Part shown: positions 1-64,000 of the stretch, piece after piece
Numbering within the stretch: position 1 is the stretch's first letter
Layout of the letters: each line of letters opens with the position of its first letter
DNA from: an uncultured Bacteroidota bacterium
GTDB taxonomy: Bacteria; Bacteroidota; Bacteroidia; Bacteroidales; UBA12481
Direction: 5' to 3'
DNA: 64,000 nt
Assembly: GCA_942493265.1 (NCBI GenBank)
Contig: OW818688.1
Coordinates: forward strand, 2,121,467-2,185,466
Position numbers and translations under genes: made by a program
Notes under the pieces: model-generated
The model's input: the letters and a program-made list of their open reading frames with translations, nothing else
Databases searched by the model: none
Told to the model about the DNA's origin: nothing

Positions 1-252
1 GTTACCTGCAACAGTTCCGTCAGCATCTTTTTTTGCATGGAAGGAGAAGTGCTGGAACCTCTCATTGAAGATCAGTGCACCCTGTCCATTGGCTGAAACA
101 CCCGGACCGTTTGCATTTCCAGCTTTCAGACTGATCGGATTGCCCGCCCCACCGGCTGCATTCAGATCAGTATTAACACTTTCCTTCTGGCATGAGCCCA
201 GGAACAACACGGCAGCTACTGCCACCGCTGAAAAATGTAGTTTATAATTCAT
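1..252 (-). CDS. Hypothetical lipoprotein, N-terminal part only (gene runs off the left edge)
   Basis: The reverse-strand ATG at 252..250 opens a frame that stays open to nt 1 (84 codons). It reads MNYKLHFSAVAVAAVLFLGSCQKE..., a signal peptide with a lipobox Cys. It is absent from the ORF track because no stop lies inside the window. Confidence 0.5.
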   Translation of the reverse strand, partial: MNYKLHFSAVAVAAVLFLGSCQKESVNTDLNAAGGAGNPISLKAGNANGPGVSANGQGALIFNERFQHFSFHAKKDADGTVAGN

Positions 253-446
253 AGGTTTTTTATTTTGTAACGATTATAAATAACATACAACGCAGCATTA
301 GAAATTCCTTTTGGATTGTTTGATTCCACGCCTATTTAACTAAAAATTAACAAAAGGAGGTTAAACAAAATCTATAAATACTTAAACAAAACAAGCCATT
401 TGCGAATGCTGCAGATACGGTTACTTTTACGGTCAGGAGGTACAAT

Positions 447-1091
447 ATGATTAAAGGGGTATTGTTTGATATGGACGGAGTGCTGGTGGATTCGGAAGAA
501 TTCATGTGTGAAGCGGCCATCCGGATGTTTGCGGAAAAAGGATGGACGGTGACCAAAGAAGATTTTGCTCCATTCGTTGGGATGGGTGAAAACCGATATC
601 TCGGCGGGGTAGCAGAAAAATATGGTGTGGAATTCGATCTGGAAACCGATAAAACCAGGGCTTATGCCATTTATGCGGATATCACGGCGGGTAAATTGTT
701 TCCGCTGCCCGGAGTTCATGATTTTGTCATGCGGTGTAAAAACCATTCCTTAAAACTCGCGGTGGCCACAAGTGCCGACCGGGTAAAGATGGAGATCAAC
801 CTGCTGGCCCTTCAACTGCCTGACGGCACATTCAATCAAACGGTAAACGGATTGGAGGTGGAGCGTAAAAAGCCTTTCCCGGATATTTATCTGGAGGCGG
901 CTCTCCGGCTTCAGTTAAAACCAGAGGAGTGCCTGGTGGTGGAGGATGCGGTAAGTGGTATCGATGCAGCACTTGCCGCAGGCTGTAAATGTCTGGCGCT
1001 TAAAACCAGCTTTCCTCCGGAGCTCCTGGGTAACGCAAACTGGATATGCAATACCCTGGCCGACGCCCCGGAGGAATCAATCAGCTGGTAA
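447..1091 (+). CDS. HAD-IA family hydrolase (beta-phosphoglucomutase-like phosphatase)
   Basis: 214-aa ORF with HAD motif I DxDGxL (LFDMDGVLVDSE), a motif II Thr/Ser (VATSA) and a C-terminal acidic motif (VVEDAVSGIDAA). Confidence 0.85.
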   Translation: MIKGVLFDMDGVLVDSEEFMCEAAIRMFAEKGWTVTKEDFAPFVGMGENRYLGGVAEKYGVEFDLETDKTRAYAIYADITAGKLFPLPGVHDFVMRCKNHSLKLAVATSADRVKMEINLLALQLPDGTFNQTVNGLEVERKKPFPDIYLEAALRLQLKPEECLVVEDAVSGIDAALAAGCKCLALKTSFPPELLGNANWICNTLADAPEESISW

Positions 1092-4000
1092 CTATTTCTT
1101 GTATAATCCTTTTGCGGTACGGTCTTCCAGTTTCGGTGCCGGGGTGATTTTTGGCGGTGCAACTTTTAACAGTTTCATCACTTCTTCCACCACTTTCTCC
1201 ATTTGCGGATCCCTTCCCTGAACCAGGATATTCGGGTCGTCCCATACCGGGAAATCGGGTGAAACGCCCACACCTTCCCAGAACCAGTGACCGTCATTGT
1301 CGTACAGTCGGGCATCCGGAACGGTAATATTGCCGCCATCTATCAGCGAGTGGCCGGTAGCCGGTCCCACCAGAATTCCCAGCGTGCGTTCCCCTACAAT
1401 CGGACCTGCCTTTAGCTCCTGGAATGCCCATGGCAAACCGTCGCCGCCCGATCCGGCCCAGCCGTTGATCAGCATACCTTTCGGACCGTTATTGGTTTTA
1501 ACGGGCTGGGTATGATCGCGGCCATGACGCCAGTGCAGGTTGTACACCACCGGCCGCTTCAGCAGCTCCAGAAACCTGTCGGCCAGGGCACCGCCGGCAT
1601 TGAACCGTTCATCGATGATGAATCCGTCTTTCTCCAGCTGGCCGTAAAACATCTTCACCAATTCAAGCTGACCTTGTGCGGAAGTATTTGACATATAGAT
1701 ATATCCGAGTTTGCCTCCGGATAGTTTATCTACCATTTTGCGGTTATTCTCGATCCATTCCAGATAACGGAGATTCGATTCTTCACCCCCGGTGAGGCAT
1801 TTAACCGTGATTTTCTCGCTATCTTCCACTTTACCTGTTTTACTCACCGTTAGCGCTACCGTTTTGCCCGATAAGCCCTCAAAGGGTGCATAAGGATCCA
1901 TTTTCGGATCCAGATTCACCCCGTTTACAGCCAGAATATAATCACCCACACCGGTTTTAACTCCCGGCAGGTCAAAGGGTGAACGTGCATCGGTATCCCA
2001 GGCTGCCGGGGTCACGATCCTTTTAATTTTATATAATCCGTTTTCCAGGGTCAGGTCGACACCCAGGAATCCCGACGACAAGGAACGAACACTTTCCAGA
2101 TCACCACCGGAGCTGTAGGTATGTCCGGCGGCCAGCTCCGATACCAGCTGCGACTGAATGGTATTGATATCCGAGCGGGTTCGGGCAAAATCCACCAATG
2201 AGCCATACCGGGTGCGCATTTCGTTCCAGTCAACACCCTGCATGTTGGGGTCATAGAAGAAATCGCGGTGACGGCGCCAGGTATCATTGAAAATCTGCTT
2301 CCACTCTTCACGCGGTACCAGGTCCATTACCAGGTCCCCTGTTGGAATGGCCTTTTCAATTTTCTGTGCGGCGGCAGGCTGAATAATGCCATATTTTCCC
2401 TGGCTCGAAACCAGCAATGATTTACCATCAGCCGTTACAATCACCCGTCCCACCTCGGAAATCACGGGTTTCTCCTCACGTGAAACCAAATCGTACACCA
2501 CCAGCGAGGAGGTACGGTCACCCGATCCGGTATTTGCGGAACGCAGGTAAACGATCTTCCCCTCAAAGGCTTTCACACCCCGGATGTTGCCGGCTTTTGC
2601 CGGAAGTATCACGGATCTGGATTCAATATTGTCGAAATCAACTTTGACCACCACCTTGGCAGTGTCCTTGGCAGCTTTCTTTTCTTCCAGCTCATCATTT
2701 TTTGCATATAAAAGCGACGGCGCATCTTTTGTGAGGCTGAGGGCCGCAATCTGGGTGGAATTCGGATAGATCCAGGTTCCGTCGTTGAGATCCGAATATT
2801 CGGCCGTCATATTGCGGTTGGTCAGATAAAACAGGTACTTGCCGTCGGTGCTGAATACCGGATCGTTGTCGTTGTAAAACCCGCTGGTAGCCTGCCGGCT
2901 TTTACCGGATTCCATTTCATAGATATAGAGTGCATTGTTGCCGTTTTCCAAGGCCTGGGTGAAAGTGATCCATTTTGAATCGGGCGACCACGAGATGGTG
3001 AATCCCGGGGCACCGCCATGACCCTGGGTATCCAGGGTATTGCCGATATTGACGGTTTTGCCGCTTTCAGCATCGATAACATATATAGTGTTCGTTTCAT
3101 CGATAAAGGCGATTTTTTTGCTGTCGGGCGACCAGTTCAGCGTGTACCCGTAACCTTTTCCCCGTTTCGAGAGTTTTTTCGGTCCTGATGCGTCGGCAAC
3201 AGCCTGCAGCCAGATCTCGAATTCCCCGTCGCGGTCGCTCCAGCAGGCAATGGTTTTTCCATCAGGCGACCACGAAGGATCACGGTCGAAGGCTCCGCTT
3301 GAATTGGTCAGGTTGATCACATAACCTTCGGTTGCCGGTACATTGAACAGCTCACCGCGGGCCTCGAAAATAATGCGCTTGCCTCCGGGGGAGGCGGTCA
3401 TATTGTTTATCTGCTGTCCAACATTTACCGAACGTGGCATTTCCACGGAAAGGTCGGATACCACATTGACCTCCACCGGCTTGTATTTTTGCGATGCCAG
3501 ATCCATCAGGTAAAGGGTGCCGCCTGCCTCAAAAACGATATCGGTTTTTCCGGCCGACATATGGGTGACGTCAAAATCCCTGATTTTAGTGATCTGACTG
3601 CTTTGCTTGCTTTTTGTATCGTATACCCAGATATTCAGACGCATATTTTCATCGCGATCCGACAGGAAATAGATCTTGTCACCCACCCAGGCAGGCTTTC
3701 CGTCGATAGCATCTGTTTTGGTAATGTTTTCTGCAGTATTGGCTTTCAGGTCAAACACGATGACATCCGAGGCCATCCCGCCGCGATATCTTTTAAACGG
3801 ATAATTCTCGGTAATGCGGGTTATATAGGCCAACTGATTCCCGTCGGGCGAGTAGCTTGCCAGGATGGCATACGGAACTTTCAGCTTCTCAGGGAATCCG
3901 CCGGTGGCGTCAACCAGATAGAGATTGGTCATAGCTCCGCGTCCGCTTTCCCGTGCCGATGAAAACAACAGCCGCTTCCCGTCGGGATGCCAGTCGACCA

Positions 4001-4337
4001 GCTGGTCGCCGAATGAGTGGTAGGTAACTCTCAACGGCAATCCGCCGTTTGAAGGGATCACAAAAACATCGGCATTCCCATTGTATAATGCAGTGTAAGC
4101 GATCGACCTTCCATCGGGCGAAAACCTCGGTGAGGATTCCTCTCCCGGGGAATGGGTAACCTGAATGGCGGTACCGCCGGTTTTGGGCATCACCCAGATA
4201 TCACCTCCATACACAAAAGTAATTTGATTATCAGATACATCCATGTATTTCATCAGCCTTGCGCTGATTTGTGCATCGGTTACCTGAACCATCAGAAGGG
4301 TAAGTGCTAAAAGAAATAGTTTTTTCATTTTTTTCAT
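1092..4337 (-). CDS. Tricorn-like S41 family protease, paralog 1 (TolB-like beta-propellers + PDZ-like + C-terminal peptidase)
   Basis: The 1103-aa track ORF is trimmed to MKKMKK at 4337, which directly precedes a signal peptide (LFLLALTLLMVQVTDAQ). It has repeated SPDG..IA(Y/F) propeller blades. The C-terminal core carries NGWAGSGGD, which resembles the tricorn nucleophile motif as I recall it. Confidence 0.85.
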   Translation of the reverse strand: MKKMKKLFLLALTLLMVQVTDAQISARLMKYMDVSDNQITFVYGGDIWVMPKTGGTAIQVTHSPGEESSPRFSPDGRSIAYTALYNGNADVFVIPSNGGLPLRVTYHSFGDQLVDWHPDGKRLLFSSARESGRGAMTNLYLVDATGGFPEKLKVPYAILASYSPDGNQLAYITRITENYPFKRYRGGMASDVIVFDLKANTAENITKTDAIDGKPAWVGDKIYFLSDRDENMRLNIWVYDTKSKQSSQITKIRDFDVTHMSAGKTDIVFEAGGTLYLMDLASQKYKPVEVNVVSDLSVEMPRSVNVGQQINNMTASPGGKRIIFEARGELFNVPATEGYVINLTNSSGAFDRDPSWSPDGKTIACWSDRDGEFEIWLQAVADASGPKKLSKRGKGYGYTLNWSPDSKKIAFIDETNTIYVIDAESGKTVNIGNTLDTQGHGGAPGFTISWSPDSKWITFTQALENGNNALYIYEMESGKSRQATSGFYNDNDPVFSTDGKYLFYLTNRNMTAEYSDLNDGTWIYPNSTQIAALSLTKDAPSLLYAKNDELEEKKAAKDTAKVVVKVDFDNIESRSVILPAKAGNIRGVKAFEGKIVYLRSANTGSGDRTSSLVVYDLVSREEKPVISEVGRVIVTADGKSLLVSSQGKYGIIQPAAAQKIEKAIPTGDLVMDLVPREEWKQIFNDTWRRHRDFFYDPNMQGVDWNEMRTRYGSLVDFARTRSDINTIQSQLVSELAAGHTYSSGGDLESVRSLSSGFLGVDLTLENGLYKIKRIVTPAAWDTDARSPFDLPGVKTGVGDYILAVNGVNLDPKMDPYAPFEGLSGKTVALTVSKTGKVEDSEKITVKCLTGGEESNLRYLEWIENNRKMVDKLSGGKLGYIYMSNTSAQGQLELVKMFYGQLEKDGFIIDERFNAGGALADRFLELLKRPVVYNLHWRHGRDHTQPVKTNNGPKGMLINGWAGSGGDGLPWAFQELKAGPIVGERTLGILVGPATGHSLIDGGNITVPDARLYDNDGHWFWEGVGVSPDFPVWDDPNILVQGRDPQMEKVVEEVMKLLKVAPPKITPAPKLEDRTAKGLYKK

Positions 4338-4523
4338 AAGGTTAGAGGGATAAAGATATTTGTTTTTATATCGGGAAATGAGCCATTTGTCAACCGGAAA
4401 CACACGGATGTAAACTGCATATCAATCAGTGTGATTGGGTTTTTGGTTTAACACCTGCAGGCTCCGGTTTGTTTAATTTTCAGAATAGTCAATTCGAATA
4501 CCATCATTCTGAATAACTTATGC

Positions 4524-4531
4524 TATCTTTG
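4524..4531 (+). promoter_or_regulatory. Candidate Bacteroidota -7 promoter box (TATCTTTG, TAnnTTTG consensus)
   Basis: Exact TAnnTTTG match about 95 nt upstream of the ATG at 4627. Confidence 0.35.
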
Positions 4532-4626
4532 CATTCTGCTTCAGTGCTCCCTCACCGGGAAAACGACCAGGCTGAACGCCACAGCGGTCATTTGAGGCAG
4601 ATCGAAATGATTCAAATAGTTTACCC

Positions 4627-4890
4627 ATGACAATTAACAGTTTTTCAGCTCCCGAAACGGACCGTTACGGTTTTGCCCGGAGATTCCTTGTGTGTACTGA
4701 TCAGGAATTGGTTGCGGCTTTTAACCGCGAAGTCGGTAAAGAGAACTGGGTTAACGGCCGTGCCGACTACCTTTTCCACCTTCACAAGGAAATGATAGGC
4801 AGGGAACTCGACTGTTCAGCCGTCAGCAATGGAAGAAGCCTCAGCATGACCCGACGGGTTACCCTTATCGATAACAGGCTGGTAGTTTAA
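4627..4890 (+). CDS. Hypothetical protein (87 aa), no family recognised
   Basis: It is the only ORF in a 500-bp gap between two convergent/divergent genes and is preceded by a TAnnTTTG box. I recognise no motifs. Confidence 0.4.
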   Translation: MTINSFSAPETDRYGFARRFLVCTDQELVAAFNREVGKENWVNGRADYLFHLHKEMIGRELDCSAVSNGRSLSMTRRVTLIDNRLVV

Positions 4891-4906
4891 GCAGCTGTTG
4901 TATTCT

Positions 4907-7156
4907 TTATCCCGGCTTTCTTATATTAAACGGGATTCTCAGGTTAAAGGAGATATTTCTGCCCGGATTAAAGGCACCAACTTCCTTAAGCGTTGACAGG
5001 TGATCGATATATTTTTTATCGAGCAGGTTATTTGCTTGTATACTTATGGTAATCACCTGGTTAATGATCGTGATATTTCCCCCGATACCCATATCGAGCA
5101 ACGTGTACCCTGGCGTATTGGTTTCGTCGGGCGCCAACCGGTCCTGCTTAAATGCAGTGAGCGTGTTGATTGAAAAATAAGCCGTTTGCAGAAACAAGAG
5201 CTTTTCCCTCTCCGCCCTGAATTCAAACTGAAGTTTATGTGCCGGAACAAATGGGAGATAATCCCCATTCTCCTGCTTCCCAACCACTGAAGCAAAGGAA
5301 GTTACCACATGAAGCCACTCCACGGCCTTCGGGTGAATGTGTAAACCCGCCTCACCCCCGTACAGCTTCGAATTACTCTGCATATAGCGGTAAATGGGAA
5401 TTCCCGGAGATATTTCTTCACCGGTTGGTGTGATAAAAATGTAATGATTGATTTTGTTGTAAAATCCTGCCAGGTCGATAGTAAAGTGATCCTTGTGCAC
5501 ATGAAGGCTCACATCCGATTCGAGTGAATTTTCAGGCACCAGCGTGGGATCCCCGATTTCGAAACGCAACTCATGCTGTCCCCGCGAGGTTAATTCCGCC
5601 AGGTTGGGCGTGCGGTAACCGGCAGCCAGGTTGGCCCTGAACAATATCTCATCCGTAAGATTATAAGTGGACCCCAGCGACCCGCTGAAACTTCCGTATT
5701 TCTTATCCAGAACCGGGCGGAATGCCAGGGTATCGGTTTCCGGGCCGATCGACCGGGTGACAAGTGTTTTACGGTCATAGCGGAGGCCGGTCTGCAGACG
5801 GAGCTTCCTGAAAAAGGTGTGCTGAAGCAGTCCGAAAACCGAATGATTGCTGATCGCGGCATCCTGTAGTACAATGGTTTTCCGGTTATTCAGATTGGTG
5901 TTGTTTTGATTGAATCCTTGAAAACCAACGATATACTCTGAATAATGATCAGATGGCAGATAGAGTTTGGCTTCATAGGATAACGTGGCTAGCCTCATCT
6001 GGATTTCCCGGATATTCAATTCCCCGGCATGCATCAAATCTGTATTTTGATACGCCGAGTTCAGGTCGAGCTTGAATTTGCCCAGATAAAGCTTGTTTTG
6101 CGACGACAACAGGTGAGTATTGAACTCCTGATAAAAGATTTCGTTCTTCCTGCCGCGTATGGATATTTCTTCAACAGCCTCCTCTTCAACCAATCCAAGT
6201 TTTTGATTATTATAATCATAGAATAATTTGAAGGTCCCGGTTTTATCGGTGTATCCGGCATTCGCCTTCAGCGAGATTTCATTGAAACGCGAGTTTGGAA
6301 CAAATTCTCCTCCTCCCTGAAGAAAATCAGCATGGGACTTTTGTCCGGCCCGGATGCCGCCAAAGAATTTTTTCGAGGCTCCCTTGATCCCCAGATTGTT
6401 TGATACCCCTTGTGTGTTGGTGAAAAACTGAGCATTCAGGTCCCCGGCAATGGTCCCGACCGGCGCCGGTTTTTCCTTGATAAAATTGATCACTCCGCCT
6501 ATGGCATCCGAGCCATAGAGCAGTGAAGCCGGACCTTTGATGATCTCAATATCCGCAATTCCAAATTCGTCAATGCCCAGGGGGTGATGACTGGAATATT
6601 GGTAGTTCTCAAACCGTACCCCATTATTCAGTATCAGGATATCATTCATCGATAGTCCCCGAATCACAGGCTTCGATACTCCGCTGCCCTTGGATATCAT
6701 ATCCACGCCCGGCACCCGGGTAAGAACTTCTGCAAAATTCGGGGTGATTTTGATCTCTCCAGGATTCATCTTCAGTACCTCGATTTTAACGGCATTTTCA
6801 TGCTGGGTAGAGTTATATCCCCCCGAAACCACCACTTCATCCACCTCAATCGGGGACTCCTTTAGCAGGATATCCAGAACAATGCTTCCGCCGTTGAGGT
6901 CAACCGTTTCAATCCGGCTGATGCATCCTAAAAATGAATATAGAATTTTGAGTTTCCCGTTTGGCAGATTCGTCACCTCATATTCGCCGGATTCTGAAGA
7001 GATTGTCCCCTTGTTCATCTCAGGAATGAAGATCGTGGCACCTGGCATCGGCTCATTATCCTGTCCGGTAATTCTGCCGGATATCCGGTTCTGCGTGAAG
7101 GCCATACCGGCCCATGCCAGCATGCTTAAGAGTATAATCCGTTTTTTCATTCCCAT
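4907..7156 (-). CDS. TonB-dependent receptor with N-terminal CarboxypepD_reg-like domain
   Basis: The track ORF is trimmed to MGMKKRIILLSMLAWAGMAFTQ (ATG at 7156), because the upstream 30 codons are read through a repeat element. It has a CarboxypepD_reg segment (ISGRITGQDNEPMPGATIFI), a plug (PGVDMISKGSGVSKPVIRGLSMNDILILNNGVRFEN...GGVINFI) and a long beta-barrel region. Confidence 0.85.
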   Translation of the reverse strand: MGMKKRIILLSMLAWAGMAFTQNRISGRITGQDNEPMPGATIFIPEMNKGTISSESGEYEVTNLPNGKLKILYSFLGCISRIETVDLNGGSIVLDILLKESPIEVDEVVVSGGYNSTQHENAVKIEVLKMNPGEIKITPNFAEVLTRVPGVDMISKGSGVSKPVIRGLSMNDILILNNGVRFENYQYSSHHPLGIDEFGIADIEIIKGPASLLYGSDAIGGVINFIKEKPAPVGTIAGDLNAQFFTNTQGVSNNLGIKGASKKFFGGIRAGQKSHADFLQGGGEFVPNSRFNEISLKANAGYTDKTGTFKLFYDYNNQKLGLVEEEAVEEISIRGRKNEIFYQEFNTHLLSSQNKLYLGKFKLDLNSAYQNTDLMHAGELNIREIQMRLATLSYEAKLYLPSDHYSEYIVGFQGFNQNNTNLNNRKTIVLQDAAISNHSVFGLLQHTFFRKLRLQTGLRYDRKTLVTRSIGPETDTLAFRPVLDKKYGSFSGSLGSTYNLTDEILFRANLAAGYRTPNLAELTSRGQHELRFEIGDPTLVPENSLESDVSLHVHKDHFTIDLAGFYNKINHYIFITPTGEEISPGIPIYRYMQSNSKLYGGEAGLHIHPKAVEWLHVVTSFASVVGKQENGDYLPFVPAHKLQFEFRAEREKLLFLQTAYFSINTLTAFKQDRLAPDETNTPGYTLLDMGIGGNITIINQVITISIQANNLLDKKYIDHLSTLKEVGAFNPGRNISFNLRIPFNIRKPG

Positions 7157-7222
7157 CGTTAAAGCGAAGCATTTAAACGGATCAGCTCCATAAATGTTCA
7201 AATCGCCCCGGCTATCTCCCTT

Positions 7223-7242
7223 CCCTCGGAGAAGTGTCATCC
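7223..7242. repeat. Solo 20-mer of hairpin-repeat family A (CCCTCGGAGAAGTGTCATCC)
   Basis: The same 20-mer recurs at about 36930, 49400, 49432 and 57355, and as a 19-mer (first C absent) at 54814. Here it contains the stop codon (7237..7239) of the upstream gene. Confidence 0.8.
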
Positions 7243-8724
7243 GCACTTACCCTTCCAGTAATACGGCATCCCCACCAGCAAATAACTCATCCGGCCGGAA
7301 AGATCGGTGAGCTTAAGTCCGGCAGGAACAATGCGCCATTCCCGGTGAACAGATATTTTCTGAATGGAACTGAACAGGATCGGCGTGGAGGTACCATCTT
7401 CCGCCACAAAAACAATCCGATCAGGAAATAGCACAATGCGCCCGGCATTGGTATCGTCCTTCTCCTCTTCCTCCGAATACACCAGCCAGGCTTCGGCGGA
7501 GAGGGAATCGGGCTCCTCGCCCGGACAGGGAGTAAGTGCCATGAGCCGTTTCCATTTACGGCGATGTACCAACACGGCAAAGGTTAAATACAGGAGCATG
7601 ATGGGTATGATCCCGACCATCCAGGCAGTTATTCCGGAAACACCACCTCCGGGAATTTTTGAAAAGATCCACAGGGTACTGCCCAGACCAGATATTATGA
7701 AAATCAGGTTAAAATACAGGTAATGATGGCGGTATATCCAATCCGAAAGGGAGAGATACTGAATTCCTAGCAAAACCAGGGCTAACAGAACAATTACCAG
7801 AACGATGACTAAAAATCCGTCAGGATCGGAAATTACTTTGAAAAACGAACTGGCGATAATTGCCAGCAAAAATAGCCGGCTTGCTGCCTGCTTTATTTTC
7901 GGAAACCGGGAAACTTTCAGATTCACCGGTTCAATCCCTCTCTTAGCCTGCCTTCTGCGGATCAACCTGCTGATAACAAAAATGATCAGTAAGAGCAGTG
8001 CTGCTATAACTATAAAAAATTCGCCGGTCACATTTCTCATGAAAACCGCCAGGAATTCCTTCCTTCCTTTAAAGATGAGGTCGTTAGCCGGTATTGGCCG
8101 GTTGATTTCCGGATAATACCGGGTGATGGCATTATTGACGGGACTGGTGAATTGCCTGATCAGCAAAGAATCCTCGTCCACCCAGATTTTCATTCCGGTA
8201 CGGATACTGTCGCCATTATGCAGAACATAGCAAATCTGGCCATCCAGGGTATCCATTCCGAATAATTTCATTTCACCATTGCCATGCAGAATATGCCTGC
8301 CATCAATGGTGCCCGGCATCAGCAACCGGGGTACCGTGTGGCTCGCACCCATCGAAACGCCTGTGGCTGCCGCCGTGCAGGATGCATAGTCGCCATCAGT
8401 ACGTGTCCAGGATTTCATAAAGCTGTACCCATGAATGGTTCCGGTGGAATCCCACTGGAATCCGTAAAATGAGAGCGGCTCAAACCGGGTGTGGTAACTG
8501 AACCGGAACACGCGGTTGCGCTCGAAAACGGTTTTAAAAGGCTGCACTCTGTTATTGGGCAGAACAAGTCCCTCCTGTGAGTAACTCGCTTTACCGTGAT
8601 CCCGGTAGGTTTTTGCGTTTGCATACACCGAATCGATTTGGCGCAGCAGGGTTTCAACACGTGAATTCTGTGAAAAGGAAGGAAAAAAGATCAGAGAGAG
8701 GAGAAATGCAAAAATGGTTTTCAT
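7237..8724 (-). CDS. Hypothetical polytopic membrane protein (secreted N-terminal domain, about 5-6 TM helices, C-terminal soluble domain)
   Basis: 495-aa ORF with a signal peptide (MKTIFAFLLSLIFFPSFSQ). It has a roughly 210-aa soluble region, a hydrophobic block (FFIVIAALLLLIIFVI ... IIPIMLLYLTFAVLV) and a roughly 100-aa acidic C-terminal domain. It lies upstream of, and on the same strand as, the TonB-dependent receptor. Confidence 0.7.
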   Translation of the reverse strand: MKTIFAFLLSLIFFPSFSQNSRVETLLRQIDSVYANAKTYRDHGKASYSQEGLVLPNNRVQPFKTVFERNRVFRFSYHTRFEPLSFYGFQWDSTGTIHGYSFMKSWTRTDGDYASCTAAATGVSMGASHTVPRLLMPGTIDGRHILHGNGEMKLFGMDTLDGQICYVLHNGDSIRTGMKIWVDEDSLLIRQFTSPVNNAITRYYPEINRPIPANDLIFKGRKEFLAVFMRNVTGEFFIVIAALLLLIIFVISRLIRRRQAKRGIEPVNLKVSRFPKIKQAASRLFLLAIIASSFFKVISDPDGFLVIVLVIVLLALVLLGIQYLSLSDWIYRHHYLYFNLIFIISGLGSTLWIFSKIPGGGVSGITAWMVGIIPIMLLYLTFAVLVHRRKWKRLMALTPCPGEEPDSLSAEAWLVYSEEEEKDDTNAGRIVLFPDRIVFVAEDGTSTPILFSSIQKISVHREWRIVPAGLKLTDLSGRMSYLLVGMPYYWKGKCG

Positions 8725-8809
8725 CGTAGGTGGTTGGATCTTCTAAAGGTAATTACATTTCAGGAAATTCTTGCCTACTTTTAGCCGGTCCAAAAAATGC
8801 GCAATTATT

Positions 8810-10582
8810 ATGAAAAGTTTCCTCATTGTCCTGTGTACCATAGCACTTATCACAGCCTCCTGTTCAGAGCCCGGTCAGAATACGACCGTACAGGAACCCC
8901 TGATGCATCTGAAATATGAGCAAAACCTGAGCTCCACCTATGCTGAGGTAATCGCGAATTACCAAAAACTCGACAGTGCCTGGCCGGAAGCCAAATTGCT
9001 GGAGTGCGGTCTTACGGATTGCGGCAAACCGCTTCACCTGTTTGTCATCAGTAGCGACGGACAGTTCGATCCGGCTAAAATACACCAGTCCGGTAAGCGT
9101 ATCGTGATGATAAATAATGGAATACATTCCGGCGAACCGGAAGGTATCGAGGGGAGCATGCTGGCAGCGGATGATATCCTCCGGAATTTTAACGGCATGC
9201 GCAAGTATATCGACAATACCGTTATCTGTATTATTCCGGTATACAGCGTGGGCGGATTGCTGTACCAGAACCATTGGCACCGCACCAACCAAACCGGTCC
9301 GGATAACCCGGGATACCGCGGCAACGCCAAAAACCTCGACCTGAACCGCGATTTTGTCAAGCTGGAAACTGAAAATGCCCGGTCGTTCGTGAAGATTTTC
9401 AGGGAATGGGATCCGGATGTATTTTTAGATACCCATACCACCAACGGCTCAGATCATCAGTATGTGATCACCTATCTTCCCGCCCAGCACAACAGCATGC
9501 CCGATCCGGTTGGTAATTTTTTCTCCGAAACCATGATCCCGGCAATGTATGAGAAAATGCGCGCCACACCCTATGAGATGATCCCGTATGCCGAATGGGA
9601 TGTGGTATCGCCTGAAAAAGGCATCGCGAACTACGTCCAAACGCCCAGATATTCAACCGGATACACTCAGTTGTTCAGTACGCTTCCGCAGATGATCGAA
9701 AATCATTGCTATAAGCCGTATACCGACCGGGTGAAATCGATCTACCACTTTATCCTGGGACTGGTGGAGTTCACGCAGGAAAACGGCACACGCATCAGCG
9801 AAGCCAGGGCCGCCTCAAAGGAGAAGGTTAAAACCCAGAAGGAGTACGCTCTGAAATATGAGATCGACAGCTCCTGCTATCGCCTGGTTGAATTCAAGGG
9901 GTACCGGCTGGGGCACGACAAGAGTCCGCTTACCGGTGAGGACCGCGAAATTTATGACTACAACCAGCCTTTCACGGTTGCTGATGTTCCGGTTTTTGAT
10001 AATTACAAACCCTCGCAAACGATCACCGCTCCGGTGTATTATCTGGTTCCACAGGCCTGGACCGAAGTGATAGACCGATTGAAGATCAACAAGATAGAGA
10101 TGACCCGCCTGCCAAAAGATACATCCCTCACCGTGGAGGTGTATTATATCGACAGTCTGGTTTGGGCCACCCGCGTGAATAACGCGCACCATTTTCACGA
10201 CAGGTTCACCACGCGCAAGGAAATCCAGACGATCCCCTATTATGCCGGGGATTATCTGGTGCCGGTGAATCAGGATGCCAATTATTTCATTGTCAATCAG
10301 CTCGAACCGGAAGGACCGGATTCCTATTTCCGCTGGAACTTTTTTGATCCCTGCCTGGAAGATCGTGAATGGTTTTCACCGCATCCGGTTCTGGAGGACC
10401 GGATAGTGAAGTACCTGAATGAAACGCCTGCATCACGTAAGATGCTGGATGATGCCATTGCGGCCAATCCGGCGATGGCTAAGGACCGGGCTGCGCAGAT
10501 GTATTTTGTTTACACCCGCTGCGGACTGGCCAACAAATGGCTCAATCGTTATCCGGTTGCGAGAGTGATGGGAGAGGTTTAG
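8810..10582 (+). CDS. M14 family zinc carboxypeptidase
   Basis: Start trimmed to MKSFLIVLCTIALITASC (lipobox). It has HxxE zinc motif (GIHSGEPEG), NRDF (LDLNRDFVK) and a second zinc His (FLDTHTTNGS). Confidence 0.8.
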   Translation: MKSFLIVLCTIALITASCSEPGQNTTVQEPLMHLKYEQNLSSTYAEVIANYQKLDSAWPEAKLLECGLTDCGKPLHLFVISSDGQFDPAKIHQSGKRIVMINNGIHSGEPEGIEGSMLAADDILRNFNGMRKYIDNTVICIIPVYSVGGLLYQNHWHRTNQTGPDNPGYRGNAKNLDLNRDFVKLETENARSFVKIFREWDPDVFLDTHTTNGSDHQYVITYLPAQHNSMPDPVGNFFSETMIPAMYEKMRATPYEMIPYAEWDVVSPEKGIANYVQTPRYSTGYTQLFSTLPQMIENHCYKPYTDRVKSIYHFILGLVEFTQENGTRISEARAASKEKVKTQKEYALKYEIDSSCYRLVEFKGYRLGHDKSPLTGEDREIYDYNQPFTVADVPVFDNYKPSQTITAPVYYLVPQAWTEVIDRLKINKIEMTRLPKDTSLTVEVYYIDSLVWATRVNNAHHFHDRFTTRKEIQTIPYYAGDYLVPVNQDANYFIVNQLEPEGPDSYFRWNFFDPCLEDREWFSPHPVLEDRIVKYLNETPASRKMLDDAIAANPAMAKDRAAQMYFVYTRCGLANKWLNRYPVARVMGEV

Positions 10583-10604
10583 CACTCAAAGGCATGCACG
10601 GTTA

Positions 10605-10650
10605 GGAACGGGGTCCCGACCTGCGTCGGGATGACACTTCTCCGAGGGAG
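10605..10650. repeat. Family A hairpin repeat copy (reverse orientation)
   Basis: The sequence GGAACGGGGTCCCGACCTGCGTCGGGATGACACTTCTCCGAGGGAG is the reverse complement of the CCCTCGGAGAAGTGTCATCCCGNC...GNCGGGAC unit. Confidence 0.8.
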
Positions 10651-11335
10651 AACCCCGGAGGGGTGAAAGGATTATAGCCACGAGGTATGAATTGAAATAT
10701 TAACCCCGTAGGGGTGGCATAAATACCCGGAATCTTCCTGCGCAATTATCATGTCACCCCTACGGGGTTTGGTTGGGGGTATGGAACGTTCACCGCTATA
10801 ATCCTATCACCCCTCCGGGGTTGGAGCTGAACGCAGATAGGAATTTAGTAATCAATAGGCTGATTTCTTAAGTTGATGTCTATGGAGGGTAATTTCATGG
10901 CAGGGAGGATGGAAAAGTTGAGAACCCAATTTTTAACCCCGGAGGGGTGCAATGATTTTAGCCACGTGGGTTGAATTGAAATATTAACCCCGTAGGGGTG
11001 GCATAAATACCCGGAATCTTCCTGCGCAATTATCATGTCACCCCTACGGGGTTTGGTTGGGGGTATGGAACGTTCACCGCTATAATCCTATCACCCCTCC
11101 GGGGTTGGAGCTGAACGCAGATAGGAATTAGTAATCAATAGGCTGATTTCTTAAGTTGATGTCTATGGAGGGTAATTTCGTGGCAGGGAGGATGGAAAAG
11201 TTGAGAACCCAATTTTTAACCCCGGAGGGGTGCAATGATTTTAGCCACGTGGGTTGAATTGAAATATTAACCCCGTAGGGGTGGCATAAATACCCGGAAT
11301 CTTCCTGCGCAATTATCATATCACTGCTACAGGGT
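10651..11335. repeat. Tandem array, 2.4 copies of a 284-bp unit built from family B double-hairpin elements
   Basis: Unit starts (AACCCCGGAGGGGTG) lie at 10651, 10935 and 11218. After the first ~35 bp, copies 1 and 2 differ by one substitution and one 1-bp indel. Copy 3 matches copy 2 until about 11316. Confidence 0.9.
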
Positions 11336-11834
11336 TTATGTATTTTAGGAATACCGCTGACCCATTGCGGCCGGTTTCCTTGAAGTTGTTTTTCTCCAGA
11401 ACCCTGATCGATGAAGGGTTGCTGAGGTCGGTTTCGGCCCTCACACATTTTACCTGGTCCTGATCACGGAGCCAGTTGAGCATTCCTCCAATGGTTTCTG
11501 TCATGATGCCTTTATTGCGAAAAGCCTCATCGGTGCCATAGCCGATTTCAACCTCCCCGTTTTCATCCGGTCCGCCATGAAAACAAATCCCTCCCGCGAT
11601 AGCCCGGGAACTTTTCTCGATGATGATCCACATGGTCCAGAAAAAGGGATTGTTACCCGGATCTTCCAGCTGGGGCAGCAAAGTGTTGACAATCGCATCT
11701 AGGGTTGCCTCATCTGTCAACGATTCCGATGGGGATAATCCCAGGTCCCTGGCGAGGTCATCCGGCACAGAGGCAAGTTTTTGTAACTCCAATAAAGTTA
11801 GTGGCTTGATAAGCAGCCGGTTGGTTTCGATCAT
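11316..11834 (-). CDS. GNAT family N-acetyltransferase (RimJ/RimL-like)
   Basis: 172-aa ORF. It has the N-terminal TNRLLIKPLT pattern typical of RimJ/L-type GNATs and an acetyl-CoA loop (FRNKGIMTE). Its last codons and stop lie in the decayed end of the tandem array. Confidence 0.8.
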   Translation of the reverse strand: MIETNRLLIKPLTLLELQKLASVPDDLARDLGLSPSESLTDEATLDAIVNTLLPQLEDPGNNPFFWTMWIIIEKSSRAIAGGICFHGGPDENGEVEIGYGTDEAFRNKGIMTETIGGMLNWLRDQDQVKCVRAETDLSNPSSIRVLEKNNFKETGRNGSAVFLKYINPVAVI

Positions 11835-11851
11835 CGGTCAATTTTTTTAAA

Positions 11852-13075
11852 CTATAAAGTCATGATTTTACCCCGGTTCATTTCGGACTCAAAAGCCCTG
11901 CAGGATAAGGATATATCCGGGTAGGCAGTGGTAAACCGAATATATTTTTTGGGATTATAGGCGTCAAAATCGTACTTAATTTCGATAGCCTCTCCTTGAT
12001 TAACAGATTGTTTCACAATGAAATCGACTTCGTTCCCCTCCGCGGTCCTCCAGAAAAAGAGGGAATCCATTCCTATCTTTTCCCTTAATCGCATAAAGGC
12101 ATAGTTTTCAATGAGTTCACCTTTATCGATACGCTGGAAAATGGGATTGAACTGGTTCATCAGGATGTTCCGCAGGCCCAGATCATGAAAGTAGCATTTC
12201 GGCATTTTTACCAATTCTTTTCGGATGTTTCCGAAAAATGGTTTGATCAGCTGGATATGGAAGCATTTCTGGAGAACATAAAAGTACTTATCAATGGATG
12301 CAGCCGACAATTTCAGGGTTCCGGCCAATTCATGGCTATTCACCAAACTACCGGTCTGGTGAGCGAGAAGGAGCATCATCCGATAAAACTTTTCCGAATC
12401 GGTGATATTGGATTCAGCAATATCACGCTTCACAAATGAGAAGAGCAATTCTTTAAGTAAAAGGATTTTTTCATCATGATCCTGTGCTAACACCACTGCC
12501 GGATAACCACCGTATGTGAGATATTCACTGAAAAATCCCTCAAGCTGTTGCAGTCGGGCCGGACGGTAATTGTCGTTCTCCCGCATGTTTTGCAGCTCCG
12601 TACTCATTTCCTGGTTTCCGGTCCTGAAGTCCAGCATCTCGTCAAAACTCAGCGTAAATAATTCAAAAAGCCGCTTTCGTCCTGCCAATGAATCTTTAAA
12701 CTTACTGTCAATATAAAATGCACTACTTCCGGTGGCAATTACCTTGATCAGTCCTGAATGCTTGTCATACAGTAATTTAAGAAAATTCGAAGGATCAGAT
12801 AAGTACTGTATCTCATCCAGAAGGAGGTAAATGCGCTGCTGATCCTTCCTGATGATCAGGTCAAAGATATTTTCGGGGTGCTTGTTCAGACTGGATAAAA
12901 TGGATGGATCTTCCAGTGTAAAAAAATATGCCGTCTCATTTTTCTCCTTCAGGTAATCTGATATTTGATTCAGCAGGGTGGTCTTTCCGGATTGCCTGGG
13001 CCCGACAATTATCGTAAATTCCCTGTCCTCCAGATGCCTGATCAATGAATGAAAAAGTTTTCTTTTATGAGTCAT
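11852..13075 (-). CDS. AAA family ATPase with C-terminal DUF4143-like region
   Basis: 407-aa ORF with Walker A (GPRQSGKTTL) and Walker B (YLLLDEIQY). The length and layout match the common AAA_14 + DUF4143 'ATP-binding protein' family. Confidence 0.85.
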   Translation of the reverse strand: MTHKRKLFHSLIRHLEDREFTIIVGPRQSGKTTLLNQISDYLKEKNETAYFFTLEDPSILSSLNKHPENIFDLIIRKDQQRIYLLLDEIQYLSDPSNFLKLLYDKHSGLIKVIATGSSAFYIDSKFKDSLAGRKRLFELFTLSFDEMLDFRTGNQEMSTELQNMRENDNYRPARLQQLEGFFSEYLTYGGYPAVVLAQDHDEKILLLKELLFSFVKRDIAESNITDSEKFYRMMLLLAHQTGSLVNSHELAGTLKLSAASIDKYFYVLQKCFHIQLIKPFFGNIRKELVKMPKCYFHDLGLRNILMNQFNPIFQRIDKGELIENYAFMRLREKIGMDSLFFWRTAEGNEVDFIVKQSVNQGEAIEIKYDFDAYNPKKYIRFTTAYPDISLSCRAFESEMNRGKIMTL

Positions 13076-13091
13076 GACCTTTACTTTAATG

Positions 13092-13172
13092 TAAATATCC
13101 GATAATTTTCAATCAGAATGTTAAAAATATCGGATAATTTTAAATTTATGGATCAAAAATATCGGATAATTT
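13092..13172. repeat. Three 17-bp direct repeats (AAATATC[C/G]GATAATTTT) at exact 32-bp phasing, upstream of the ATPase gene
   Basis: Copies lie at 13092-13108, 13124-13140 and 13156-13172. The core TATCSGATA is near-palindromic. They fill the gap between the yoeB stop and the ATPase start. Confidence 0.85.
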
Positions 13173-13436
13173 TCACTTGTCATAATGATACCTGCACGCA
13201 AAAATCCAAAGATCTTCCCCGTCAGCCTGATAAACCAGCCTGTGTTCCCGGTCAATTCGTCTGGACCACAATCCCGCCAGATCATATTTAAGCGGTTCCG
13301 GTTTGCCCATTCCTTTGTGGGGATGCGATTGGATATCGCGGATGAGCGAGTTTATTTTCCTGAGCATCTTTTCATCCTCCGACTGCCAATAGAGATAATC
13401 CTCCCAGGCATTGAGTGAAAAAGTGATCCGCATCAT
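13173..13436 (-). CDS. yoeB: YoeB/Txe family toxin (mRNA interferase)
   Basis: 87 aa, colinear with E. coli YoeB as I recall it (W.DYLYWQ..D...L.KIN.LI.D......GKGKPEPLK..L.G.WSRRI..EHRLVY......L.I..CRYHY). There is a 4-nt ATGA overlap with the upstream antitoxin gene. Confidence 0.85.
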   Translation of the reverse strand: MMRITFSLNAWEDYLYWQSEDEKMLRKINSLIRDIQSHPHKGMGKPEPLKYDLAGLWSRRIDREHRLVYQADGEDLWIFACRYHYDK

Positions 13437-13687
13437 TCAGAAATCAGGTCTTTCTGAGCCGATTTGCCGGCTGCCATCTGCTCGATGGATTCGAACAGCC
13501 TTCGGGCATTCTTCTGAGAACTAAGCAGATGTAGTGTTTCCATGATGGAATTGTATTCTTCCAATGATATCAGGACAGCCCCTTTCCCGGAACCCCTTTT
13601 AATAATCAGGGTTTCATGGTTTTCTTCCACGGTATCCAGATAATCCTTCAGGTCTTTCCGGAATTCAGTGTAATTGGCAGCTAACAT
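13433..13687 (-). CDS. yefM: Phd/YefM family antitoxin
   Basis: 84 aa with YefM-like motifs (LISLEEYNSIMETLHLLSS.KNARRL..SI). It sits immediately upstream of yoeB and overlaps it. Confidence 0.85.
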   Translation of the reverse strand: MLAANYTEFRKDLKDYLDTVEENHETLIIKRGSGKGAVLISLEEYNSIMETLHLLSSQKNARRLFESIEQMAAGKSAQKDLISE

Positions 13688-13713
13688 GGCATTGCAATTA
13701 AGTAATTAATCAG

Positions 13714-13729
13714 GTACAAATATACGTAC
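13714..13729. promoter_or_regulatory. Candidate YefM-YoeB operator: two GTAC cores 12 bp centre-to-centre
   Basis: GGTACA (13713-13718) and CGTACT (13725-13730) lie 27-43 bp upstream of the yefM start. The E. coli yefM-yoeB operator is described as TGTACA cores with 12-bp centre-to-centre spacing. Confidence 0.35.
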
Positions 13730-13788
13730 TTATTATTTACATTGTTATCGTTGAACCTCCAAACCTAACAATGCCCATCAGCAGAAAA

Positions 13789-16209
13789 TCAATTACCCAG
13801 TTTTATTAATCCACTTTCGTTTTCACCTTCGGGTTTCTGACCGTTCGCCGATTTGAATGAATTGAGGTTATAAGTAAGTCCTAACCATAAAATTCGGGTA
13901 TCTGTTTTGCTTGAATTGTTTAGGCTGAAAACGTCGTTGTCTGATTGAATTATCCATTTCCGGGTATTAAAAACATCAGTCAGGGTAAGACTGATCACCA
14001 GCTGATTTTTTAGCAAATTTCGTCTAACGGCAATGTCTGCATAATAAATCCCACTTAAATCGAATTGTGGTAATGAAACAGGAGAATTGTAGTTCAGGAA
14101 AACCTGAATGTCTGTCTTTTGGTCAGGCTTGTAGGTAGCCTTAAGATTTCCGGTCCACGCAACGTTATCCAGGCTCAGGTTAATGCCATCATAAGTGCCG
14201 TTTGATTTGGCATAAAAAACCGAGAATCCGGGATTTAAGGTAAGAACCTTTTTGATTTTAACGGTGGCATCCAAATCGGCTCCTACTTTGTTCAATCGGC
14301 CGCCATTAATGTAGGTGATAAATAGCTCGCTCGAAGAGGAAGGCAGGGTAACCTGGGTTATGAAATTCTTAGTAGAACTGAAGAATAGGTTGCTCCTGGT
14401 CTGGAATTTCTCATTGATCCAGATATGGTTTATCTCAGCCTTATCAAGAATCTCCGGAACCAGGTTGCGATTACCGGTTTCATAAGTCATCTGGTCAATC
14501 ACATTGATAAACGGATTTAACTGCGGGTAAGTTGGTCTGGTTACCCGTCGGTTTATGGTTAAGGCGATACTTTGTGTTTTGCTGATATTGTGTTTGATCA
14601 ACAGATAGGGAAACGGGAACAGGTAATCGGCTGCAATCGTTTCTTTAATTGACCTTTGTACCAGCTCTGAATTGTGATATTCAAACCGTGCCCCCACTTT
14701 ATAATAAAGTTTCTTAAACAAACTGTCGGAATACATTGCATAGGCTGAGTAAATGAATTCCTTATGCTCCAAGTCGTTACTGAATGATTGATTTCGTATC
14801 CAATCGTTTGTGATGGTATCCAGGTCATAGAAATCATAATTGAAACTATTCCATCTCGAGAAAGCTTTAAGCCCACTCTCAATTTTCCCTGATCGGAAAA
14901 GTGTTTTATAATGGTCGGCCTGAACTGTAATATTTGTCGGTGCGCCACCCCCGGATGACTTTTGTAAAAGCCGGTCATCAATAAAATATTCAGCCGGTCT
15001 GGATCCATGAGTGCGTGAAAATGAAGCATCGGCCGAGATCTCTTGCTTATTATTTTGCAGAACTCTCTTATAAGATAACGTGCTTTCTATCACTCGTCTT
15101 GAAAAAGTAATTTCATTTCGGCGGTTAAAAGAAGATTCGGGTAACGCATCCTGAACCAATGTTCCGGAAATGTTCTGAGTATTATAAAGATGCATGAACA
15201 TGGTTTTAACTCCCAAAGATATAATCGTCCTGGGGGATGGTCTTGCCGTAATGGTCATCGCACCCGTTTGGGTTGGAGTTATCTGGGTGGATCGGATATC
15301 CTGTTCAACCAATACGTCTGATAAATATAACTGACGGTCTAAACTACTGGTGATTGCAACTTTTTCAAATTTCCCATTGTAGTTTAACCCGACATCCCAA
15401 ATTCCTTTTCTAAGATTGAGGTTTAATCCGCCATTTAGGCGGTTATTGATCCCAAAGTTCAAGGTTGCCATGGCACTTATCCCTGATGAACCTTGCCTTT
15501 TCATCACCACATTAATGATTCCACCAGTACCCTCAGCATCATATTTTGCATCAGGATTGGTAATGATCTCCACACTTTCAATTCCGGAGGCTGGAATTGA
15601 GTTTATGGATGCCACTGTGGTTGGCTTACCATCAACCAAAATCAGGATATTGCTACTCCCTCTGAGATAGATATTGTTTTCTGCATCAATGGTTATGGAG
15701 GACATGCTTTTCAGAACCTCTGTAAGATTACCAGTAACTGAAGATAGATTCTGGGCGACATTAATTTTTGTTTTCTCAATAGTAACCTGCTTTTCACTTT
15801 GCTTTCCGGTAACTTGAACCTCCTTTATATTTAGGGAGGAGCTGCTCAACATGATTGGGTGATCAAGGATGACTGACGCATCAAGAATTTTTATTGTGGT
15901 GGAATGAGATTTATACCCGACAAAGCTCGATTTGAGCAGGAATTCTCCCTGGTTGAGATTGTTGATGGTAAACTGCCCTTTCGCATTGGTAATGGTGCCA
16001 TTAACCAGTGAATTGTCAGCCTGGCGATATACTGACACTGAAGCCAGCTCAATCGGATTCTTACTCAATGAGTCTATCAGAATTCCAGAAATGGTAAAGG
16101 GATGCTTACTTTGGCTGAAAGCTGTCAGAACGGGTAATAAAGCTAAAACAACAAAAAATGAAAACTTGTAAGTAACAGATATTCTAATAATTGATTGATT
16201 GATCGACAT
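13789..16209 (-). CDS. TonB-dependent receptor-like outer-membrane beta-barrel protein (CarboxypepD_reg + plug + OMP_b-brl_3-type barrel)
   Basis: 806-aa ORF with a signal peptide (FFVVLALLPVLTAFSQ). It has a CarboxypepD_reg segment (ISGILIDSLSKNPIELASVSVY), a plug (YLRGSSNILILVDGKPT...GIESVEIITNPDAKYDAEGTGGIINVVMK) and a long barrel. Confidence 0.8.
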   Translation of the reverse strand: MSINQSIIRISVTYKFSFFVVLALLPVLTAFSQSKHPFTISGILIDSLSKNPIELASVSVYRQADNSLVNGTITNAKGQFTINNLNQGEFLLKSSFVGYKSHSTTIKILDASVILDHPIMLSSSSLNIKEVQVTGKQSEKQVTIEKTKINVAQNLSSVTGNLTEVLKSMSSITIDAENNIYLRGSSNILILVDGKPTTVASINSIPASGIESVEIITNPDAKYDAEGTGGIINVVMKRQGSSGISAMATLNFGINNRLNGGLNLNLRKGIWDVGLNYNGKFEKVAITSSLDRQLYLSDVLVEQDIRSTQITPTQTGAMTITARPSPRTIISLGVKTMFMHLYNTQNISGTLVQDALPESSFNRRNEITFSRRVIESTLSYKRVLQNNKQEISADASFSRTHGSRPAEYFIDDRLLQKSSGGGAPTNITVQADHYKTLFRSGKIESGLKAFSRWNSFNYDFYDLDTITNDWIRNQSFSNDLEHKEFIYSAYAMYSDSLFKKLYYKVGARFEYHNSELVQRSIKETIAADYLFPFPYLLIKHNISKTQSIALTINRRVTRPTYPQLNPFINVIDQMTYETGNRNLVPEILDKAEINHIWINEKFQTRSNLFFSSTKNFITQVTLPSSSSELFITYINGGRLNKVGADLDATVKIKKVLTLNPGFSVFYAKSNGTYDGINLSLDNVAWTGNLKATYKPDQKTDIQVFLNYNSPVSLPQFDLSGIYYADIAVRRNLLKNQLVISLTLTDVFNTRKWIIQSDNDVFSLNNSSKTDTRILWLGLTYNLNSFKSANGQKPEGENESGLIKLGN

Positions 16210-16228
16210 CTATTTTGATGGTTAAAGA

Positions 16229-16357
16229 TTACTTTGAAAGGAACTTTTTGATAGCCACCAGGATCAGAATCAATCCGCCACACAGACCTAAAAGTCCTCC
16301 AAAAGCACCGGTTATCCGACCTATAATGATCAGTTTAATTAATGAAGGTACATCCAT
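16229..16357 (-). CDS. Tentative 42-aa single-TM micro-protein
   Basis: Hand-translated as MDVPSLIKLIIIGRITGAFGGLLGLCGGLILILVAIKKFLSK*. It ends 20 nt upstream of the receptor start codon on the same strand. It is below the ORF-track length cutoff. Confidence 0.3.
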   Translation of the reverse strand: MDVPSLIKLIIIGRITGAFGGLLGLCGGLILILVAIKKFLSK

Positions 16358-16429
16358 ATGTCTGCTTTTTATTGCAAGGTAATGGATGTTTCGGTAAGGT
16401 TAATACAGGATTGATAAGTCAAAACAAAA

Positions 16430-16460
16430 ACCGGAATGCCTTTCAATCGGGTGTTCCGGT
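16430..16460 (-). terminator. Candidate intrinsic terminator after the Cys-rich protein gene
   Basis: ACCGGAA (16430-16436) pairs with TTCCGGT (16454-16460). On the minus strand the hairpin is followed by TTTTTGTTTT. Confidence 0.45.
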
Positions 16461-16575
16461 TTTTAAGTTGTCGGTGTAGGTCTCTATAACCCTAATTGCC
16501 ATCATCAGGTCAATTACAAGGGTACATCTGGTAACCAAACAAGAGATAGATTTGTCAATTTCGAAACACGGATAG

Positions 16576-16920
16576 CTACTTTGTTTTGCCTTTGCAGGTG
16601 CCAGTACATGAAGACTGATCGCAGGTTTTCACCTCTTTGCAAACTTTGCCATCATGGCCCTTACACGTTTTGGGATCACAGGTTCCCAACTTGTGGTCGC
16701 AACCTTTTTCTGCACATTTTGCGGGATCACAGGCAACACCTTTAGCACAAGTTGTTGCATGATTGCAAGTTGCTGAACATTTCGTTTGAACCTGCTCCTT
16801 CTTGACCGCGGATTTTGTTTTTTTATCCTTACCCTCGCCAACAGGATTGGCACTGACGAAGAGAACCATGACAAAAGCCATAATCATGGTGCTTACGATT
16901 CTGGTGATTCGGTTTTTCAT
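16576..16920 (-). CDS. Secreted Cys/Lys-rich mini-protein (114 aa, 12 Cys in the last 68 residues)
   Basis: It has a signal peptide/anchor (IVSTMIMAFVMVLFVSANP). Then follows C-x3-C-x5-C-x5-C-x4-C-x4-C-x6-C-x4-C-x7-C-x5-C-x4-C-x3-C, with CDP(A/K)(K/T)C twice and three His. A TACATTTG -7 box lies on the minus strand at 16946-16953. Confidence 0.7.
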   Translation of the reverse strand: MKNRITRIVSTMIMAFVMVLFVSANPVGEGKDKKTKSAVKKEQVQTKCSATCNHATTCAKGVACDPAKCAEKGCDHKLGTCDPKTCKGHDGKVCKEVKTCDQSSCTGTCKGKTK

Positions 16921-17095
16921 TTTGTTTGTATTTTTTTAAGTCCTTCAAATGTATGGCATCCACAAACAGCTAGCAGTTAAAGTATTGTTAAATTATTCAC
17001 GAGCGATTGGAATTATTTTTATGCTACTCAGTTTTCATTTAACTCGACAATTTCTATTGCGAAGCATACCAGCTTCATGTCCATGCGTGATGTCG

Positions 17096-18265
17096 TTACG
17101 GCTCCTCGTCCCGAACTTCTGAGGCCCTTGACAGCTCCCAGATTACCAGCACCGGATTGTCATTCTCCGAAATTTTCTCATCCCAGGCTCTCAGTTTTTC
17201 ACTTGCGGAATGATCCGCCCCTGCGAGATTGGCGCGTATCTTTTCTTTGAAATCCATTGCGGAATATTCTGCGATGGCAAAAGTTTTACTTTCAAAATTG
17301 ATCTCCGAAGGATAAATGTCAAAATTCAGCTCCTGTATCCGGAATGATTTGACAATAGCGGCTTTGAGGCTATCCGGCCTGACCTCAACCAGTTGACGCC
17401 GACCGTACTTCCTTGCCTTATTGGCGCTGGATATTAATGTCTTATTCAGATACAGATACTTGCCGGATGAGTAAATGTAATTCACCATCAGGAATTTATC
17501 ATAGGTTTCTGCCGGATTGAGTTTTGATAAATTCAAGGTGTACCAGATCGGATATAATTGATTGTCATGGAATTGCATGATGGAGTCGCAATAAGGGGCT
17601 GATAGGGTGGCTCCTCCCAAACCGTCAGGATGGAGGTGCGCCGGACCTAAAATTGATTCCATTTCAAAAGTTCCAAAGTCCTTTGAATAAGTCAGATTGC
17701 CTTTAAAGTCCTGTGCATAAAATTTGAACTGCCGCCCCTTTTCCCCGGCTTCATCATTCATGATTACCAGGGTGGAATCGTTGAGAATGGCCATGTCATT
17801 AATCCGTCCGGTGATAGCCATTGGGAAGCTGGTAACCTGGCCTGTGTAAAGATCGCAGCAATAAATCCGTTCCCTGCTTTTTGTATAATCATTGAAATAG
17901 AACCTGGATTCATAAATAATGGCAGTTCCTGGGACGATGAACTCATTCGGTCCTTTGCCTTTGCTCATCAGCTGACGGATAAACCGACCCTGCCGGTTAA
18001 ATTGCTGAAGCCCCTTTTCAGTTTCAACCACGATAAAATCATTTGAAGCAAAGATGTATTTGGCACCGGATCCAATCAGGATCGAAGGATTGGTTTCCAA
18101 TGGAACAATTAGGTAATCATTTAATTGAGTAGTCAAATCAATGGAGATGGTATCTGTAATATTGGCAATATCCATGGCCGGAACCTTCGCTTCATCATTC
18201 TGAACCGGCTTTCCGGTGCACCCCGCAATTGCCAAAAAACACGCTAAAGCCAAATAAAATCTCAT
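17096..18265 (-). CDS. 6-bladed beta-propeller lipoprotein (BF3164/DUF5128-like)
   Basis: 389 aa with a lipobox (LAIAGCTG). It shows the motif pattern I associate with the family (IVPLETN..SLIG, KGKGPNEF). Confidence 0.7.
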   Translation of the reverse strand: MRFYLALACFLAIAGCTGKPVQNDEAKVPAMDIANITDTISIDLTTQLNDYLIVPLETNPSILIGSGAKYIFASNDFIVVETEKGLQQFNRQGRFIRQLMSKGKGPNEFIVPGTAIIYESRFYFNDYTKSRERIYCCDLYTGQVTSFPMAITGRINDMAILNDSTLVIMNDEAGEKGRQFKFYAQDFKGNLTYSKDFGTFEMESILGPAHLHPDGLGGATLSAPYCDSIMQFHDNQLYPIWYTLNLSKLNPAETYDKFLMVNYIYSSGKYLYLNKTLISSANKARKYGRRQLVEVRPDSLKAAIVKSFRIQELNFDIYPSEINFESKTFAIAEYSAMDFKEKIRANLAGADHSASEKLRAWDEKISENDNPVLVIWELSRASEVRDEEP

Positions 18266-18277
18266 ATTCTCAGTTTT

Positions 18278-19618
18278 TCAAATCCAGATGGAATAGATCT
18301 TCTTGATCCGCTTGCCGGTATCGGGCTGATAAAGAAAATAGAGCCTGTCGTTCAGGAATTTGCAGTTTTCGATATGATGGTAATCCCTGACCATGAACCG
18401 GCGGATTTCCTGTCCGGTTTCCGGATTGATCTCGATGAAATGGGTGAACGTCCCCTGCGGATACTCAACATAGATTCTACCATTGCCGGTATCCAGATGA
18501 ACATCCTGAAAATAGATGCCATACAGTTTATTGTTGATCCCAACTTCCCGAATAATCTGGCCCTTTGCATCCAGCCAATAAATAGTCGCCGCTTCCCGGT
18601 CAAAAATCAGCTGATGCTTTCCGTACGGCAAAGCTTTGGTGAAAACCGGACGAAAATCGGTCATCAAGGTGAACTGGCTCCCGAAATATCTATGGTATGC
18701 CGGCTCATAAACCGATGCAAGCCATGCATTTATACATCCACCGGTGCACCCTTCCGGAGGCTGCATGGTAATAGGAACCTGACTTTGCTGCGTCCAGGTT
18801 CTCTTCAGGGAACCAGCCTCCCTTTCTTTCATCAGGCCTCCGGTTGAATAGATAAGCTGAACATACTGACTGTCCCTTACGGCAAAATAGTTGTCATATT
18901 GATGATTGAATGAACTTTTTCTGATCATGATCATCGAATCAGTAATGCCGCAAACCGGCAAGATAAAATCCATAATAAAAGGCCTTTGGTAGGCATTCCG
19001 GACCGCTATCTCTTTGTGGGTCAATTGCAGTTCAAGCACCGAATCGGCACAAAAGGCAAAAATGTTCTCCTGACAATCCTGAAATAGGGAGTCGAGACCC
19101 TTGTAAGTATGGTTACTGATCATTTTCCCGCTTAAATCCGACACCAGCAATTCCTTCCGGAACTCATTCCCGTTCCTGAATCCCAGCGCGACAATCCGCT
19201 TCCCCACAATCTTGTAATCAATGATCGCGTAAGGATCCTTTTCAAAAAGCGTTGACGTAGCTTTTACCTGAACCTCCCTGATTTGTATGGAGGCCTGGTT
19301 CAGGAGAAAAACCCGGTTCTGGTTTTTAAATGATCTGTTGTACTGATCTTCATTTTCAATAACCACAGTATCCCTGATATAACCCATGGATTGAAGGAAC
19401 AGCACCGCCGGAAATTCCCTGAAAGTAATTTTAAACAATCCCTGATCATTCGTTGACGTCCCTTCAATGCCATTATTCAGAATAATGCTTGCACTGATAA
19501 TCGGTTGATTGGTCTTGCTGTCTCTGATTGTGCCATCAACTTTATACGTCTGGCTGAAAACCCCGATGGATACTGACAGGCAGATCGCCAGGAATACTAT
19601 AGGGCGGAGATGTTTCAT
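18278..19618 (-). CDS. CarboxypepD_reg-like domain protein with an uncharacterised C-terminal ~340 aa
   Basis: The track ORF is trimmed to MKHLRPIVFLAICLSVSIGVFSQ (ATG at 19618). It has a CarboxypepD_reg segment (VDGTIRDSKTNQPIISASIILNNGIEGTSTNDQGLFKI). No plug or barrel is recognisable. Confidence 0.7.
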   Translation of the reverse strand: MKHLRPIVFLAICLSVSIGVFSQTYKVDGTIRDSKTNQPIISASIILNNGIEGTSTNDQGLFKITFREFPAVLFLQSMGYIRDTVVIENEDQYNRSFKNQNRVFLLNQASIQIREVQVKATSTLFEKDPYAIIDYKIVGKRIVALGFRNGNEFRKELLVSDLSGKMISNHTYKGLDSLFQDCQENIFAFCADSVLELQLTHKEIAVRNAYQRPFIMDFILPVCGITDSMIMIRKSSFNHQYDNYFAVRDSQYVQLIYSTGGLMKEREAGSLKRTWTQQSQVPITMQPPEGCTGGCINAWLASVYEPAYHRYFGSQFTLMTDFRPVFTKALPYGKHQLIFDREAATIYWLDAKGQIIREVGINNKLYGIYFQDVHLDTGNGRIYVEYPQGTFTHFIEINPETGQEIRRFMVRDYHHIENCKFLNDRLYFLYQPDTGKRIKKIYSIWI

Positions 19619-19671
19619 GATGGGTTTCTTCAAGGATATATTTATGCTTCGGTTATTTGAATTTGAAAAGT

Positions 19672-20754
19672 TCACCATTTAATGAATTTCAGATGTTTGG
19701 TAAACCGCCCGCTAACTAGTGAATCCATACTGTTATTATCCAGCGTAAATCCAAATTTTCCGGTTGTACTCACAGAGGCAAAAATCCCCAATCCATTGAT
19801 TACGTTTGAAATGGGTTTGCCGATCTGATCTGATACAATTTTATCAGATTCCAGATATTGGCCGAAAACAGGATCGGCATTAAAAACAATCAGGTCAAAG
19901 TTGATTAGTTTTCTGGATTCTACACCCGGACGGTCTTTTATCCTTCCACCGAGATGTGCCAGAATACTTTCCGTGAAAGGAAATCCTGAAAAATAAGGTA
20001 TTTCTGATCCTCCATCGCCAACAAATACTTTCTTTTCGAATGGACCGAAATCCCAGGTCAGTTGTTTTTCCTTCCAATCGCCATTCTCAAATTCCTGGTA
20101 GTGTACGGTGATTTTAGGCTCCTGGTAATTTCCGTGTGAATTCCATGACCATTCCACCTGATTGTTATACAGGCTCATTGATACCGCATTACCCAGACTC
20201 ATTAAAAAGGGTCGTGCACAAATCCGGGTAGCAGCCACCGAATAAATGTCGGTTCCGGGTTGTTGAACGACCAGCCGGAGAAAAAGAGAGTTCAGCGTAA
20301 CAGCGCCATACAGACCAAATCTTACAAATTCGCTGGATGGGAGCGTATAAACCTTTCTGAATTTGCCATTTGCTGGATCAGTAACAAATGTAGGATGCAT
20401 TTCCTTCCTGATAATCAGCTCGCCCTGGTGCGGATAATCCGTTAACCATTGTTCCCAGCCATAGCTGCTGCCATAAACTTTCGCTTCCGGATCGAAACGT
20501 AATTCCAGGGTGACATTCAGAGAGTCAAAATAGAGGTCAGTATCAGATTGAATGCCTGACTTTTCCGGACCCTCCGGGAGAAATGTTTTGGTAACGGACA
20601 CCTGGTACTCCTGTTCATCATTATCAATTAATCCAAAGATAACCGGTATAGGCTGGCCAGGCATACCAGGATTAAATTCGGTCTCGCAGCCAAACAGCAA
20701 GATCAATAACGTCAGGAATGCCTGCCAGGATATTATTGTGTTTTTTTTATGCAT
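19672..20754 (-). CDS. Lipoprotein, tentatively DUF4249-like
   Basis: 360 aa with a lipobox (LLILLFGCETEF). The N-terminal pattern (PIPVIFGLIDNDEQEYQVSVTKTF) resembles DUF4249 lipoproteins, which usually follow TonB-dependent receptors. The family call is from memory only. Confidence 0.55.
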   Translation of the reverse strand: MHKKNTIISWQAFLTLLILLFGCETEFNPGMPGQPIPVIFGLIDNDEQEYQVSVTKTFLPEGPEKSGIQSDTDLYFDSLNVTLELRFDPEAKVYGSSYGWEQWLTDYPHQGELIIRKEMHPTFVTDPANGKFRKVYTLPSSEFVRFGLYGAVTLNSLFLRLVVQQPGTDIYSVAATRICARPFLMSLGNAVSMSLYNNQVEWSWNSHGNYQEPKITVHYQEFENGDWKEKQLTWDFGPFEKKVFVGDGGSEIPYFSGFPFTESILAHLGGRIKDRPGVESRKLINFDLIVFNADPVFGQYLESDKIVSDQIGKPISNVINGLGIFASVSTTGKFGFTLDNNSMDSLVSGRFTKHLKFIKW

Positions 20755-21695
20755 CTCACCGGTAATGCTGATTGATAATAATCCTGAACTTCGCCGTCCG
20801 GATTGTAATAAATTAAATTCATGTTTCCCCGGTACCAGATGATGTATGGCATATTGGATGAATAGTCGCCCTGGAATTCACCGGTCCACCAATGGCTGTC
20901 ACCCATCGAAAACGCATGATTGTTATACCAATTATATGTACCTCCCTTGGTTGTCAGATCCAGATTCCAGAACCCACCGGGACCAAACAGTCGCTCCGCC
21001 GGCGAAACCTGATAGTCTTTGTAGAAGATTTTCGCTAGTGTCACCCCGTCGGGCAGCTGCCATCCTTCCGGGCAGATGCCTTGAGGAAGATTTGCCTTTG
21101 ACCAGTTAGAAACCTCTTTCCAGGTATATAATCCACCCTTGAATTCTGCTTGGACTGAGTCATTATTATAATAGTATTTCTCAACGATTCCATTGTGTTC
21201 CTGCCCTTGAGGCGCCAAAATCAATCTGCCGAAGTCCAGGTTTTCCGACATCCACCATACATCCTCTATCAGGGTAATTTTATAAGACCTGCCATCGCGG
21301 CGATCCACCAGCCGGGATACTTTTACGATATCGGTTATCAAAATTTCCATTGATGTGGTATCGGTGGCACCTTCCTGATCCTTAACCTCAAGTGTTGGTT
21401 TGAATGTGCCATGCCGGCGGTATCTGTAAGCGGTAACTTTTTGGGTAATGTATTCCGTGTCCCAGGTCCCGTCGCCCTCAAAATCCCATCTGACAAAAAG
21501 TTCCGGTTGCCCATCATCCGGATCTGAAACCGCTCTGGCATCAAACTCCAGAACGGCTAGCGTATCAGCCAGATAGGCGGATATCTTAAATTGTGCATCC
21601 GGGGGCAGATTGATCTGTTCGCATGATGTTACCAGCCTGAAAAGGAGGATAATCCCGAACATCCATCTGCTGAATATACCCAACCTGAACTTCAT
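20733..21695 (-). CDS. PKD-like domain + FISUMP (TIGR02145-type) domain lipoprotein
   Basis: 320 aa with a lipobox (LVTSCEQ) and a PKD-like segment (VRWDFEGDGTWD). FISUMP hallmarks are present (DRRDGRSYKITLIEDVWWMSENL, GGLYTW, CPEGWQLP, C-terminal PVRCIKK). It overlaps the next gene by 22 nt. Confidence 0.8.
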   Translation of the reverse strand: MKFRLGIFSRWMFGIILLFRLVTSCEQINLPPDAQFKISAYLADTLAVLEFDARAVSDPDDGQPELFVRWDFEGDGTWDTEYITQKVTAYRYRRHGTFKPTLEVKDQEGATDTTSMEILITDIVKVSRLVDRRDGRSYKITLIEDVWWMSENLDFGRLILAPQGQEHNGIVEKYYYNNDSVQAEFKGGLYTWKEVSNWSKANLPQGICPEGWQLPDGVTLAKIFYKDYQVSPAERLFGPGGFWNLDLTTKGGTYNWYNNHAFSMGDSHWWTGEFQGDYSSNMPYIIWYRGNMNLIYYNPDGEVQDYYQSALPVRCIKKTQ

Positions 21696-21926
21696 AATAA
21701 TAACTATCTAGGTTTTGGGGACATCAAATCAAAAATGGCACCTGTGGGCAATCAAAATAGTACCAGTGGCTGATAGTAAATGTAATACTTATGTTCTTGA
21801 CGGCAAAACTTTTAACTCGGTTAAAAACAAGGATACCCGATATTTTTCGGGTAGCGACTTGTTATAAACAATCCAAAAGCTAACTTCCAAAGGCCCGAAG
21901 AAAAGCCTATTTTTGAGTAGAATTAT

Positions 21927-22599
21927 ATGAACAAAACCTATATGCCAAAAGAAACAGCAGTTAAACTCTTTAATGAAAGTCAAATCCGAACTCATTGGGA
22001 CGAAGAGGAGGAGAAATGGTATTTTTCAATAGTTGATGTTGTTGGAGTTCTTACCGAGAGTGTTAATCCTCGAAAATATTGGAGCGTTTTAAAAACCAGA
22101 CTGAAGGCTGAAGGGAGTGAGTTGGCTACAAATTGTAGTCAACTGAAAATGTTATCAGCTGATGGCAAGTATTATAAAACGGATGTTGCTGATACAGAAC
22201 AGCTTTTTCGCCTGTTACAATCAATTCCTTCACCCAAAGCAGAGCCATTTAAACTTTGGCTCGCAAAGATGGGCAGAGAACGAATTGACGAAATTGAAGA
22301 CCCGGAATTGGGTATCGACCGTCTGATGGAAGCTAAAAGCCTTAAAAAAGGAAAATCTCCGCGATCATATGACCAATCTGGAATTGGTGCTAAATATGCT
22401 GGCTGAGGCTTCTACATCAGAAATCTCAAAAGAAAAGAAACCCGGATCATTTGAGGAAAATAAAAAAATTGCCAAACAGGGAGGTACGATTGCAGGTAAT
22501 ACCAGACGTGAAATTGAGGAGAAAACCGGTAAGAAGGTCGTTACGAGCCGGAACGCAAAAAAATTAGATGAACTCAAGGATATTAAAGGAATAAAATAG
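21927..22599 (+). pseudogene. Bro-N domain family gene split by a +1 frameshift in an A6 run
   Basis: ORFs 21927..22406 and 22369..22599 overlap in different frames. Removing one A from A6 at 22344-22349 gives ...EAKSLKKENLRDHMTNLELVLNMLAEAST..., which is the contiguous sequence I recall from intact family members. Confidence 0.6.
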
Positions 22600-22620
22600 G
22601 GGAGGTGGCTCGTATTTATT

Positions 22621-22688
22621 CCACCCCTACGGGGTTGATTTTTCGATTCAATCCACCAGGCTATAATCATTTCAGCCCTACGGGCTTT
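22621..22688. repeat. Family B double-hairpin element, single copy (forward orientation)
   Basis: The sequence is CCACCCCTACGGGGTTGATTTTTCGATTCAATCCACCAGGCTATAATCATTTCAGCCCTACGGGCTTT. It closely matches 49313-49381 and the units of the 10.6-11.3 kb array. Confidence 0.85.
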
Positions 22689-22822
22689 GTCACCGCAGGA
22701 ATGATTTGTATTTGTGCCGTATATATCGGCAAATACAACTTCTGGTTGTTGAAAACAACAAAAAGTAGCGTAAAAACAACTAAAAGTTTCTGATTATTTT
22801 TGATGCCGGATGTGCAGCCCCA

Positions 22823-22830
22823 TATCTTTG
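22823..22830 (+). promoter_or_regulatory. Candidate -7 promoter box (TATCTTTG)
   Basis: TAnnTTTG match 30 nt upstream of the ATG at 22860. Confidence 0.35.
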
Positions 22831-22859
22831 CTGTGTCGAATTAATAAAAAAAGAGACTT

Positions 22860-23762
22860 ATGTTAAACACACAATTGATTGGCAACAAGATTGCCGAAGC
22901 TCGTAAGAAAGCAAATCTTTCACAGGCACAACTTTCACAGCGACTGTTTATCAGCGCTCAGGCTGTTGGAAAGTGGGAGCGGGGAGAGTCCATGCCGGAT
23001 ATCATTACCCTGGTTCATCTGGCGGAAATTCTGAGTGTCGACCTTAACTATTTTTCAGATGGGATGGAACCCATGTCCAATGAACATGCATCCCCGGAGC
23101 CCCTGGCTGAGCAACCGGCGGAAATACCATCCGCTAAGAATAAGAAAAAGCCAGGCTGGGATATGTCGCGCTGGAACTGGGTGGATGCCGATTTTTCAGG
23201 GTTGAAAAATCTGCATGCAAAATTCAGCTCCTCCAACATGCAGCGCTGCAAGTTTATCGGTTCCGATCTGTCGGGACTGCTGTTGAAAAACAATAATGTG
23301 GATGCTTGTGAATTTTCCGGTTCCGATATCAGTCACAGCCATATTCATGGTTCCAACCTGGGGAACAACCTGTATAAGGACTGCTCACTACAGGATACTG
23401 AGTTTTCAGGAAGCAATATCGGCGGATGCGATTTCACCGGTGCCGATTTTACCGGTGCAACATTCAGAGGCTGTAATTTCGGAAAAAACATACTGACCAA
23501 AGCCGTCTGGAACCGCACCTCCTTTACCGGAATGGCGATTGACGATGTCATTTTCGAAGGTAAATTGGAGGACTGTTCTTTCGAAAATTGCGCATTTAAC
23601 AAGCTGACATTCCAAAATGCCACGCTGATTAACACTTTCTTCAAAAACAAGAATCTGAAACGCGTGCGGTTCATTGATTGTCAGGCTGATCGGATAACCT
23701 ACGAATTCCTGAAAAGCGGGAAAGCGGATTTAACCGGTATCACCTTGCTGGCATCATCCTGA
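22860..23762 (+). CDS. XRE-family HTH domain fused to a pentapeptide-repeat domain
   Basis: The N-terminus is Cro/C1-type HTH (IAEARKKANLSQAQLSQRLFISAQAVGKWERGESMPD). After a Pro/Glu/Lys linker there are about 150 aa of A(D/N)LXX-type pentapeptide repeats (DFTGADFTGATFRGCNF etc.). Confidence 0.8.
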   Translation: MLNTQLIGNKIAEARKKANLSQAQLSQRLFISAQAVGKWERGESMPDIITLVHLAEILSVDLNYFSDGMEPMSNEHASPEPLAEQPAEIPSAKNKKKPGWDMSRWNWVDADFSGLKNLHAKFSSSNMQRCKFIGSDLSGLLLKNNNVDACEFSGSDISHSHIHGSNLGNNLYKDCSLQDTEFSGSNIGGCDFTGADFTGATFRGCNFGKNILTKAVWNRTSFTGMAIDDVIFEGKLEDCSFENCAFNKLTFQNATLINTFFKNKNLKRVRFIDCQADRITYEFLKSGKADLTGITLLASS

Positions 23763-23882
23763 TCAATCGTTTGTCCGGAAGATTGAGTAAATTTGGGTTT
23801 GAGAATTTTAACCCTGATCTCCAAAAACATAATCAGGGATGCCAGACAGAATGATATCTTATATTATATAAAATTAATTGCC

Positions 23883-25334
23883 ATGAAAAGTAAACTTAAT
23901 GTATTGATTACATGCCTGTTATTGGCATTCCTGATTAGCTGTTCAAAGGATACGGGATTCAGTGATATAAATATGGAATCAATCCCGGATACCTATAATG
24001 AGAAATATAAAGATTATGAGGAGAATCCGTTTGTTAAAGTTACAGATCAGGCAATTTCAACATTTTCAGTGGATGCCGACGGGGGAGCGTATGCAAATAT
24101 GAGGCGGTTTCTTTATCTCGGACAAACGCCTCCAAAAGCATCCGTTCGGATTGAAGAATATATCAATTATTTCACCTTCGATTATCCGGAACCCACACCG
24201 GGCGAGAATGTTTCCCTGGAGTCTGAGCTGTCGGAATGTCCGTGGAATTCAGAACATTACCTGATGCGACTGGGCATGAAGGGATTGACAATACCCGCTA
24301 ATGAATTGCCAAACTCCAACTATGTGTTTTTAATCGACGTTTCCGGTTCAATGAATTCGCCTGATAAATTGGGGGTTTTAAAAACCGGATTCAAAACGCT
24401 CGTCGATAATTTACGCGATCAGGACAGAATTGCCATTGTTACTTATGCGGGTGAAGCGGGTATATTATTGGAATCCACTTATGGGGATGAGAAGGACAAG
24501 ATAAAATCGGCAATCGATAAATTGGGCGCAGGCGGCTCTACAGCTGGTGCCGCCGGCATTACCACCGCTTATGAAATAGCACTGGAGAATTTTATCACAA
24601 ACGGTAATAACCGGGTGATTTTGGGCACCGACGGGGATTTTAATGTGGGTCCGGTTTCAACCGATTCGCTGGTTGCCTTAATTGAGGAGAAACGCAAAAG
24701 TGATGTTTACCTCACTGTTCTGGGGGTTGGAGGCGGAAATCTCAACGACCACATGATGGAACAGATTGCAAATAAAGGGAATGGCAATTATGAATATATT
24801 GATAATGCCAAACAGATTCAGAAAGTATTCACCCAGGAGATATCAAAATTTTATACCGTAGCCAAAGATTCCAAGATTCAGATTACTTTCAATCCAGATA
24901 TGGTAGACTCCTATCGGTTAATCGGATACGAGAATCGCAAGTTGAACAACGAAGATTTTGAGAATGATTCAACAGATGCCGGTGAGATCGGATCATCCCA
25001 AACCATTACCGCCTTATATGAGGTGACCTTGCTGGATGTACTCAATCAGGAGAAATATGCGCAATTTGATTTCAGATATAAAAAGCCGGATGAAACCCAA
25101 AGCCGGCTCATCACCCATGAAATTAAAATGCCACCAAAAGAAATGAATTCTTCCACGGAGAATATGAGATTTGCCGCATCGTTGGCAGGATTAGGTTTGC
25201 TGATGAAACAATCGGAACACAAAGGCAACCTCACCAGGCAGATGGTACTGGATTTGGGCAAAAATGCAATATCCTATGATCCAAACGGATACCGAAGGGA
25301 ATTCATTGAATTGGTCACGAATTGGCGTGAATAA
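23883..25334 (+). CDS. von Willebrand factor type A domain lipoprotein (YfbK-like)
   Basis: Start trimmed to MKSKLNVLITCLLLAFLISCSKD (lipobox). It has a MIDAS motif DxSxS (FLIDVSGSMNS), then TDGDFNVG. Confidence 0.85.
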   Translation: MKSKLNVLITCLLLAFLISCSKDTGFSDINMESIPDTYNEKYKDYEENPFVKVTDQAISTFSVDADGGAYANMRRFLYLGQTPPKASVRIEEYINYFTFDYPEPTPGENVSLESELSECPWNSEHYLMRLGMKGLTIPANELPNSNYVFLIDVSGSMNSPDKLGVLKTGFKTLVDNLRDQDRIAIVTYAGEAGILLESTYGDEKDKIKSAIDKLGAGGSTAGAAGITTAYEIALENFITNGNNRVILGTDGDFNVGPVSTDSLVALIEEKRKSDVYLTVLGVGGGNLNDHMMEQIANKGNGNYEYIDNAKQIQKVFTQEISKFYTVAKDSKIQITFNPDMVDSYRLIGYENRKLNNEDFENDSTDAGEIGSSQTITALYEVTLLDVLNQEKYAQFDFRYKKPDETQSRLITHEIKMPPKEMNSSTENMRFAASLAGLGLLMKQSEHKGNLTRQMVLDLGKNAISYDPNGYRREFIELVTNWRE

Positions 25335-25396
25335 TGATTTTGCCACGTAAATGTTACATACGAACCTTTAAACGCAAAACGATAAGATTTAATCCA

Positions 25397-27310
25397 ATGA
25401 AAAAACAATTCTTCATCATCCTGCTCGCATTATTGGCGGGAAGTATAGCGCTGCAAGCCAAAGAGATACACGTTTCGGTAAAGGGTAGCGACACCAATGA
25501 CGGCACCGCTGCAAAGCCTTTCAGAACCATCAGTCAGGCAGCCCTGGTTGCCATGCCCGCCGATGTTATCACTGTACATGCAGGCGTATATCGCGAGCAG
25601 ATAACACCCCCGCGTGGTGGAAATTCTGATCTTGAAAGGATTGTATATCAGGCAGCTAAAGGCGAAAAGGTAGCGGTAAAGGGATCCGAAATCATAAAAG
25701 GCTGGCAAAAGCTGACCAACGATGCCTGGTTGGTTAAAATCCCAAACACCTTTTTCGGAGAATTCAATCCATACAGCGATTTAATCCGGGGCGACTGGTT
25801 TTCACCAACGCCTGCCGACCGTATATATCACACCGGGGCGGTGTATCTAAATGGCGCCTGGCTGATGGAAGCCTATAAAAAAGAAGAGGTTACCGGAAAG
25901 GCTGATCCAAAAAATCTCCTTTGGTGGACCGAAACGGATTCCATCTCCACAACAATATGGTCGCAGTTCGGTGATGCCGATCCCAATAAGGAAACGGTAG
26001 AAATAAATGTTCGCCAAACGATTTTCTATCCCGACAAACCCTTTATCAATTTCATAACCATTTCAGGCTTTACCATGCAGCAGGCAGCCACCAACTGGGC
26101 GCCTCCCACAGCCGAGCAGATGGGCCTGGTTGGTACGCACTGGAGCCGCGGATGGATAATTGAAAACAATACCATCCAGTACTCGAAGTGTGCAGGCATT
26201 GCTTTGGGAAAATATGGCGATCGTTTTGATAATAAGGATACTGAATCTGCCGAAGGATACGTGGGAACCATTAACCGGGCCCTGGCGTTTGGCTGGAATA
26301 AGGGAACTATTGGCGGACATATCGTGCGCAACAATCAGATCGCCTATTGCGAACAAACCGGAATTGTGGGCAGTATGGGCTGCTCTTTCAGCACCATTAC
26401 CGGAAATATCATTCACGATATTCATGTAAGGCGCCTGTTTAACGGTGCCGAAATGGCCGGCATCAAGTTTCATGGTGCGGTAGATGTACTGATTGCGAAC
26501 AACCATATCTATTCCGCCAATATGGGGATATGGCTCGACTGGATGGCACAGGGGGCGCAGGTAAGCAACAACCTGCTGCACGATAATTTGCTGGATGTTT
26601 TCCTGGAGGTTGACCATGGGCCGATGCTGGTGAGCAACAATATCATGCTATCCTCACCCAGTTTGCTGATGAATTCCAGCGGTGCCGCATTCGTACACAA
26701 TCTTATCGGCGGCCGGATAGATGCAATCTCCTATGATTCCCGTCTCACGCCATACCTCAAACCCCACTCAACATTTGTAGAAAAGCTTCATGATAATCCG
26801 GGGGGCGATATCGGGTTTTATAACAACCTATTTGTAAATCAGGGCGATGCAAGTCAATACAGCAAAGCCCTGTTACCGGTACTCTTTGATGGCAACGTTT
26901 TCACCAAAGGAAGTATCCGGCCCATTTCCGATAAAATGGAGAAAAAATTCGGCGAGCTGAGTGCAGCCGGACAAGAAAAATTCAATAATTCCACCCCGGT
27001 TGCCGCGGTAGAACGCAATACAATCCATAAAGCGGATTTTGACACAGAAATCAGCTTGTTCAATGAAAATGGCGTTGTTTATCTCGAAATCAACCTCGAC
27101 AAGGATTGGGTTGCCGCGCACCAGCGAAAGATAATTACCTCCGGGTTATTAGGCAAAGTAATCATTCCGGACCTTCCATTCGAAAATCCCGATGGCACGC
27201 CGGTAAAAGTTGAAGTTGATTATTTTGGCAAGATGCGCAACCTGGTTAATCCCTCGCCCGGTCCGTTTGAGATCAGTAAAAGCGGCAAACAGAAAATAAA
27301 GGTTTGGTAA
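25397..27310 (+). CDS. Right-handed parallel beta-helix repeat protein (DUF1565/pectate-lyase-fold)
   Basis: Start trimmed to MKKQFFIILLALLAGSIALQA. It has the N-terminal motif IHVSVKGSDTNDGTAAKPFRTISQA and repeated I.NN.I / GI.. coils (NNTIQYS, RNNQIAY, ITGNIIHD, IANNHIY, VSNNLLHD). Confidence 0.75.
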   Translation: MKKQFFIILLALLAGSIALQAKEIHVSVKGSDTNDGTAAKPFRTISQAALVAMPADVITVHAGVYREQITPPRGGNSDLERIVYQAAKGEKVAVKGSEIIKGWQKLTNDAWLVKIPNTFFGEFNPYSDLIRGDWFSPTPADRIYHTGAVYLNGAWLMEAYKKEEVTGKADPKNLLWWTETDSISTTIWSQFGDADPNKETVEINVRQTIFYPDKPFINFITISGFTMQQAATNWAPPTAEQMGLVGTHWSRGWIIENNTIQYSKCAGIALGKYGDRFDNKDTESAEGYVGTINRALAFGWNKGTIGGHIVRNNQIAYCEQTGIVGSMGCSFSTITGNIIHDIHVRRLFNGAEMAGIKFHGAVDVLIANNHIYSANMGIWLDWMAQGAQVSNNLLHDNLLDVFLEVDHGPMLVSNNIMLSSPSLLMNSSGAAFVHNLIGGRIDAISYDSRLTPYLKPHSTFVEKLHDNPGGDIGFYNNLFVNQGDASQYSKALLPVLFDGNVFTKGSIRPISDKMEKKFGELSAAGQEKFNNSTPVAAVERNTIHKADFDTEISLFNENGVVYLEINLDKDWVAAHQRKIITSGLLGKVIIPDLPFENPDGTPVKVEVDYFGKMRNLVNPSPGPFEISKSGKQKIKVW

Positions 27311-27337
27311 AGATTTCGTTATTGTTCAGCAGGTACT

Positions 27338-27382
27338 GGGATGAGACAGTTCCCGCCTGCGCGGGAATGACAGAGAAGGGGG
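27338..27382. repeat. Family A variant hairpin (TTCCCGC-CTGC-GCGGGAA) with CAGAGAAGGGGG flank
   Basis: Its reverse complement (CCCCCTTCTCTGTCATTCCCGCGCAGGCGGGAAC) matches the element found in-frame at 60351-60390. Confidence 0.7.
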
Positions 27383-27465
27383 TGGTGCGAAGGGTAGAGG
27401 TGAAGTCCAACGGTAGTTTAAAATCTTGCTGAACAGTAGCAAAACATCTTAAAACAGGTATCAAA

Positions 27466-27858
27466 ATGGCAAATGAATTGATCACTGCGGTGAGCAGCTT
27501 CCTGGATGAAATAGACCATCCATTACGACCGGAAATTGACAGATTACGAATAATCATTTTGGGAACCGGTATCGGCCTCACCGAGAATATCAAATGGAAC
27601 GGTCCGAATTACTCCCACCGGAATGAGGACCGCATCACCATGAGCATTCAGCCACCCAAACAAATTCAGCTCATCCTCCATCGCGGCGCAAAAAAGCAGG
27701 AACAACCTCAGCACAAACTAATTGATGACCCATCGGGACTGCTGAACTGGAGGGGAAACGACCGGGCAGTGATTCCCTTCAAAAACATGGCCGACATTGA
27801 AAACCGGGAATCAGATCTGGTCAGGGTGATCAAGGATTGGATTGCGGCAACCTCATAA
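27466..27858 (+). CDS. DUF1801 (YdhG-like) domain protein
   Basis: 130 aa with an IKWNGPNYS motif and the size typical of DUF1801. Confidence 0.65.
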   Translation: MANELITAVSSFLDEIDHPLRPEIDRLRIIILGTGIGLTENIKWNGPNYSHRNEDRITMSIQPPKQIQLILHRGAKKQEQPQHKLIDDPSGLLNWRGNDRAVIPFKNMADIENRESDLVRVIKDWIAATS

Positions 27859-28073
27859 TCATGCTATTTGGCATGTTTTTTCAGAAAACCTTCTCTACCT
27901 TTAAATTCTTTTACTGAACCTGGCAAAATGTGGAGTTTATGAGTCGTAGCAGGCCTTACGGGCCGAGCAGTCCAAATAGACAATGTGACTGAATTGGCGA
28001 AGCTGTAGGTGGAGGGCCCGAAATCAGGATTTTTTAGGTCAAAAAGCTTGCCGGCCCGACATCCGGGATAGCA

Positions 28074-28145
28074 CTTTCAACCTCACAATATGGGGGACTT
28101 TCAACATCACAAAATGGCGGCTTATCAACCTCTCAAGGTGGAGGT
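28074..28145 (+). repeat. Three in-frame 24-nt tandem repeats encoding (LSTSQxGG)3 in a start-less open frame
   Basis: The units are CTTTCAACCTCACAATATGGGGGA, CTTTCAACATCACAAAATGGCGGC and TTATCAACCTCTCAAGGTGGAGGT. The frame is open over 28038-28244, but the only ATG is at 28146. Confidence 0.8.
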
Positions 28146-28542
28146 ATGTCGATATCTTCATTGAATGTATATAATAGTAATATTCCTCCTTGGCCTATAT
28201 TTCTCAGAGAGCTTGAAAGCAGAGGTTACAACTATCAAGCATGACTTATTCGACAATATTTGCCCGAATTTCTTTGGCCTGAAAACTTTTTCCGGTAGAT
28301 TTTTGAAGATATTAAAAAAATTATGGGGCAAGACCATCTTGACAGCATAAAACAACGACCGCAGAGAAAAAACTATGTGTCAATTAGGGTTTCGGTGCGG
28401 AGAACAAAGCCCTAGCCCGCAACAACGGCATGGGGGTTCGAAAGGAAAGCAACCGCAATCCCCAACTGTAAATAGTTCAGAACGTTAGCAACAACCCAAT
28501 TTGAAGAGCCCAGAGAAAAACCCATATATAAACAACTTCATT

Positions 28543-30288
28543 ATGAGAAAAATAGCACTATTATTATTTGCCGTTTTGTTTTGCTATAAGTTTTATGGAC
28601 AGACAAATAAAGTGGATTATTCAAATGTTTTAGAAAAATATATTAAGGAAATTGAAACCACTTTAGAAAAAGGTTCTGCTAAAGCAATTTCATTTGCGTT
28701 AATTGATGGAAACAAAATAGTCTATTCTGGAAATTATGGTTATTCAGACTTTGAAGACAAAATAAAAGCGGATTCGAATACTGTATATGGAATTGGTTCA
28801 ATAAGCAAACTTTTTACAGCCTCCTCAGTTTTACAACTTCATGAGAAAGGAGTATTAAATATCGATTCTTCATTTACAAAATACTGTTCAAATTTTAGTA
28901 TTAAGCAAAAATTTCAAACAAACATTCAAATTACACCGAGAATGCTTATTTGTCACTATTCAGGTCTTCCGTCTGATATAACAAATGGCGCTTTTTCGAA
29001 AAAACCAAAGTATTTTAGCTCCGTTATTGAGTCGTTAGATAAAGAATATGCTCCTTCCCCACCAAATTATTATTATTCATATTCCAATATCGGATATTCT
29101 TTACTCGGGGTACTTATAGAAAAATCAACAGGTAAGAAGTACGAAGAATATGTTAAGCAAAATATTTTTGAACCTCTTGCGATGCATTCCGCAATTGTTG
29201 ATGGTGATAATTCTACGGTTTTACTTAAAGGCTACGATGAAAAAGGCAATCAAAGAGATGAATATGGTATTTGGCCCGTACCTGCAGGCGGAATAAAGTC
29301 AAACATAATTGATTTAGCAAAATTTGTAATGACTTTTCTTCCGGAATACGAAGGAGCAAAAATCCTTGAAACAATGACTATTAAAGAAATGCTTACCGTA
29401 CAAAACCAAAACATACCTTTAGACTTGGGAGAAAAGCATGGAATGCCATGGTTTTATGGGAATATAAATTCAGCAGGGCAAATTTATTATCACTCTGGCG
29501 GAACGATGAATCATAGAGGCGTGGTGATAATTGCACCAGAATCAAACCTTGCTATTGCACTCCTCTCAAATTCTGTTAATGTTGGGCGTTTTCATAGGTT
29601 GTCTATAAACCTGCTTGATAGTTGTGCCAAATTAAAAGGCAAAACAATTGACTTGAAAAACACCAAAGAATTCGCTGAAATAGATACCGTTACGCTCTCA
29701 AATAATGAACTTATTAAATTTATTGGGCTATATGCTCATCCTTCATTTGTTTTCGAAATCTTTACAAAGGGTAACCAATTATACACAAAAATTCAAAATA
29801 CTGGCTATTTACTAAAACCGTTAAAGGACGGTTCGTTTGTTCCACAAATTATAACTTCAGACGGTTCTCCTCAAATTGTGAAAAATTTACGGTTTGAATT
29901 TTCGAACATTGAAGGAAACTATGTATTAATTTTTAACAACATAGAAATTCAGAGTAAGCAAATACTTGGCACCAAGTTCTATCGTCAAGAAATTGATAGT
30001 TTATGGCATAATAGATTAGGGCAATATGAAATATTAGATAAAAATGAAAACGACCATTTGTTTCTATCATATTTCGAACTAACTATTGAAAATGGAGTGT
30101 TGGTATTTAACCAAATGGAAGACTATGAAGGAAAAGAAAAATGGCAAACAGCAATAGAAGTTATTAATAAAAATACTGCATTTTCAATTGGAATAGGTCG
30201 TCACAGAGGAACAACATTATTATTTGAAACTGAAAATGGTAATGAAATCCTATGGTTTTCAGGATACAAACTTAAACTAATTCAATAA
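28543..30288 (+). CDS. Serine hydrolase of the beta-lactamase/transpeptidase-like (class C / esterase) superfamily
   Basis: Start trimmed to MRKIALLLFAVLFCYKFYGQ. It has SxxK (GSISKLFT), YxN (YSYSNIGYSLLG) and an H/KxG-like third motif (YHSGGT). Confidence 0.8.
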   Translation: MRKIALLLFAVLFCYKFYGQTNKVDYSNVLEKYIKEIETTLEKGSAKAISFALIDGNKIVYSGNYGYSDFEDKIKADSNTVYGIGSISKLFTASSVLQLHEKGVLNIDSSFTKYCSNFSIKQKFQTNIQITPRMLICHYSGLPSDITNGAFSKKPKYFSSVIESLDKEYAPSPPNYYYSYSNIGYSLLGVLIEKSTGKKYEEYVKQNIFEPLAMHSAIVDGDNSTVLLKGYDEKGNQRDEYGIWPVPAGGIKSNIIDLAKFVMTFLPEYEGAKILETMTIKEMLTVQNQNIPLDLGEKHGMPWFYGNINSAGQIYYHSGGTMNHRGVVIIAPESNLAIALLSNSVNVGRFHRLSINLLDSCAKLKGKTIDLKNTKEFAEIDTVTLSNNELIKFIGLYAHPSFVFEIFTKGNQLYTKIQNTGYLLKPLKDGSFVPQIITSDGSPQIVKNLRFEFSNIEGNYVLIFNNIEIQSKQILGTKFYRQEIDSLWHNRLGQYEILDKNENDHLFLSYFELTIENGVLVFNQMEDYEGKEKWQTAIEVINKNTAFSIGIGRHRGTTLLFETENGNEILWFSGYKLKLIQ

Positions 30289-30533
30289 ATTGACTGAGAA
30301 TTTTACTCAGAAAATAAATGGGCAATTGCTAACATCATAAATATAATGTTGGGAATTAAGTGGTTATATTGAAGTTTCTGTCCCGCAGAAACTTTGTAAC
30401 GGCAGACAAGGATGTCTCCCGCAGCCCCAATATTTCATATACTTTTAATCTGTAAACTATGAAAGCAACAAGATTCAGTGAGACCCACCCCTCGCGAATA
30501 TTTTGGCAAATCATAGGTAACAAGGAATAGAAA

Positions 30534-31052
30534 ATGAATGAATCGTATGCTGAAGAAATATGTCATAACCAAATAAAAACAATGGAATACAAAAAAGATT
30601 TATTAAAAAATAATGCAAAATCTATTTTTCGGTTAATACTGGGAATTTTCTTTTGCGTGACTTCAATATTGTGGATCATTGCAAGATTGGCTGATAATGA
30701 ATTAATCAGACTTTTTGACTGGTTCTATTCCGGAATTTTTACATTAATCGGGTTGGGTCATATATTTTCAGGACTTGGTATTTCAGTAGAGGGTTTTTTT
30801 GGAAAGGCATTCGTTCATATCGACAATGAAATGGTCGACTTTAAACTTGGAGTTTTCGAAAAGGAATACAAGATTAATTGGCAAGAAATTAAATCAATTG
30901 ACTGTAAATCAGGTGACTTTACAATTCAAAAGCTCGACAACTCATCTGTATTTTTACCAGTATCAAAACTTGGTTATTCAACAGTAACCGGCATCAAGGA
31001 TATTATGTCCAAATTGGCTGAGAGCAGGGATATTAGTTGTCATATTCATTAG
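30534..31052 (+). CDS. Hypothetical membrane protein (2 TM + small C-terminal domain)
   Basis: 172-aa ORF in AT-rich DNA with hydrophobic segments (IFRLILGIFFCVTSILWII and FYSGIFTLIGLGHIFSGLGI). The true start may be the internal MEYKK. Confidence 0.5.
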   Translation: MNESYAEEICHNQIKTMEYKKDLLKNNAKSIFRLILGIFFCVTSILWIIARLADNELIRLFDWFYSGIFTLIGLGHIFSGLGISVEGFFGKAFVHIDNEMVDFKLGVFEKEYKINWQEIKSIDCKSGDFTIQKLDNSSVFLPVSKLGYSTVTGIKDIMSKLAESRDISCHIH

Positions 31053-31140
31053 TATTACAAACTCCACCCAACGCTCAACATTTTCCTGCTTCTGATGTAT
31101 TATCTTCATCAGATTAATTCATTTTAACGATACCGATGCC

Positions 31141-31563
31141 ATGGCCGAACTGAAAACAAAATTAACAGCTGCAAGTGTGACCGAATTCATTAACACAGTT
31201 GCCGATAGCAAACAAAGGCGTCAGGATAGTTTTGAGCTGCTCAAACTGATGCAGGATTTTACCGGCTTCGAACCTAAAATGTGGGGTGCCTCGATCATCG
31301 GATTCGGAAGCTACCACTACAAATCGGAACGTAGCACCCAGCAGGGCGATTGGCCGCTGGTGGGCTTTTCACCCCGAAAAGCAGCCATTTCCCTGTATGT
31401 GTACATGGGCACACCGGAGCATGAACATCTGCTGGCTGACCTGGGGAAATTTAAGATGGGCAAAGCTTGCATCTACATCAAAAAATTGTCGGATATCAAT
31501 CAGGATGCCCTCAAAAAAATCATGAGCGCCACCATCGACTATCTCCAAACCAGGTATAAGTAG
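31141..31563 (+). CDS. DUF1801 (YdhG-like) domain protein, second paralog
   Basis: 140 aa with the pattern EPKMWG.SIIGFG.YHYK......G.WP..GFSPRK..ISLY, typical of DUF1801. Confidence 0.7.
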   Translation: MAELKTKLTAASVTEFINTVADSKQRRQDSFELLKLMQDFTGFEPKMWGASIIGFGSYHYKSERSTQQGDWPLVGFSPRKAAISLYVYMGTPEHEHLLADLGKFKMGKACIYIKKLSDINQDALKKIMSATIDYLQTRYK

Positions 31564-31569
31564 CGAAAA

Positions 31570-31627
31570 TTAAAAAAATCCGCGCCAATCCGCGTTGCGC
31601 AGTATCCGCGTAAATCCGCGTGCCAAT
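31570..31627. repeat. Left arm of a ~57-bp inverted repeat (four ATCCGCG heptads)
   Basis: The arm is TTAAAAAAATCCGCGCCAATCCGCGTTGCGCAGTATCCGCGTAAATCCGCGTGCCAAT. The reverse complement of 33745-33801 differs at 4 positions plus one A indel. Confidence 0.85.
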
Positions 31628-31649
31628 CTTAATTCCCATGCAGGCTTCC

Positions 31650-33734
31650 CTATCTCACCACCGGAAATGAACTGATTCTCAATCGTGCCGCTCCCATCGG
31701 CACCAGCTCGACTTTCACCTCAGGCTGATTGGATACCACCGGACTATCCGTTAGCTCCCCGCAAAGTTTATATTTATCCAATGTCCATTCAGGAATCTGT
31801 TTGGCCTTAACTTCTATGCTAACAGGTACTTCCGATAGGGTAAACGGAAAGTTGGACTCCGGCCACGGTGAAAATTTCACCTTGAAGGATTTCAACGGAT
31901 CGGTTTTATCCAGTACCAATCCGTAATTCCAGTCCGATCCCGGATGGATCTCCCAGGCTTTCCACTGGGTTTGATCAACCCCCTCCTGCCATTTTGAATC
32001 CCACACCGCGGTTTTATCCCCGGGTTTATTGATGTAATTTTCTTTGATCTTTAATGAAAAGGTGAGCGGACCGTAGTTAACACTCACCGATTTGTGGTTC
32101 TTTTCCCAGGTGGTCAACCCCAGCTGCATCGGCAGCAACAGCTCCACCTGATCGCCTGTTTTCCAGGTGCGCATGATCCGGATATTTCCGCCGGCAACTG
32201 CTTTAGCGGCAAATGGTTGTCCGTTCAGCCTGACTTTTGCCCCCTTGCACCATTTCGGTATCCTCAGGTAGAGTGGAAATTCTTCGGACTTATCCATTTT
32301 TACCTCAAAACGGATGATGGAATCGAACGGATAATGGGTGGTTTCGGCAATTTGGGCGGTAGCACCAGTGCCGACTTTAACTTTTACGGTGTTCTCACAG
32401 TAAAGAGAGGCGAATACTCCATTGTCGGGCGTTGCCAGCCACAGATTTTCAGCATAATAGGGCCATCCCTGAGAATGATTATGCTGGCAGCAACGACTGC
32501 TGAAGGGATTCATCATCAGGAAAGGACCGCTGTTGGCGATTCCGGGTGCGTGATTCTGATCGTCACACAGCACCATGTTGGGTGCCGTCAGGTACCGGAG
32601 AGCCCTGAAATCGGGCATTACGGCTGCGGGATACGTGTTGAAGGCAACATTCTCGGTATGATCGGCCCAGAAGTTGTCGCCGGTGATGCAAAGCAGGTTT
32701 TCATTGGAGTTCATCTGTTCCACGATGGCGCAGGTTTCAATGGCCTGCCGTGGATCATCATAGCCGGCACGTGCATTCTCATCGGCCCCGTACATGCCGC
32801 CCGGAACCTGTCCGAAATGCTCCCTGATAATCCTGAACACTTCATACGAAGCTTCTGTATCATCCGGATTATGGCTCAGCAACGAATAGGTGGCCGGCTC
32901 GCGAAATCCCTGGGCAATGTTCACATTATGCCAGTCGGGCAGGAGCGACCACCATTCGGGATTCTTTTTCTCCCCTTCACCGGGTTCAGTAAACTCGGTA
33001 TATCTTGATTTCCAGTTCTTACCGCACCGATGAATCTTTTCGCCCAACTCCAGCAACGAGGCATCGCCGGTACGGTTATACAGCCAGATCACACTGTACA
33101 GGTTATCGCCCGTGCGCAATCCCTGCCAGTACCCTTTCATGAAGTCTTCATCGGGTACCGTAAGCTGATATTTGAAATACCGGCTCATGAAACCAATGAT
33201 CCGGGGATCGGCGGTAAACTCATAATAGGATTGCAAACAGTACAGCATGATCATGTTGGGCCAGAAATCCTGCTTGCCGCGATCGAGGTTGTGCGGACCG
33301 AAATCCCCGTTTTCACGCTGGCTTTTCAATGCCGCTTCGATCCAGATCCTGGCTTCAGCCATCATTTTCTCATCTTTCAGGATATAAGCCAGATCGCCGT
33401 ATCCCTTGAGCCAATAAGGAACTTCTTCCCAGCCCCATTTGCCGGTGCCATCAGCCGACAGCCAGGCATTGTCGGTTTTTTGCAGCCAGGCGCTGATGTT
33501 GCCGAGCTGTCCGGTTAAACCATCGCGCTGCTTGTCGAGATAAACTTTCAGCCACCCGCCGGGTTCGATGCTGCCTACCGGGAGCCTGATGTATTTACTT
33601 TCCATCAGGGGCTTAAGGTTTCCGGAGTAGTGGGAATTGCCGGTTTTCAGTTTGGTGATATCCGGTTGGGCTACGAGGGAGAGGGTTTGGGAGAGGAAGA
33701 GGAGGGCTAGCAGGAGGGTGATGTTTTTTTTCAT
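31650..33734 (-). CDS. DUF1680 / GH127-like glycoside hydrolase (beta-L-arabinofuranosidase-like)
   Basis: Start trimmed to MKKNITLLLALLFLSQTLSLVAQ (ATG at 33734). It has an (alpha/alpha)6-type N-terminal half (EVPYWLKGYGDLAYILKD...) and a Cys pair in SSRCCQHNHSQGW, reminiscent of the GH127 Cys-rich metal/catalytic site. The family call is from memory. Confidence 0.6.
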   Translation of the reverse strand: MKKNITLLLALLFLSQTLSLVAQPDITKLKTGNSHYSGNLKPLMESKYIRLPVGSIEPGGWLKVYLDKQRDGLTGQLGNISAWLQKTDNAWLSADGTGKWGWEEVPYWLKGYGDLAYILKDEKMMAEARIWIEAALKSQRENGDFGPHNLDRGKQDFWPNMIMLYCLQSYYEFTADPRIIGFMSRYFKYQLTVPDEDFMKGYWQGLRTGDNLYSVIWLYNRTGDASLLELGEKIHRCGKNWKSRYTEFTEPGEGEKKNPEWWSLLPDWHNVNIAQGFREPATYSLLSHNPDDTEASYEVFRIIREHFGQVPGGMYGADENARAGYDDPRQAIETCAIVEQMNSNENLLCITGDNFWADHTENVAFNTYPAAVMPDFRALRYLTAPNMVLCDDQNHAPGIANSGPFLMMNPFSSRCCQHNHSQGWPYYAENLWLATPDNGVFASLYCENTVKVKVGTGATAQIAETTHYPFDSIIRFEVKMDKSEEFPLYLRIPKWCKGAKVRLNGQPFAAKAVAGGNIRIMRTWKTGDQVELLLPMQLGLTTWEKNHKSVSVNYGPLTFSLKIKENYINKPGDKTAVWDSKWQEGVDQTQWKAWEIHPGSDWNYGLVLDKTDPLKSFKVKFSPWPESNFPFTLSEVPVSIEVKAKQIPEWTLDKYKLCGELTDSPVVSNQPEVKVELVPMGAARLRISSFPVVR

Positions 33735-33744
33735 GGAGATATTT

Positions 33745-33801
33745 ATTGGCACGCGGATTTTCGCAGATGCTGCGCAACGCGGATTAGCGCGGATTTTTTA
33801 A
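33745..33801. repeat. Right arm of the ~57-bp inverted repeat
   Basis: The arm is ATTGGCACGCGGATTTTCGCAGATGCTGCGCAACGCGGATTAGCGCGGATTTTTTAA. It begins 11 bp upstream of the glycosidase start codon. Confidence 0.85.
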
Positions 33802-33834
33802 TGTTGGGGTGCTAAATAGTAAGAAGTAAGTGTT

Positions 33835-34398
33835 TTATGGGGTAATGGGTGCTGAACCCGCATCTGTCAGGGTTTCTATTTCCGGAGCATTGGAGTATGT
33901 TTGAGATTCATTATGTAGGTTGATATCAGCCATAGGATATATTCCGGTAATAAACTGTTTTTGAAAGAGTGAACCCTTAAGATGGCCGTCCTTTTGGTTA
34001 AGTGGCATGCTGATCACCTTAACCGCAATCGGGTCCGTGGGAAAAATCGGTCCGGTAAGTTTGCCGGTTATCACGTAATCAGAAAAGAGATTTAATTTGC
34101 GGCTTAGCGATCCTCTGTTCTTTTTCATCTGGCAGCCATCAAATACCGCTGTTCCAAGTTTTCCGGTAACTGTTCCATCTTCGGAAATGGTTATCGATAG
34201 TTTTACAGAATCCGGGTTACGGGTAAAGTGGAACCGACCCTGTTCAAAAGTCCGCACCGTAACAATTGGTATTCCGGTCCAGTTCCCCTGTAAAGTCTCA
34301 GGGATCAGTCGTTTGGAGAATACTGAAGAGAAGGAAGAGCCAATTATTGTAAGCAGTACCAATCCGGCAACCAGGAGATATCTGTTTTTGGATTTCAT
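33835..34398 (-). CDS. Hypothetical secreted protein (187 aa)
   Basis: It has a signal peptide (YLLVAGLVLLTIIGSSFSSVFS). No family recognised. Confidence 0.5.
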   Translation of the reverse strand: MKSKNRYLLVAGLVLLTIIGSSFSSVFSKRLIPETLQGNWTGIPIVTVRTFEQGRFHFTRNPDSVKLSITISEDGTVTGKLGTAVFDGCQMKKNRGSLSRKLNLFSDYVITGKLTGPIFPTDPIAVKVISMPLNQKDGHLKGSLFQKQFITGIYPMADINLHNESQTYSNAPEIETLTDAGSAPITP

Positions 34399-34450
34399 CA
34401 GGAATTTGGAATTGTTGATGTTTTCACCTTCAGTTAAGATTATTCTGTGG

Positions 34451-35026
34451 TTAGCCGGCTATCTTTCCCCGTCTTTTTAATTCCCAGAAACATTTTGCCG
34501 TGATGGCGATGTCAACGGATGCATCATGGGCCTCATCGAATTCATATTCAAATAGTTTGTAATGCAGTTCCGCGAGCTTGGGCCATTTTAATCCATACGG
34601 ACCGGGTATGGCGCAATAGTTTGTGGTTCCCTTCATGGTGCAGATCTGCCTTTTATAGGGGATGGGATTTTCCATTCCGGCCCTCAGGAATTCAGCACCT
34701 GCGATTTTTTCATCAAAACTGATGTTGTGGGCTACAAGGACTTCCGAATCATAGATCAGGGTGTTAAAGTGCTCTAAAACATCGGTCACTGGCTCCCCTT
34801 CGCGGAGTGCCCGTTCGGTGGTGATTCCATGGATCTGGGCAACATCATCGGGAATGATAAAGCCTTCAGGTTTAATGATATAGTTTCCGGCGGTGATTTT
34901 GTTGCCATCCTGGTCATACATCAGAAACGCAAGCTGAACCATTCGAGGCCAGTTGTTTACATCGCTCACGGGAGCTTTCCAGTCGCGGGGTAATCCCGTT
35001 GTTTCGGTATCAAAGAATAGATACAT
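34451..35026 (-). CDS. DEDDh 3'-5' exonuclease (DnaQ/epsilon-like domain)
   Basis: Exo I (FFDTETTGLP), Exo II (LVAHNISFDEKI) and Exo III (AHDASVDIAITAKCF) are all present. Confidence 0.85.
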   Translation of the reverse strand: MYLFFDTETTGLPRDWKAPVSDVNNWPRMVQLAFLMYDQDGNKITAGNYIIKPEGFIIPDDVAQIHGITTERALREGEPVTDVLEHFNTLIYDSEVLVAHNISFDEKIAGAEFLRAGMENPIPYKRQICTMKGTTNYCAIPGPYGLKWPKLAELHYKLFEYEFDEAHDASVDIAITAKCFWELKRRGKIAG

Positions 35027-35143
35027 GGTTGTTCAGTGTTTTTTCATTCTTCCAACAATGGCGGCAAGTTACAAAAACCGGATTGGTTATTGCCATCTGA
35101 ATGGTACTGATTCCCTTGCCCATCTGCCTGAAAATTCGTTCCT

Positions 35144-36751
35144 TTGCAAACAATTTTTCAGAATATTTTGAACCAGGACGAAATCAGCAGACGGCGAACA
35201 TTTGGGATTATCAGTCACCCCGATGCCGGAAAAACCACCCTAACCGAAAAAATCCTTTTATTCGGCGGAGCCATTAAAACAGCCGGTGCTGTTAAGATGA
35301 ACAAGATCAGTAAAACCGCGACTTCGGATTTCATGGAAATCGAGAAACAGCGCGGGATATCCGTGGCTACATCGGTCATGGGGTTTGAGTACGACGGATT
35401 TAAAATCAATATCCTCGATACGCCCGGTCATAAGGATTTTGCCGAGGATACTTACCGCACGCTTACCGCCGTCGACAGTGTAATCCTGGTGGTGGATTGT
35501 GTGAAAGGGGTGGAGGAGCAAACGCGTAAACTCATGGAAGTTTGCCGGATGCGGCATACCCCGGTGATCATATTTATCAACAAACTCGATCGCGAGGGTA
35601 TCGATCCGTATGATTTACTGCACATTATCGAGAAGGAGCTGAGCATTCATACCCGGCCGCTCACCTGGCCCATCGGAATGGGTGCCGGATTTAAGGGCGT
35701 TTACAATCTGTTTACCAAGCATCTGCTGTTGTTTACCCCGCACATGACCAAGATCTCCGACGATAACTTTGCGATCGATGATCTGGCTAGTGTGGAACTC
35801 GATAAGCGGGTAGGGGCCGATTCTGCCAACCATCTCCGCAAGGATATCGAGCTGATCGAAAGTGCCTACGAACCTTTCGACAAGGATCTGTACAGCGAGG
35901 GCTATCTGGCTCCGGTATTTTTTGGCAGTGCCATCAACAACTTCGGGGTCAAGGAATTGCTGGATACTTTTATCTCAATTGCCCCGCCGCCTTTGCCTCG
36001 GTTTACTGAAACCCGCGAAGTGAAACCGGAGGAGAATGATTTTTCCGGTTTCGTATTTAAGATCCATGCCAATATCGATCCCAAGCATCGCGACCGCATC
36101 GCTTTCTGCCGCATTGTATCGGGAAAGTTTGAACGTAATAAGTTTTTCTATCATACCCGTCTCGATAAGAAATTGCGCTTTTCGAGTCCCACCAGTTTCA
36201 TGGCCAATGAAAAAAGCATCGTGGAAGAGGCTTTCCCGGGTGATGTAGTGGGTTTATATGATACCGGAAATTTCAAGATCGGCGATACCCTCACCGAAGG
36301 CGAAAGTCTTTTCTTTAAAGGCATTCCGAGCTTTTCCCCTGAGATTTTCAAGGAGCTTATCAATAAGGATCCCTTTAAAACGAAACAGCTTGAAAAGGGT
36401 GTGAGGCAGCTCTCCGATGAGGGTGTGGCCCAGCTGTTTATCCGCCAGCCGGGTAATGTTAAAATTATCGGAACTGTTGGGGAGCTTCAGTTCGAGGTGA
36501 TCCAGTTCCGCCTGCTTCATGAGTACGGGGCTTCCTGCATCTTTCAGCCGATGCGGCTGTACAAGGCTTTCTGGGTGACTTCAAAAGATAAGACTCAGCT
36601 CAATAAATTACTGAATATCAACGGACAGCACATTACCTACGACAAAGATGACCGTCCGGTTTTCATGGCCGAAAGTGAATGGCATTTCAAGGTAACCCGG
36701 GAGGTATATCCGGCGTTGGTATTCCATAGCACGTCGGAATACCGGGGATGA
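35144..36751 (+). CDS. prfC: Peptide chain release factor 3
   Basis: 535 aa with the GTPase G1 motif in the RF3 context ([29 protein letters not shown]), plus DTPGHKDF and NKLDR. The start is a TTG and is therefore uncertain by a few codons. Confidence 0.9.
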
Positions 36752-36968
36752 GGAGGTGAGGAGGTTACGGGGGTGAGGATGTTACGGGGGTGAGGATCTT
36801 GTAGGGGCGATCTGAGATCGCCCGAATACATTTGAAGAATGTGAAGAATGTTAAGGAAGTTAGGGAGTTAAGGGGGTGAAGAATGTAAAGAGAGTAAAGA
36901 GAGTGAAGATTGGCACACCGGGTTAATCTCCCTCGGAGAAGTGTCATCCCGGCGAAAGCCGGGACCGG
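36751..36968. repeat. Composite repeat block: GGTTACGGGGGTGAGGAT units, a GGGCGATC-TGA-GATCGCCC hairpin, a 9-bp GTGAAGAAT/GTTAAGGAA-type array and a family A hairpin
   Basis: It starts at the prfC stop codon and ends 7 bp before the stop of the convergent methyltransferase gene. It has the same building blocks as the 57136-57390 block. Confidence 0.8.
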
Positions 36969-36974
36969 CCGACT

Positions 36975-38156
36975 CTAACGAGGGTCCCTTCTTAACAATT
37001 CCTCCAAATAATGCCTCCCAATCCCAAACACCGCCCTGATGGCTTCGATCTCGTTTAAGATCTGCTGCCTGGCGGGATTTTCCTTGCCGGTTTTACGGCC
37101 CACGATCATCACATTTTTGGGGGTGTGCTCGGTGGAAATGAACTCAAAAACCTTCGTTTTGTATCCATAAGCCTCGAGCAGCATGGCCCGGATGGTATCC
37201 GTGATGATCTCAGCCTGCCGCTCCTTGAGGATGCCGTATTTTACGATGTTGTGCAGTTCATTGGTAACATTCATCTCCTTGCGGATCTGCTTATGGCAGC
37301 AGGGCGCACATACAATCAGCGACGCCCCTGCCGTAATTCCGCGGTAAATGGCATCATCGGTGGCCGTATCGCAAGCATGCAGGGCAATCAGAATATTTAT
37401 CTTTTCCAGTTCAACCTTTTCAATGGTGCCTGAAACGAATTTCAGTTGATCGAATTTCGATTTTTCAGCAATCTGATTGCACGATTTAACCAGGTCGGGG
37501 CGGAATTCCACGCCGGTCATCACCGGGACTTTCCCCAAACTCCGGGCGAGATAATCATACAGGGCAAAGGTGAGGTATCCTTTTCCTGATCCCATGTCAA
37601 CCACATGATAATCAGCTGGAAGCGTCAGTTCTTTGATCTCGGGTTCAAGCAGTTCAATATACCGGTTGATCTGCTTGTACTTGTCGCTCATCTCCCGGCG
37701 CACTTCCCAGTTGGCATTGGTGATTTCCAGTTCCCTCAGGTATATGTTGCCCACGGGATTGATCAGCCGCTCTTTTATCCTGTCGTGATGAAACAGGGTA
37801 ACCGGCTGCAGCGTAGGCTCCTGGGTACTCATTTTGACCTTGCCGGCCGGATTGGTTACCAGGGTTATATTCTTATGGGCGGAAAAAAGGTTGGCATTGT
37901 TAAAGTCCACTGCGAGCGACTTTTTCAGTAGGTCAATCCCTTCGGCAAATTCGTAATTCTTGGTGATGTCTTTCGTATTATGCCGGTACACAAAATTGAG
38001 ACGGAAACCCCGTTTCAGTTGTGCAAGCGTAACGATGATGCTGTTCAGATCGGAAGATTTATTCTTCTGATTGCTGATAACCAGCTTGATAAGTTCCCTG
38101 GAGTCGATGATCTGAGCCAGTTTACCGAAGAATACGCCGATAGGATTGTTTTCCAT
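36975..38156 (-). CDS. Class I SAM-dependent methyltransferase
   Basis: 393 aa with motif I (VVDMGSGKGYLTFAL) and a post-I acidic residue (GVEFRPD). Substrate unknown. Confidence 0.75.
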   Translation of the reverse strand: MENNPIGVFFGKLAQIIDSRELIKLVISNQKNKSSDLNSIIVTLAQLKRGFRLNFVYRHNTKDITKNYEFAEGIDLLKKSLAVDFNNANLFSAHKNITLVTNPAGKVKMSTQEPTLQPVTLFHHDRIKERLINPVGNIYLRELEITNANWEVRREMSDKYKQINRYIELLEPEIKELTLPADYHVVDMGSGKGYLTFALYDYLARSLGKVPVMTGVEFRPDLVKSCNQIAEKSKFDQLKFVSGTIEKVELEKINILIALHACDTATDDAIYRGITAGASLIVCAPCCHKQIRKEMNVTNELHNIVKYGILKERQAEIITDTIRAMLLEAYGYKTKVFEFISTEHTPKNVMIVGRKTGKENPARQQILNEIEAIRAVFGIGRHYLEELLRRDPR

Positions 38157-38182
38157 TTTAATTTAATTGACAGGCATGCTTA

Positions 38183-38680
38183 TTACAATGCAGCCAGCGC
38201 TTTTTCGTAATCCGGTTCGTCAACAATCTCCGGAACCTGCTGTGAATATAAAACCTTACCGCTGGCGTCAGCCACGATCACTGCACGGGAGAGTAAATGT
38301 GCAAGCGGACCGGTGGTGATCTCTACCTGATAATCCTTGCCAAACCGGCCGGTGGCAAAGTCGGAGAGGGTGATGGCATTTTCAATGCCTTCGGTACCGC
38401 AGAAACGTGCCTGGGCAAATGGTAGATCCCTTGAAATACATAATACTACCGTGTTTTCCAATCCGGCTGCAGCTTTGTTGAATGCTCTTACCGAAGCGGC
38501 GCAGGTACCGGTATCCAGACTCGGAAAAATGTTCAGGACCAGCTTCTTTCCTGCAAAATCTTTCAGGGAAACATGTGCCAGGCCGTTGTTTATCAGATCA
38601 AAATCATGAATTTGTTCGCCTGCTTGCGGAAGTGTTCCGAAGGTGCTGATTGGATTGCCCTTGAGGGTGATTGATGCCAT
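38183..38680 (-). CDS. tpx: Thiol peroxidase (atypical 2-Cys peroxiredoxin)
   Basis: 165 aa with the Tpx signature around the peroxidatic Cys (NIFPSLDTGTCAASVRAFN) and a resolving Cys (ARFCG). Confidence 0.9.
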   Translation of the reverse strand: MASITLKGNPISTFGTLPQAGEQIHDFDLINNGLAHVSLKDFAGKKLVLNIFPSLDTGTCAASVRAFNKAAAGLENTVVLCISRDLPFAQARFCGTEGIENAITLSDFATGRFGKDYQVEITTGPLAHLLSRAVIVADASGKVLYSQQVPEIVDEPDYEKALAAL

Positions 38681-38747
38681 TGTAATGGAGATTTGGTTAG
38701 TTCGTTTTGAATTAAAAGAGCATTATACGTTTTAAACGGCGAATTGT

Positions 38748-40037
38748 TTAGTTGATGGAGATGGTCATGCCTCCTGAACTGTTGCCAAATCTGGGATTCA
38801 CAACATTATTATAAATCGATCCAAACGTATAGGATAGTCCGAAATAGGTAAAATAGCTGAATTCAGTTGCCATCTCCTTGCGTTTCAGCAGGATCTCTTC
38901 ACGGGTGGCCCCGCCCTTAACCAAAGCCAGCTGATCATGTATCATGGCAGCGCCGCCTCCAACCTGCAGGCTCAGTCCCTTCGCAATGCGCACCTCAACG
39001 CCCCCGTCGAGCGACAGGTTATTCTTCGACCAATCGTGGAAATAATTGAACCAGTCGAGCGACAAATTTACCGATCCCCATTTCTGCACCACCTGGTAGG
39101 CGGTTTGCAGACTGTGACCCCAGAGGTTTTCCTGCATTTTATCGTAAATGGTGGTATCGGAATAGCTCTGGTACAGGTATCCTGCCGAGTATAATATCCT
39201 GATCTGCCGGCGGGTAGATTCGGAGTACGGATAGATATCGTACTCGATACCGGGCATGATGGTTGTTTTAAGCTTGTAATTCCGGAAGGTGGAGGATTCG
39301 ATTTCAGCTTCCCCGCCAACCGACCAATGTTCGCCAATGCTTTTAACGATCAGGGTTTCAAATGATTTGCTGTTGTTGATGCTGTTGACTTCCTGATCAT
39401 CTATCATGAATTTATCCAGATTGTAATTATAATCCACATCGAAATCCATTTTTAAATCTGATGTAATCCGCCTCGCTGAAAGGCTGGAAAATATCTGATT
39501 GGAATTGTAGCTCCGTTCGCCTTGAAGCATGCCGCTTAGGCTGGCGCTGAATATCCAGCTGTTCCATTTATCCGTGGTAACTTCCGAGGCCATCGGCTCA
39601 GTAAAGGATATCCTGATATGTTTCGCCAGCGGTGTGGCCATCACATACCGCATCAGGCCCTGCTTCAATACCTCTACCTGGCCTTCCCGGATGCGATCTT
39701 CCGTATCATCCGGTGAACTTCTGAATTGCAAGGTATCCTTCATCCCCATGAAGCGTTCCTGTCCGATCAGGAAATAGGAATATTCCCTGCCTCCCGAGCC
39801 GGTTTTCTGGGAGCTGGAAATGATGTATACCTGGGCGTCCTTAATATCCCGTACATAATTGATGTAAGGAATCTCTTTGCGCAGATAATCAGTGGTTTCC
39901 ATGTATACACGGAGTGCGTCTTTACGGAGGGTGTCGGAGGGGGACTGGGAGAAGGAGGGGGAAGTGAAAAAAGTTAAGAATGTGGAGAATGTTAAGAAAG
40001 TGAAGAATGTAAAGATTGAGGGGGGGGAGGGTTTCAT
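38748..40037 (-). CDS. Hypothetical exported protein (beta-rich, possibly outer membrane)
   Basis: 429-aa ORF. The N-terminus MKPSPPSIFTFFTFLTFSTFLTFFTSPSFSQ is encoded by the 9-bp repeat array. The C-terminal half has alternating aromatic/polar patterns. An alternative start exists at Met46. Confidence 0.6.
   Translation of the reverse strand: MKPSPPSIFTFFTFLTFSTFLTFFTSPSFSQSPSDTLRKDALRVYMETTDYLRKEIPYINYVRDIKDAQVYIISSSQKTGSGGREYSYFLIGQERFMGMKDTLQFRSSPDDTEDRIREGQVEVLKQGLMRYVMATPLAKHIRISFTEPMASEVTTDKWNSWIFSASLSGMLQGERSYNSNQIFSSLSARRITSDLKMDFDVDYNYNLDKFMIDDQEVNSINNSKSFETLIVKSIGEHWSVGGEAEIESSTFRNYKLKTTIMPGIEYDIYPYSESTRRQIRILYSAGYLYQSYSDTTIYDKMQENLWGHSLQTAYQVVQKWGSVNLSLDWFNYFHDWSKNNLSLDGGVEVRIAKGLSLQVGGGAAMIHDQLALVKGGATREEILLKRKEMATEFSYFTYFGLSYTFGSIYNNVVNPRFGNSSGGMTISIN
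39961..40020. repeat. 9-bp periodic array (GTGAAAAAA GTTAAGAAT GTGGAGAAT GTTAAGAAA GTGAAGAAT GTAAAGATT)
   Basis: It has the same unit family as 57136-57234 and 36830-36912. It lies in-frame within the first 26 codons of the minus-strand gene. Confidence 0.85.
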
Positions 40038-40109
40038 GGGGATGATGGGATTACATATTTTTGCAAATATATCAGAAGTGTGATTGAATTATCAGAAAAT
40101 TTTTCTTCC

Positions 40110-41396
40110 ATGAATATTCGAAAATATTTTATCGTCGTTTTAGTGCCGGCGCTGTTTCTTCAGAATTTTCAGGGCATCGCCCAGGACAAGGGTTCCGTGA
40201 AGATTTTGTATGATAGTTTGTCGGCCCGGTATCGGCAGCTTGAGCCTCAGGTGATTCAGCCTGCAGAGGGTTATCTGAAATATCCATACCTGATTCCGGC
40301 GGGGTTTTACAAGCAGATGTGGGACTGGGATGGTTTCTTTATCGGGAACCATCTTGCGGCAGCTGGAAAGCCCGAGTATCTGAAGTGGTGGGCGCTGAAC
40401 CTGATAGCAGGTGTCGACAGCACGGGATATGTGTCGGGATGTGCAACCACCAAAGGCCCGCGGCCGATATTCGGAAAGTTTGCCATGAAACCGTTTCTGG
40501 CGCAGGGAGTTTGGCTGGCTTCGGTAAAGCTGAATGATTTCAGCTGGATTGAACCTCATTACCAGGCGATGATGAAGGTGCTGGAGTATCGTGACAAAAC
40601 ACAGCTGGATAAGAAATACGGACTCTATTTCTGGGATCTGGCCATGCAAAGCGGCGCGGATAATAATCCTGCCCTCAATTATTTTACCGACGATAAACGC
40701 TCTTTCCTGGCTTGCGATGCCAGCACCTGGCAACTCCGCGAACTGATCGCCCAGGCAAATATCGCTGAAAAGTTGGGCAAACGGCAGGATGCTGCCAGCC
40801 TCCGTAAACGTGCAGCCGACCTGAAAACCACCATCAACCGGGTGCTCTGGTGCGAACAGGATCAGATGTACTATAATGTGGACCGCGAAACCGGTGATTT
40901 TTACAAACGGATCAGCTTTTCTTCTTTCATTCCGCTGGTGGAATCACTCGCCACGCCCGACAACGGTTCGGCCATGATTCGCCGGTACCTCATCAACCCG
41001 GATCATATGAAGGCTGAATTCGGATTGCGTTCCCTCTCCAAAACGGATCCTGATTATAACAACAAAAACGTCATCCTTCCTTTCTCAAACTGGCAGGGTC
41101 CTGTTTGGCCGATTGCCAACTATATCTATTCTATCGCTCTGAAGAATTATGGATTTGAGCAGGAGCTGATCTGGCTTGGAAATACCCTGGGCACGCTGTT
41201 GCTGAATGATATCCGCTCCTGGGGATCGATGCACGAGAATTACCATGCGGATACCGGCGCACCGCTTGCTCCTGCCGCCACCTACGTGGATGCCAATGGA
41301 AAATTTGTTGGATTTATCGGATGGAACCTCTGCATTCAGGAGGTGCTGGAAGGAGTGGTTTCTAACAGGTGGATGATGCTGGGACTGGAGAAATAA
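40110..41396 (+). CDS. (alpha/alpha)6-barrel glycoside hydrolase, GH63/GH37 (MGH1/trehalase)-like
   Basis: Start trimmed to MNIRKYFIVVLVPALFLQNFQGIAQ. It has the MWDWDGFF motif typical of GH63/MGH1-like enzymes and a C-terminal ENYHADTG. Confidence 0.55.
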   Translation: MNIRKYFIVVLVPALFLQNFQGIAQDKGSVKILYDSLSARYRQLEPQVIQPAEGYLKYPYLIPAGFYKQMWDWDGFFIGNHLAAAGKPEYLKWWALNLIAGVDSTGYVSGCATTKGPRPIFGKFAMKPFLAQGVWLASVKLNDFSWIEPHYQAMMKVLEYRDKTQLDKKYGLYFWDLAMQSGADNNPALNYFTDDKRSFLACDASTWQLRELIAQANIAEKLGKRQDAASLRKRAADLKTTINRVLWCEQDQMYYNVDRETGDFYKRISFSSFIPLVESLATPDNGSAMIRRYLINPDHMKAEFGLRSLSKTDPDYNNKNVILPFSNWQGPVWPIANYIYSIALKNYGFEQELIWLGNTLGTLLLNDIRSWGSMHENYHADTGAPLAPAATYVDANGKFVGFIGWNLCIQEVLEGVVSNRWMMLGLEK

Positions 41397-41416
41397 GAAA
41401 GCCCCTCTCGCCCGGT

Positions 41417-43291
41417 TTATAATCGCTCGCGGAGGATCAGGTGATCAAAGTAAAAAGAGGAATTTCCCAGATATAAAATCCGGAATTCCATATCTTTTTG
41501 TGCAGTAATGTTTTCAAATTCAAGCCAGTAATACTGATAATCCCCGTTTGTTACCTCGTCAGACTTTAATATTCTGTCACAAATTTTGGTGGTTCCAAAA
41601 TTCGCGGTTACATCCAGAACCGCTATGTTTTTCCCACTCACCAGATGATCAGCACGAAGGAAAAATCCAATTTCGAATTTGCCGGGCCCCAGTGAAATGC
41701 CCGGACCATAAACCAAGTGTTTCTGCCTGCATTCCAGGCAACCGGAATCCGCCGATATGATGGTTTTTCCTGATTGGGAATCAATATTTTTCTGAGCAGC
41801 GATCGTCATCAGATCTTCCGGGTTGAACCGCTGATTTTTTGGCACCCGCTTGTATTCATTGATCACGCAGTTCGCCAGTTTGATGGAATCCCCGTTTTTC
41901 CGAAGCAAATATCCGTATTGCATAATGGAATCCGGAAATTTGTCCATCCACATATCCTTAATAATGAACAACTTCGGCTTTGAGAAAACCTCCTTGATCA
42001 GTCTGGGATTACGGGTGGCATATGCATCATGCGGAATGGCGGTTATCCGGTCAGGATCAGGACAGGCAGAAATATAGGAGTTCCAGTACTCGCCGATGAT
42101 GCCTGTTTTACCAAGGGATTTGAATTCTCCAACCACGTTGATCATCGGCTTCAAACTCTTTGGATAGACATATTTCAGATAATGTATGCCCCCCAAACTG
42201 CTGAAGATGGCAATGATAAGCGCGGAAAGCTGCATGAACTTTCTGGTTTTACCGGTAAGGTTTTCGATGCCCATCAGCATGATCATGGAAACCCCCACAT
42301 AGATCCCCGAAAAGTATCTGCGCGAATCTCCATTCAGGAAAGCCCAATGCGATAATAATATGACAATCAATAGAATAAGGCCATCTATCAGAAAAAATTT
42401 GACTATTGATTGCTGCTGTTCCGGAAACTTCGGCCGCAGCCAAAGCAGTATGGCCATCAACAGGATTACCAGAATACCAAAAATACTCAGCATCGGGGTT
42501 TCTGCTCTGAAAATCAGGATATTCCAAAGGGATTTGATTATTATAACTGCTGATTCACCGGTTTGCTGCAAACTGTTCAGCATCGACTGGCTGTACAGTT
42601 CATTTTTGATGGCATGATTTTTCGCGTATAAAATGAAGAGGGTGGTTAGGGCTGCGCCGGCTATCGTAATATACCCTTCAGGTTTTTTCAATAATTGAGG
42701 AATGCCAATTTTCCTTTGGATGATCCAAAAGCCCACCAGTGTTAGCAGGGCGAGGATGCTGGTCAGTGTAAGATCCGATACCCAGATCGCCAGTGAGAGC
42801 ATAAACAACACCAGAATCAGTCTGCTGATTTTCAGATTGTCATTCTGTTGCCCTTCCCGCCGGATAAAAACCAAAAACAGGACCACTGCGGTCAGGGAAT
42901 ACTGAATGCCAAAAGGAAACCGGATCAGGCTGAAGAACCAGTAGTTTGGGAAAAACCACAGAAAAGCAAAAATGATCTTGCTGATATTTGACTTTAAGAA
43001 TTTCGACAGATACCAGAATCCGGCAAAAAGAATGAGGAAGTGGACGATGGATTCCGATAATACGACTGAAAAGCCGAGGATATGGTGCAGAGGCCATCCT
43101 AAAAGCGGGATCAGTGCACCACCCCGGTCCTGTCCCCAGGCATACAGATCCTGAGGAAGCTGGAGGTCCTTGATCATCAGGATATTCAGGGCATCATCGG
43201 AATTCAGCCATGGGTAAAACTGTGAGGAGTACAGGAAGAACGAGGCAATGCCGATGAGAATCCACCAATACTCGAAAACCTTGTTTTTCAC
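41417..43291 (-). CDS. Polytopic membrane protein, possibly GT-C-fold (ArnT/PMT-like) glycosyltransferase
   Basis: 624 aa. There are about 12 hydrophobic segments in the first 380 aa, an acidic first-loop motif (WLNSDDAL) and a soluble C-terminal ~240 aa. The function is a guess. Confidence 0.4.
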   Translation of the reverse strand: MKNKVFEYWWILIGIASFFLYSSQFYPWLNSDDALNILMIKDLQLPQDLYAWGQDRGGALIPLLGWPLHHILGFSVVLSESIVHFLILFAGFWYLSKFLKSNISKIIFAFLWFFPNYWFFSLIRFPFGIQYSLTAVVLFLVFIRREGQQNDNLKISRLILVLFMLSLAIWVSDLTLTSILALLTLVGFWIIQRKIGIPQLLKKPEGYITIAGAALTTLFILYAKNHAIKNELYSQSMLNSLQQTGESAVIIIKSLWNILIFRAETPMLSIFGILVILLMAILLWLRPKFPEQQQSIVKFFLIDGLILLIVILLSHWAFLNGDSRRYFSGIYVGVSMIMLMGIENLTGKTRKFMQLSALIIAIFSSLGGIHYLKYVYPKSLKPMINVVGEFKSLGKTGIIGEYWNSYISACPDPDRITAIPHDAYATRNPRLIKEVFSKPKLFIIKDMWMDKFPDSIMQYGYLLRKNGDSIKLANCVINEYKRVPKNQRFNPEDLMTIAAQKNIDSQSGKTIISADSGCLECRQKHLVYGPGISLGPGKFEIGFFLRADHLVSGKNIAVLDVTANFGTTKICDRILKSDEVTNGDYQYYWLEFENITAQKDMEFRILYLGNSSFYFDHLILRERL

Positions 43292-43372
43292 AGTCTGTAA
43301 TTAAAAATCAAACCAATCAGGGGGGCATTCGAAATTAGATAATTTTTCCAATCCGGATTGGGTCGTAAAAAA

Positions 43373-43404
43373 AAGAGGCTGCCTCATCACTGAGACAGCC
43401 TCTT
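43373..43404 (-). terminator. Intrinsic terminator downstream of the T9SS cargo gene
   Basis: AAGAGGCTG (43373-43381) pairs with CAGCCTCTT (43396-43404). It is flanked by an A8 run on the left and T6 on the right, so it has bidirectional form. Confidence 0.7.
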
Positions 43405-43423
43405 TTTTAATGTTTCGAACGAT

Positions 43424-46400
43424 TTATTGCAGCACAACCGATTTCGACAGAACCTGTCCGTCGGAAATCAACCTGACGAAATAGTTTCCTTTCGGCAAGC
43501 TGGTAGCATCCATGTTAATGTTATGGATACCAGGCATACTGGAGTTTTTGATCGTGGAATAGAGCACCTGTCCATTGGTATCGATCATCTGGATCTCAAC
43601 ATCCTGTGTGCTTCCCAGAGCATAACTCAGCGTAAACTGTCCGCCGGTCGGATTCGGAAATGCATTCAGGAATTCAAAAGTTCCCGGGCGCATTCCGTTT
43701 CCCTGCTCGATCACCACAGCTGTGGAAACATCTGAGGATCCGCTTACGGCAATGGAGCCGCTGAACAGAATATTGCCGTCTTTATCGAACAGTGTGCAGC
43801 CGAGTTTCGGAACCTTGCTGGTGAATACCAGGTGGAATGCACCAAGCGGATCGCGGGAACTTTTAGCCTTGCTCAGTTCGAAGAAAGCGTTGTATGATCC
43901 CATATAGGTATTATCGCAAACGGCCAGTTCCTTGGGATAATCATCGCCGGCCTGTCCGGTTGCCGAGATCGCAAAGAAGTGCGGACCATCGGGGGATACT
44001 TCCCCTTCATCAAATAATCCGAATGATACATACTTGATACTGTCATCGAGCGGGGTTTCCAATACCGGACTGATACTGATGGCGATCAGCTTATCGGTGA
44101 TCGGGAGTTCGTCCAGACTGATATCGGTACCGTCGAGCTGCTTGGTATTCCATTTGTAATCGAAGCAGCATTTGGTTCCGTCGCACTTAACCACGCAGAT
44201 CGTGATGATTCCGCTGTAGTTGGTTGCTACCAGGTTGAATTTCACCGTATTGATGGCTGCCGGGAACAGATTGCCTGTGGTTGGTATCCGTGAGGAGGTC
44301 CAGGGCTGTCCGGAAGTTACTCCGTCAACGATCAGTGATCCCGTTGTAAAGCTACCTGCCGGTGATGGCATGATTTCTACAGAACAGATCGGACTGGTTG
44401 GATCGAGGTTGGTGATATTGAATGTACCAACCAAAGTTTTCCAGAACGGCCATTTCGATTTTAATTTAAAATCAACCAGAGCGCAGCATTCTTCCTTCAC
44501 TACGCAATCCATCTTGATACTCTTGGTACACTCGGTACCATCGGCAAAGTAAATTACATAGTCAACAGAAACACCGGGTTGCATGGCATCAACACAAAGA
44601 GTCATGTCGATAGCACAGTTATTTGCCGGGAACAGGAATGAGCTCTGACCGGGGTAACCGGCAGGCAGGGCGCCGCAATTCCAGCTGGCGGATCCGATGG
44701 TTCCGTTGTGGACGTTAACCGCTATGGCTTTAACCTCGCATTTTGAAACGATCCGTGCACAGCAGTCTGCATCCTGAACCTTTTCTAACCTGACATCTTC
44801 ACAGCAATTTGTGGCAACACAGTCGAGCTGGAATGATTTATCACAAACCTGTCCGTTGGCGAAGTTGATGATGAACATTACTGATACGCCTGCTGCGGTG
44901 GCACCAAAGCAGAGATTCATGTCCAGCGCGCAGTTGTTGGCCGGGAAGGTATAGTCGTTATGACCGGCATAACCGGCCGGGAGGGTTCCGCAATTCCAGG
45001 CTGCCGTGGAGATGGTGCCGTTGGTTACCTGTACCTGGATGGATTTCACCTCACAGGTGGTGGTAATATTCAAACAGCAATCGGCTCCCTGAACTTTCGT
45101 AATCTTCACACTGTCGCAGCAGTTGACCACATTTTTAACAGTCAGGCACACCGGTGCTGCTGCTATTGGCGTGAGTGCAACCAGCTGGGGAGTTCCGTTC
45201 AGCAGGAAGCTCGCGGCGGACACAGCTGCAAAGTCGTTGCACACCGTTTGGGCAACTGTTGTTCCCACCGGAATGCCCACGTTAAAGGACTCCAGCACGG
45301 TTTTATTCGGAACGAGCAGGAATGCCCCGTAGCGCATTCTCACGTTCCGGGTAAGCGGTGCAGCCCATGAAGTGGTGGTACACAGCGTGTTGATTCCCCA
45401 TGCCGGCAGGCAGATATTGGCACCCGGAGCGAAGTCGATCGTTGGGGGTGTTGCTGCAGATACGGGCAAGAGCGATGTGGTGTGCGCGGCACCATAAGTG
45501 ATATCGAACTGACTTCCACGGGCAAGGCTTCGGTTCAGAACCATCCAGTCGTTGGTACCATCGTTGCGGCCGAGCAGGTCGACAAGCGCAACATTGGTAA
45601 CCGGAACGTTCGACATGTTCTTGTATTTCAGCTGATAACGGGCAGTTCCTCCCGGAGCAACCAATCCTGAAGTTGAATAGGTGGTTCCACCATCGGTACT
45701 GACGAGCTTCTCAGCTTCCTGTCCGAATGAGGCCACAACCAATACGTTAACGGTATTGGAGGTGTAGGTGGACGGAACATTGCCGCCGGAAACCGTATAA
45801 TTGTTGGGGGTAACACCGGGCAAAGCCGTGTTGCTGACCACTACATCAAATTCGATGTAATAGTAAGGCAGTGTCCAGGTTCCGTAATACCCGCAGTATC
45901 CGACATAAAACAGCTGACAATCGGCTGGTACCATTGGAAGGCTCCAGCTGAGGTTGTTGCCGCTGTGGCTTGTAGTTACTCCGGACCAGGCTGTGGTGAA
46001 AGGAGGTATGGCACTACCGGTGGTACACGGCGGACTGTAGGTATTCGCAACGAAATAGCTTTCGTTTCCGAGATAGGTGAAGTTGCTGTGCAGCACATCA
46101 TTAATGGAAGCCCCCGTCATATTGGCACTTCCGATATTCTGAACACGTACACGGAAACGTATCGTATCGCCGGGTGAGTAATTTGTTTGAGGTGCGCATA
46201 TATCTTTCAGCAAACACGGCTGAGGCTGTCCCTGCTGAACCGTAAAGGTTGCACAGGTTTGCGGCAGAGTGAGTGAATTGGATAAAGGCACAAATGTGGC
46301 GCAATTGGTGACAACTGTACCTGTGGGATTTGGATCGACCGTGAAGTAAACCATCATATACACGCAGCTTCCAACAGGTAATGAACCGGTCATCTGCAAC

Positions 46401-47635
46401 AAGAGGTTGTTTACCGGGAATCCAATTGGATTGGCGCTTGTGTAGGTTGTATTTGTATTGGTTGCCAATACGTTGACTCCACTGTTGGCACTGAGGCTGA
46501 TGGTGGTGGTGGCTGATGCACCGAACACCTGAACATAATCAACCGTGATACCTGATGGGATAACATCGCTGATGTTGAATGCAGTAAGCGGAACGTTGCC
46601 GTTATTGCATAATACAATCTGATAATATCCCTGGCAACCCGGAACCCGGTTGGTTAAGGCCAGATATTTGCTAAAATAGGCACCCGGATTGGGGATGATC
46701 TGTCCTACCTCAACGCAGGTTTGATTACTGGTATGCGTCACAGGCAGCTGACAGGTGGTTCCCGTAAGGGTGCCCTGATTCTGCATGGTGGAGCCGTTGG
46801 GGAATGAGGCTGCAGGATATTTTATCTGAATATCACAATAGTAATAAGCCCATGGAATCGCGGCATTCAGTGCGCCAACATTCCATGTTATTGTGCTTCC
46901 GGTGACAATTGCACCACAGGTACTGCCTATGAATACGGCTCCGGCTGGGAGGACATCGGTGACTACGCCGCCGCTGACATTTTGCTGTCCGACCACGTTG
47001 CCCCAATAGGGATTGGCTTTCATAACCGAAAGCCGGTAAGTTACTGTGCCATCCAATGGCATCAGATAGCCGCAGCTGCCTCCGTTCGGATTGACTGCCG
47101 CGCCGGATACAATTGATTTTCCGATAATCCACGGATCAACAGCTGTTGCCGTGGTGGAAACAAATTCGGTGTACTCGTATTTTCCGGCCACTTGAATTCC
47201 AACCCTGTTGCGGGCCCCGGTACCATTGCAGGTAACCCCTTCCGGGAATTTAACCACAATGGTAAATGATCCGGATGGCGTACAGGTTGGTGGAAGTCCG
47301 GCCAGATTGTATGTAACGGTATTGCCGGCAACTGTAACAACCGGCATGATTCCGCACACTGCACTCAGCGGAGCAATGGATACTACCGCCAGTGAGGGCG
47401 GTACGAGATCCTGAATGTTAATGGCAGGAGTTCCTGCCGGGGCCGAAAAGATAATGGTGTAACTAAAGTTAACACCACTGGCGATAGTGGTGTTGCTCAC
47501 CACTTTTTTAACAAAGAAGCCACTCCCGCCCCAGGAGACTTCGTTGGTCGGGTTTTGAGCCTTTACCGTAAATGCCATTAATCCAAGCGCCAGGAGCAGG
47601 ATCATGCGTTTACCGGAGAGTAGAAATCTCTTCAT
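43424..47635 (-). CDS. Large T9SS-sorted surface protein (DUF11-like repeats, two Cys-rich ~105-aa repeats, type A C-terminal sorting domain)
   Basis: 1403 aa with a signal peptide (MILLLALGLMAFTVKAQ). There are several DUF11-like segments (e.g. GDTIRFRVRVQNIGSANMTGASINDVL). The C-terminus (FPNPTGGQFTLSY...LPKGNYFVRLISDGQVLSKSVVLQ) is T9SS CTD-like. Confidence 0.85.
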   Translation of the reverse strand: MKRFLLSGKRMILLLALGLMAFTVKAQNPTNEVSWGGSGFFVKKVVSNTTIASGVNFSYTIIFSAPAGTPAINIQDLVPPSLAVVSIAPLSAVCGIMPVVTVAGNTVTYNLAGLPPTCTPSGSFTIVVKFPEGVTCNGTGARNRVGIQVAGKYEYTEFVSTTATAVDPWIIGKSIVSGAAVNPNGGSCGYLMPLDGTVTYRLSVMKANPYWGNVVGQQNVSGGVVTDVLPAGAVFIGSTCGAIVTGSTITWNVGALNAAIPWAYYYCDIQIKYPAASFPNGSTMQNQGTLTGTTCQLPVTHTSNQTCVEVGQIIPNPGAYFSKYLALTNRVPGCQGYYQIVLCNNGNVPLTAFNISDVIPSGITVDYVQVFGASATTTISLSANSGVNVLATNTNTTYTSANPIGFPVNNLLLQMTGSLPVGSCVYMMVYFTVDPNPTGTVVTNCATFVPLSNSLTLPQTCATFTVQQGQPQPCLLKDICAPQTNYSPGDTIRFRVRVQNIGSANMTGASINDVLHSNFTYLGNESYFVANTYSPPCTTGSAIPPFTTAWSGVTTSHSGNNLSWSLPMVPADCQLFYVGYCGYYGTWTLPYYYIEFDVVVSNTALPGVTPNNYTVSGGNVPSTYTSNTVNVLVVASFGQEAEKLVSTDGGTTYSTSGLVAPGGTARYQLKYKNMSNVPVTNVALVDLLGRNDGTNDWMVLNRSLARGSQFDITYGAAHTTSLLPVSAATPPTIDFAPGANICLPAWGINTLCTTTSWAAPLTRNVRMRYGAFLLVPNKTVLESFNVGIPVGTTVAQTVCNDFAAVSAASFLLNGTPQLVALTPIAAAPVCLTVKNVVNCCDSVKITKVQGADCCLNITTTCEVKSIQVQVTNGTISTAAWNCGTLPAGYAGHNDYTFPANNCALDMNLCFGATAAGVSVMFIINFANGQVCDKSFQLDCVATNCCEDVRLEKVQDADCCARIVSKCEVKAIAVNVHNGTIGSASWNCGALPAGYPGQSSFLFPANNCAIDMTLCVDAMQPGVSVDYVIYFADGTECTKSIKMDCVVKEECCALVDFKLKSKWPFWKTLVGTFNITNLDPTSPICSVEIMPSPAGSFTTGSLIVDGVTSGQPWTSSRIPTTGNLFPAAINTVKFNLVATNYSGIITICVVKCDGTKCCFDYKWNTKQLDGTDISLDELPITDKLIAISISPVLETPLDDSIKYVSFGLFDEGEVSPDGPHFFAISATGQAGDDYPKELAVCDNTYMGSYNAFFELSKAKSSRDPLGAFHLVFTSKVPKLGCTLFDKDGNILFSGSIAVSGSSDVSTAVVIEQGNGMRPGTFEFLNAFPNPTGGQFTLSYALGSTQDVEIQMIDTNGQVLYSTIKNSSMPGIHNINMDATSLPKGNYFVRLISDGQVLSKSVVLQ
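44483..45124 (-). repeat. Intragenic tandem duplication: two ~105-aa Cys-rich modules (10 Cys each)
   Basis: NCCDSVKITKVQGADCC...FQLDCVAT is followed by NCCEDVRLEKVQDADCC...IKMDCVVKEECC. The CC codon pairs lie at 45116, 44801 and 44483, giving spacings of 315 and 318 nt. Confidence 0.85.
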
Positions 47636-47843
47636 TTTTTTAAAATTTAATTGGGTTAGCTAACTTTTAATGAACAAGCCGGGTTACGAATTGTTTTGAC
47701 TTTCCTTATGAATTGCTATAATCTGTCAAAAAAAAATAATCCAAAACCGGAAAACGGCATACCGTCCACACCAAAAAGCCTGCACTTTACACGCTAAATC
47801 AAGCAGTCTGCACAATCCCGTTAATTTTTGCTGTACAAACCTG

Positions 47844-47851
47844 TAGATTTG
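47844..47851 (+). promoter_or_regulatory. Candidate -7 promoter box (TAGATTTG)
   Basis: TAnnTTTG match about 50 nt upstream of the histidine kinase start. Confidence 0.3.
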
Positions 47852-47901
47852 TTTAGGAGGTTGATTTTTATACCCGTTTATGGGTTAATCAGTCATAATT
47901 A

Positions 47902-49179
47902 ATGCAGGAAACTACAACAATGAATTTTTCACCGGCAAAAGCTGCAGATGAGCAGATTCAGCGACTATTCGATGTGAGCCGGAATCAGCAGGAATTGATG
48001 GCCAGCCTGTTGCAGGGATCGAAGATAATTTTGGAGAACTCCGATTTTTCTGTTTCCGTTAAAATGCTTTTCGAAAAATGTAAAAGCATGACCCGTTCAA
48101 CCGGAGGCTTTATCACGATAATCGGAACAGTACCAGCCAGTTCGAAAACAGGTAATGTTGACAAGGATTCAGGGGAAGTTATAGTTGCCGGCGATCTGCC
48201 CTTTCTTTTCAATGAACTGCGATCGCAGGCAATTGAAGGGAAATGTTCGGTTTTGGATAACGATATGCATGGAATTGATTCCAGGGTTAAGAATATTTTG
48301 GTCGTTCCGGTTACCCATGACCAGAAAGTTGTGGGAATATTGGCATTAGTGAACAAGCCCGAATCTTTTAATTCTGAAGATGTTGCTGTTGCTGAGGCAT
48401 TTGCTGAGCTGGTTGCGCTTGCATGGTTTAATGCCAAAAACCTGGAGGACCTGAAAATTGCCCGAATAAAAGCTGAGGAGAGTGATCGTTTAAAATCAGC
48501 CTTCCTGTCGAATATGTCTCACGAAATCCGCACCCCCTTAAATGGAATACTAGGATTTTCGGAATTGCTGGCAGAGCCCGGTCTCGACGAAAATGAACGG
48601 GAACAGTACATCAGGATCATGCATCAGAATGGTGAGCAGCTGATGGCTATCATCAATAATATTCTTGATATTTCACTGATTGAATCCGGCCAGATTGTTT
48701 TGTTTAATGAATGGGTGGATTTGAAATCCCTCATCAGCGAGGTGTATGAACTTTTCATGTCGCCCGGGTTGCGTAAGCCGGATGTGCAATATATTCTTAA
48801 TTGTGAATCTTGTATGGGGAGAAGGCTTTATACTGACGCCGGACGATTGCGTCAGATCCTGATCAACCTGTTTGGGAATGCAACCAAATTTACCCAGTCG
48901 GGACATGTTACCATGGGCTGCTGGCTCCGTGAGGGTGAGAATGGCGATGAGGCAGTTATTTCCGTAGAAGATACCGGCATCGGTATTTCAGCAGAAAAGC
49001 TTGATGCAATCTTTGAGAGGTTCCGTCAGGCCGACAGCAATACCACCCGGCATTTTGGAGGCACCGGACTGGGACTGGCCATTTCAAAAGGTCTCACCGA
49101 ATTGCTTGGCGGACATATCGAGGTGGTTTCCAGCCCGATGGAGGGTAGTACTTTCAGAGTGGTTTTTCCGCTGAAGTAG
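47902..49179 (+). CDS. GAF-domain sensor histidine kinase (HisKA + HATPase_c), no adjacent response regulator
   Basis: It has an H-box (SHEIRTPLNGILGFSELL), N-box (LINLFGNATKFT), G1 (VEDTGIGI) and G2 (GGTGLGLAISK). The N-terminal ~180 aa are GAF-like. Confidence 0.85.
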   Translation: MQETTTMNFSPAKAADEQIQRLFDVSRNQQELMASLLQGSKIILENSDFSVSVKMLFEKCKSMTRSTGGFITIIGTVPASSKTGNVDKDSGEVIVAGDLPFLFNELRSQAIEGKCSVLDNDMHGIDSRVKNILVVPVTHDQKVVGILALVNKPESFNSEDVAVAEAFAELVALAWFNAKNLEDLKIARIKAEESDRLKSAFLSNMSHEIRTPLNGILGFSELLAEPGLDENEREQYIRIMHQNGEQLMAIINNILDISLIESGQIVLFNEWVDLKSLISEVYELFMSPGLRKPDVQYILNCESCMGRRLYTDAGRLRQILINLFGNATKFTQSGHVTMGCWLREGENGDEAVISVEDTGIGISAEKLDAIFERFRQADSNTTRHFGGTGLGLAISKGLTELLGGHIEVVSSPMEGSTFRVVFPLK

Positions 49180-49206
49180 CAGCTTGGTAGATGAACCACC
49201 TGGCAG

Positions 49207-49640
49207 AACCCCGATGGGGGTGAAAGGATTATAGAAAGGCAACAAGAATCGCCTGTCTAAACCCCGATAGGGGTGACAGGATAATAGCGGCAAATGAACC
49301 CTGGAATATATTCCACCCCTAACGGGGTTAATGTTTCGATTCAATTCACCTGGCTATAATCATGTCAGCCCTACGGGCTTTAATTTCAGCACTGACTTCC
49401 CCTCGGAGAAGTGTCATCCACCACTGAACTTCCCTCGGAGAAGTGTCATCCCGGCGAAAGCCGGGACCGCGTTCCTTACCGCGAAATTCTCTACTTCCAC
49501 TTCTCAAAGGCCTCGGAGTAGCGTGACACGGTCCCGGCGAAAGCCGGGATGACACCTCTCCGATGGTCACTCGGTGGTAGCTGACACTTCTCCGATGGTC
49601 ACTTTGTGGTAGATGACACTTTTCCGAGGGTCCCTTGGTT
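49207..49640. repeat. Composite repeat cluster: family B elements (49207-49381), then forward and reverse family A units (49398-49640)
   Basis: Elements seen are AACCCCGATGGGGGTGAAAGGATTATAG, AACCCCGATAGGGGTGACAGGATAATAGC and CCACCCCTAACGGGGTT...CAGCCCTACGGGCTTT. These are followed by 2 forward CCCTCGGAGAAGTGTCATCC units and 3 reverse GATGACAC(T/C)T(C/T)TCCGA units around GTCCCGGCGAAAGCCGGGA hairpins. Confidence 0.85.
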
Positions 49641-49699
49641 ACTAACTTATTACTTAATTCTTTTTACTAATTTTTGCCTTCTGCCTTCTGCCCTCTGCC

Positions 49700-51937
49700 T
49701 TACTTTTTAACGCTCCATCCTGTTTTAAGCCCAAATACAAACCAGGCCAGCAAAATAGCTCCGATCGAGAAGAGTGTATCTCCAAAGATCCTCATCCAAC
49801 GGAAGGTGGCAATCAAAGGCGTGTCAAGAAATTCGGCTGAGCGGGCATACCAGAGGCCATGCTTGACCGATGCAACGGTTTGTGCCAGACCTACCGGCAA
49901 AACACTGATCAGTACCATGGCGAGCAACCCGATATTGATCAGCCAGAACGACCATTTCAGGGCGCCTTCTTTCCAGACAACCTTCAGGTCCATCTCGCGT
50001 AATACAAATAGCATCAGTCCGATACCCAGCATTCCATATACCCCGAAAAGTGCTGTATGTCCGTGTACCGGAGTCGTGTTGAGTCCCTGCATATAATACA
50101 GCGCAATGGGAGGATTGATGAGGAATCCGAAAATTCCTGCACCCACAAGATTCCAAAAGGCTACTGCAATGAAGGAATAGATTGGCCATCGGTAAATCTT
50201 AATCCAATCGGATGATCGGCTCAATTTAAGATTGTGCCACGCTTCGAATCCTATAAATACCAATGGTACAACTTCCAGCGCACTGAAAGTGGCTCCCAGG
50301 GCAAGCACTCCGGTGGGGGTGCCGGTAAAATAGAGATGGTGGAAGGTTCCGAGAATCCCCCCGGTCAGGAAGATAATCGTGGAAACCAATACCGAGGTAG
50401 TTGCAGTTTTCGGCCTTACAAGCTGCATCCTCACGAAAAGAAAAGCAACGATCACCGTGGCAAATACTTCAAAAAATCCTTCTACCCAAAGATGAACCAC
50501 CCACCAGCGCCAGTATTCAGCCATGGCCAGGTTGGTTTGACGACCCCACATCAGACCGGCACCGTAAAATGCAGCGATGGCCAGTGAGGCTATAGCAAAC
50601 ATGATCAGCATGCTCCTGCTCTCGGTTTTCTTTTTTAATGCAGGAATGATGGCACGGGTGATCAGGAACAGCCAGATGAACAGACCGGCGAACAGGAAAA
50701 TTTGCCAGAAACGGCCCAGATCGACATACTCATATCCCTGATGTCCGAACCAAAAGTTCTGAACCAGGTTGAGCTTTTGCATGATGGCGAAAAACTGGCC
50801 GGCAAGTGACCCAACCACAATGACCAGCAAGGAACCAAACAGGAGGTTAACGCCAAGTTTTTGATATTTGGGTTCATGACCCGAAATGATTGGCGCATAA
50901 AACAACCCCGTTGCCAGCCATGAAGTCGCTATCCAGAAAATTGCCAGCTGAACATGCCAGGTACGGGAAAGCGAGTAGGGCAGGAATTCCGATAATGGAA
51001 GTCCGTAAAATGCCTGTCCCTCAACAGTATAATGGGCCGTTATCACACCCAGCAATACCTGGACGAGTATAAGTGCGGTTACAATCCAGAAATATTTCAG
51101 GGTAGCCTTCATGGAAGGAGTCATGATGGTACCAATGGTTGGATTCTTATCGGGAATGAATTCCAGGGTTTCCTCTTTTCGGGAAGCATGATACCAGGCA
51201 AGCAGACCGATACCGGCAAGCAATATGATTACGCTGAACCCGGTCCAGAAAATCAGGGATGGGGCGGGCACATTGTCGATGAGCTTTTCAGGCGGCCAGT
51301 TGTTGGAATAGGTAATATCCTGTCCCGGACGATTGGTGGATGTTGCCCAGGTTGCCCAGAAGAAGAACGTATTCATCAGGGCCATCCGGTCAGCATCCCT
51401 GATGGTGTTGTCCATCATGGCATAAGCATCCCTGAGTTCGGTCATGGCCGGATCATTCATGAATAATGAGGCATAATAGGCACTGTTCGCCCTGAATGCT
51501 TTTGCACGGATCTCCGAAACTACGAGGGTGCCGGTCTTTTTATCATAGGTGTTGGCGCGGATCTCGGCTTTGAGCCTGGCCTGCAAAGCTGCCTGCTGCT
51601 CCAATCCAATCGCCTCATAGTTGGCGGCACCCGATTCCTGAGCCCAGGTATTTAATATATACATGGCCTCGCGGTGCAGATAGTCGGCGGTCCAGTCGGG
51701 TGCCTGGTAGGATCCGTGTCCCCAAATGGTGCCAAGTTCCTGTCCGCCCGTCGATTGCCAAACATTTTGGCCATCGCGGATCTGCGCTCCGGTAAACAGA
51801 ACCTCCCCGGAAACGGTAACCACCTTTTCCGGAATCGGCGGGCCCTGCCGGTAAATCTCGCGCCCGAAATAGAGCAGTACTGCAAAGGATAGGACCACTA
51901 TTGTTGTAAATCCAATCCAGAGTGAACGTGTTTTCAT
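49700..51937 (-). CDS. Quinol-dependent nitric oxide reductase, single large subunit (qNOR, NorZ/NorB-type)
   Basis: 745 aa. It has an N-terminal TM helix plus a ~200-aa periplasmic extension, followed by a 12-TM heme-copper-oxidase-like core with HLWVEGFFEVF and multiple conserved His. Confidence 0.9.
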   Translation of the reverse strand: MKTRSLWIGFTTIVVLSFAVLLYFGREIYRQGPPIPEKVVTVSGEVLFTGAQIRDGQNVWQSTGGQELGTIWGHGSYQAPDWTADYLHREAMYILNTWAQESGAANYEAIGLEQQAALQARLKAEIRANTYDKKTGTLVVSEIRAKAFRANSAYYASLFMNDPAMTELRDAYAMMDNTIRDADRMALMNTFFFWATWATSTNRPGQDITYSNNWPPEKLIDNVPAPSLIFWTGFSVIILLAGIGLLAWYHASRKEETLEFIPDKNPTIGTIMTPSMKATLKYFWIVTALILVQVLLGVITAHYTVEGQAFYGLPLSEFLPYSLSRTWHVQLAIFWIATSWLATGLFYAPIISGHEPKYQKLGVNLLFGSLLVIVVGSLAGQFFAIMQKLNLVQNFWFGHQGYEYVDLGRFWQIFLFAGLFIWLFLITRAIIPALKKKTESRSMLIMFAIASLAIAAFYGAGLMWGRQTNLAMAEYWRWWVVHLWVEGFFEVFATVIVAFLFVRMQLVRPKTATTSVLVSTIIFLTGGILGTFHHLYFTGTPTGVLALGATFSALEVVPLVFIGFEAWHNLKLSRSSDWIKIYRWPIYSFIAVAFWNLVGAGIFGFLINPPIALYYMQGLNTTPVHGHTALFGVYGMLGIGLMLFVLREMDLKVVWKEGALKWSFWLINIGLLAMVLISVLPVGLAQTVASVKHGLWYARSAEFLDTPLIATFRWMRIFGDTLFSIGAILLAWFVFGLKTGWSVKK

Positions 51938-52005
51938 ATGATCAGTTTTTCATTGTTGATTAAACAAAGAAAGTAAATTATTAATAAAATACCAAAAGGT
52001 CTTTA

Positions 52006-52013
52006 TATCTTTG
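52006..52013 (+). promoter_or_regulatory. Candidate -7 promoter box (TATCTTTG) for the Rrf2 regulator gene
   Basis: TAnnTTTG match 59 nt upstream of the ATG at 52072. Confidence 0.3.
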
Positions 52014-52071
52014 ATAATTATTGTGAATGAGAAGAATGTTAATCAGGAATGCTATTTTTACGACATAAACT

Positions 52072-52512
52072 ATGAAAAATATGTGGTCAAAAACCACCGA
52101 ATATGCAATACGGGCATTGGTTCAAATTGCGGTAAGCAATAAGGATGGCCGTCGGCCGGGATTTCGGGAGATTGCCGAATCCATTGATGCGCCGGTTCAG
52201 TTCACTGCAAAAATTCTTCAGATTTTATCCAGGGCGGCACTGGTTAATTCAGTGCGGGGCAGGGGAGGCGGGTTCTTTTTTGATCCCAAAACCCCGGAAC
52301 TCAAACTTGCGGAGGTGATCCGCGTACTGGAAGGGGATAAATATTTTACCGGATGCATGGTGGGATTGCCGAACTGCGATCATAACCATCCCTGTCCGCT
52401 GCATGACGAGTTCGCAAAAATCCGCGCCGATCTCGTTCGTTTGGCCGACCAGGAAACCATTCAGGGTTTGGCGAAGAAAACGGTCGAAGGGGGGGGGATT
52501 CTGAAAAGATAA
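52072..52512 (+). CDS. Rrf2 family transcriptional regulator with three-Cys cluster motif (NsrR/IscR-like)
   Basis: 146 aa with an Rrf2 wHTH (TEYAIRALVQIA...FREIAESIDAPVQFTAKILQIL) and C-x6-C-x5-C (GCMVGLPNCDHNHPC). It is divergent from the qNOR gene. Confidence 0.85.
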   Translation: MKNMWSKTTEYAIRALVQIAVSNKDGRRPGFREIAESIDAPVQFTAKILQILSRAALVNSVRGRGGGFFFDPKTPELKLAEVIRVLEGDKYFTGCMVGLPNCDHNHPCPLHDEFAKIRADLVRLADQETIQGLAKKTVEGGGILKR

Positions 52513-52520
52513 AAGAAAAT

Positions 52521-52589
52521 TTGCTAATGAGTTAATTTGCTAATATGCTATGAGGCCTTATAGCACATTAGCAAATTAACTCATTAACA
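52521..52589. terminator. Long (27 bp, 1 mismatch) AT-rich hairpin forming a bidirectional terminator between the convergent rrf2 and nfo genes
   Basis: The left arm is TTGCTAATGAGTTAATTTGCTAATATGCTAT, the loop is GAGGCCTT and the right arm is ATAGCACATTAGCAAATTAACTCATTAACA. A T8 run follows on the plus strand, and an A-rich run precedes it. The right arm overlaps the nfo stop codon. Confidence 0.7.
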
Positions 52590-53423
52590 CATTTTTTTTA
52601 GGGTACTGATTTCTTCTGCCCAAATATCTTCATCGGGCGTTTCAAGAATCAGAGGCATGGAGTTGAAGCGTGGATCTTTCATGATCCGGGTGAAAAGATC
52701 CCATTCGATAGTACCTTTTCCCAGACTTTCATGCCGGTCGACCCGCGATTGAAATTCTTTTTTGGAATCATTTATATGCATGCCGCACAGGTACTTAAAT
52801 CCGATAATCTCATCGAATTTGCGGAATACCTCATCAAATCCAGCTGCAGTTTTTAATTCATATCCTGCTGAATAGGCATGGGCGGTATCAATGCAAACCC
52901 CGATGCGTGACTGGTCCTCAATCCGGTCGATGATAAACCGTAAATGTTCAAATTTATAGCCCACATTGCTGCCCTGTCCGGCGGTAATCTCCAGAACGGC
53001 AGTCACTCCGCTGGTTTTGCCCAGCGTGATATTCACCGATTCAGCAATGGTTTTCAAACATTCCTCCTCCGAGATTTTCTGGAGGTGACTTCCGGGATGA
53101 AAATTGATGCGATCAAGCCCCAATTGCGCGGCCCGCTCCATTTCATCCAGAAAAGCCGCCCTCGATTTTCCGAGCATCTCCGGATCGGGACTGCCCAGAT
53201 TTATCAGATACCCATCGTGCGGAAGTATTTGTTGCGGAGTGTATCCGTAGAGTTCGCAATTCTTTTTAAATGCTGCGATACTGCTTTCGCTGAGTGGCTT
53301 GGCTACCCACTGGCGCTGATTTTTCAGAAATAATGCAAACGCTGTGGCACCGATTTTATGGGCATTGATGGGGGCGTTTTCTACTCCGCCTTCGGTACTG
53401 ACATGGGCTCCTATGAATTTCAT
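52584..53423 (-). CDS. nfo: Endonuclease IV (deoxyribonuclease IV)
   Basis: Start trimmed to [39 protein letters not shown], nearly colinear with the E. coli Nfo N-terminus as I recall it. It is a TIM-barrel AP endonuclease of 279 aa. Confidence 0.9.
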
Positions 53424-53565
53424 GATCGTATGTTTCGATTGAAACACTAAAGTAGGTAAAAATGTTTCTCTGTATGGATCACCTTTATTTTCCCACTGCA
53501 GTAGCCCTTCCTAAATCCATTATATATAACTTAGCTGATACAGAATAACCTATGGAGGCTAAATC

Positions 53566-54801
53566 ATGAAATTTTTAAAACCCGTCCTGTTTTCGGTTGC
53601 CGCTGTTTTCCTTTTCATTACCTGCTCAAAGGATGATCCGGAAAACCCGTCGGGTAACGACAGCACTGTTTACAATGTAACCTATACCGATGAAACGGTT
53701 TTTATTGACAGTCTTGCGGTGAAGTCACTGATCCGAATGGATACCGCTGATTATGTATACTATTTTAAAAGCACTGAGCCGAAAATTGCAAACCTCCGGG
53801 AGGATGATATCCTGCTGATCTATGGCGTTGCCTTGCGCAGGGTGGTGGACGTTACTACCGAGGGGAACGAAACACGCGTGACCACCAGCTATGCTTCACT
53901 GAATGAGGCAATTAAAGAGGGTACGATTTCCTGGGACAAGGAGATCAGTTTTAAGAAAGGGATCGTTCCGTCAGTGCAGATGAAAGGCAGGGAAATCGGC
54001 TTTAAATCAGTTACTTCGGATGGGTTCGAATTTGAATTCACCTATGGTGAATACAGCTATAAAATAACTTTCGCCTTTACCGATACCAAGGCAGATGTGG
54101 AATTCGAGATTTCAAAGGAGTTGGTTAAGCCGGTAACCGCAAAGTTCACCGCAAAGGGTTCAATCGAAAACTTCAATTCCTCTTCTGAAGTGGTGTTTAA
54201 AGATAGCGAGCTACAGAAATTCGGTCAGAAAAACACCAATATGAAAGGTGATCTCACCCTGAATCTGACTGTTGCCGGATCGGGCCGCGACGGTATTACC
54301 TTTGATTTCCCTGTGGTACTGCTCAAATACCCGGTAATGGTTGGGCCTATCCTGGTGGTCATAAATGTGAAGGTACTCTTTGTGATCAATTGTGTGGTGC
54401 CGGTCGACGGCTCTTCTCAGGTGGAGGTGAAGTTCGAATACAATTCAACCACCGGAATTAAATATAATGGTACCGAGGTTTCAGCCGATGCATCGATCGG
54501 GGACCAGCAGATGAACAAAAACAAGGCACAAACGGGGGCCTCCTCTGCAATTGGCGTTAACTGGGGGCTGGCTTTCCCGCGGCTGGAAATCGGCGTTTTC
54601 GATCAATTTATTGTGCCCTATATTCAAACGGCATTCCTCATCGGCGGGGATTATACTTTCACCCCTCCATGCCAGCAGGCTAAGTCACAGTTTATTGGCG
54701 CATGCGGCGTTGACCTGTCGTTTTTCGGATTCGGATACAGTGCGAAGAAGACTTTCTGGCAGGAAGAAAAGGTGTTGCTGAAGTCGGGGGACTGTGATTA
54801 G
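53566..54801 (+). CDS. Hypothetical lipoprotein (411 aa)
   Basis: It has a signal peptide with a lipobox (AAVFLFITCSKDD). No family recognised. Confidence 0.55.
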   Translation: MKFLKPVLFSVAAVFLFITCSKDDPENPSGNDSTVYNVTYTDETVFIDSLAVKSLIRMDTADYVYYFKSTEPKIANLREDDILLIYGVALRRVVDVTTEGNETRVTTSYASLNEAIKEGTISWDKEISFKKGIVPSVQMKGREIGFKSVTSDGFEFEFTYGEYSYKITFAFTDTKADVEFEISKELVKPVTAKFTAKGSIENFNSSSEVVFKDSELQKFGQKNTNMKGDLTLNLTVAGSGRDGITFDFPVVLLKYPVMVGPILVVINVKVLFVINCVVPVDGSSQVEVKFEYNSTTGIKYNGTEVSADASIGDQQMNKNKAQTGASSAIGVNWGLAFPRLEIGVFDQFIVPYIQTAFLIGGDYTFTPPCQQAKSQFIGACGVDLSFFGFGYSAKKTFWQEEKVLLKSGDCD

Positions 54802-54811
54802 ATAATGGGCT

Positions 54812-55053
54812 GACCTCGGAGAAGTGTCATCCACCACTGAACTTCCCTCGGAGCGTTGTCATCCCGACGAAAGCCGGGACCCCGTGACGCTAATGTGAGG
54901 CTTTTGGGAAATTTCGAGGTAAGGGACGGGGTCCCGACTTTCGTCGGGATGACAACGCTCCGAGGGTAATTTTAGTGCTTATGGCAACGCTCGGAGGGTA
55001 ATTTTAGTGCTTATGGCAACGCTCGGAGGGTAATTTTAGTGCATATGAAACTG
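54812..55053. repeat. Family A cluster: forward units, a 41-bp inverted pair, then 3 x 32-bp tandem repeat
   Basis: CCCTCGGAGCGTTGTCATCCCGACGAAAGCCGGGACCCCGT faces ACGGGGTCCCGACTTTCGTCGGGATGACAACGCTCCGAGGG. The tandem unit CTC(C/G)GAGGGTAATTTTAGTGC(T/A)TATG..., 32 bp long, starts at 54958, 54990 and 55022. Confidence 0.85.
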
Positions 55054-55064
55054 CTCCGCCTTCC

Positions 55065-57239
55065 CTATCTCCCTATTATAATCCCCCGTCCGTAACTTCC
55101 TAACACAACCTCCCCCGTAGGCATTTGTATCTTAATATCATCAATGGCAACCGGAATCATTCCGGGAGCGCGTACCCAGGATTTTCCGGCATCTATGCTG
55201 ATCAGCAGTCCGTTATGTATTCCGCAGTATAACAAATCCGCATTCAGCTGATGTTCGGCGAATCCGCGGATAACAGCCTCCGATGGCATTGTTGAGGTGA
55301 GTGATTCCCAGGTCTGGCCATAGTCGCGGCTTCTGAACAGGTAGGGTTTCAGATCGTTGGCTTCATAATACCGGGCACAGGCTGCATATACGGTTCCAAC
55401 TTCATGGTTGGAACAAATCAGGCGGGTAAAAAACCGGTCAGACGGCATCGGCAGCCGTTCTGAAAGATTCATCCAGGTGAGTCCGCCATCCCGGGTCATC
55501 TGCAAATTCCCATCATCGGTTCCGGCATAAATAACCCCTGGTTTTAAAGGGGATTCCGCTAAAGCGGTGATGGATGCGTAGGGTTTCAGCAATGGTTTCA
55601 TGCCCATCACGGTACGGCTTTTTAAATCCTCATTGAGGCTTAAGTCAGGACTGATCTCGGTCCAGTTATCCCCGCGGTTTTCTGATTTAAACAGCATATT
55701 GCCACCCAGATAGAGGGCATGCGGCGGATGCGTGGATATGATGTAGGGCGCATTCCAGTTGAAACGGTAAGGTTTGCTTTTATCGGGACTATTGGGTTGC
55801 ACGTCAAAACTCTTGTCGGTCCGGAATTCATAGCGGCTGATTCCGCCATACTGTGATTCTCCATAAGCTATCGTAGGATCAACGGGATCAACGGCGGCCC
55901 AGAATCCATCGCCCCAGGAAATGTTGTGAATCAGGCTGTCGGGAGTTATTGCTCCATCGGCCGTGCGCGACGGACCGCCCCACACCCCATTATCCTGCTT
56001 GCCGCCAAAAATCCGGTAAGGAGTTTCCTGGTCAACGGTAATAGCATAATACTGTCCAATATACAAATTGTTGTAAAACGACCATTTCTGTCCGCCGTCC
56101 TGTGTTTGATAAACCCCGCCATCATTTCCGAGCAGGCGGTTCAGCGGATTTCGCGGATCGATCCATAAAACATGATGATCAACATGCACATCCCGTGTAC
56201 TCATGAGCATAAAAGTTTTTCCGCCATCCCGGGTTTCCTGAACCATCGTGCCCATTACAAAAACATTTTTTTCATCAGCAGGATTCACGTAAATTCTTCC
56301 GTACCAATAGGCTGTAGAGGGTTTTGGATTCATCAGTCTCCATGAATTTCCCTTATTGGTTGACCGGTAAAACCCACCTTTTTTGGATTCCACACAGGCA
56401 TAAATAAGGTCGGGTTTGCCCGGCGCTATGGCGAGTGCAATCCTGCCCAGCGTATCTTTTGAAAATCCTTTGGTCATCTTCTCCCAGGAATCACCGCCAT
56501 CTTCAGATCGGTACAGTGCACTCGACGGACCACGCTGCACGTGTGCCCAGGCATTCCGGTACTGCTGCCAGGCCGCGGCAAACAGGGTTTTCCCATCGGG
56601 ATGTACCACCAAATCCGACATGCCGGTATAATCATTGATGTATAATACTTTTTCCCAGGTGTTGCCGCCATCTTTTGTGCGGAATATCCCCCGTTCATCA
56701 TTATTCCCCCAACGGGCTCCGGTAGCTGCAACATAAACAACATCAGGATTTAACGGATTGATCTGGATTTTAGAGATATGACGCGATTGCTTCAGTCCCA
56801 TGCATTTCCAGTTTCTGCCCCCGTCGGTAGATTTATAAACCCCATCGCCAATCGATGCTGCGGCCTGTTCACCTGATGCTTCGCCGGTTCCTACCCAGAT
56901 CAGTTCGGGATTGGTTTCGCAGATGGCCATATCGCCAACGGAAAGCGACAGGCCTGCCTGATCGAACACCGGAATCCAGTTCTTTCCCCAGTCGGCCGAT
57001 TTAAATACCCCGCCGGTAGAGGCTGCCACGTATATTTTCTGCGGACTTTTCGAATCCACCTCGATATCCGAAACACGGCCGCTGTTCACGCCGGGACCGA
57101 TGAAACGGTAGCTTTGGGGGAGCTGGGCGGGCAACGTGAAGAAGGTGAAGAATGTTAAGAATGTTAAGAATGTTAAGAATGTTAAGAATGTTAAGGAGGT
57201 TACGGGGGTTACGGAGGGTACGGGGGTGCGGGTTGACAT
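55065..57239 (-). CDS. BNR/Asp-box repeat beta-propeller protein (sortilin/Vps10- or GH74-like)
   Basis: 724 aa with at least 10 Asp-box motifs (S/T-x-D-x-G-x-T/S-W, e.g. KSTDGGRNW, RTKDGGNTW, RSEDGGDSW, QTQDGGQKW, RSRDYGQTW). The N-terminal signal-like region is encoded by the 9-bp array. Confidence 0.8.
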   Translation of the reverse strand: MSTRTPVPSVTPVTSLTFLTFLTFLTFLTFFTFFTLPAQLPQSYRFIGPGVNSGRVSDIEVDSKSPQKIYVAASTGGVFKSADWGKNWIPVFDQAGLSLSVGDMAICETNPELIWVGTGEASGEQAAASIGDGVYKSTDGGRNWKCMGLKQSRHISKIQINPLNPDVVYVAATGARWGNNDERGIFRTKDGGNTWEKVLYINDYTGMSDLVVHPDGKTLFAAAWQQYRNAWAHVQRGPSSALYRSEDGGDSWEKMTKGFSKDTLGRIALAIAPGKPDLIYACVESKKGGFYRSTNKGNSWRLMNPKPSTAYWYGRIYVNPADEKNVFVMGTMVQETRDGGKTFMLMSTRDVHVDHHVLWIDPRNPLNRLLGNDGGVYQTQDGGQKWSFYNNLYIGQYYAITVDQETPYRIFGGKQDNGVWGGPSRTADGAITPDSLIHNISWGDGFWAAVDPVDPTIAYGESQYGGISRYEFRTDKSFDVQPNSPDKSKPYRFNWNAPYIISTHPPHALYLGGNMLFKSENRGDNWTEISPDLSLNEDLKSRTVMGMKPLLKPYASITALAESPLKPGVIYAGTDDGNLQMTRDGGLTWMNLSERLPMPSDRFFTRLICSNHEVGTVYAACARYYEANDLKPYLFRSRDYGQTWESLTSTMPSEAVIRGFAEHQLNADLLYCGIHNGLLISIDAGKSWVRAPGMIPVAIDDIKIQMPTGEVVLGSYGRGIIIGR
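57136..57234. repeat. Eleven consecutive 9-bp units, in-frame with the start of the minus-strand gene
   Basis: The units are GTGAAGAAG, GTGAAGAAT, GTTAAGAAT x4, GTTAAGGAG, GTTACGGGG, GTTACGGAG, GGTACGGGG and GTGCGGGTT, followed by GACAT, which contains the start codon (57239). Confidence 0.9.
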
Positions 57240-57284
57240 GGCGTATGTTTTATTGGCCGAATGTAATAATTTACCACTAAACTA

Positions 57285-57390
57285 CCCTCGGAGAGTTGTC
57301 ATCCCCGCGAAAGCGGGGACCCTCGGAGAGTTGTCATCCCCGCGAAAGCGGGGACCCTCGGAGAAGTGTCATCCCGACGAACGTCGGGAC
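57285..57390. repeat. Three tandem 35-bp family A hairpin units
   Basis: CCCTCGGAGAGTTGTCATCCCCGCGAAAGCGGGGA occurs twice (starts 57285 and 57320). It is followed by CCCTCGGAGAAGTGTCATCCCGACGAACGTCGGGAC (start 57355). Confidence 0.9.
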
Positions 57391-57495
57391 CGCGTTCCTT
57401 CCCACCGGGTTTTCTGGTGGCAACTGCCCAGCATGAAGCAAATTGCAATATTCTCCATCTTTTAAATAACTTTCCGGCACCTAAACTATCCGGCA

Positions 57496-58965
57496 ATGGG
57501 GCAAAAAATATCCTTTTTCGTGCGCAGTGCGTTGATCGGCTTGCTTTTAACAGCATTTTCTATTACCCTGAACGCCCAAACGCGGTACCTTCCCAACTGG
57601 GAATCCATCGACAGCCGTCAAACTCCTCAGTGGTTCTCCGATGCCAAATTCGGCATATTTGTGTGCTGGGGTTTGTATTCGGTGCCCGCCTGGAGTCCGA
57701 AGGGCCAGTATTCCGAATGGTATATGTACTGGCTGAAACAGAAGGCCTTCGATGGTAAAGTGTACGATTTTCATCTGAATAAATATGGACCGGATACACA
57801 GTTCAAAGATTTTGCCCCCCTGTTCAAGGCGGAACTCTGGAATCCCGATGAATGGGCTGATCTTTTTCAGCAGGCAGGTGCTAAGTATATCGTGTTCACT
57901 ACCAAACATCATTCCGGATATACCCTTTGGCCAAGCAAACAGGCTGAACAAACCTGGGGCGAAAATTTCAATCCGGTGAAGGTGGGCCCGAAACGCGATC
58001 TGGTTGGCGACCTGACTACCGCAGTGAAGAAAAAAGGTTTGAAAATGGGATTATACTATTCACTCTATGAATGGTATCATCCCTGGTATCTGAATGATTT
58101 CCATGCCTTTGTGGCCGATCATTTCTATCCGCAATTCAAGGACCTGGTTACCCGATATGAACCGGATATGATTTGGGCCGATGGGGAGTGGGAGCAAACT
58201 TCCGAAGCCTGGCGCACGCCTGAATTGCTGGCCTGGCTTTTTAATGAAAGCAAAAATAAAGAGGTGGTGATCAATGACCGGTGGGGCAACGATTCCAGGC
58301 ATAAACACGGAGGATTTTTCACCACCGAATATGGTTCGGGAATGGATAATGATGCGCATCCATGGGAAGAGAACCGCGGTATGGGCTACTCATACGGATA
58401 TAACCGTGCTGAGAATCTGGCAGATTACCGCAGCTCTCAGGAACTGATCCTGATGCTGGCAGATATCGTTTCAAGGGGCGGGAACCTCTGTTTGGATATT
58501 GGTCCGGGTGCCGACGGACAAATTCCGGTGATCATGCAGGAGCGATTGATTCAGATTGGTAACTGGTTGAAAATTAACGGAGAAGCTATTTATGGAACGC
58601 GGATGTTTACGACTCCTGTTCAATGGAGCGAGGGCATAAAACCCGAAATCAAACGCGGTGAATACATGGTTCCGTACAATATCCTGAAGGAAACCGTGGA
58701 ACCCGATCCCGGACAGGCCGTCAAGGAAATATTCTTTACGAAAAAGGGCACCACTCTCTATGCCATCGTTCCGAAATGGCCCGGTAAAACTCTGGCAATC
58801 AAACTCCCCGATGTCACCCGTCACCCGTCACTCGTCACTTTCCTCCAAACTGGCCAAAAGCTTGATGTCCGTATAACAGGAAAAGGTCTGCAAATAAACA
58901 TGCCCCCCTACGATCCCAATGCCAAATGGGTGAATGAAGCGTATGTATTCAAAATTGAACAATAA
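57496..58965 (+). CDS. Alpha-L-fucosidase, GH29
   Basis: 489 aa with a signal peptide. It has the GH29 N-terminal signature (WFSDAKFGIFVCWGLYSVPAW), plus KHHSGYTLWPS and DGEWE. Confidence 0.9.
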   Translation: MGQKISFFVRSALIGLLLTAFSITLNAQTRYLPNWESIDSRQTPQWFSDAKFGIFVCWGLYSVPAWSPKGQYSEWYMYWLKQKAFDGKVYDFHLNKYGPDTQFKDFAPLFKAELWNPDEWADLFQQAGAKYIVFTTKHHSGYTLWPSKQAEQTWGENFNPVKVGPKRDLVGDLTTAVKKKGLKMGLYYSLYEWYHPWYLNDFHAFVADHFYPQFKDLVTRYEPDMIWADGEWEQTSEAWRTPELLAWLFNESKNKEVVINDRWGNDSRHKHGGFFTTEYGSGMDNDAHPWEENRGMGYSYGYNRAENLADYRSSQELILMLADIVSRGGNLCLDIGPGADGQIPVIMQERLIQIGNWLKINGEAIYGTRMFTTPVQWSEGIKPEIKRGEYMVPYNILKETVEPDPGQAVKEIFFTKKGTTLYAIVPKWPGKTLAIKLPDVTRHPSLVTFLQTGQKLDVRITGKGLQINMPPYDPNAKWVNEAYVFKIEQ

Positions 58966-58979
58966 GAAATCTGAAAAAC

Positions 58980-60251
58980 ATGTCTGAAAAAAAGGTAAAT
59001 CCGGTTTTCGGATACCGCTGGGTAATTCTTGCTGTATACATGCTGTTATCGATTGTGATTCAGATCCAATGGCTTGCCCATGCCGCTGTTGCCCGGCCGG
59101 CACAGATTTTTTACCAGGGCCAGTTTAATCCGGATGGATTGTTCAATATCGATTTTCTGGCGCTGCTGTATATGCTTGTTTATATTGTCATCAGTATACC
59201 GGCCTCCTATATAATTGATACGCACGGTATCCGCATCGGACTTGGAATTGGTGCCGCCATTACCATGGTGTGCGGACTTCTGAAGGGGTTTATGGCGGAA
59301 AGCTATACCGGTGTTTTAATCGCGCAGGTTGGATTGGCTGCTGCCCAGCCTTTTATTCTGAATGCGGTAACCGCCATTACGGTTCGATGGTTCCCGCTGC
59401 GTGAGCGGGGAATGGCTGCCGGACTCTCGGCACTGGCGCAGTATCTCGGCATAATTATAGCCATGCTCGTAACCCCGATGATGATTGGAACCAACCCGGA
59501 TAAAGCCGATTACGGAAGCGGCTTTGGACATATGCTGATGATTTACGGAGTGATAACCGCCGTCGCCGGGTTATTATCGCTGATCCTGATACGCGAAACT
59601 CCTCCTGAACCTCCGGGCGATGAACTGCTCGTGAGGATGAGTTTCCGGAAGGGCATGAAACATATTCTGGGCTTGCGTGATATGCGCATCATTCTATTAA
59701 TCTTTTTGATAGGTCTGGGTATTTTCAATGCTGTCAGCAGCATGACCGATGCCATTGCCGAACATATGGGGGTGAAGGACTCCGAAGGACTGATTGGCGG
59801 GGTTATGTTAATCGGAGGCATTATCGGAGCAGTTATAATACCCTGGTTGTCTGATATATATAAAAAACGTAAATTTTTCCTGGTTGCCTGCATGGTCGGG
59901 ATGGTTCCGGGGATCATCTGTCTGTCGCTGGCTAATCATCTGGCTTCCAATCCGGATGTCATTTATGGAATTACCCTGGCGGGCTCCTTCATACTCGGAT
60001 TTTTCGTGATGAGCGCCGGTCCCATCGGGTTTCAATATGCCGCTGAAGTAAGCTATCCCGCACCGGAATCCACCTCGCAGGGGCTGCTGCTCCTGATCGG
60101 ACAGATTACCGGAATGGTGTTCGTAGCCGGGATGAGCATCCAGCAGAACCACTACCTCGGTGCCTTCATGACCGCATTCGTTACCCTCACCTTTATCACC
60201 ATGATTTTGGGCATGACACTGAGGGAATCGCCCCACTTCCGCCAGAATTAG
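58980..60251 (+). CDS. MFS transporter
   Basis: 423 aa with about 12 hydrophobic helices and an MFS loop 2-3-like motif (WFPLRERGMAAG). It starts 15 nt after the fucosidase stop. Confidence 0.8.
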   Translation: MSEKKVNPVFGYRWVILAVYMLLSIVIQIQWLAHAAVARPAQIFYQGQFNPDGLFNIDFLALLYMLVYIVISIPASYIIDTHGIRIGLGIGAAITMVCGLLKGFMAESYTGVLIAQVGLAAAQPFILNAVTAITVRWFPLRERGMAAGLSALAQYLGIIIAMLVTPMMIGTNPDKADYGSGFGHMLMIYGVITAVAGLLSLILIRETPPEPPGDELLVRMSFRKGMKHILGLRDMRIILLIFLIGLGIFNAVSSMTDAIAEHMGVKDSEGLIGGVMLIGGIIGAVIIPWLSDIYKKRKFFLVACMVGMVPGIICLSLANHLASNPDVIYGITLAGSFILGFFVMSAGPIGFQYAAEVSYPAPESTSQGLLLLIGQITGMVFVAGMSIQQNHYLGAFMTAFVTLTFITMILGMTLRESPHFRQN

Positions 60252-60292
60252 AAAAATATTTAAATTGCCACCCTCTTAAAAATATCATCACC

Positions 60293-63200
60293 ATGAAATC
60301 GCTCCTCCTCCCCCTCCTCCTCCTCTTCACCACCGTTTCCGCTACCACCTCCCCCTTCTCTGTCATCCCCGCGGAGGCGGGGACCGTCCTCCCCGCGGCA
60401 GCAAGTACTGTCCTCCCCGCGGAACCGGGGACCTACTTCCTCTCCTCCCCGGCGCTCTCCCCCGACGCTAAAACGATTGTTTTCAGCTTCGAAAGCGATC
60501 TCTGGAAAGCAGATATCGCTACCGGAAATGCCACCCGGCTAACCGCCATGCAGGGATACGAATCCAGTGCACGCTTTTCGCCCGATGGAAAATGGATCGC
60601 CTTCACCGGCCGCCAGTTCGGCAATGGGGATGTGTTTGTAATTCCGATGGAGGGTGGTGAAATCCGTCAGCTTACCTGGCACTCGGCCAACGACGATGTG
60701 GAAAACTGGAGCTGGGATTCGAAGTCAATCTATTTTACCTCAGGCCGGCTGAACAGCGGCACGGTTTATAAAGTCGCGCTTGAGGGAGGTAATCCGGTCC
60801 GGCTGTTTGAACATTATTTCAATACCATCCATAATCTCGCTGAAAATCCCAAAACCGGTGAACTGTTTTTTAATGATACCTGGGAGAGCCAGAGTATGGC
60901 CAGCCGCAAAAGGTACAAGGGCGATTATAATCCGGATATCCAGTCGTACAACCCGAAAACTGGTGATTATAAGAAGTATACCGAATGGATCGGAAAAGAT
61001 ATGTGGGCCACCATCGATCAGGGTGGCACCATTTATTTTATATCAGATGAGAAAAACGGGGAATACAACCTATGTAAACTCGAAAATGGCAAAACCAAAA
61101 ACCTGACTTCTTATAAAACTTCCATCAAGCGCCCGATCGTATCGGCCGACGGATCAATGGTGATCTTCGAAAAAGATTATCAGTTGTTTACCTATGAACC
61201 CGCATCTGATAAAACGGTCAAATTGTCGATCCGCATCAATCGGAACAGCATTCTTCCCAAAGAGCAAAATTTTGCTACTCTGAACAAAATCAGTGATTAC
61301 GATGTGTCGCCCGATAACAAGAAGATAGCCTTTATTTCACGCGGCGAACTCTTCGTGTGCGATATCGACGGCAAATATATCGTGTCAATGTTCCCCGCCT
61401 CCTCCCCTTCCTCTCCCGCCAATTCCTTCGAGCGTGTGATGAGCATTAAGTGGCTGGCCGACAATAAAACCCTCCTGTTTAATCAAACCTGGAACGGTTA
61501 CCTGAATTGGTTTACCCTGTCGGCCGACGGCACCGGCGAACCGAAGCAACTGACTACTGATAAAGCGAATAACCGGGATATCGTTCTCAACAAGGACCTG
61601 ACTAAAGCAGTCTATATCAATGGACGGGATGAACTCCGGCTGATGGACCTCAAGACTATGGAAAGCAAATTGCTGCTGAAGGATGAGTTCTGGGGATTTC
61701 AAAATGGTGAGCCTGGTTTTTCGCCTGATGGTGAGTATGTTATCTATACGGCCAAACGAAATTTTGAAGATGAAATTTTTGTATACCATCTGAAAAGTGG
61801 TGTGATCACAAACCTTACGGGTACCGGTGTGGCTGAATCCAGTCCGGTTTGGAGCGGCGATGGAAAGTATATCTATTTTTCCACCAACCGCACCCAGCCA
61901 ACCTATCCAACCGGCGGCGGCGCTTCGCATATTTACCGGTTTGCCCTGGATAGAATCGATGCACCCTTCCGCACCGATGAATTCGATAAGTTATGGAAAA
62001 AAGAGGTTGTGGCGGCAAAGGATCCCGCTGCGAAAAAAGATTCCACGGCAGCTAAGAAAGATACCATTGCACCCATCTCGATCAATACCGACCGCATTTG
62101 GGAACGCTTTGAACTGATCAGTCCGGGATTTGGCTCGCAGGGCGGTCCATTTGTAATCCAGAAAGGGGATAAAACCACCGTTTTATACTATTCCAATCAT
62201 GCTATGGGAGCCGGTGCACTGTGGAAAACGGTTCTTTCCCCATGGGATCCGCCTAAAACTGAGAAGATTGAGGGAGCTGCTCCGGGCAGTATCGTTAAAG
62301 CCGACGATAAGTTTTATATGTTGTCGGGCGGAATCATCTATAAACTGAATGTTGACGGAAACAAGGCAGATAAGATCGATATTGCCAACTTCAATTTTAC
62401 CCGAAACCTTGCCGATGAGTTCCGGCAGATGTTTGAAGAAACCTGGGCAAATATGGAGGGGGATTATTATCATGAAAAATTGCACGGTGCCGATTGGCTT
62501 GCCTATAAGTCTTATTATCAGCAGTTTTTACCCTATCTGAATAACCGGAATGATTTGCGCGTGCTGATGTCGGATATGCTCGGCGAACTGAATTCATCCC
62601 ATCAGGGATTCAACAGCTATGGTGAAGAGGAAGCGGGACGGCTGAATTACACTACACTGGAAACCGGAATCCTGTATGAGGAATCGGCTCCTTTTACCGT
62701 GAAAAGGATTGTTGCCCGAAGCGCTGTGGACCGCTCCACCATTGATATCCAACCCGGAGATGTGCTGGTGAAAGTGAATGGTGAGACGGTCAATCCGGCC
62801 ACCCCGCGTGATTTTTATTTTTACCGGCCGGCAATGGAGCCCGAAATGGTGCTCACCTTCAAACGGAAAGGGGTTGACCGGGATGTGAAAATTCATCCGA
62901 TGGCTTATCAAACCCTTAACCGCAATCTGTATGATGAATGGGTCGACGGCAACCGGGAGCGGGTGAATGAGCTGAGTAAGAACAGGATAGCTTATGCCCA
63001 AATGAAGGACATGGGGGGTGGGGAACTGGAGAATTTCCTGATGACCATGACCCGCGATCTGGCGGGCAAGGATGGCCTGATCCTCGACCTGCGCTTTAAT
63101 ACCGGCGGTAATGTGCATGATGAGGTACTGCGGTTCCTCTCGCAGAGAACTTATCTTCAATGGAAATCACGCGGAGGCAAACTGGCGAATCAGTCGAATT

Positions 63201-63529
63201 TTGCCCCCTCGGATAAGCCGATCGTTCTGCTGATCAATGAGCAATCACTCAGTGATGCCGAAATGACTTCTGCCGGATTCAAGGCCTTGAAACTGGGTAC
63301 CATTATCGGAACCGAAACCTACCGGTGGATAATCTTTACTTCAGGCAAAGGCCTGGTGGATGGTTCATCGTACCGTTTGCCCGGTTGGGGTTGTTACACG
63401 CTGGATGGTGAGGATCTGGAAGTTACCGGGGTGAAACCTGATATCTACATTAAAAATACCTTCCTCGACCGGCTAAATGGCCGCGATCCGCAGCTGACCA
63501 AAGCGGTTGATGTTATTTTGAAGAAGTAG
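60293..63529 (+). CDS. Tricorn-like S41 family protease, paralog 2
   Basis: 1078 aa with the same architecture as paralog 1 (ARFSPDGKWIAFTG, FSPDGEYVIYTA blades; PDZ-like; S41 core with INEQSLSDAEMT). The N-terminus is a signal peptide followed by a repeat-derived linker. Confidence 0.85.
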   Translation: MKSLLLPLLLLFTTVSATTSPFSVIPAEAGTVLPAAASTVLPAEPGTYFLSSPALSPDAKTIVFSFESDLWKADIATGNATRLTAMQGYESSARFSPDGKWIAFTGRQFGNGDVFVIPMEGGEIRQLTWHSANDDVENWSWDSKSIYFTSGRLNSGTVYKVALEGGNPVRLFEHYFNTIHNLAENPKTGELFFNDTWESQSMASRKRYKGDYNPDIQSYNPKTGDYKKYTEWIGKDMWATIDQGGTIYFISDEKNGEYNLCKLENGKTKNLTSYKTSIKRPIVSADGSMVIFEKDYQLFTYEPASDKTVKLSIRINRNSILPKEQNFATLNKISDYDVSPDNKKIAFISRGELFVCDIDGKYIVSMFPASSPSSPANSFERVMSIKWLADNKTLLFNQTWNGYLNWFTLSADGTGEPKQLTTDKANNRDIVLNKDLTKAVYINGRDELRLMDLKTMESKLLLKDEFWGFQNGEPGFSPDGEYVIYTAKRNFEDEIFVYHLKSGVITNLTGTGVAESSPVWSGDGKYIYFSTNRTQPTYPTGGGASHIYRFALDRIDAPFRTDEFDKLWKKEVVAAKDPAAKKDSTAAKKDTIAPISINTDRIWERFELISPGFGSQGGPFVIQKGDKTTVLYYSNHAMGAGALWKTVLSPWDPPKTEKIEGAAPGSIVKADDKFYMLSGGIIYKLNVDGNKADKIDIANFNFTRNLADEFRQMFEETWANMEGDYYHEKLHGADWLAYKSYYQQFLPYLNNRNDLRVLMSDMLGELNSSHQGFNSYGEEEAGRLNYTTLETGILYEESAPFTVKRIVARSAVDRSTIDIQPGDVLVKVNGETVNPATPRDFYFYRPAMEPEMVLTFKRKGVDRDVKIHPMAYQTLNRNLYDEWVDGNRERVNELSKNRIAYAQMKDMGGGELENFLMTMTRDLAGKDGLILDLRFNTGGNVHDEVLRFLSQRTYLQWKSRGGKLANQSNFAPSDKPIVLLINEQSLSDAEMTSAGFKALKLGTIIGTETYRWIIFTSGKGLVDGSSYRLPGWGCYTLDGEDLEVTGVKPDIYIKNTFLDRLNGRDPQLTKAVDVILKK
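60351..60433. repeat. Family A variant element lying in-frame inside the protease coding sequence
   Basis: CCCCCTTCTCTGTCATCCCCGCGGAGGCGGGGACCGTCCTCCCCGCGGCAGCAAGTACTGTCCTCCCCGCGGAACCGGGGACC encodes SPFSVIPAEAGTVLPAAASTVLPAEPGT. The first 34 nt match the reverse complement of 27338-27382. Confidence 0.8.
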
Positions 63530-64000
63530 GATCTGACTGACCCGGACGGATGATCAGCCGGAGCGACTGGTCGTAGGTGAGGTAGTTCCATGCCCAGTTG
63601 AGGAATATGAAAAACCGGTTTTTTGTTCCTACAATGGCCATGAGGTGAACGAGTAACCAGATCAGCCAGGCGAGAAATCCTCCGATGTGGAGGCGGCCGA
63701 GATCGACAACGGCTTTGTTGCGTCCTACAGTCGCCATCGATCCTTTATCGTGATACGAAAACGGAATCGGTTCAACCTTGTTTTTCATTCGCAATAGGTT
63801 CTTTGCCAGGAGTCTGGCCTGCTGGATGGCTGGCTGGGCTACCTGCGGATGGCCATTCGGAAAAGCATCCTCAATCATGATCGCCTGGTCGCCGATAACG
63901 TAAATATCTTCAAACGGAGCCAGCCGGTTGAACCGGTCTACCATCATTCTTCCGCCTCGGCCGCGGTCCGACTTTTCAAGTCCAGGGATGTCAGGAACCT
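63513..64000 (-). CDS. Type II NADH dehydrogenase-like FAD/NAD(P) oxidoreductase, C-terminal part (gene continues past the right edge)
   Basis: The frame stays open upstream of the track Met to nt 64000 (..DRGRGGRMMVDRFNRLAPFEDIYVIGDQA), matching the NDH-2 pattern RGGRI.VD....V.....IFAIGD. Its 3' end overlaps the protease 3' end by 17 nt. Confidence 0.8.
   Translation of the reverse strand, partial: VPDIPGLEKSDRGRGGRMMVDRFNRLAPFEDIYVIGDQAIMIEDAFPNGHPQVAQPAIQQARLLAKNLLRMKNKVEPIPFSYHDKGSMATVGRNKAVVDLGRLHIGGFLAWLIWLLVHLMAIVGTKNRFFIFLNWAWNYLTYDQSLRLIIRPGQSDPTSSK

Follow-up and report, generated by a model that had tools for sequence, protein, structure and literature searches.

Small exported CDPxxC-repeat proteins of Bacteroidales: putative periplasmic thiolate metal(loid) buffers under two-component-system control

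Methanotrophs export Csp1, a Cys-rich protein whose thiolates store Cu(I) in large numbers outside the cytoplasm. The genes cpxP and zraP are arranged divergently from cpxRA and zraSR, respectively, and ZraP binds zinc. In Bacteroidetes, gene pairs of the hmuY-hmuR type consist of a gene for a small exported protein followed by a receptor gene. Oar carries an N-terminal carboxypeptidase-regulatory-like domain. Oar-type TonB-dependent transporters secrete a protein (PMC6434023). SilE and PcoE are periplasmic "molecular sponge" proteins that take part in silver and copper resistance (PMC5008109).

The gene considered here encodes a Cys/Lys-rich mini-protein and lies beside a TonB-dependent receptor gene in a 64-kb stretch of DNA, called the window. 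Its features are the following.

13789..16209, minus strand: TonB-dependent receptor of 806 aa with CarboxypepD_reg, Plug and OMP_b-brl_3 domains (Pfam)
16425..16465, minus strand: hairpin followed by a U-run, between the mini-protein gene and the receptor gene, terminator or attenuator (folding energy, conservation)
16576..16920, minus strand: coding sequence of the Cys/Lys-rich mini-protein, 114 aa, stop codon at 16576..16578 (ORF listing, full-length homologs, dN/dS)
16579..16779, minus strand: Cys-repeat region, aa 48-114; its 12 Cys include those of CDPAKC and CDPKTC (sequence, alignment)
16780..16848, minus strand: Lys-rich linker, aa 25-47, with the family-conserved KKxK(T/S)EVKK (alignment A2)
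16849..16920, minus strand: predicted Sec/SPI signal peptide, aa 1-24, cut after VSA (sequence, -3/-1 rule, family conservation)
16946..16953, minus strand: -7 promoter box of the Bacteroidetes type, TACATTTG, unchanged across the three closest loci
16976..16991, minus strand: direct repeat TTAAC-N6-TTAAC, proposed operator for a response regulator; the -7 box follows 22 nt downstream

The mini-protein gene is real, conserved and under purifying selection. The open reading frame is not a product of chance, because its homologs conserve the frame, dN/dS is 0.14-0.25, and the single indel is a multiple of three. What the earlier note had read from the letters is borne out in detail. The pattern C-x3-C-x5-C-x5-C-x4-C-x4-C-x6-C-x4-C-x7-C-x5-C-x4-C-x3-C runs exactly from C48 to C109, CDPxxC is repeated as CDPAKC (64-69) and CDPKTC (81-86), His occupies positions 54, 76 and 89, and 19 Lys are found in the mature part, which comprises 90 residues with 12 Cys, 3 His and 0 Met. 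The flanking genes are also as described, with the receptor gene on one side and four upstream genes (17096..21695, minus strand) on the other. The N-terminus, MKNRITR-IVSTMIMAFVMVLFV-SA followed by N at the predicted cut, resembles a Sec/SPI signal peptide by the -3/-1 rule and by the family-wide VNA/VSA; neither a T9SS C-terminal domain nor a lipobox is present in the window's mini-protein. In at least one public record, GCA_003487905.1, the mini-protein gene is annotated in the wrong frame.

No family had been recognised at first reading, and neither the protein nor the family profile has a meaningful match in Pfam, NCBIfam or the PDB sequences. A word-indexed search with the single sequence gave only 3 proteins; it took an exhaustive profile search to reveal a family with full-length homologs. 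It is sizeable and uncurated (clustering gives 47 groups at 50% identity and no fewer than 167 at 90%), and nearly all its members come from Bacteroidales metagenomes. In what was found by a literature search on the CDPxxC motif and on secreted bacterial metallothioneins, the family is not described. Judged by their sequences, the proteins form an undescribed Bacteroidales family of small, probably exported proteins.

Members are about 100-135 aa long and are built alike, with CDPxxC repeats that follow a Sec-type signal peptide and a linker rich in Lys. Among 55 members, residues -3 to -1 read VNA in 24, VSA in 6 and INA in 5, and residue +1 is Gln in 13, in agreement with the Q-rule for the position after signal-peptide cleavage in Bacteroidetes (PMC5837995). 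The linker, with an invariant K34 and the consensus KKAxTEVxK in alignment A2, is more highly conserved than the Cys region; C52, C64, C69, C81, D82, C86 and C105 are nearly invariant in the alignment. The dominant Cys spacing is x4, and CxC, CC and CxxC are not dominant. A 114-aa Cys/Lys-rich protein encoded at L053/L054 was considered as a member and left uncounted (E=0.92, no operator). The CDPAKC motif also forms a tail at the end of a secreted HMA-domain protein from a Zixibacteria MAG, and occurs in a Cys-rich protein of Planctomycetota.

The earlier note had offered three functions, namely metallothionein-like metal binding, a disulfide-knotted ligand for the receptor, and a toxin or bacteriocin-like peptide. 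Among these, metal binding has the most support, which is indirect. It is favoured because of the composition of the mature proteins, the lack of a strong even-Cys bias, the low-confidence AF2 model, the metal-related neighbours and the HMA protein with the CDPAKC tail. Across the family, the mature part contains 17% K, 13% A and 12% C, with only 1.3% L+I+F, 2.0% H and 2.3% M, and aromatic residues are absent from it in 50 of 55 members. The number of Cys is even in 91 members and odd in 64. AF2, run with the family alignment, gives a pLDDT of 54 and a pTM of 0.26. The signal segment alone is modelled as a moderately confident helix; elsewhere there are short low-confidence elements and no confident fold. 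Against metal binding, the classical metallothionein motifs (CxC, CC, CxxC) do not dominate, and a precedent of metal binding for the x4 Cys spacing was not found in the literature search on the motif.

That the mini-protein is a disulfide-knotted cationic peptide, either an antimicrobial, toxin or bacteriocin or a purely structural peptide of the envelope, appears very improbable. It is small, cationic, Cys-rich and exported, as such a peptide would be, and 11 members have a weak, sub-threshold match to a YxzE-like putative bacteriocin family (best E-value 0.0014). However, the Cys count is odd in 41% of the family, members differ in how many repeats they have and where their Cys lie, AF2 predicts no fold, hydrophobic/amphipathic residues are absent, and a Sec signal peptide occupies the N-terminus, which does not suit a RiPP or bacteriocin precursor. 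Moreover, many anaerobic Bacteroidales probably have little periplasmic disulfide-forming capacity. The toxin or bacteriocin idea finds no backing in the surroundings of the gene either, since no conserved maturase, immunity gene or dedicated exporter is near it in 37 loci; a Pfam census of 122 neighbours over these loci contained no radical-SAM proteins, peptidase-ABC exporters or lanthipeptide enzymes.

We give an even chance to the reading that the mini-protein is a periplasmic thiolate buffer for metal(loid)s, putatively controlled by a two-component system. It would be exported by the Sec pathway, cleaved by signal peptidase I, and left in the periplasm as a mature protein. Its 90 residues cannot form a hydrophobic core; they present about 12 thiols in short CDPxxC/CxxxxC loops between lysines. 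In the cell envelope, the protein may buffer soft metal(loid) ions with its thiolates or serve as their chaperone. Candidate ions are Cu(I), Zn(II), Cd(II), Hg(II) and As(III). It would fold only around the bound ions, much like a metallothionein, yet outside the cytoplasm. A hand-off of the metal to the receptor or to efflux pumps is conceivable.

Transcription of the mini-protein gene would start from its own Bacteroidetes -7 promoter. The box that had been pointed out is indeed present (TACATTTG at 16953..16946, minus strand), and TAnnTTTG is found no more than 100 nt upstream in 37 of the 42 family loci; the background of this motif in the window is 0.34 per kb per strand. Scans for sigma-70 promoters and simple terminators are uninformative for the host organism. 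The strongest feature of the system, which lay beyond the view of the earlier note, appears to be a conserved operator together with a dedicated two-component system. Of the 42 loci, 36 have the repeat [AT]TAAC-N6-[AT]TAAC at a distance of 66-104 nt before the start codon, against 0.13 expected from shuffles, and it is conserved across the window, L001 and L049. The pattern has only two matches in the 64-kb window, one of which is the site at 16976..16991, and in the other loci examined it occurs nowhere outside the site upstream of the mini-protein gene. The other match in the window, at 336..351, was considered as a member of the regulon and rejected as chance-level.

TTAAC-N6-TTAAC is of the repeat type bound by OmpR/PhoB-type response regulators, and control of the mini-protein gene would be exerted through it. 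For most members, the regulator in question and its histidine kinase would be those encoded divergently alongside. Such a kinase/regulator pair, with an OmpR-type regulator, lies divergent from the mini-protein gene in about 23 of 37 genome loci, a count biased to subfamilies with one exact motif, as the loci were found by scanning DNA for the back-translated pattern CDPAKCK[DE], and one that is not independent, as many loci are from related Rikenellaceae-type MAGs. The divergent domains in these loci are HisKA/HATPase_c (23), Response_reg (22) and Trans_reg_C (21), and the same layout is seen in L005/L006 and L004. The N-terminal, presumably periplasmic, sensor region of the kinase shares IC.EV..C...G...SC as a conserved motif. 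Against the metal reading, kinase and regulator fall short of the models for heavy-metal subfamilies (TIGR01386, 82-86 bits where 292 are required; TIGR01387, about 127 where 279 are required), and the best match of the regulator is RprY, with 231-241 bits under a cut-off of 370. In the window's lineage and several others, the mini-protein gene is away from the two-component system and the operator is kept. The 64-kb window contains no ortholog of the kinase or the regulator, and the pair would have to be located elsewhere in the window's genome. A response-regulator gene in L056 was rejected as the family's regulator, not being an ortholog.

The same data could be read in terms of signalling over sequestration. 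From the periplasm, the mini-protein might assist the two-component system or modulate it by feedback, in the manner of CpxP with CpxA or ZraP with ZraS; it would attach to the Cys-containing sensor region of the kinase, bridged by a metal or linked by a mixed disulfide, and be titrated off by the stimulus. We regard this as unlikely, although it overlaps with the metal-buffer reading and both could hold together. The gene lies divergent from the kinase/regulator operon, and the intergenic region between them has a tetrameric operator (26 of 42 loci), an arrangement familiar from cpxP and zraP. The conserved cysteines in the sensor region of the kinase also favour a modulator, and so does the conservation of the linker over that of the Cys region, which would fit a protein-protein contact. 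On the other hand, the mini-protein does not resemble the LTXXQ or Metal_resist families, and its relatives differ widely in how many Cys repeats they have, as a specific binding partner rarely would. Genes that lie away from the two-component system yet keep the operator mark the mini-protein gene as a target of the regulator, not the protein as its partner.

The recurring neighbours of the family point to metal or metalloid efflux and sensing (RND, CDF, ArsP-type, ChrA, ArsR/SmtB and HMA). An OEP protein, a CusB-like adaptor and an RND pump are encoded in L001/L002 and L052, the pump matching multidrug and CusA/CzcA models equally and below both cut-offs. L004 has a ZitB-like CDF transporter above the superfamily cut-off, L049 a divergent ArsR/SmtB metalloregulator above cut-off, L051 and L053 a chromate transporter, and L002 an LMWPc/ArsC-like gene. 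An ArsP_1 permease is present in 15 loci, together with ArsG-like and ArsF-like genes above cut-off; these genes run convergent to the mini-protein gene and are not co-transcribed with it. Neighbour classes that are not metal-specific occur as well (MFS, PhoU/PHO4, cupin), and in the window itself no metal gene adjoins the pair of mini-protein and receptor genes.

Some of the neighbours would also suit a buffer for thiol redox or reactive sulfur, in which the cysteines trap persulfide, polysulfide or oxidants in the envelope, and not metals. DsrE/TusD-like genes adjoin in L004, L049 and L053, DsbD_2-type membrane proteins are encoded in 10 loci and thioredoxin-like DsbH proteins in 3, the ArsR-type regulator of L049 has a further, sub-threshold match to the sulfite sensor BigR, and the Planctomycetota protein with the CDPAKC motif bears a rhodanese domain. 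However, links to DsrE and DsbD are fewer than those to the two-component system and to efflux, and Lys-flanked thiol clusters without a fold are better suited to metal-thiolate proteins. We know of no precedent for a dedicated secreted thiol-sponge protein, and consider this alternative quite improbable.

The linkage to receptor genes that had been suggested holds in the window's lineage, where a family member lies within about 700 bp in 5 of 9 orthologous-receptor contexts; it does not hold in 37 other family loci, where the two nearest genes on each side include no receptor. The receptor link is therefore confined to one lineage. Receptor orthologs with 87, 84, 71 and 62% identity retain an adjoining family member. 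The order of mini-protein gene and then receptor gene is shared by the window, L001/L002 and L049/L050, and the genes are near each other but inverted in L051 and L056; all other flanking genes differ, and synteny of L001/L002 with the window is limited to these two genes. A 42-aa hydrophobic ORF upstream of the receptor was rejected as a third gene, being an insertion that L049 lacks.

The hairpin that had been noticed downstream of the mini-protein gene lies about 110 nt past the stop codon and has a folding energy of -17.1 kcal/mol (z -4.0); none of 200 shuffled sequences folded equally well. The window, L001 and L049 agree in every letter of its stem, AACCGGAA/TTCCGGTT, with diverging flanks and no covariation there by which to judge the stem. 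On account of its long loop, the hairpin was missed by the simple terminator scan. Rfam has no match over 13000..17300, so that the length of the intergenic region is not accounted for by a riboswitch or sRNA. Since the region between mini-protein and receptor genes lacks TAnnTTTG in three loci, co-transcription of the two genes is possible, and in the window's lineage it may occur by read-through of the conserved hairpin.

A role as a hemophore-like ligand, which would bind a thiophilic metal in short supply and pass it to the adjoining receptor for uptake, is rather unlikely in our estimate. The shared gene order or proximity in the loci named above and in the window, and the missing -7 box between the genes, are what one would expect from a functional pair similar to hmuY-hmuR. 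Yet the conserved, terminator-like hairpin stands between mini-protein and receptor genes, the mini-protein gene is missing beside the receptor orthologs of L052, L055 and L058-L060, and the 37 loci elsewhere in the family have no receptor within two genes on either side. Neighbours are mostly concerned with efflux or resistance, not uptake, and the mini-protein has no known signal for crossing the outer membrane, such as those of T9SS substrates or lipoproteins.

If the periplasmic metal buffer is the right interpretation, it can be extended. The family would then be extracytoplasmic and metallothionein-like, with a circuit of its own (Cys sensor kinase, OmpR-type regulator and TTAAC-N6-TTAAC), and in the window's lineage a dedicated TonB-dependent receptor would take care of its trafficking, so that the metal-loaded protein is expelled from the periplasm, a way of exporting metal on a protein that would resemble the Oar-dependent secretion of PopC, or taken back as a proteinaceous metallophore. 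This fuller scheme is speculative and has a small chance of being correct. Envelope metal handling is poorly characterised in anaerobic Bacteroidales, which are abundant in sediments, digesters and guts, and a family of at least 167 clusters is added here to the proteins that can be annotated. Should the buffer reading be true, the short, specific operator and the candidate sensor kinase would provide a regulatory handle and possibly parts for a metal(loid) biosensor. The lineage-specific coupling to a receptor raises the question of what role receptors play in metal-resistance neighbourhoods.

Among known systems, Oar and the HmuY-HmuR pair resemble the locus in that a small exported protein is encoded beside a TonB-dependent receptor, and Oar shares a carboxypeptidase-regulatory-like domain with the window's receptor, but the linkage is seen in one lineage here, and contact of the mini-protein with the outer membrane is hypothetical. 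Csp1 is a Tat-exported four-helix bundle with a core lined by Cys, whereas AF2 predicts no helices past the signal peptide for the mini-protein, which has no Csp-type match in Pfam or among PDB sequences. CpxP, ZraP and Spy are likewise small periplasmic proteins with genes divergent from the controlling two-component system, but have the helical LTXXQ fold without Cys repeats; Pfam gives no LTXXQ match (PF07813/PF13801), and the AF2 model has no long helices beyond the signal peptide.

Metallothioneins, both bacterial (SmtA/BmtA, PF02069) and eukaryotic, are similarly small and Cys-rich, with Lys beside Cys and almost no aromatic or hydrophobic residues, and have no fold without metal. In L049, the mini-protein gene and a gene for an ArsR/SmtB-family regulator even point away from each other, the layout known for smtA and smtB. 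In contrast to metallothioneins, the mini-protein has a family-conserved signal peptide and is hence predicted to be extracytoplasmic, the dominant Cys spacing is x4 instead of CxC, CC or CxxC, and control would mostly be by a two-component system. Neither the protein nor 42 members match PF02069 or another metallothionein model (Pfam/NCBIfam, E<=1, noise apart). SilE and PcoE are small, Sec-exported periplasmic proteins that are disordered without metal, carry repeated short metal-ligand motifs, are induced through a two-component system and have RND efflux genes alongside. The family is likewise small, with a predicted Sec signal peptide, repeated short motifs of putative ligands and, in some loci, RND efflux genes nearby; the low-confidence AF2 model would fit disorder, and the conserved operator and divergent two-component system would fit such an induction. 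There is no sequence similarity, however. SilE and PcoE use His/Met ligands, become helical on binding and are encoded on Proteobacterial plasmids, whereas the family described here has Cys in CDPxxC motifs and is encoded on Bacteroidales chromosomes. If the buffer reading is true, it would be a Cys-based counterpart to the His/Met sponge proteins of Proteobacteria.

The earlier note described the gene for a secreted Cys/Lys-rich mini-protein, and this description was borne out. A 114-aa open reading frame shows exactly the spacing of Cys that was given, together with two CDPxxC motifs, three His and abundant Lys; the gene's own -7 box, 3' hairpin and flanks (a four-gene operon 5', a receptor gene 3') are found as well:

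16576..16920, minus strand: mini-protein coding sequence, 114-aa product MKNRITRIVSTMIMAFVMVLFVSANPVGEGKDKKTKSAVKKEQVQTKCSATCNHATTCAKGVACDPAKCAEKGCDHKLGTCDPKTCKGHDGKVCKEVKTCDQSSCTGTCKGKTK
16953..16946, minus strand: Bacteroidetes -7 box TACATTTG
16425..16465: strong hairpin with U-run (dG -17.1 kcal/mol, z -4.0)
13789..16209: TonB-dependent receptor (CarboxypepD_reg/Plug/OMP_b-brl_3), 3' of the mini gene
17096..21695, minus strand: four genes 5' of the mini gene (DUF5128 propeller, CarbopepD_reg_2, unknown-family and PKD+FISUMP proteins)

A very hydrophobic 42-aa frame MDVPSLIKLIIIGRITGAFGGLLGLCGGLILILVAIKKFLSK (16229..16357, minus strand), whose stop lies 20 nt 5' of the receptor start codon, is probably not a conserved gene, because comparison of the loci shows that its segment is an insertion, missing from the related contig L049 and only partial in L001. 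Two genes directly upstream of the four-gene operon (21927..23762, plus strand) encode proteins with a Bro-N domain and with HTH_3 plus pentapeptide repeats; the second protein matches the Hailong effector HalA and Qnr below threshold. Both could derive from a phage or relate to defence.

The mini gene is a real gene within a real family. A word-indexed search with the single sequence returned, besides the protein itself, only two relatives, at 90% and 61%; in both, the reading frame and 11 of the window protein's 12 Cys columns are conserved. Against three relatives, dN/dS is 0.14-0.25 at dS values from 0.3 to above 2, and the sole indel spans 18 nt. In an exhaustive profile search, 47 clusters were obtained at 50% identity, almost every one of 90-135 aa and aligning end to end. 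A second gave at least 167 clusters at 90% identity, mainly from metagenomes, all without a Pfam domain and carrying either the label 'hypothetical protein' or a plainly spurious name. The earlier note had proposed iterative searches; the homologs found here conserve the frame. That note had recognised no family, in agreement with the lack of matches for the protein and the family profile in Pfam, NCBIfam and PDB sequences. In one NCBI record (GCA_003487905.1, DNMZ01000110.1; contig L050), a 112-aa frame at 5507..5845 is annotated over the ortholog, for which the correct frame is 5434..5778 (114 aa). Such wrong-frame calls may keep family members out of protein databases.

The predicted signal peptide (consensus MKKxLIxxxxLxxLAFVVVLFVNA) ends in VNA, VSA or INA at the -3/-1 positions, and 13 of 55 members have Gln at +1, which is the expectation for Bacteroidetes signal peptidase I substrates (PMC5837995). 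A Lys-rich linker (consensus KKAxTEVxK, one Lys invariant) leads to a region of 60-70 residues with 9-15 Cys, most commonly spaced by four residues. The median protein has two CDP(A/S/K)(K/T)C units, and these often form 10-residue tandems such as CDPAKCKEGKCDPATCK. The mature part contains 17% K, 13% A and 12% C; L, I and F together make up 1.3%, and aromatic residues are absent in 50 of 55 members. With this composition, the mature chain cannot bury a hydrophobic core. Structure prediction, which the earlier note had suggested, did not yield a defined fold: AF2 on a 42-sequence alignment gave pLDDT 54 and pTM 0.26, with moderate confidence for the signal helix alone. One of the note's ideas was a disulfide-knotted ligand for the receptor. 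Of 155 members, 91 have an even number of Cys and 64 an odd number, and the repeat number varies, which argues against a fixed all-disulfide knot and fits thiols as ligands. We regard a disulfide-rich peptide as very improbable.

Genome loci were collected with a back-translated CDPAKCK[D/E] pattern, which had 42 matches in one-genome-per-species contigs; 37 are family members. These loci are motif-selected, many come from related MAGs, and their genes are greedy longest-ORF calls. Records for 36 of the 37 are titled Bacteroidales, Bacteroidia, Bacteroidetes/Bacteroidota, Rikenellaceae/Rikenella or Porphyromonadaceae, and one (L027) only 'bacterium'. The two nearest frames per side (122 proteins) were run against Pfam. 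A HisKA/HATPase_c neighbour is present at 23 loci, Response_reg at 22 and Trans_reg_C at 21; the ORF maps place the kinase and regulator genes directly upstream, on the opposite strand. The arrangement recurs on metagenome contigs (L005/L006); in L004, also from a metagenome, the mini gene is flanked by a kinase ortholog on one side and by DsrE and a ZitB-like CDF transporter on the other. No Pfam model matches the N-terminal sensor region of the kinase, which is presumably periplasmic and carries a conserved motif, IC.EV..C...G...SC. The regulator is of the OmpR/PhoB type (top match RprY, under cut-off), and neither protein reaches the heavy-metal subfamily cut-offs. A mini-protein acting as a CpxP/ZraP-like signalling partner appears unlikely.

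Upstream of the -7 box, the block ATTTAACAAATATTTAACTGCC is conserved between the window and its relatives with 87% and 84% identical receptors, even next to an unrelated upstream flank. The direct repeat [AT]TAAC-N6-[AT]TAAC lies 66-104 nt 5' of the start codon in 36 of 42 family loci (shuffled controls: mean 0.13 loci, maximum 2), and 26 of the 42 have two dimers spaced by 21 bp. Regulators of the OmpR/PhoB family usually bind direct repeats with an 11-bp period. In ten further loci (3-14 kb), the motif occurs exclusively ahead of family genes. The 64-kb window has just two matches, one at 16976..16991, 22 nt 5' of the -7 box. The other (TTAAC-N6-TTAAC, 336..351, plus strand), about 96 nt 5' of a frame (447..1091) that by eye encodes a HAD-like hydrolase, is probably not a regulon member, the match count being at chance level (0.53 expected). 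Most economically, the two-component system next door would have the mini gene as its primary, conserved target. The window's copy would in that case keep this control although the regulator is encoded elsewhere; the window contains no kinase or regulator ortholog.

Linkage to the receptor holds only in the window's lineage. Receptor orthologs are many (51-87% identity), and in five of nine distinct contexts compared (the window and eight others) a family member with the operator lies no more than about 700 bp from the receptor gene. These are the window, L001/L002 (87%), L049/L050 (84%, mini gene called in the wrong frame in the NCBI record), L051 (71%, mini gene divergent and separated from the receptor by a short Chromate_transp frame) and L056 (62%, divergent, four CDPSKC units). 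The window and L001/L002 are syntenic only across mini gene and receptor (13791..17003); the pairing has survived rearrangement, since all other flanking genes differ between loci. In contrast, L052, L055 and L058-L060 have no family member beside the receptor, and none of the 122 neighbours at the 37 loci matches Plug or a TonB receptor. The mini-protein as a receptor ligand for uptake is quite unlikely. No -7 box separates the two genes in three loci, so the receptor may be transcribed by read-through of the conserved hairpin. Past the receptor, the window (11316..13789, minus strand) has about 700 bp without a frame of at least 100 aa, and next come genes for an ATPase (AAA_14/DUF4143) and a GNAT acetyltransferase, which suggests replacement or rearrangement relative to L001/L002. 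DUF5128 six-bladed propeller and FISUMP (Fib_succ_major) genes, present in the window's four-gene operon (17096..21695, minus strand), also adjoin receptor orthologs in L051 (1..3836) and L052 (3418..5911), and may form another set of partners, distinct from the mini gene, for receptors of this group.

Metal-related genes surround several receptor orthologs:

L001/L002: OEP, CusB-like adaptor and RND pump, following the receptor; L002 also ArsC-like LMWPc
L052: CzcB-like adaptor
L049: divergent ArsR/SmtB regulator over cut-off, plus DsrE
L051 and L053: chromate transporters
L053: HMA/HMBD protein and two DsrE
L055: ArsP_1

At the 37 loci, an ArsP_1 permease (15 loci) and a DsbD_2 protein (10) are convergent, 3' of the mini gene. 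By NCBIfam, the DsbD_2-type proteins are ArsG-family transporters (305 bits, cut-off 200), beside an ArsF-family protein (104, cut-off 60). This cluster, seen at L047 (4812..7348; permease of 447 aa with a CSC motif) and 14 similar loci, hints at organoarsenical handling in one subfamily. Other repeated neighbours are MFS (8), PhoU_div (5), Cupin_2 (5) and a DsbH-like thioredoxin (3). A reactive-sulfur or redox buffer seems decidedly improbable.

Some further Cys-rich proteins share features with the family. L053/L054 (64% receptor identity) encode two (2986..3799, plus strand; 112 aa with CCQKTCCHKCK, and 114 aa, Cys/Lys-rich) upstream of a methyltransferase, HMA/HMBD, two DsrE, the receptor ortholog and ChrA; neither has a Pfam match or the TTAAC operator, and the 114-aa protein is a doubtful look-alike. 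In a Planctomycetota MAG (L029, 1..873, plus strand), a 290-aa fragment truncated by the contig edge has 30 Cys, with many CC/CxC runs besides a CDPAKC motif, and a rhodanese domain at its C-terminus, an architecture unrelated to the family. A Zixibacteria MAG (L037, JBDREQ010000009.1, 3613..4080, minus strand) encodes a secreted protein with an HMA domain (57.7 bits in Pfam; motif MTCGGC) whose C-terminal tail HEGCDPAKCKDSKGCGMAKGKK is similar to the family C-terminus, one independent hint toward metal buffering.

The mini gene has an exported-type, coreless, thiol-rich product and a dedicated conserved cis-element, and family genes usually adjoin a Cys-bearing sensor kinase and are repeatedly near metal(loid) efflux or sensor genes. 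Once induced, the mini-protein would buffer or chaperone soft metal(loid) ions in the periplasm. Pointers to the ion conflict, with arsenical-type neighbours in one subfamily and Zn/Cd/Cu-type pumps in others. The family would be an extracytoplasmic, probably metal-binding group of Cys-repeat proteins with its own two-component circuit, for which literature searches gave no earlier description. Sequence membership failed for SmtA-type metallothionein, SilE/PcoE, LTXXQ proteins, Csp and RiPP precursors, but the first three each have working features in common with the mini-protein. SilE/PcoE (PMC5008109) would be functionally closest, but the chemistry of the mini-protein would be metallothionein-like.

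Follow-up and report, generated by a model that had tools for sequence, protein, structure and literature searches.

Why does a single glycosidase gene in a Bacteroidota chromosome lie precisely between the two arms of an inverted repeat? An earlier note on this locus offered three explanations, namely an invertible ON/OFF switch, a MITE pair that mobilises the gene, and two chance insertions of a dispersed repeat. These explanations were assessed in the whole 64,000-nucleotide stretch of DNA (the window) and in related loci. The bracketed gene had been called GH127-like, and this assignment is borne out by two Pfam matches; the coordinates also agree that the arms occupy both gaps around it. 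The features of the locus are as follows.

31141..31563, plus strand: DUF1801 gene, the left outer neighbour, convergent with GH127
31570..31627, plus strand: left arm, a single repeat unit in 'R' orientation (nhmmer E 8e-16)
31572-31578: A-run of the left arm
31578, 31588, 31604 and 31614: ATCCGCG heptads of the left arm
31620-31627: tail of the left arm, GTGCCAAT
31628..31640, plus strand: weak inward extension of the left arm, CTTAATTCCCATG, matching the right-arm extension at 7/13 positions
31650..33734, minus strand: GH127-family glycoside hydrolase (beta-L-arabinofuranosidase-like), 694 aa (PF07944, 2.3e-46; PF20736, 4.1e-22)
33732..33744, minus strand: weak inward extension of the right arm, AAATATCTCCATG, containing the 10-nt spacer and the GH127 start codon
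33745..33802, minus strand: right arm, a single repeat unit in 'R' orientation on the minus strand, pointing into the GH127 start (nhmmer E 1.3e-15)
33788-33794, 33778-33784, 33762-33768 (variant ATCTGCG) and 33752-33758: heptads of the right arm
33745: beginning of the right-arm tail, ATTGGCAC, 10 nt from the GH127 ATG
33835..34398, minus strand: gene for a 187-aa protein with a signal-peptide-like N-terminus, the right outer neighbour, co-oriented with GH127

The GH127 protein has a signal-peptide-like N-terminus, MKKNITLLLALLFLSQ, and its orthologues carry ordinary MKK signal peptides. Homologues number in the thousands, many of them annotated as GH127 or beta-L-arabinofuranosidase, and the GC content of the gene is normal. 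The 187-aa neighbour gave no Pfam or NCBIfam match. The window holds two DUF1801 genes, which do not align to each other and are thus not duplicates.

The 57-bp inverted repeat pair is real. An inverted-repeat search recovered arms at 31573-31640 and 33732-33799, 68 nt long, ungapped and 85% complementary, and in a gapped alignment the core of about 57 nt matches at 51/57 positions, an identity of 89-90% in inverted orientation. The left arm begins 8 nt past the DUF1801 stop codon, and 22 nt separate its tail from the stop codon of GH127, while the right arm lies about 34 nt past the stop codon of the 187-aa gene. Exact blocks of 13, 16 and 16 nt are shared, so that the longest identical run is 16 nt. 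The four substitutions counted earlier were found again, while the accompanying one-A indel might just as well be a substitution at the A-run boundary. The heptads are spaced 10/16/10 in both arms; the description of four ATCCGCG copies per arm holds for the left arm, which has four exact heptads, but not for the right, which has three exact heptads and the ATCTGCG variant. Window-wide, ATCCGCG occurs 19 times against an expectation of 8.0 ± 2.8. That the unit has only two copies in 64 kb was upheld by the exact core, an nhmmer unit profile and a two-heptad pattern (2 mismatches), which all agree; with the profile, the arms scored E ~1e-15 and the next-best window match E 0.95. The matching positions of the inward extension CTTAATTCCCATG include CCATG, which on the right-arm side holds the GH127 ATG; the match between the two extensions is possibly due to chance.

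Signals within the arms were also sought. Folded singly as RNA on either strand, the window arms gave z of about -1, that is, no structure, and promoter and terminator scans of the arms returned no match. Neither a sigma-70-like box nor a TAnnTTTG box was found in or beside the arms, and no TAnnTTTG box occurs on the gene strand across 33735-35144, an absence that is uninformative since the motif is unenriched in the window (43 matches versus 46 expected).

On sequence grounds, both arms belong to a dispersed repeat family. Its unit of about 55 nt opens with an A-run 'head', continues with four ATCCGCG-type heptads at 10/16/10 spacing and closes with a GT(G/T)CC 'tail'. The family is found in MAGs of Saprospiraceae and other Bacteroidota, in metagenomes and on phage contigs. 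One Saprospiraceae MAG, one Bacteroidota MAG and metagenome contigs contain the exact 23-nt and 20-nt cores; among the metagenome matches, 16/24 are contigs with real family units and the rest fall in heptad-free sequence. The heptad-pattern search additionally finds phage contigs with a terminase gene. All detected copies across the loci and the window (46/46) are intergenic, many of them 2-50 nt from a start or stop codon. Units stand solo, in tandem arrays or as head-to-head dimers. The dimers fold as near-perfect hairpins of 100-120 nt (z -5 to -15 in L001, L008, L017 and L020), and solo units with the same A-run head occur in L012, L018, L040, L042 and L047. Elsewhere the dimer tips, GG(A/C)ACGCGG, face outward, whereas in the window the same tips face GH127. 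Read off the family alignment, about 2 positions separate each window arm from the consensus.

The genes beside family copies are unrelated to one another (housekeeping, restriction-modification, toxin-antitoxin, phage), and a Pfam survey of 47 ORFs next to copies revealed no recurrent enzyme. Two SLFN_AlbA_2 proteins also appeared in this survey, as did one Transposase_29 gene at a distance of 1.2 kb from an array. No RAYT (Y1 transposase) was seen among these 47 ORFs or the window ORFs scanned, no trans-acting protein or parent insertion sequence was identified for the family, and inspection of the dimers in L001, L008 and L017 showed no evident target-site duplication. Rfam gave nothing at the gathering threshold in the window and, at relaxed E-values, generic hairpin (miRNA-precursor) noise on the dimers. 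INPHARED phages and PLSDB plasmids yielded chance matches of 21-24 nt only. A literature search by sequence motif returned primers only, and the REPIN, RAYT and MITE literature searched held no description of the family, which is apparently undescribed in Bacteroidota and their phages. The family often fills adjacent gaps, as with an M28 peptidase gene between two dimers (L008), an hsdS gene (L002) and small ORFs (L028).

This dispersal and the filling of adjacent gaps are what two independent insertions of an abundant repeat into neighbouring gaps, the third of the original explanations, would lead one to expect. The dispersed family is thus confirmed, but the chance element is not: no further copy exists in the remaining ~62 kb of the window or in 68 kb of GH127-orthologue loci away from GH127, and relatives hold copies or relics at the same GH127 flanks. 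We consider two chance events very unlikely. In the orthologue loci, which were picked through the GH127 protein alone, every family match at E <1 directly adjoins GH127. Upstream copies are present in L030 (5832-5915) and L043 (3313-3381), a downstream copy lies three nt past the stop codon in L054 (2399-2427), and L053 has a decayed relic upstream; the unit-carrying orthologues span both GH127 sub-clades.

The upstream unit has been retained to an unusual degree. The L043 and L030 units are 88% identical, compared with 56% for the fourfold-degenerate sites in the gene next to them (P ~3e-7), and the window right arm is 74% identical to the L043 unit, compared with 42% at such sites (P ~7e-7). 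By these comparisons the upstream unit is conserved well above the synonymous-site level. The window right arm is likely orthologous with the elements of L043, L030 and L053. The constraint is not universal, the L053 copy having decayed. Repeated insertion at the same GH127 flank could also have happened, because the GTGCCAAT tail is a subfamily feature that is present in L002 and L022 as well. Units have probably stood on the GH127 flanks since before the divergence of the GH127 lineages compared.

The gene itself is where its ancestors were. The order and relative orientation of Methyltransf_32, prfC, a variable stretch and GH127 are kept in the window, L003 and L030/L031, and the RF3 of L003 is 92% identical to that of the window. 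The outer genes on either side of GH127 vary among relatives. Since the position and orientation relative to prfC are the same in three lineages, the repeats did not import GH127, and this linkage together with the native GC indicates that the gene is no recent arrival. The position and orientation of GH127 are therefore ancestral.

These data also bear on the proposed invertible switch, in which a recombinase encoded elsewhere, or rare homologous recombination, would flip 31628-33744 between the arms. The long inverted repeat flanking the segment is consistent with such a switch, and global invertases that act at distant sites exist in Bacteroides, for example Mpi. The arms moreover resemble each other more (90%) than either resembles the remaining family copies found (≤83%), a likeness that gene conversion in the course of inversion could produce. 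Frequent exchange, however, should have made the arms uniform, yet they differ at 4 substitutions, and the longest perfect identity of 16 nt is short for RecA-dependent exchange. The assembled orientation relative to prfC and Methyltransf_32 is the same as in two other lineages. The bracketed segment is a whole gene and not a promoter, and no OFF state is obvious because either state puts GH127 behind the same unit and a co-oriented gene; inversion, itself a quite improbable event here, would leave GH127 behind the DUF1801 gene instead of the 187-aa gene. Other family members are mostly solo units, arrays and hairpin dimers, none of which defines an invertible segment. Invertase genes are enriched near invertons (PMC11892184), but a Pfam scan detected no recombinase, integrase or transposase domain among the window ORFs scanned, so that the nearby invertase sought is absent from this set. 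With the relatives' orientation unchanged, no such domain and at most 16 nt of identical run, the ON/OFF switch is unsupported, and we judge inversion of the segment to be quite unlikely.

The idea of a MITE pair mobilising the gene is contradicted by the conserved prfC...GH127 linkage, the missing target-site duplication and the inward direction of the unit tails. Between the outer flanks, GCGAAAATT and AATGTTGGGG, no direct repeat is apparent other than A/T bases. The geometry of a MITE or composite transposon fails, as the window tips face the gene and dimer tips elsewhere face outward, and so does the expectation of a new locus, given that the linkage to prfC is conserved in three lineages.

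A wider version of mobility treats R-GH127-L as a single-gene module (a cassette, a moron-like or a composite element) that moved or can move as one piece delimited by the A-run heads. We regard this as highly unlikely. A circle of the gene and an L.R palindrome, opened at the palindrome centre, would yield R-GH127-L. In favour of the module, joining the ends of the segment into a circle would restore the very L.R hairpin dimer that is standard at other loci. On either side the outer boundary is sharply drawn at the A-run, phages supply a second R-gene-L case, and the outer genes differ among relatives. PeSL repeats flanking single genes, according to PMC2839356 and PMC4122927, mediate gene shuffling in T4-type phages. 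Against these points stand the conserved linkage and orientation, the native GC, the lack of a target-site duplication and the lack of an integrase, IntI included, or transposase among the window ORFs scanned. Simple recombination between inverted repeats, moreover, cannot excise a circle. As read off the sequences, the unit is without integron attC core sites: the R''/R' cores (RYYYAAC ... GTTRRRY) are absent and the tips read GGAACGC...GCGTTCC or GGCACGC...GCGTGCC. Derivation of the R-gene-L arrangement from an upstream L.R dimer through a single inversion was also considered and rejected, because direct repeats would result.

Another reading holds that the upstream unit and the inverted downstream unit act as a functional pair. 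In an RNA version, the arms would pair in a GH127 transcript that contains them both, so that the mRNA is closed or an RNase III site arises; in a DNA version, a protein on both heptad arrays would loop the DNA and insulate or regulate the single-gene transcription unit. If co-transcribed, the arms could pair over about 55 bp, for which an energy of -101.7 kcal/mol is predicted, although of the four arm mismatches, as read off the arm sequences, two become G-U pairs and two break pairing. Both window arms lie close to the consensus of the family, and conservation of the unit exceeds the neutral level. The same tails-in arrangement surrounds a 178-aa gene in the phage contigs L042 and L041, where one unit precedes the ATG by 11-15 nt and its inverted counterpart follows the stop codon at ~40-46 nt. 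In L041, however, only the downstream copy is intact and the upstream one has decayed, so that the two do not co-vary, and the L045 homologue of this gene (179 aa) has no adjoining unit. The first codons of GH127 resemble those of the phage gene (ATGAAAAA..CATCACCCT), a likeness taken to be coincidental, as the N-terminus encoded in the phages is conserved at the protein level and the GH127 orthologues begin with ordinary MKK signal peptides. Most unit-carrying GH127 orthologues hold one unit only, upstream in L030, L043 and L053 and downstream in L054, so that a partner is not required. A functional pair is thus unlikely at GH127. Similarly improbable is the more general claim that the tails-in pair is a selected gene-bracketing module recurring in Bacteroidota chromosomes and phages, in which one four-heptad unit points into the start codon, an inverted unit closely follows the stop codon, and both ends would be recognised by a dedicated protein or by RNA pairing. 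If true, such a module would insulate, invert or exchange a single gene, and would represent a new kind of cis-element instead of inert REP-like DNA.

On balance, it is somewhat more probable than not that the arms are two oppositely oriented single units of a REP/BIME- or MITE-like extragenic family, old residents of the GH127 flanks that serve as passive punctuation and form no switch. The tails of the window units face the GH127 start codon and stop codon. Each unit would be individually constrained and hence close to the common consensus, and the most likely reason for the constraint would be that the four phased heptads are a putative binding array for a trans-acting protein, as in REP/BIME; other family copies may be an alternative source of the uniformity. 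If each unit is constrained individually, the 90% identity of the arms would reflect this shared constraint and not frequent exchange or inversion between them. The units would then punctuate the 5' and 3' flanks of GH127 passively, as neither a phase-variation switch nor a vehicle for the gene. Several points count against this explanation. The tails-in pair of solo units around the unrelated phage gene (L042, L041), treated here as coincidence, hints that such a pair may be a unit in itself; insertion may have occurred repeatedly at the same flank; the L053 copy has decayed; the 64 kb contain two copies only; and the ORFs surveyed revealed no trans-acting protein, parent insertion sequence or RAYT gene.

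A tempting inverton candidate is thus probably no switch, and scans for inverted repeats in Bacteroidota will keep meeting this family; masking it would improve both inverton and MITE predictions in these bacteria. Conservation far above the synonymous level at one orthologous site points to a trans-acting partner, and finding this partner would throw light on the maintenance of REP-like DNA outside Proteobacteria.

Among known systems, invertons of Bacteroidota, of the type detected by PhaseFinder, are short promoter-bearing segments, whereas here a whole 2.1-kb gene is bracketed. The likeness to these invertons (PMC11892184, PMC11602134) is that an inverted-repeat pair brackets a segment by a glycan-utilisation gene. 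The differences are that no invertase gene is nearby among the window ORFs scanned, that the inverted repeats are copies of a dispersed family and that the assembled orientation is that of the relatives.

The PeSL cassettes of T4-type phages stand in direct orientation and permit excision. In PeSLs (PMC2839356, PMC4122927), conserved repeat motifs flank individual genes, and family copies likewise flank single genes in Bacteroidota phage contigs, with neighbour genes that vary between relatives. PeSLs are described in PMC4122927 as promoter-plus-terminator motifs, while the window units are inverted and carry no detected promoter or terminator signal.

Bacterial MITEs such as Correia and ERIC, and the MITEs shared by Bacteroidota and viruses (PMC10969869, PMC11602168), resemble the family in that its 100-120-nt dimers are almost wholly terminal inverted repeat, that related phages differ by presence, absence and decay of copies (L041, L042, L045, L047) and that cellular and viral contigs have the repeat in common. 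The family differs in that neither a target-site duplication nor a parent insertion sequence was found for it, and in that the window has single half-units whose 'tips' face inward, an arrangement unlike that of a gene-carrying transposon.

REP, BIME and REPIN elements of Proteobacteria (PMC3116915, PMC3733652) differ from the family in host, which here is Bacteroidota and their phages, and in unit, which here is ~55 nt long, itself non-palindromic and built of four direct heptads and an A-run. No GTAG or CGTC tag (PMC3733652) is present, the units beginning with the A-run and ending in GT(G/T)CC, and no RAYT gene accompanies them among the 47 neighbouring and the scanned window ORFs. Both are nonetheless short extragenic repeats that occur singly or as inverted doublets forming long hairpins; in this family the doublets are those of L001, L008, L017 and L020, and the window copies are single units. 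Its multiple dispersed copies are exclusively extragenic, as in REP and REPIN, often near stop codons, in either orientation and sometimes clustered. As with REP/BIME/REPIN elements, the copies persist at orthologous sites, and there protein binding is thought to constrain them.

A repeat search of the window recovered the inverted arm pair that the earlier note had described, as 68 ungapped nucleotides at 85% identity, with a core in which the arms differ by four substitutions and share exact blocks of 13, 16 and 16 nt. The cores and surrounding genes are as follows.

31572-31627, + strand: left arm core, AAAAAAATCCGCGCCAATCCGCGTTGCGCAGTATCCGCGTAAATCCGCGTGCCAAT
33745-33800, - strand: right arm core, given as reverse complement, AAAAAATCCGCGCTAATCCGCGTTGCGCAGCATCTGCGAAAATCCGCGTGCCAAT
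31650-33734, - strand: GH127 (beta-L-arabinofuranosidase-like) glycoside hydrolase ORF, between the arms
Outer neighbour, + strand: DUF1801 gene, convergent with GH127
Outer neighbour, - strand: gene for a 187-aa secreted-looking protein, co-oriented with GH127

Between the right arm and the GH127 ATG lie 10 nt, and between the left arm and the GH127 stop codon 22 nt. Four ATCCGCG heptads had been claimed for each arm; the left arm carries four exact copies, while the right has three and one ATCTGCG, with the same start-to-start spacing (10, 16, 10) in both. The absence of a third copy from the window was confirmed: the exact core has no further match there, a two-heptad pattern with 2 mismatches allowed matches the arms only, and with an nhmmer profile of the unit, E is about 1e-15 for the arms but 0.95 for the next-best window match. 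Folding of each arm alone gave nothing significant. Elsewhere, window positions 28200-31200 are low in GC (30-36% vs 45-52% around) and hold a protein of 595 aa with a beta-lactamase fold (PF00144) together with an ORF of 172 aa that has no Pfam match; this stretch, probably a horizontally acquired island, stops one gene (DUF1801) short of the left arm. Near each end of the window is a large tricorn-like protease (1092-4403 and 60293-63529) with PD40 repeats plus Tricorn C1/PDZ and Peptidase_S41 domains; the two are encoded on opposite strands.

The arms belong to a REP/BIME/REPIN- or MITE-like extragenic repeat family, apparently undescribed so far: Rfam holds no matching family, nothing resembling the repeat was found in cultured-phage and plasmid collections, and its motifs are absent from the literature searched by motif. 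The arm core is also present in one Saprospiraceae MAG and one Bacteroidota MAG, and among 24 metagenome matches, 16 contigs carry real family units, the remainder lying in heptad-free sequence. Heptad-based patterns also retrieve IMG/VR contigs that encode terminase and are therefore phages. In the common unit, an A-run head and a GT(G/T)CC tail are combined with four ATCCGCG-type heptads, which are arranged about a variable middle (TTGCGCAGCATC in the subfamily searched for). Units occur in two orientations, R and L, as tandem arrays (loci L011, L022, L028, L042), as solo units sharing the A-run head (L012, L018, L040, L042, L047), and as head-to-head L.R dimers (GGCACGCGGAT...GGATTTTTT joined to AAAAAATCC...ATCCGCGTGCC), which fold almost perfectly into 100-120-nt hairpins (z-scores -10 to -15). 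The unit at L027 304-405 is broken between third heptad and tail by a small GC-rich hairpin, TCCCCGCGAAAGCGGGGA, suggesting that a second small repeat has inserted into it. All detected copies (46/46) are intergenic, many of them separated from a start or stop codon by only 2-50 nt. The adjoining genes are unrelated (among them aldehyde dehydrogenase, DPP-IV, type I restriction-modification subunits, M28 peptidase, isocitrate dehydrogenase, SAICAR synthetase and phage genes), and no recurrent enzyme was found among the neighbour genes surveyed.

The best GH127 homologue beyond the source genome is 82% identical. The gene order Methyltransf_32, prfC, variable stretch, GH127 is common to three lineages, the window, L003 (whose RF3, the prfC product, is 92% identical) and L030/L031; in all three GH127 is divergent from prfC, and its assembled orientation in the window is the same as in the other two. 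This conserved order, together with a GC content at the local level (48-52%), indicates that GH127 is resident and was not imported by the repeats. In the 68 kb of orthologue loci, picked via the GH127 protein alone, all family matches at E <1 directly adjoin GH127:

L030-32: degenerate L.R dimer, about 85 nt upstream of GH127
L043: unit ending GCGTGCCAAT, 26 nt upstream
L054: two-heptad L-type tip, 3 nt past the stop codon

Apart from these matches, L053 has a decayed upstream relic, ..CATCATCTGCATACCAAT.., which aligns with the L043 element but escaped detection by nhmmer.

No family element was found at L003, L005 and L033, and unit carriers occur in both GH127 sub-clades. No further copy occurs in about 62 kb of window and 68 kb of relatives. 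The earlier note was right that the repeat is dispersed in kind, given its presence in MAGs, metagenomes and phages, but its suggestion of two chance insertions is very unlikely, since the very low background density and the repeated occupancy of GH127 flanks suggest an old association. Just 5' of the element in L030 (5700-5830; also L031, L032), the + strand encodes ...PLGGIGTGTVSLGG..., which looks like a truncated glycosidase N-terminus fragment ending at the element; a gene for an IS1595 transposase is found 2.5 kb away, between prfC and GH127. At L043 (3258-3407), the gene caller added 50 codons to the GH127 orthologue P0004 across the repeat, which yields the peptide ...WRTRFARIKKIRENLRSFGIRV...; peptide words encoded by the repeat in this way could help to find family members in protein databases.

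The upstream units are much better conserved than neutral sites. GH127 fourfold-degenerate sites are 40-48% identical between window and relatives and 56% between L030 and L043, while identity reaches 88% between the upstream units of L043 and L030 (P about 3e-7 relative to 56%) and 74% between the window right arm and the L043 unit (P about 7e-7 relative to 42%). In our own reading of the family alignment, each window arm has about two differences from the cross-taxon consensus. Units are either individually constrained or renewed from other copies, and under either one the 90% arm-arm identity needs no exchange between the arms. The constraint is not universal because the L053 element decayed.

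These data bear on the proposed lineage-specific invertible switch, for which the circumstantial evidence is unfavourable and which we consider quite unlikely. The window ORFs scanned yielded no domain of a recombinase, integrase or transposase, whereas invertases are enriched near invertons (PMC11892184). The arms are non-uniform, with a longest identical run of 16 nt, and most unit-bearing relatives have just one unit. With one and the same unit at either end, GH127 would stand behind identical upstream sequence and behind a co-oriented gene whether the segment was inverted or not, so that an OFF state is not apparent. Scans of the arms also found no promoter-like or terminator-like signals, a weak result given that the window shows no enrichment of the Bacteroidetes -7 motif. 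That both arms instead act as a functional pair is unlikely. Within one transcript they could form a duplex, predicted at -101.7 kcal/mol, but three observations speak against the pair being required: unit-bearing orthologues have a single unit only, the two copies in phage L041 show no co-variation, and pairing would be lost at half of the positions where the arms differ.

That the gene is a mobile single-gene module, including one moved by the MITE pair suggested earlier, is highly improbable. The usual dimer is L then R with tails outward, while in the window the order is R, gene, L, and the tails face inward and the heads outward. A MITE or composite transposon with a cargo gene would not be expected to show this layout; no target-site duplication was found at the arm pair, and the prfC linkage marks GH127 as resident. 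Derivation of this arrangement from an upstream L.R dimer by one inversion was rejected, as it would yield direct repeats. Phage contigs L042 and L041 likewise have a tails-in solo pair, there around an unrelated gene of 178 aa, with one unit 11-15 nt before the ATG and the inverted unit about 40-46 nt past the stop codon. The related phage L047 has an upstream one-heptad relic only, and in L045 no unit was detected adjoining the homologue. The first codons of GH127 (33711-33734, - strand; ATGAAAAAAAACATCACCCT) and the phage gene (L042 8400-8422; ATGAAAAACATCACCCT), both directly 3' of a unit, are near-identical except for AAA; this was judged a probable coincidence of MKK-type N-termini.

In L041, L042 and L047 (e.g. 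L042 6950-7400), phage genes are preceded by composite arrays, about 140-180 nt long, in which the units are interspersed with at least two further kinds of repeat: a hairpin CCCCTCTCAAGAGGGG, whose flanks are conserved, and a motif TGCTTCGTGCCTCGCAATGAC. Between its arrays L047 has a 277-aa gene (1380-2213) with an AbiJ N-terminal domain (PF18863, 3e-36); L041 and L042 have no comparable ORF between arrays and 178-aa gene, and the AbiJ-domain gene looks gained or lost at repeat-rich junctions. Whole dimers with spacers are tandemly duplicated at L002 1434-1690 and L022 3430-3712 (periods 131 and 147 bp). The L002 block takes in the start-codon region of the type I restriction-modification gene hsdS, which is also bracketed, because another element sits past its stop codon.

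Taken together, we lean somewhat towards the arms being two old, individually constrained REP-like Bacteroidota/phage repeat units that serve as punctuation at both the 5' and the 3' flank of a resident GH127; their four phased heptads would probably form a protein-binding array. The more interesting by-product is the family itself, which is widespread, apparently undescribed, shared with phages and conserved beyond the neutral level. It resembles REP/BIME/REPIN or MITE-like elements as an extragenic repeat, but its unit, in contrast to the REP-like kind, is built of direct heptads and not of a small palindrome.
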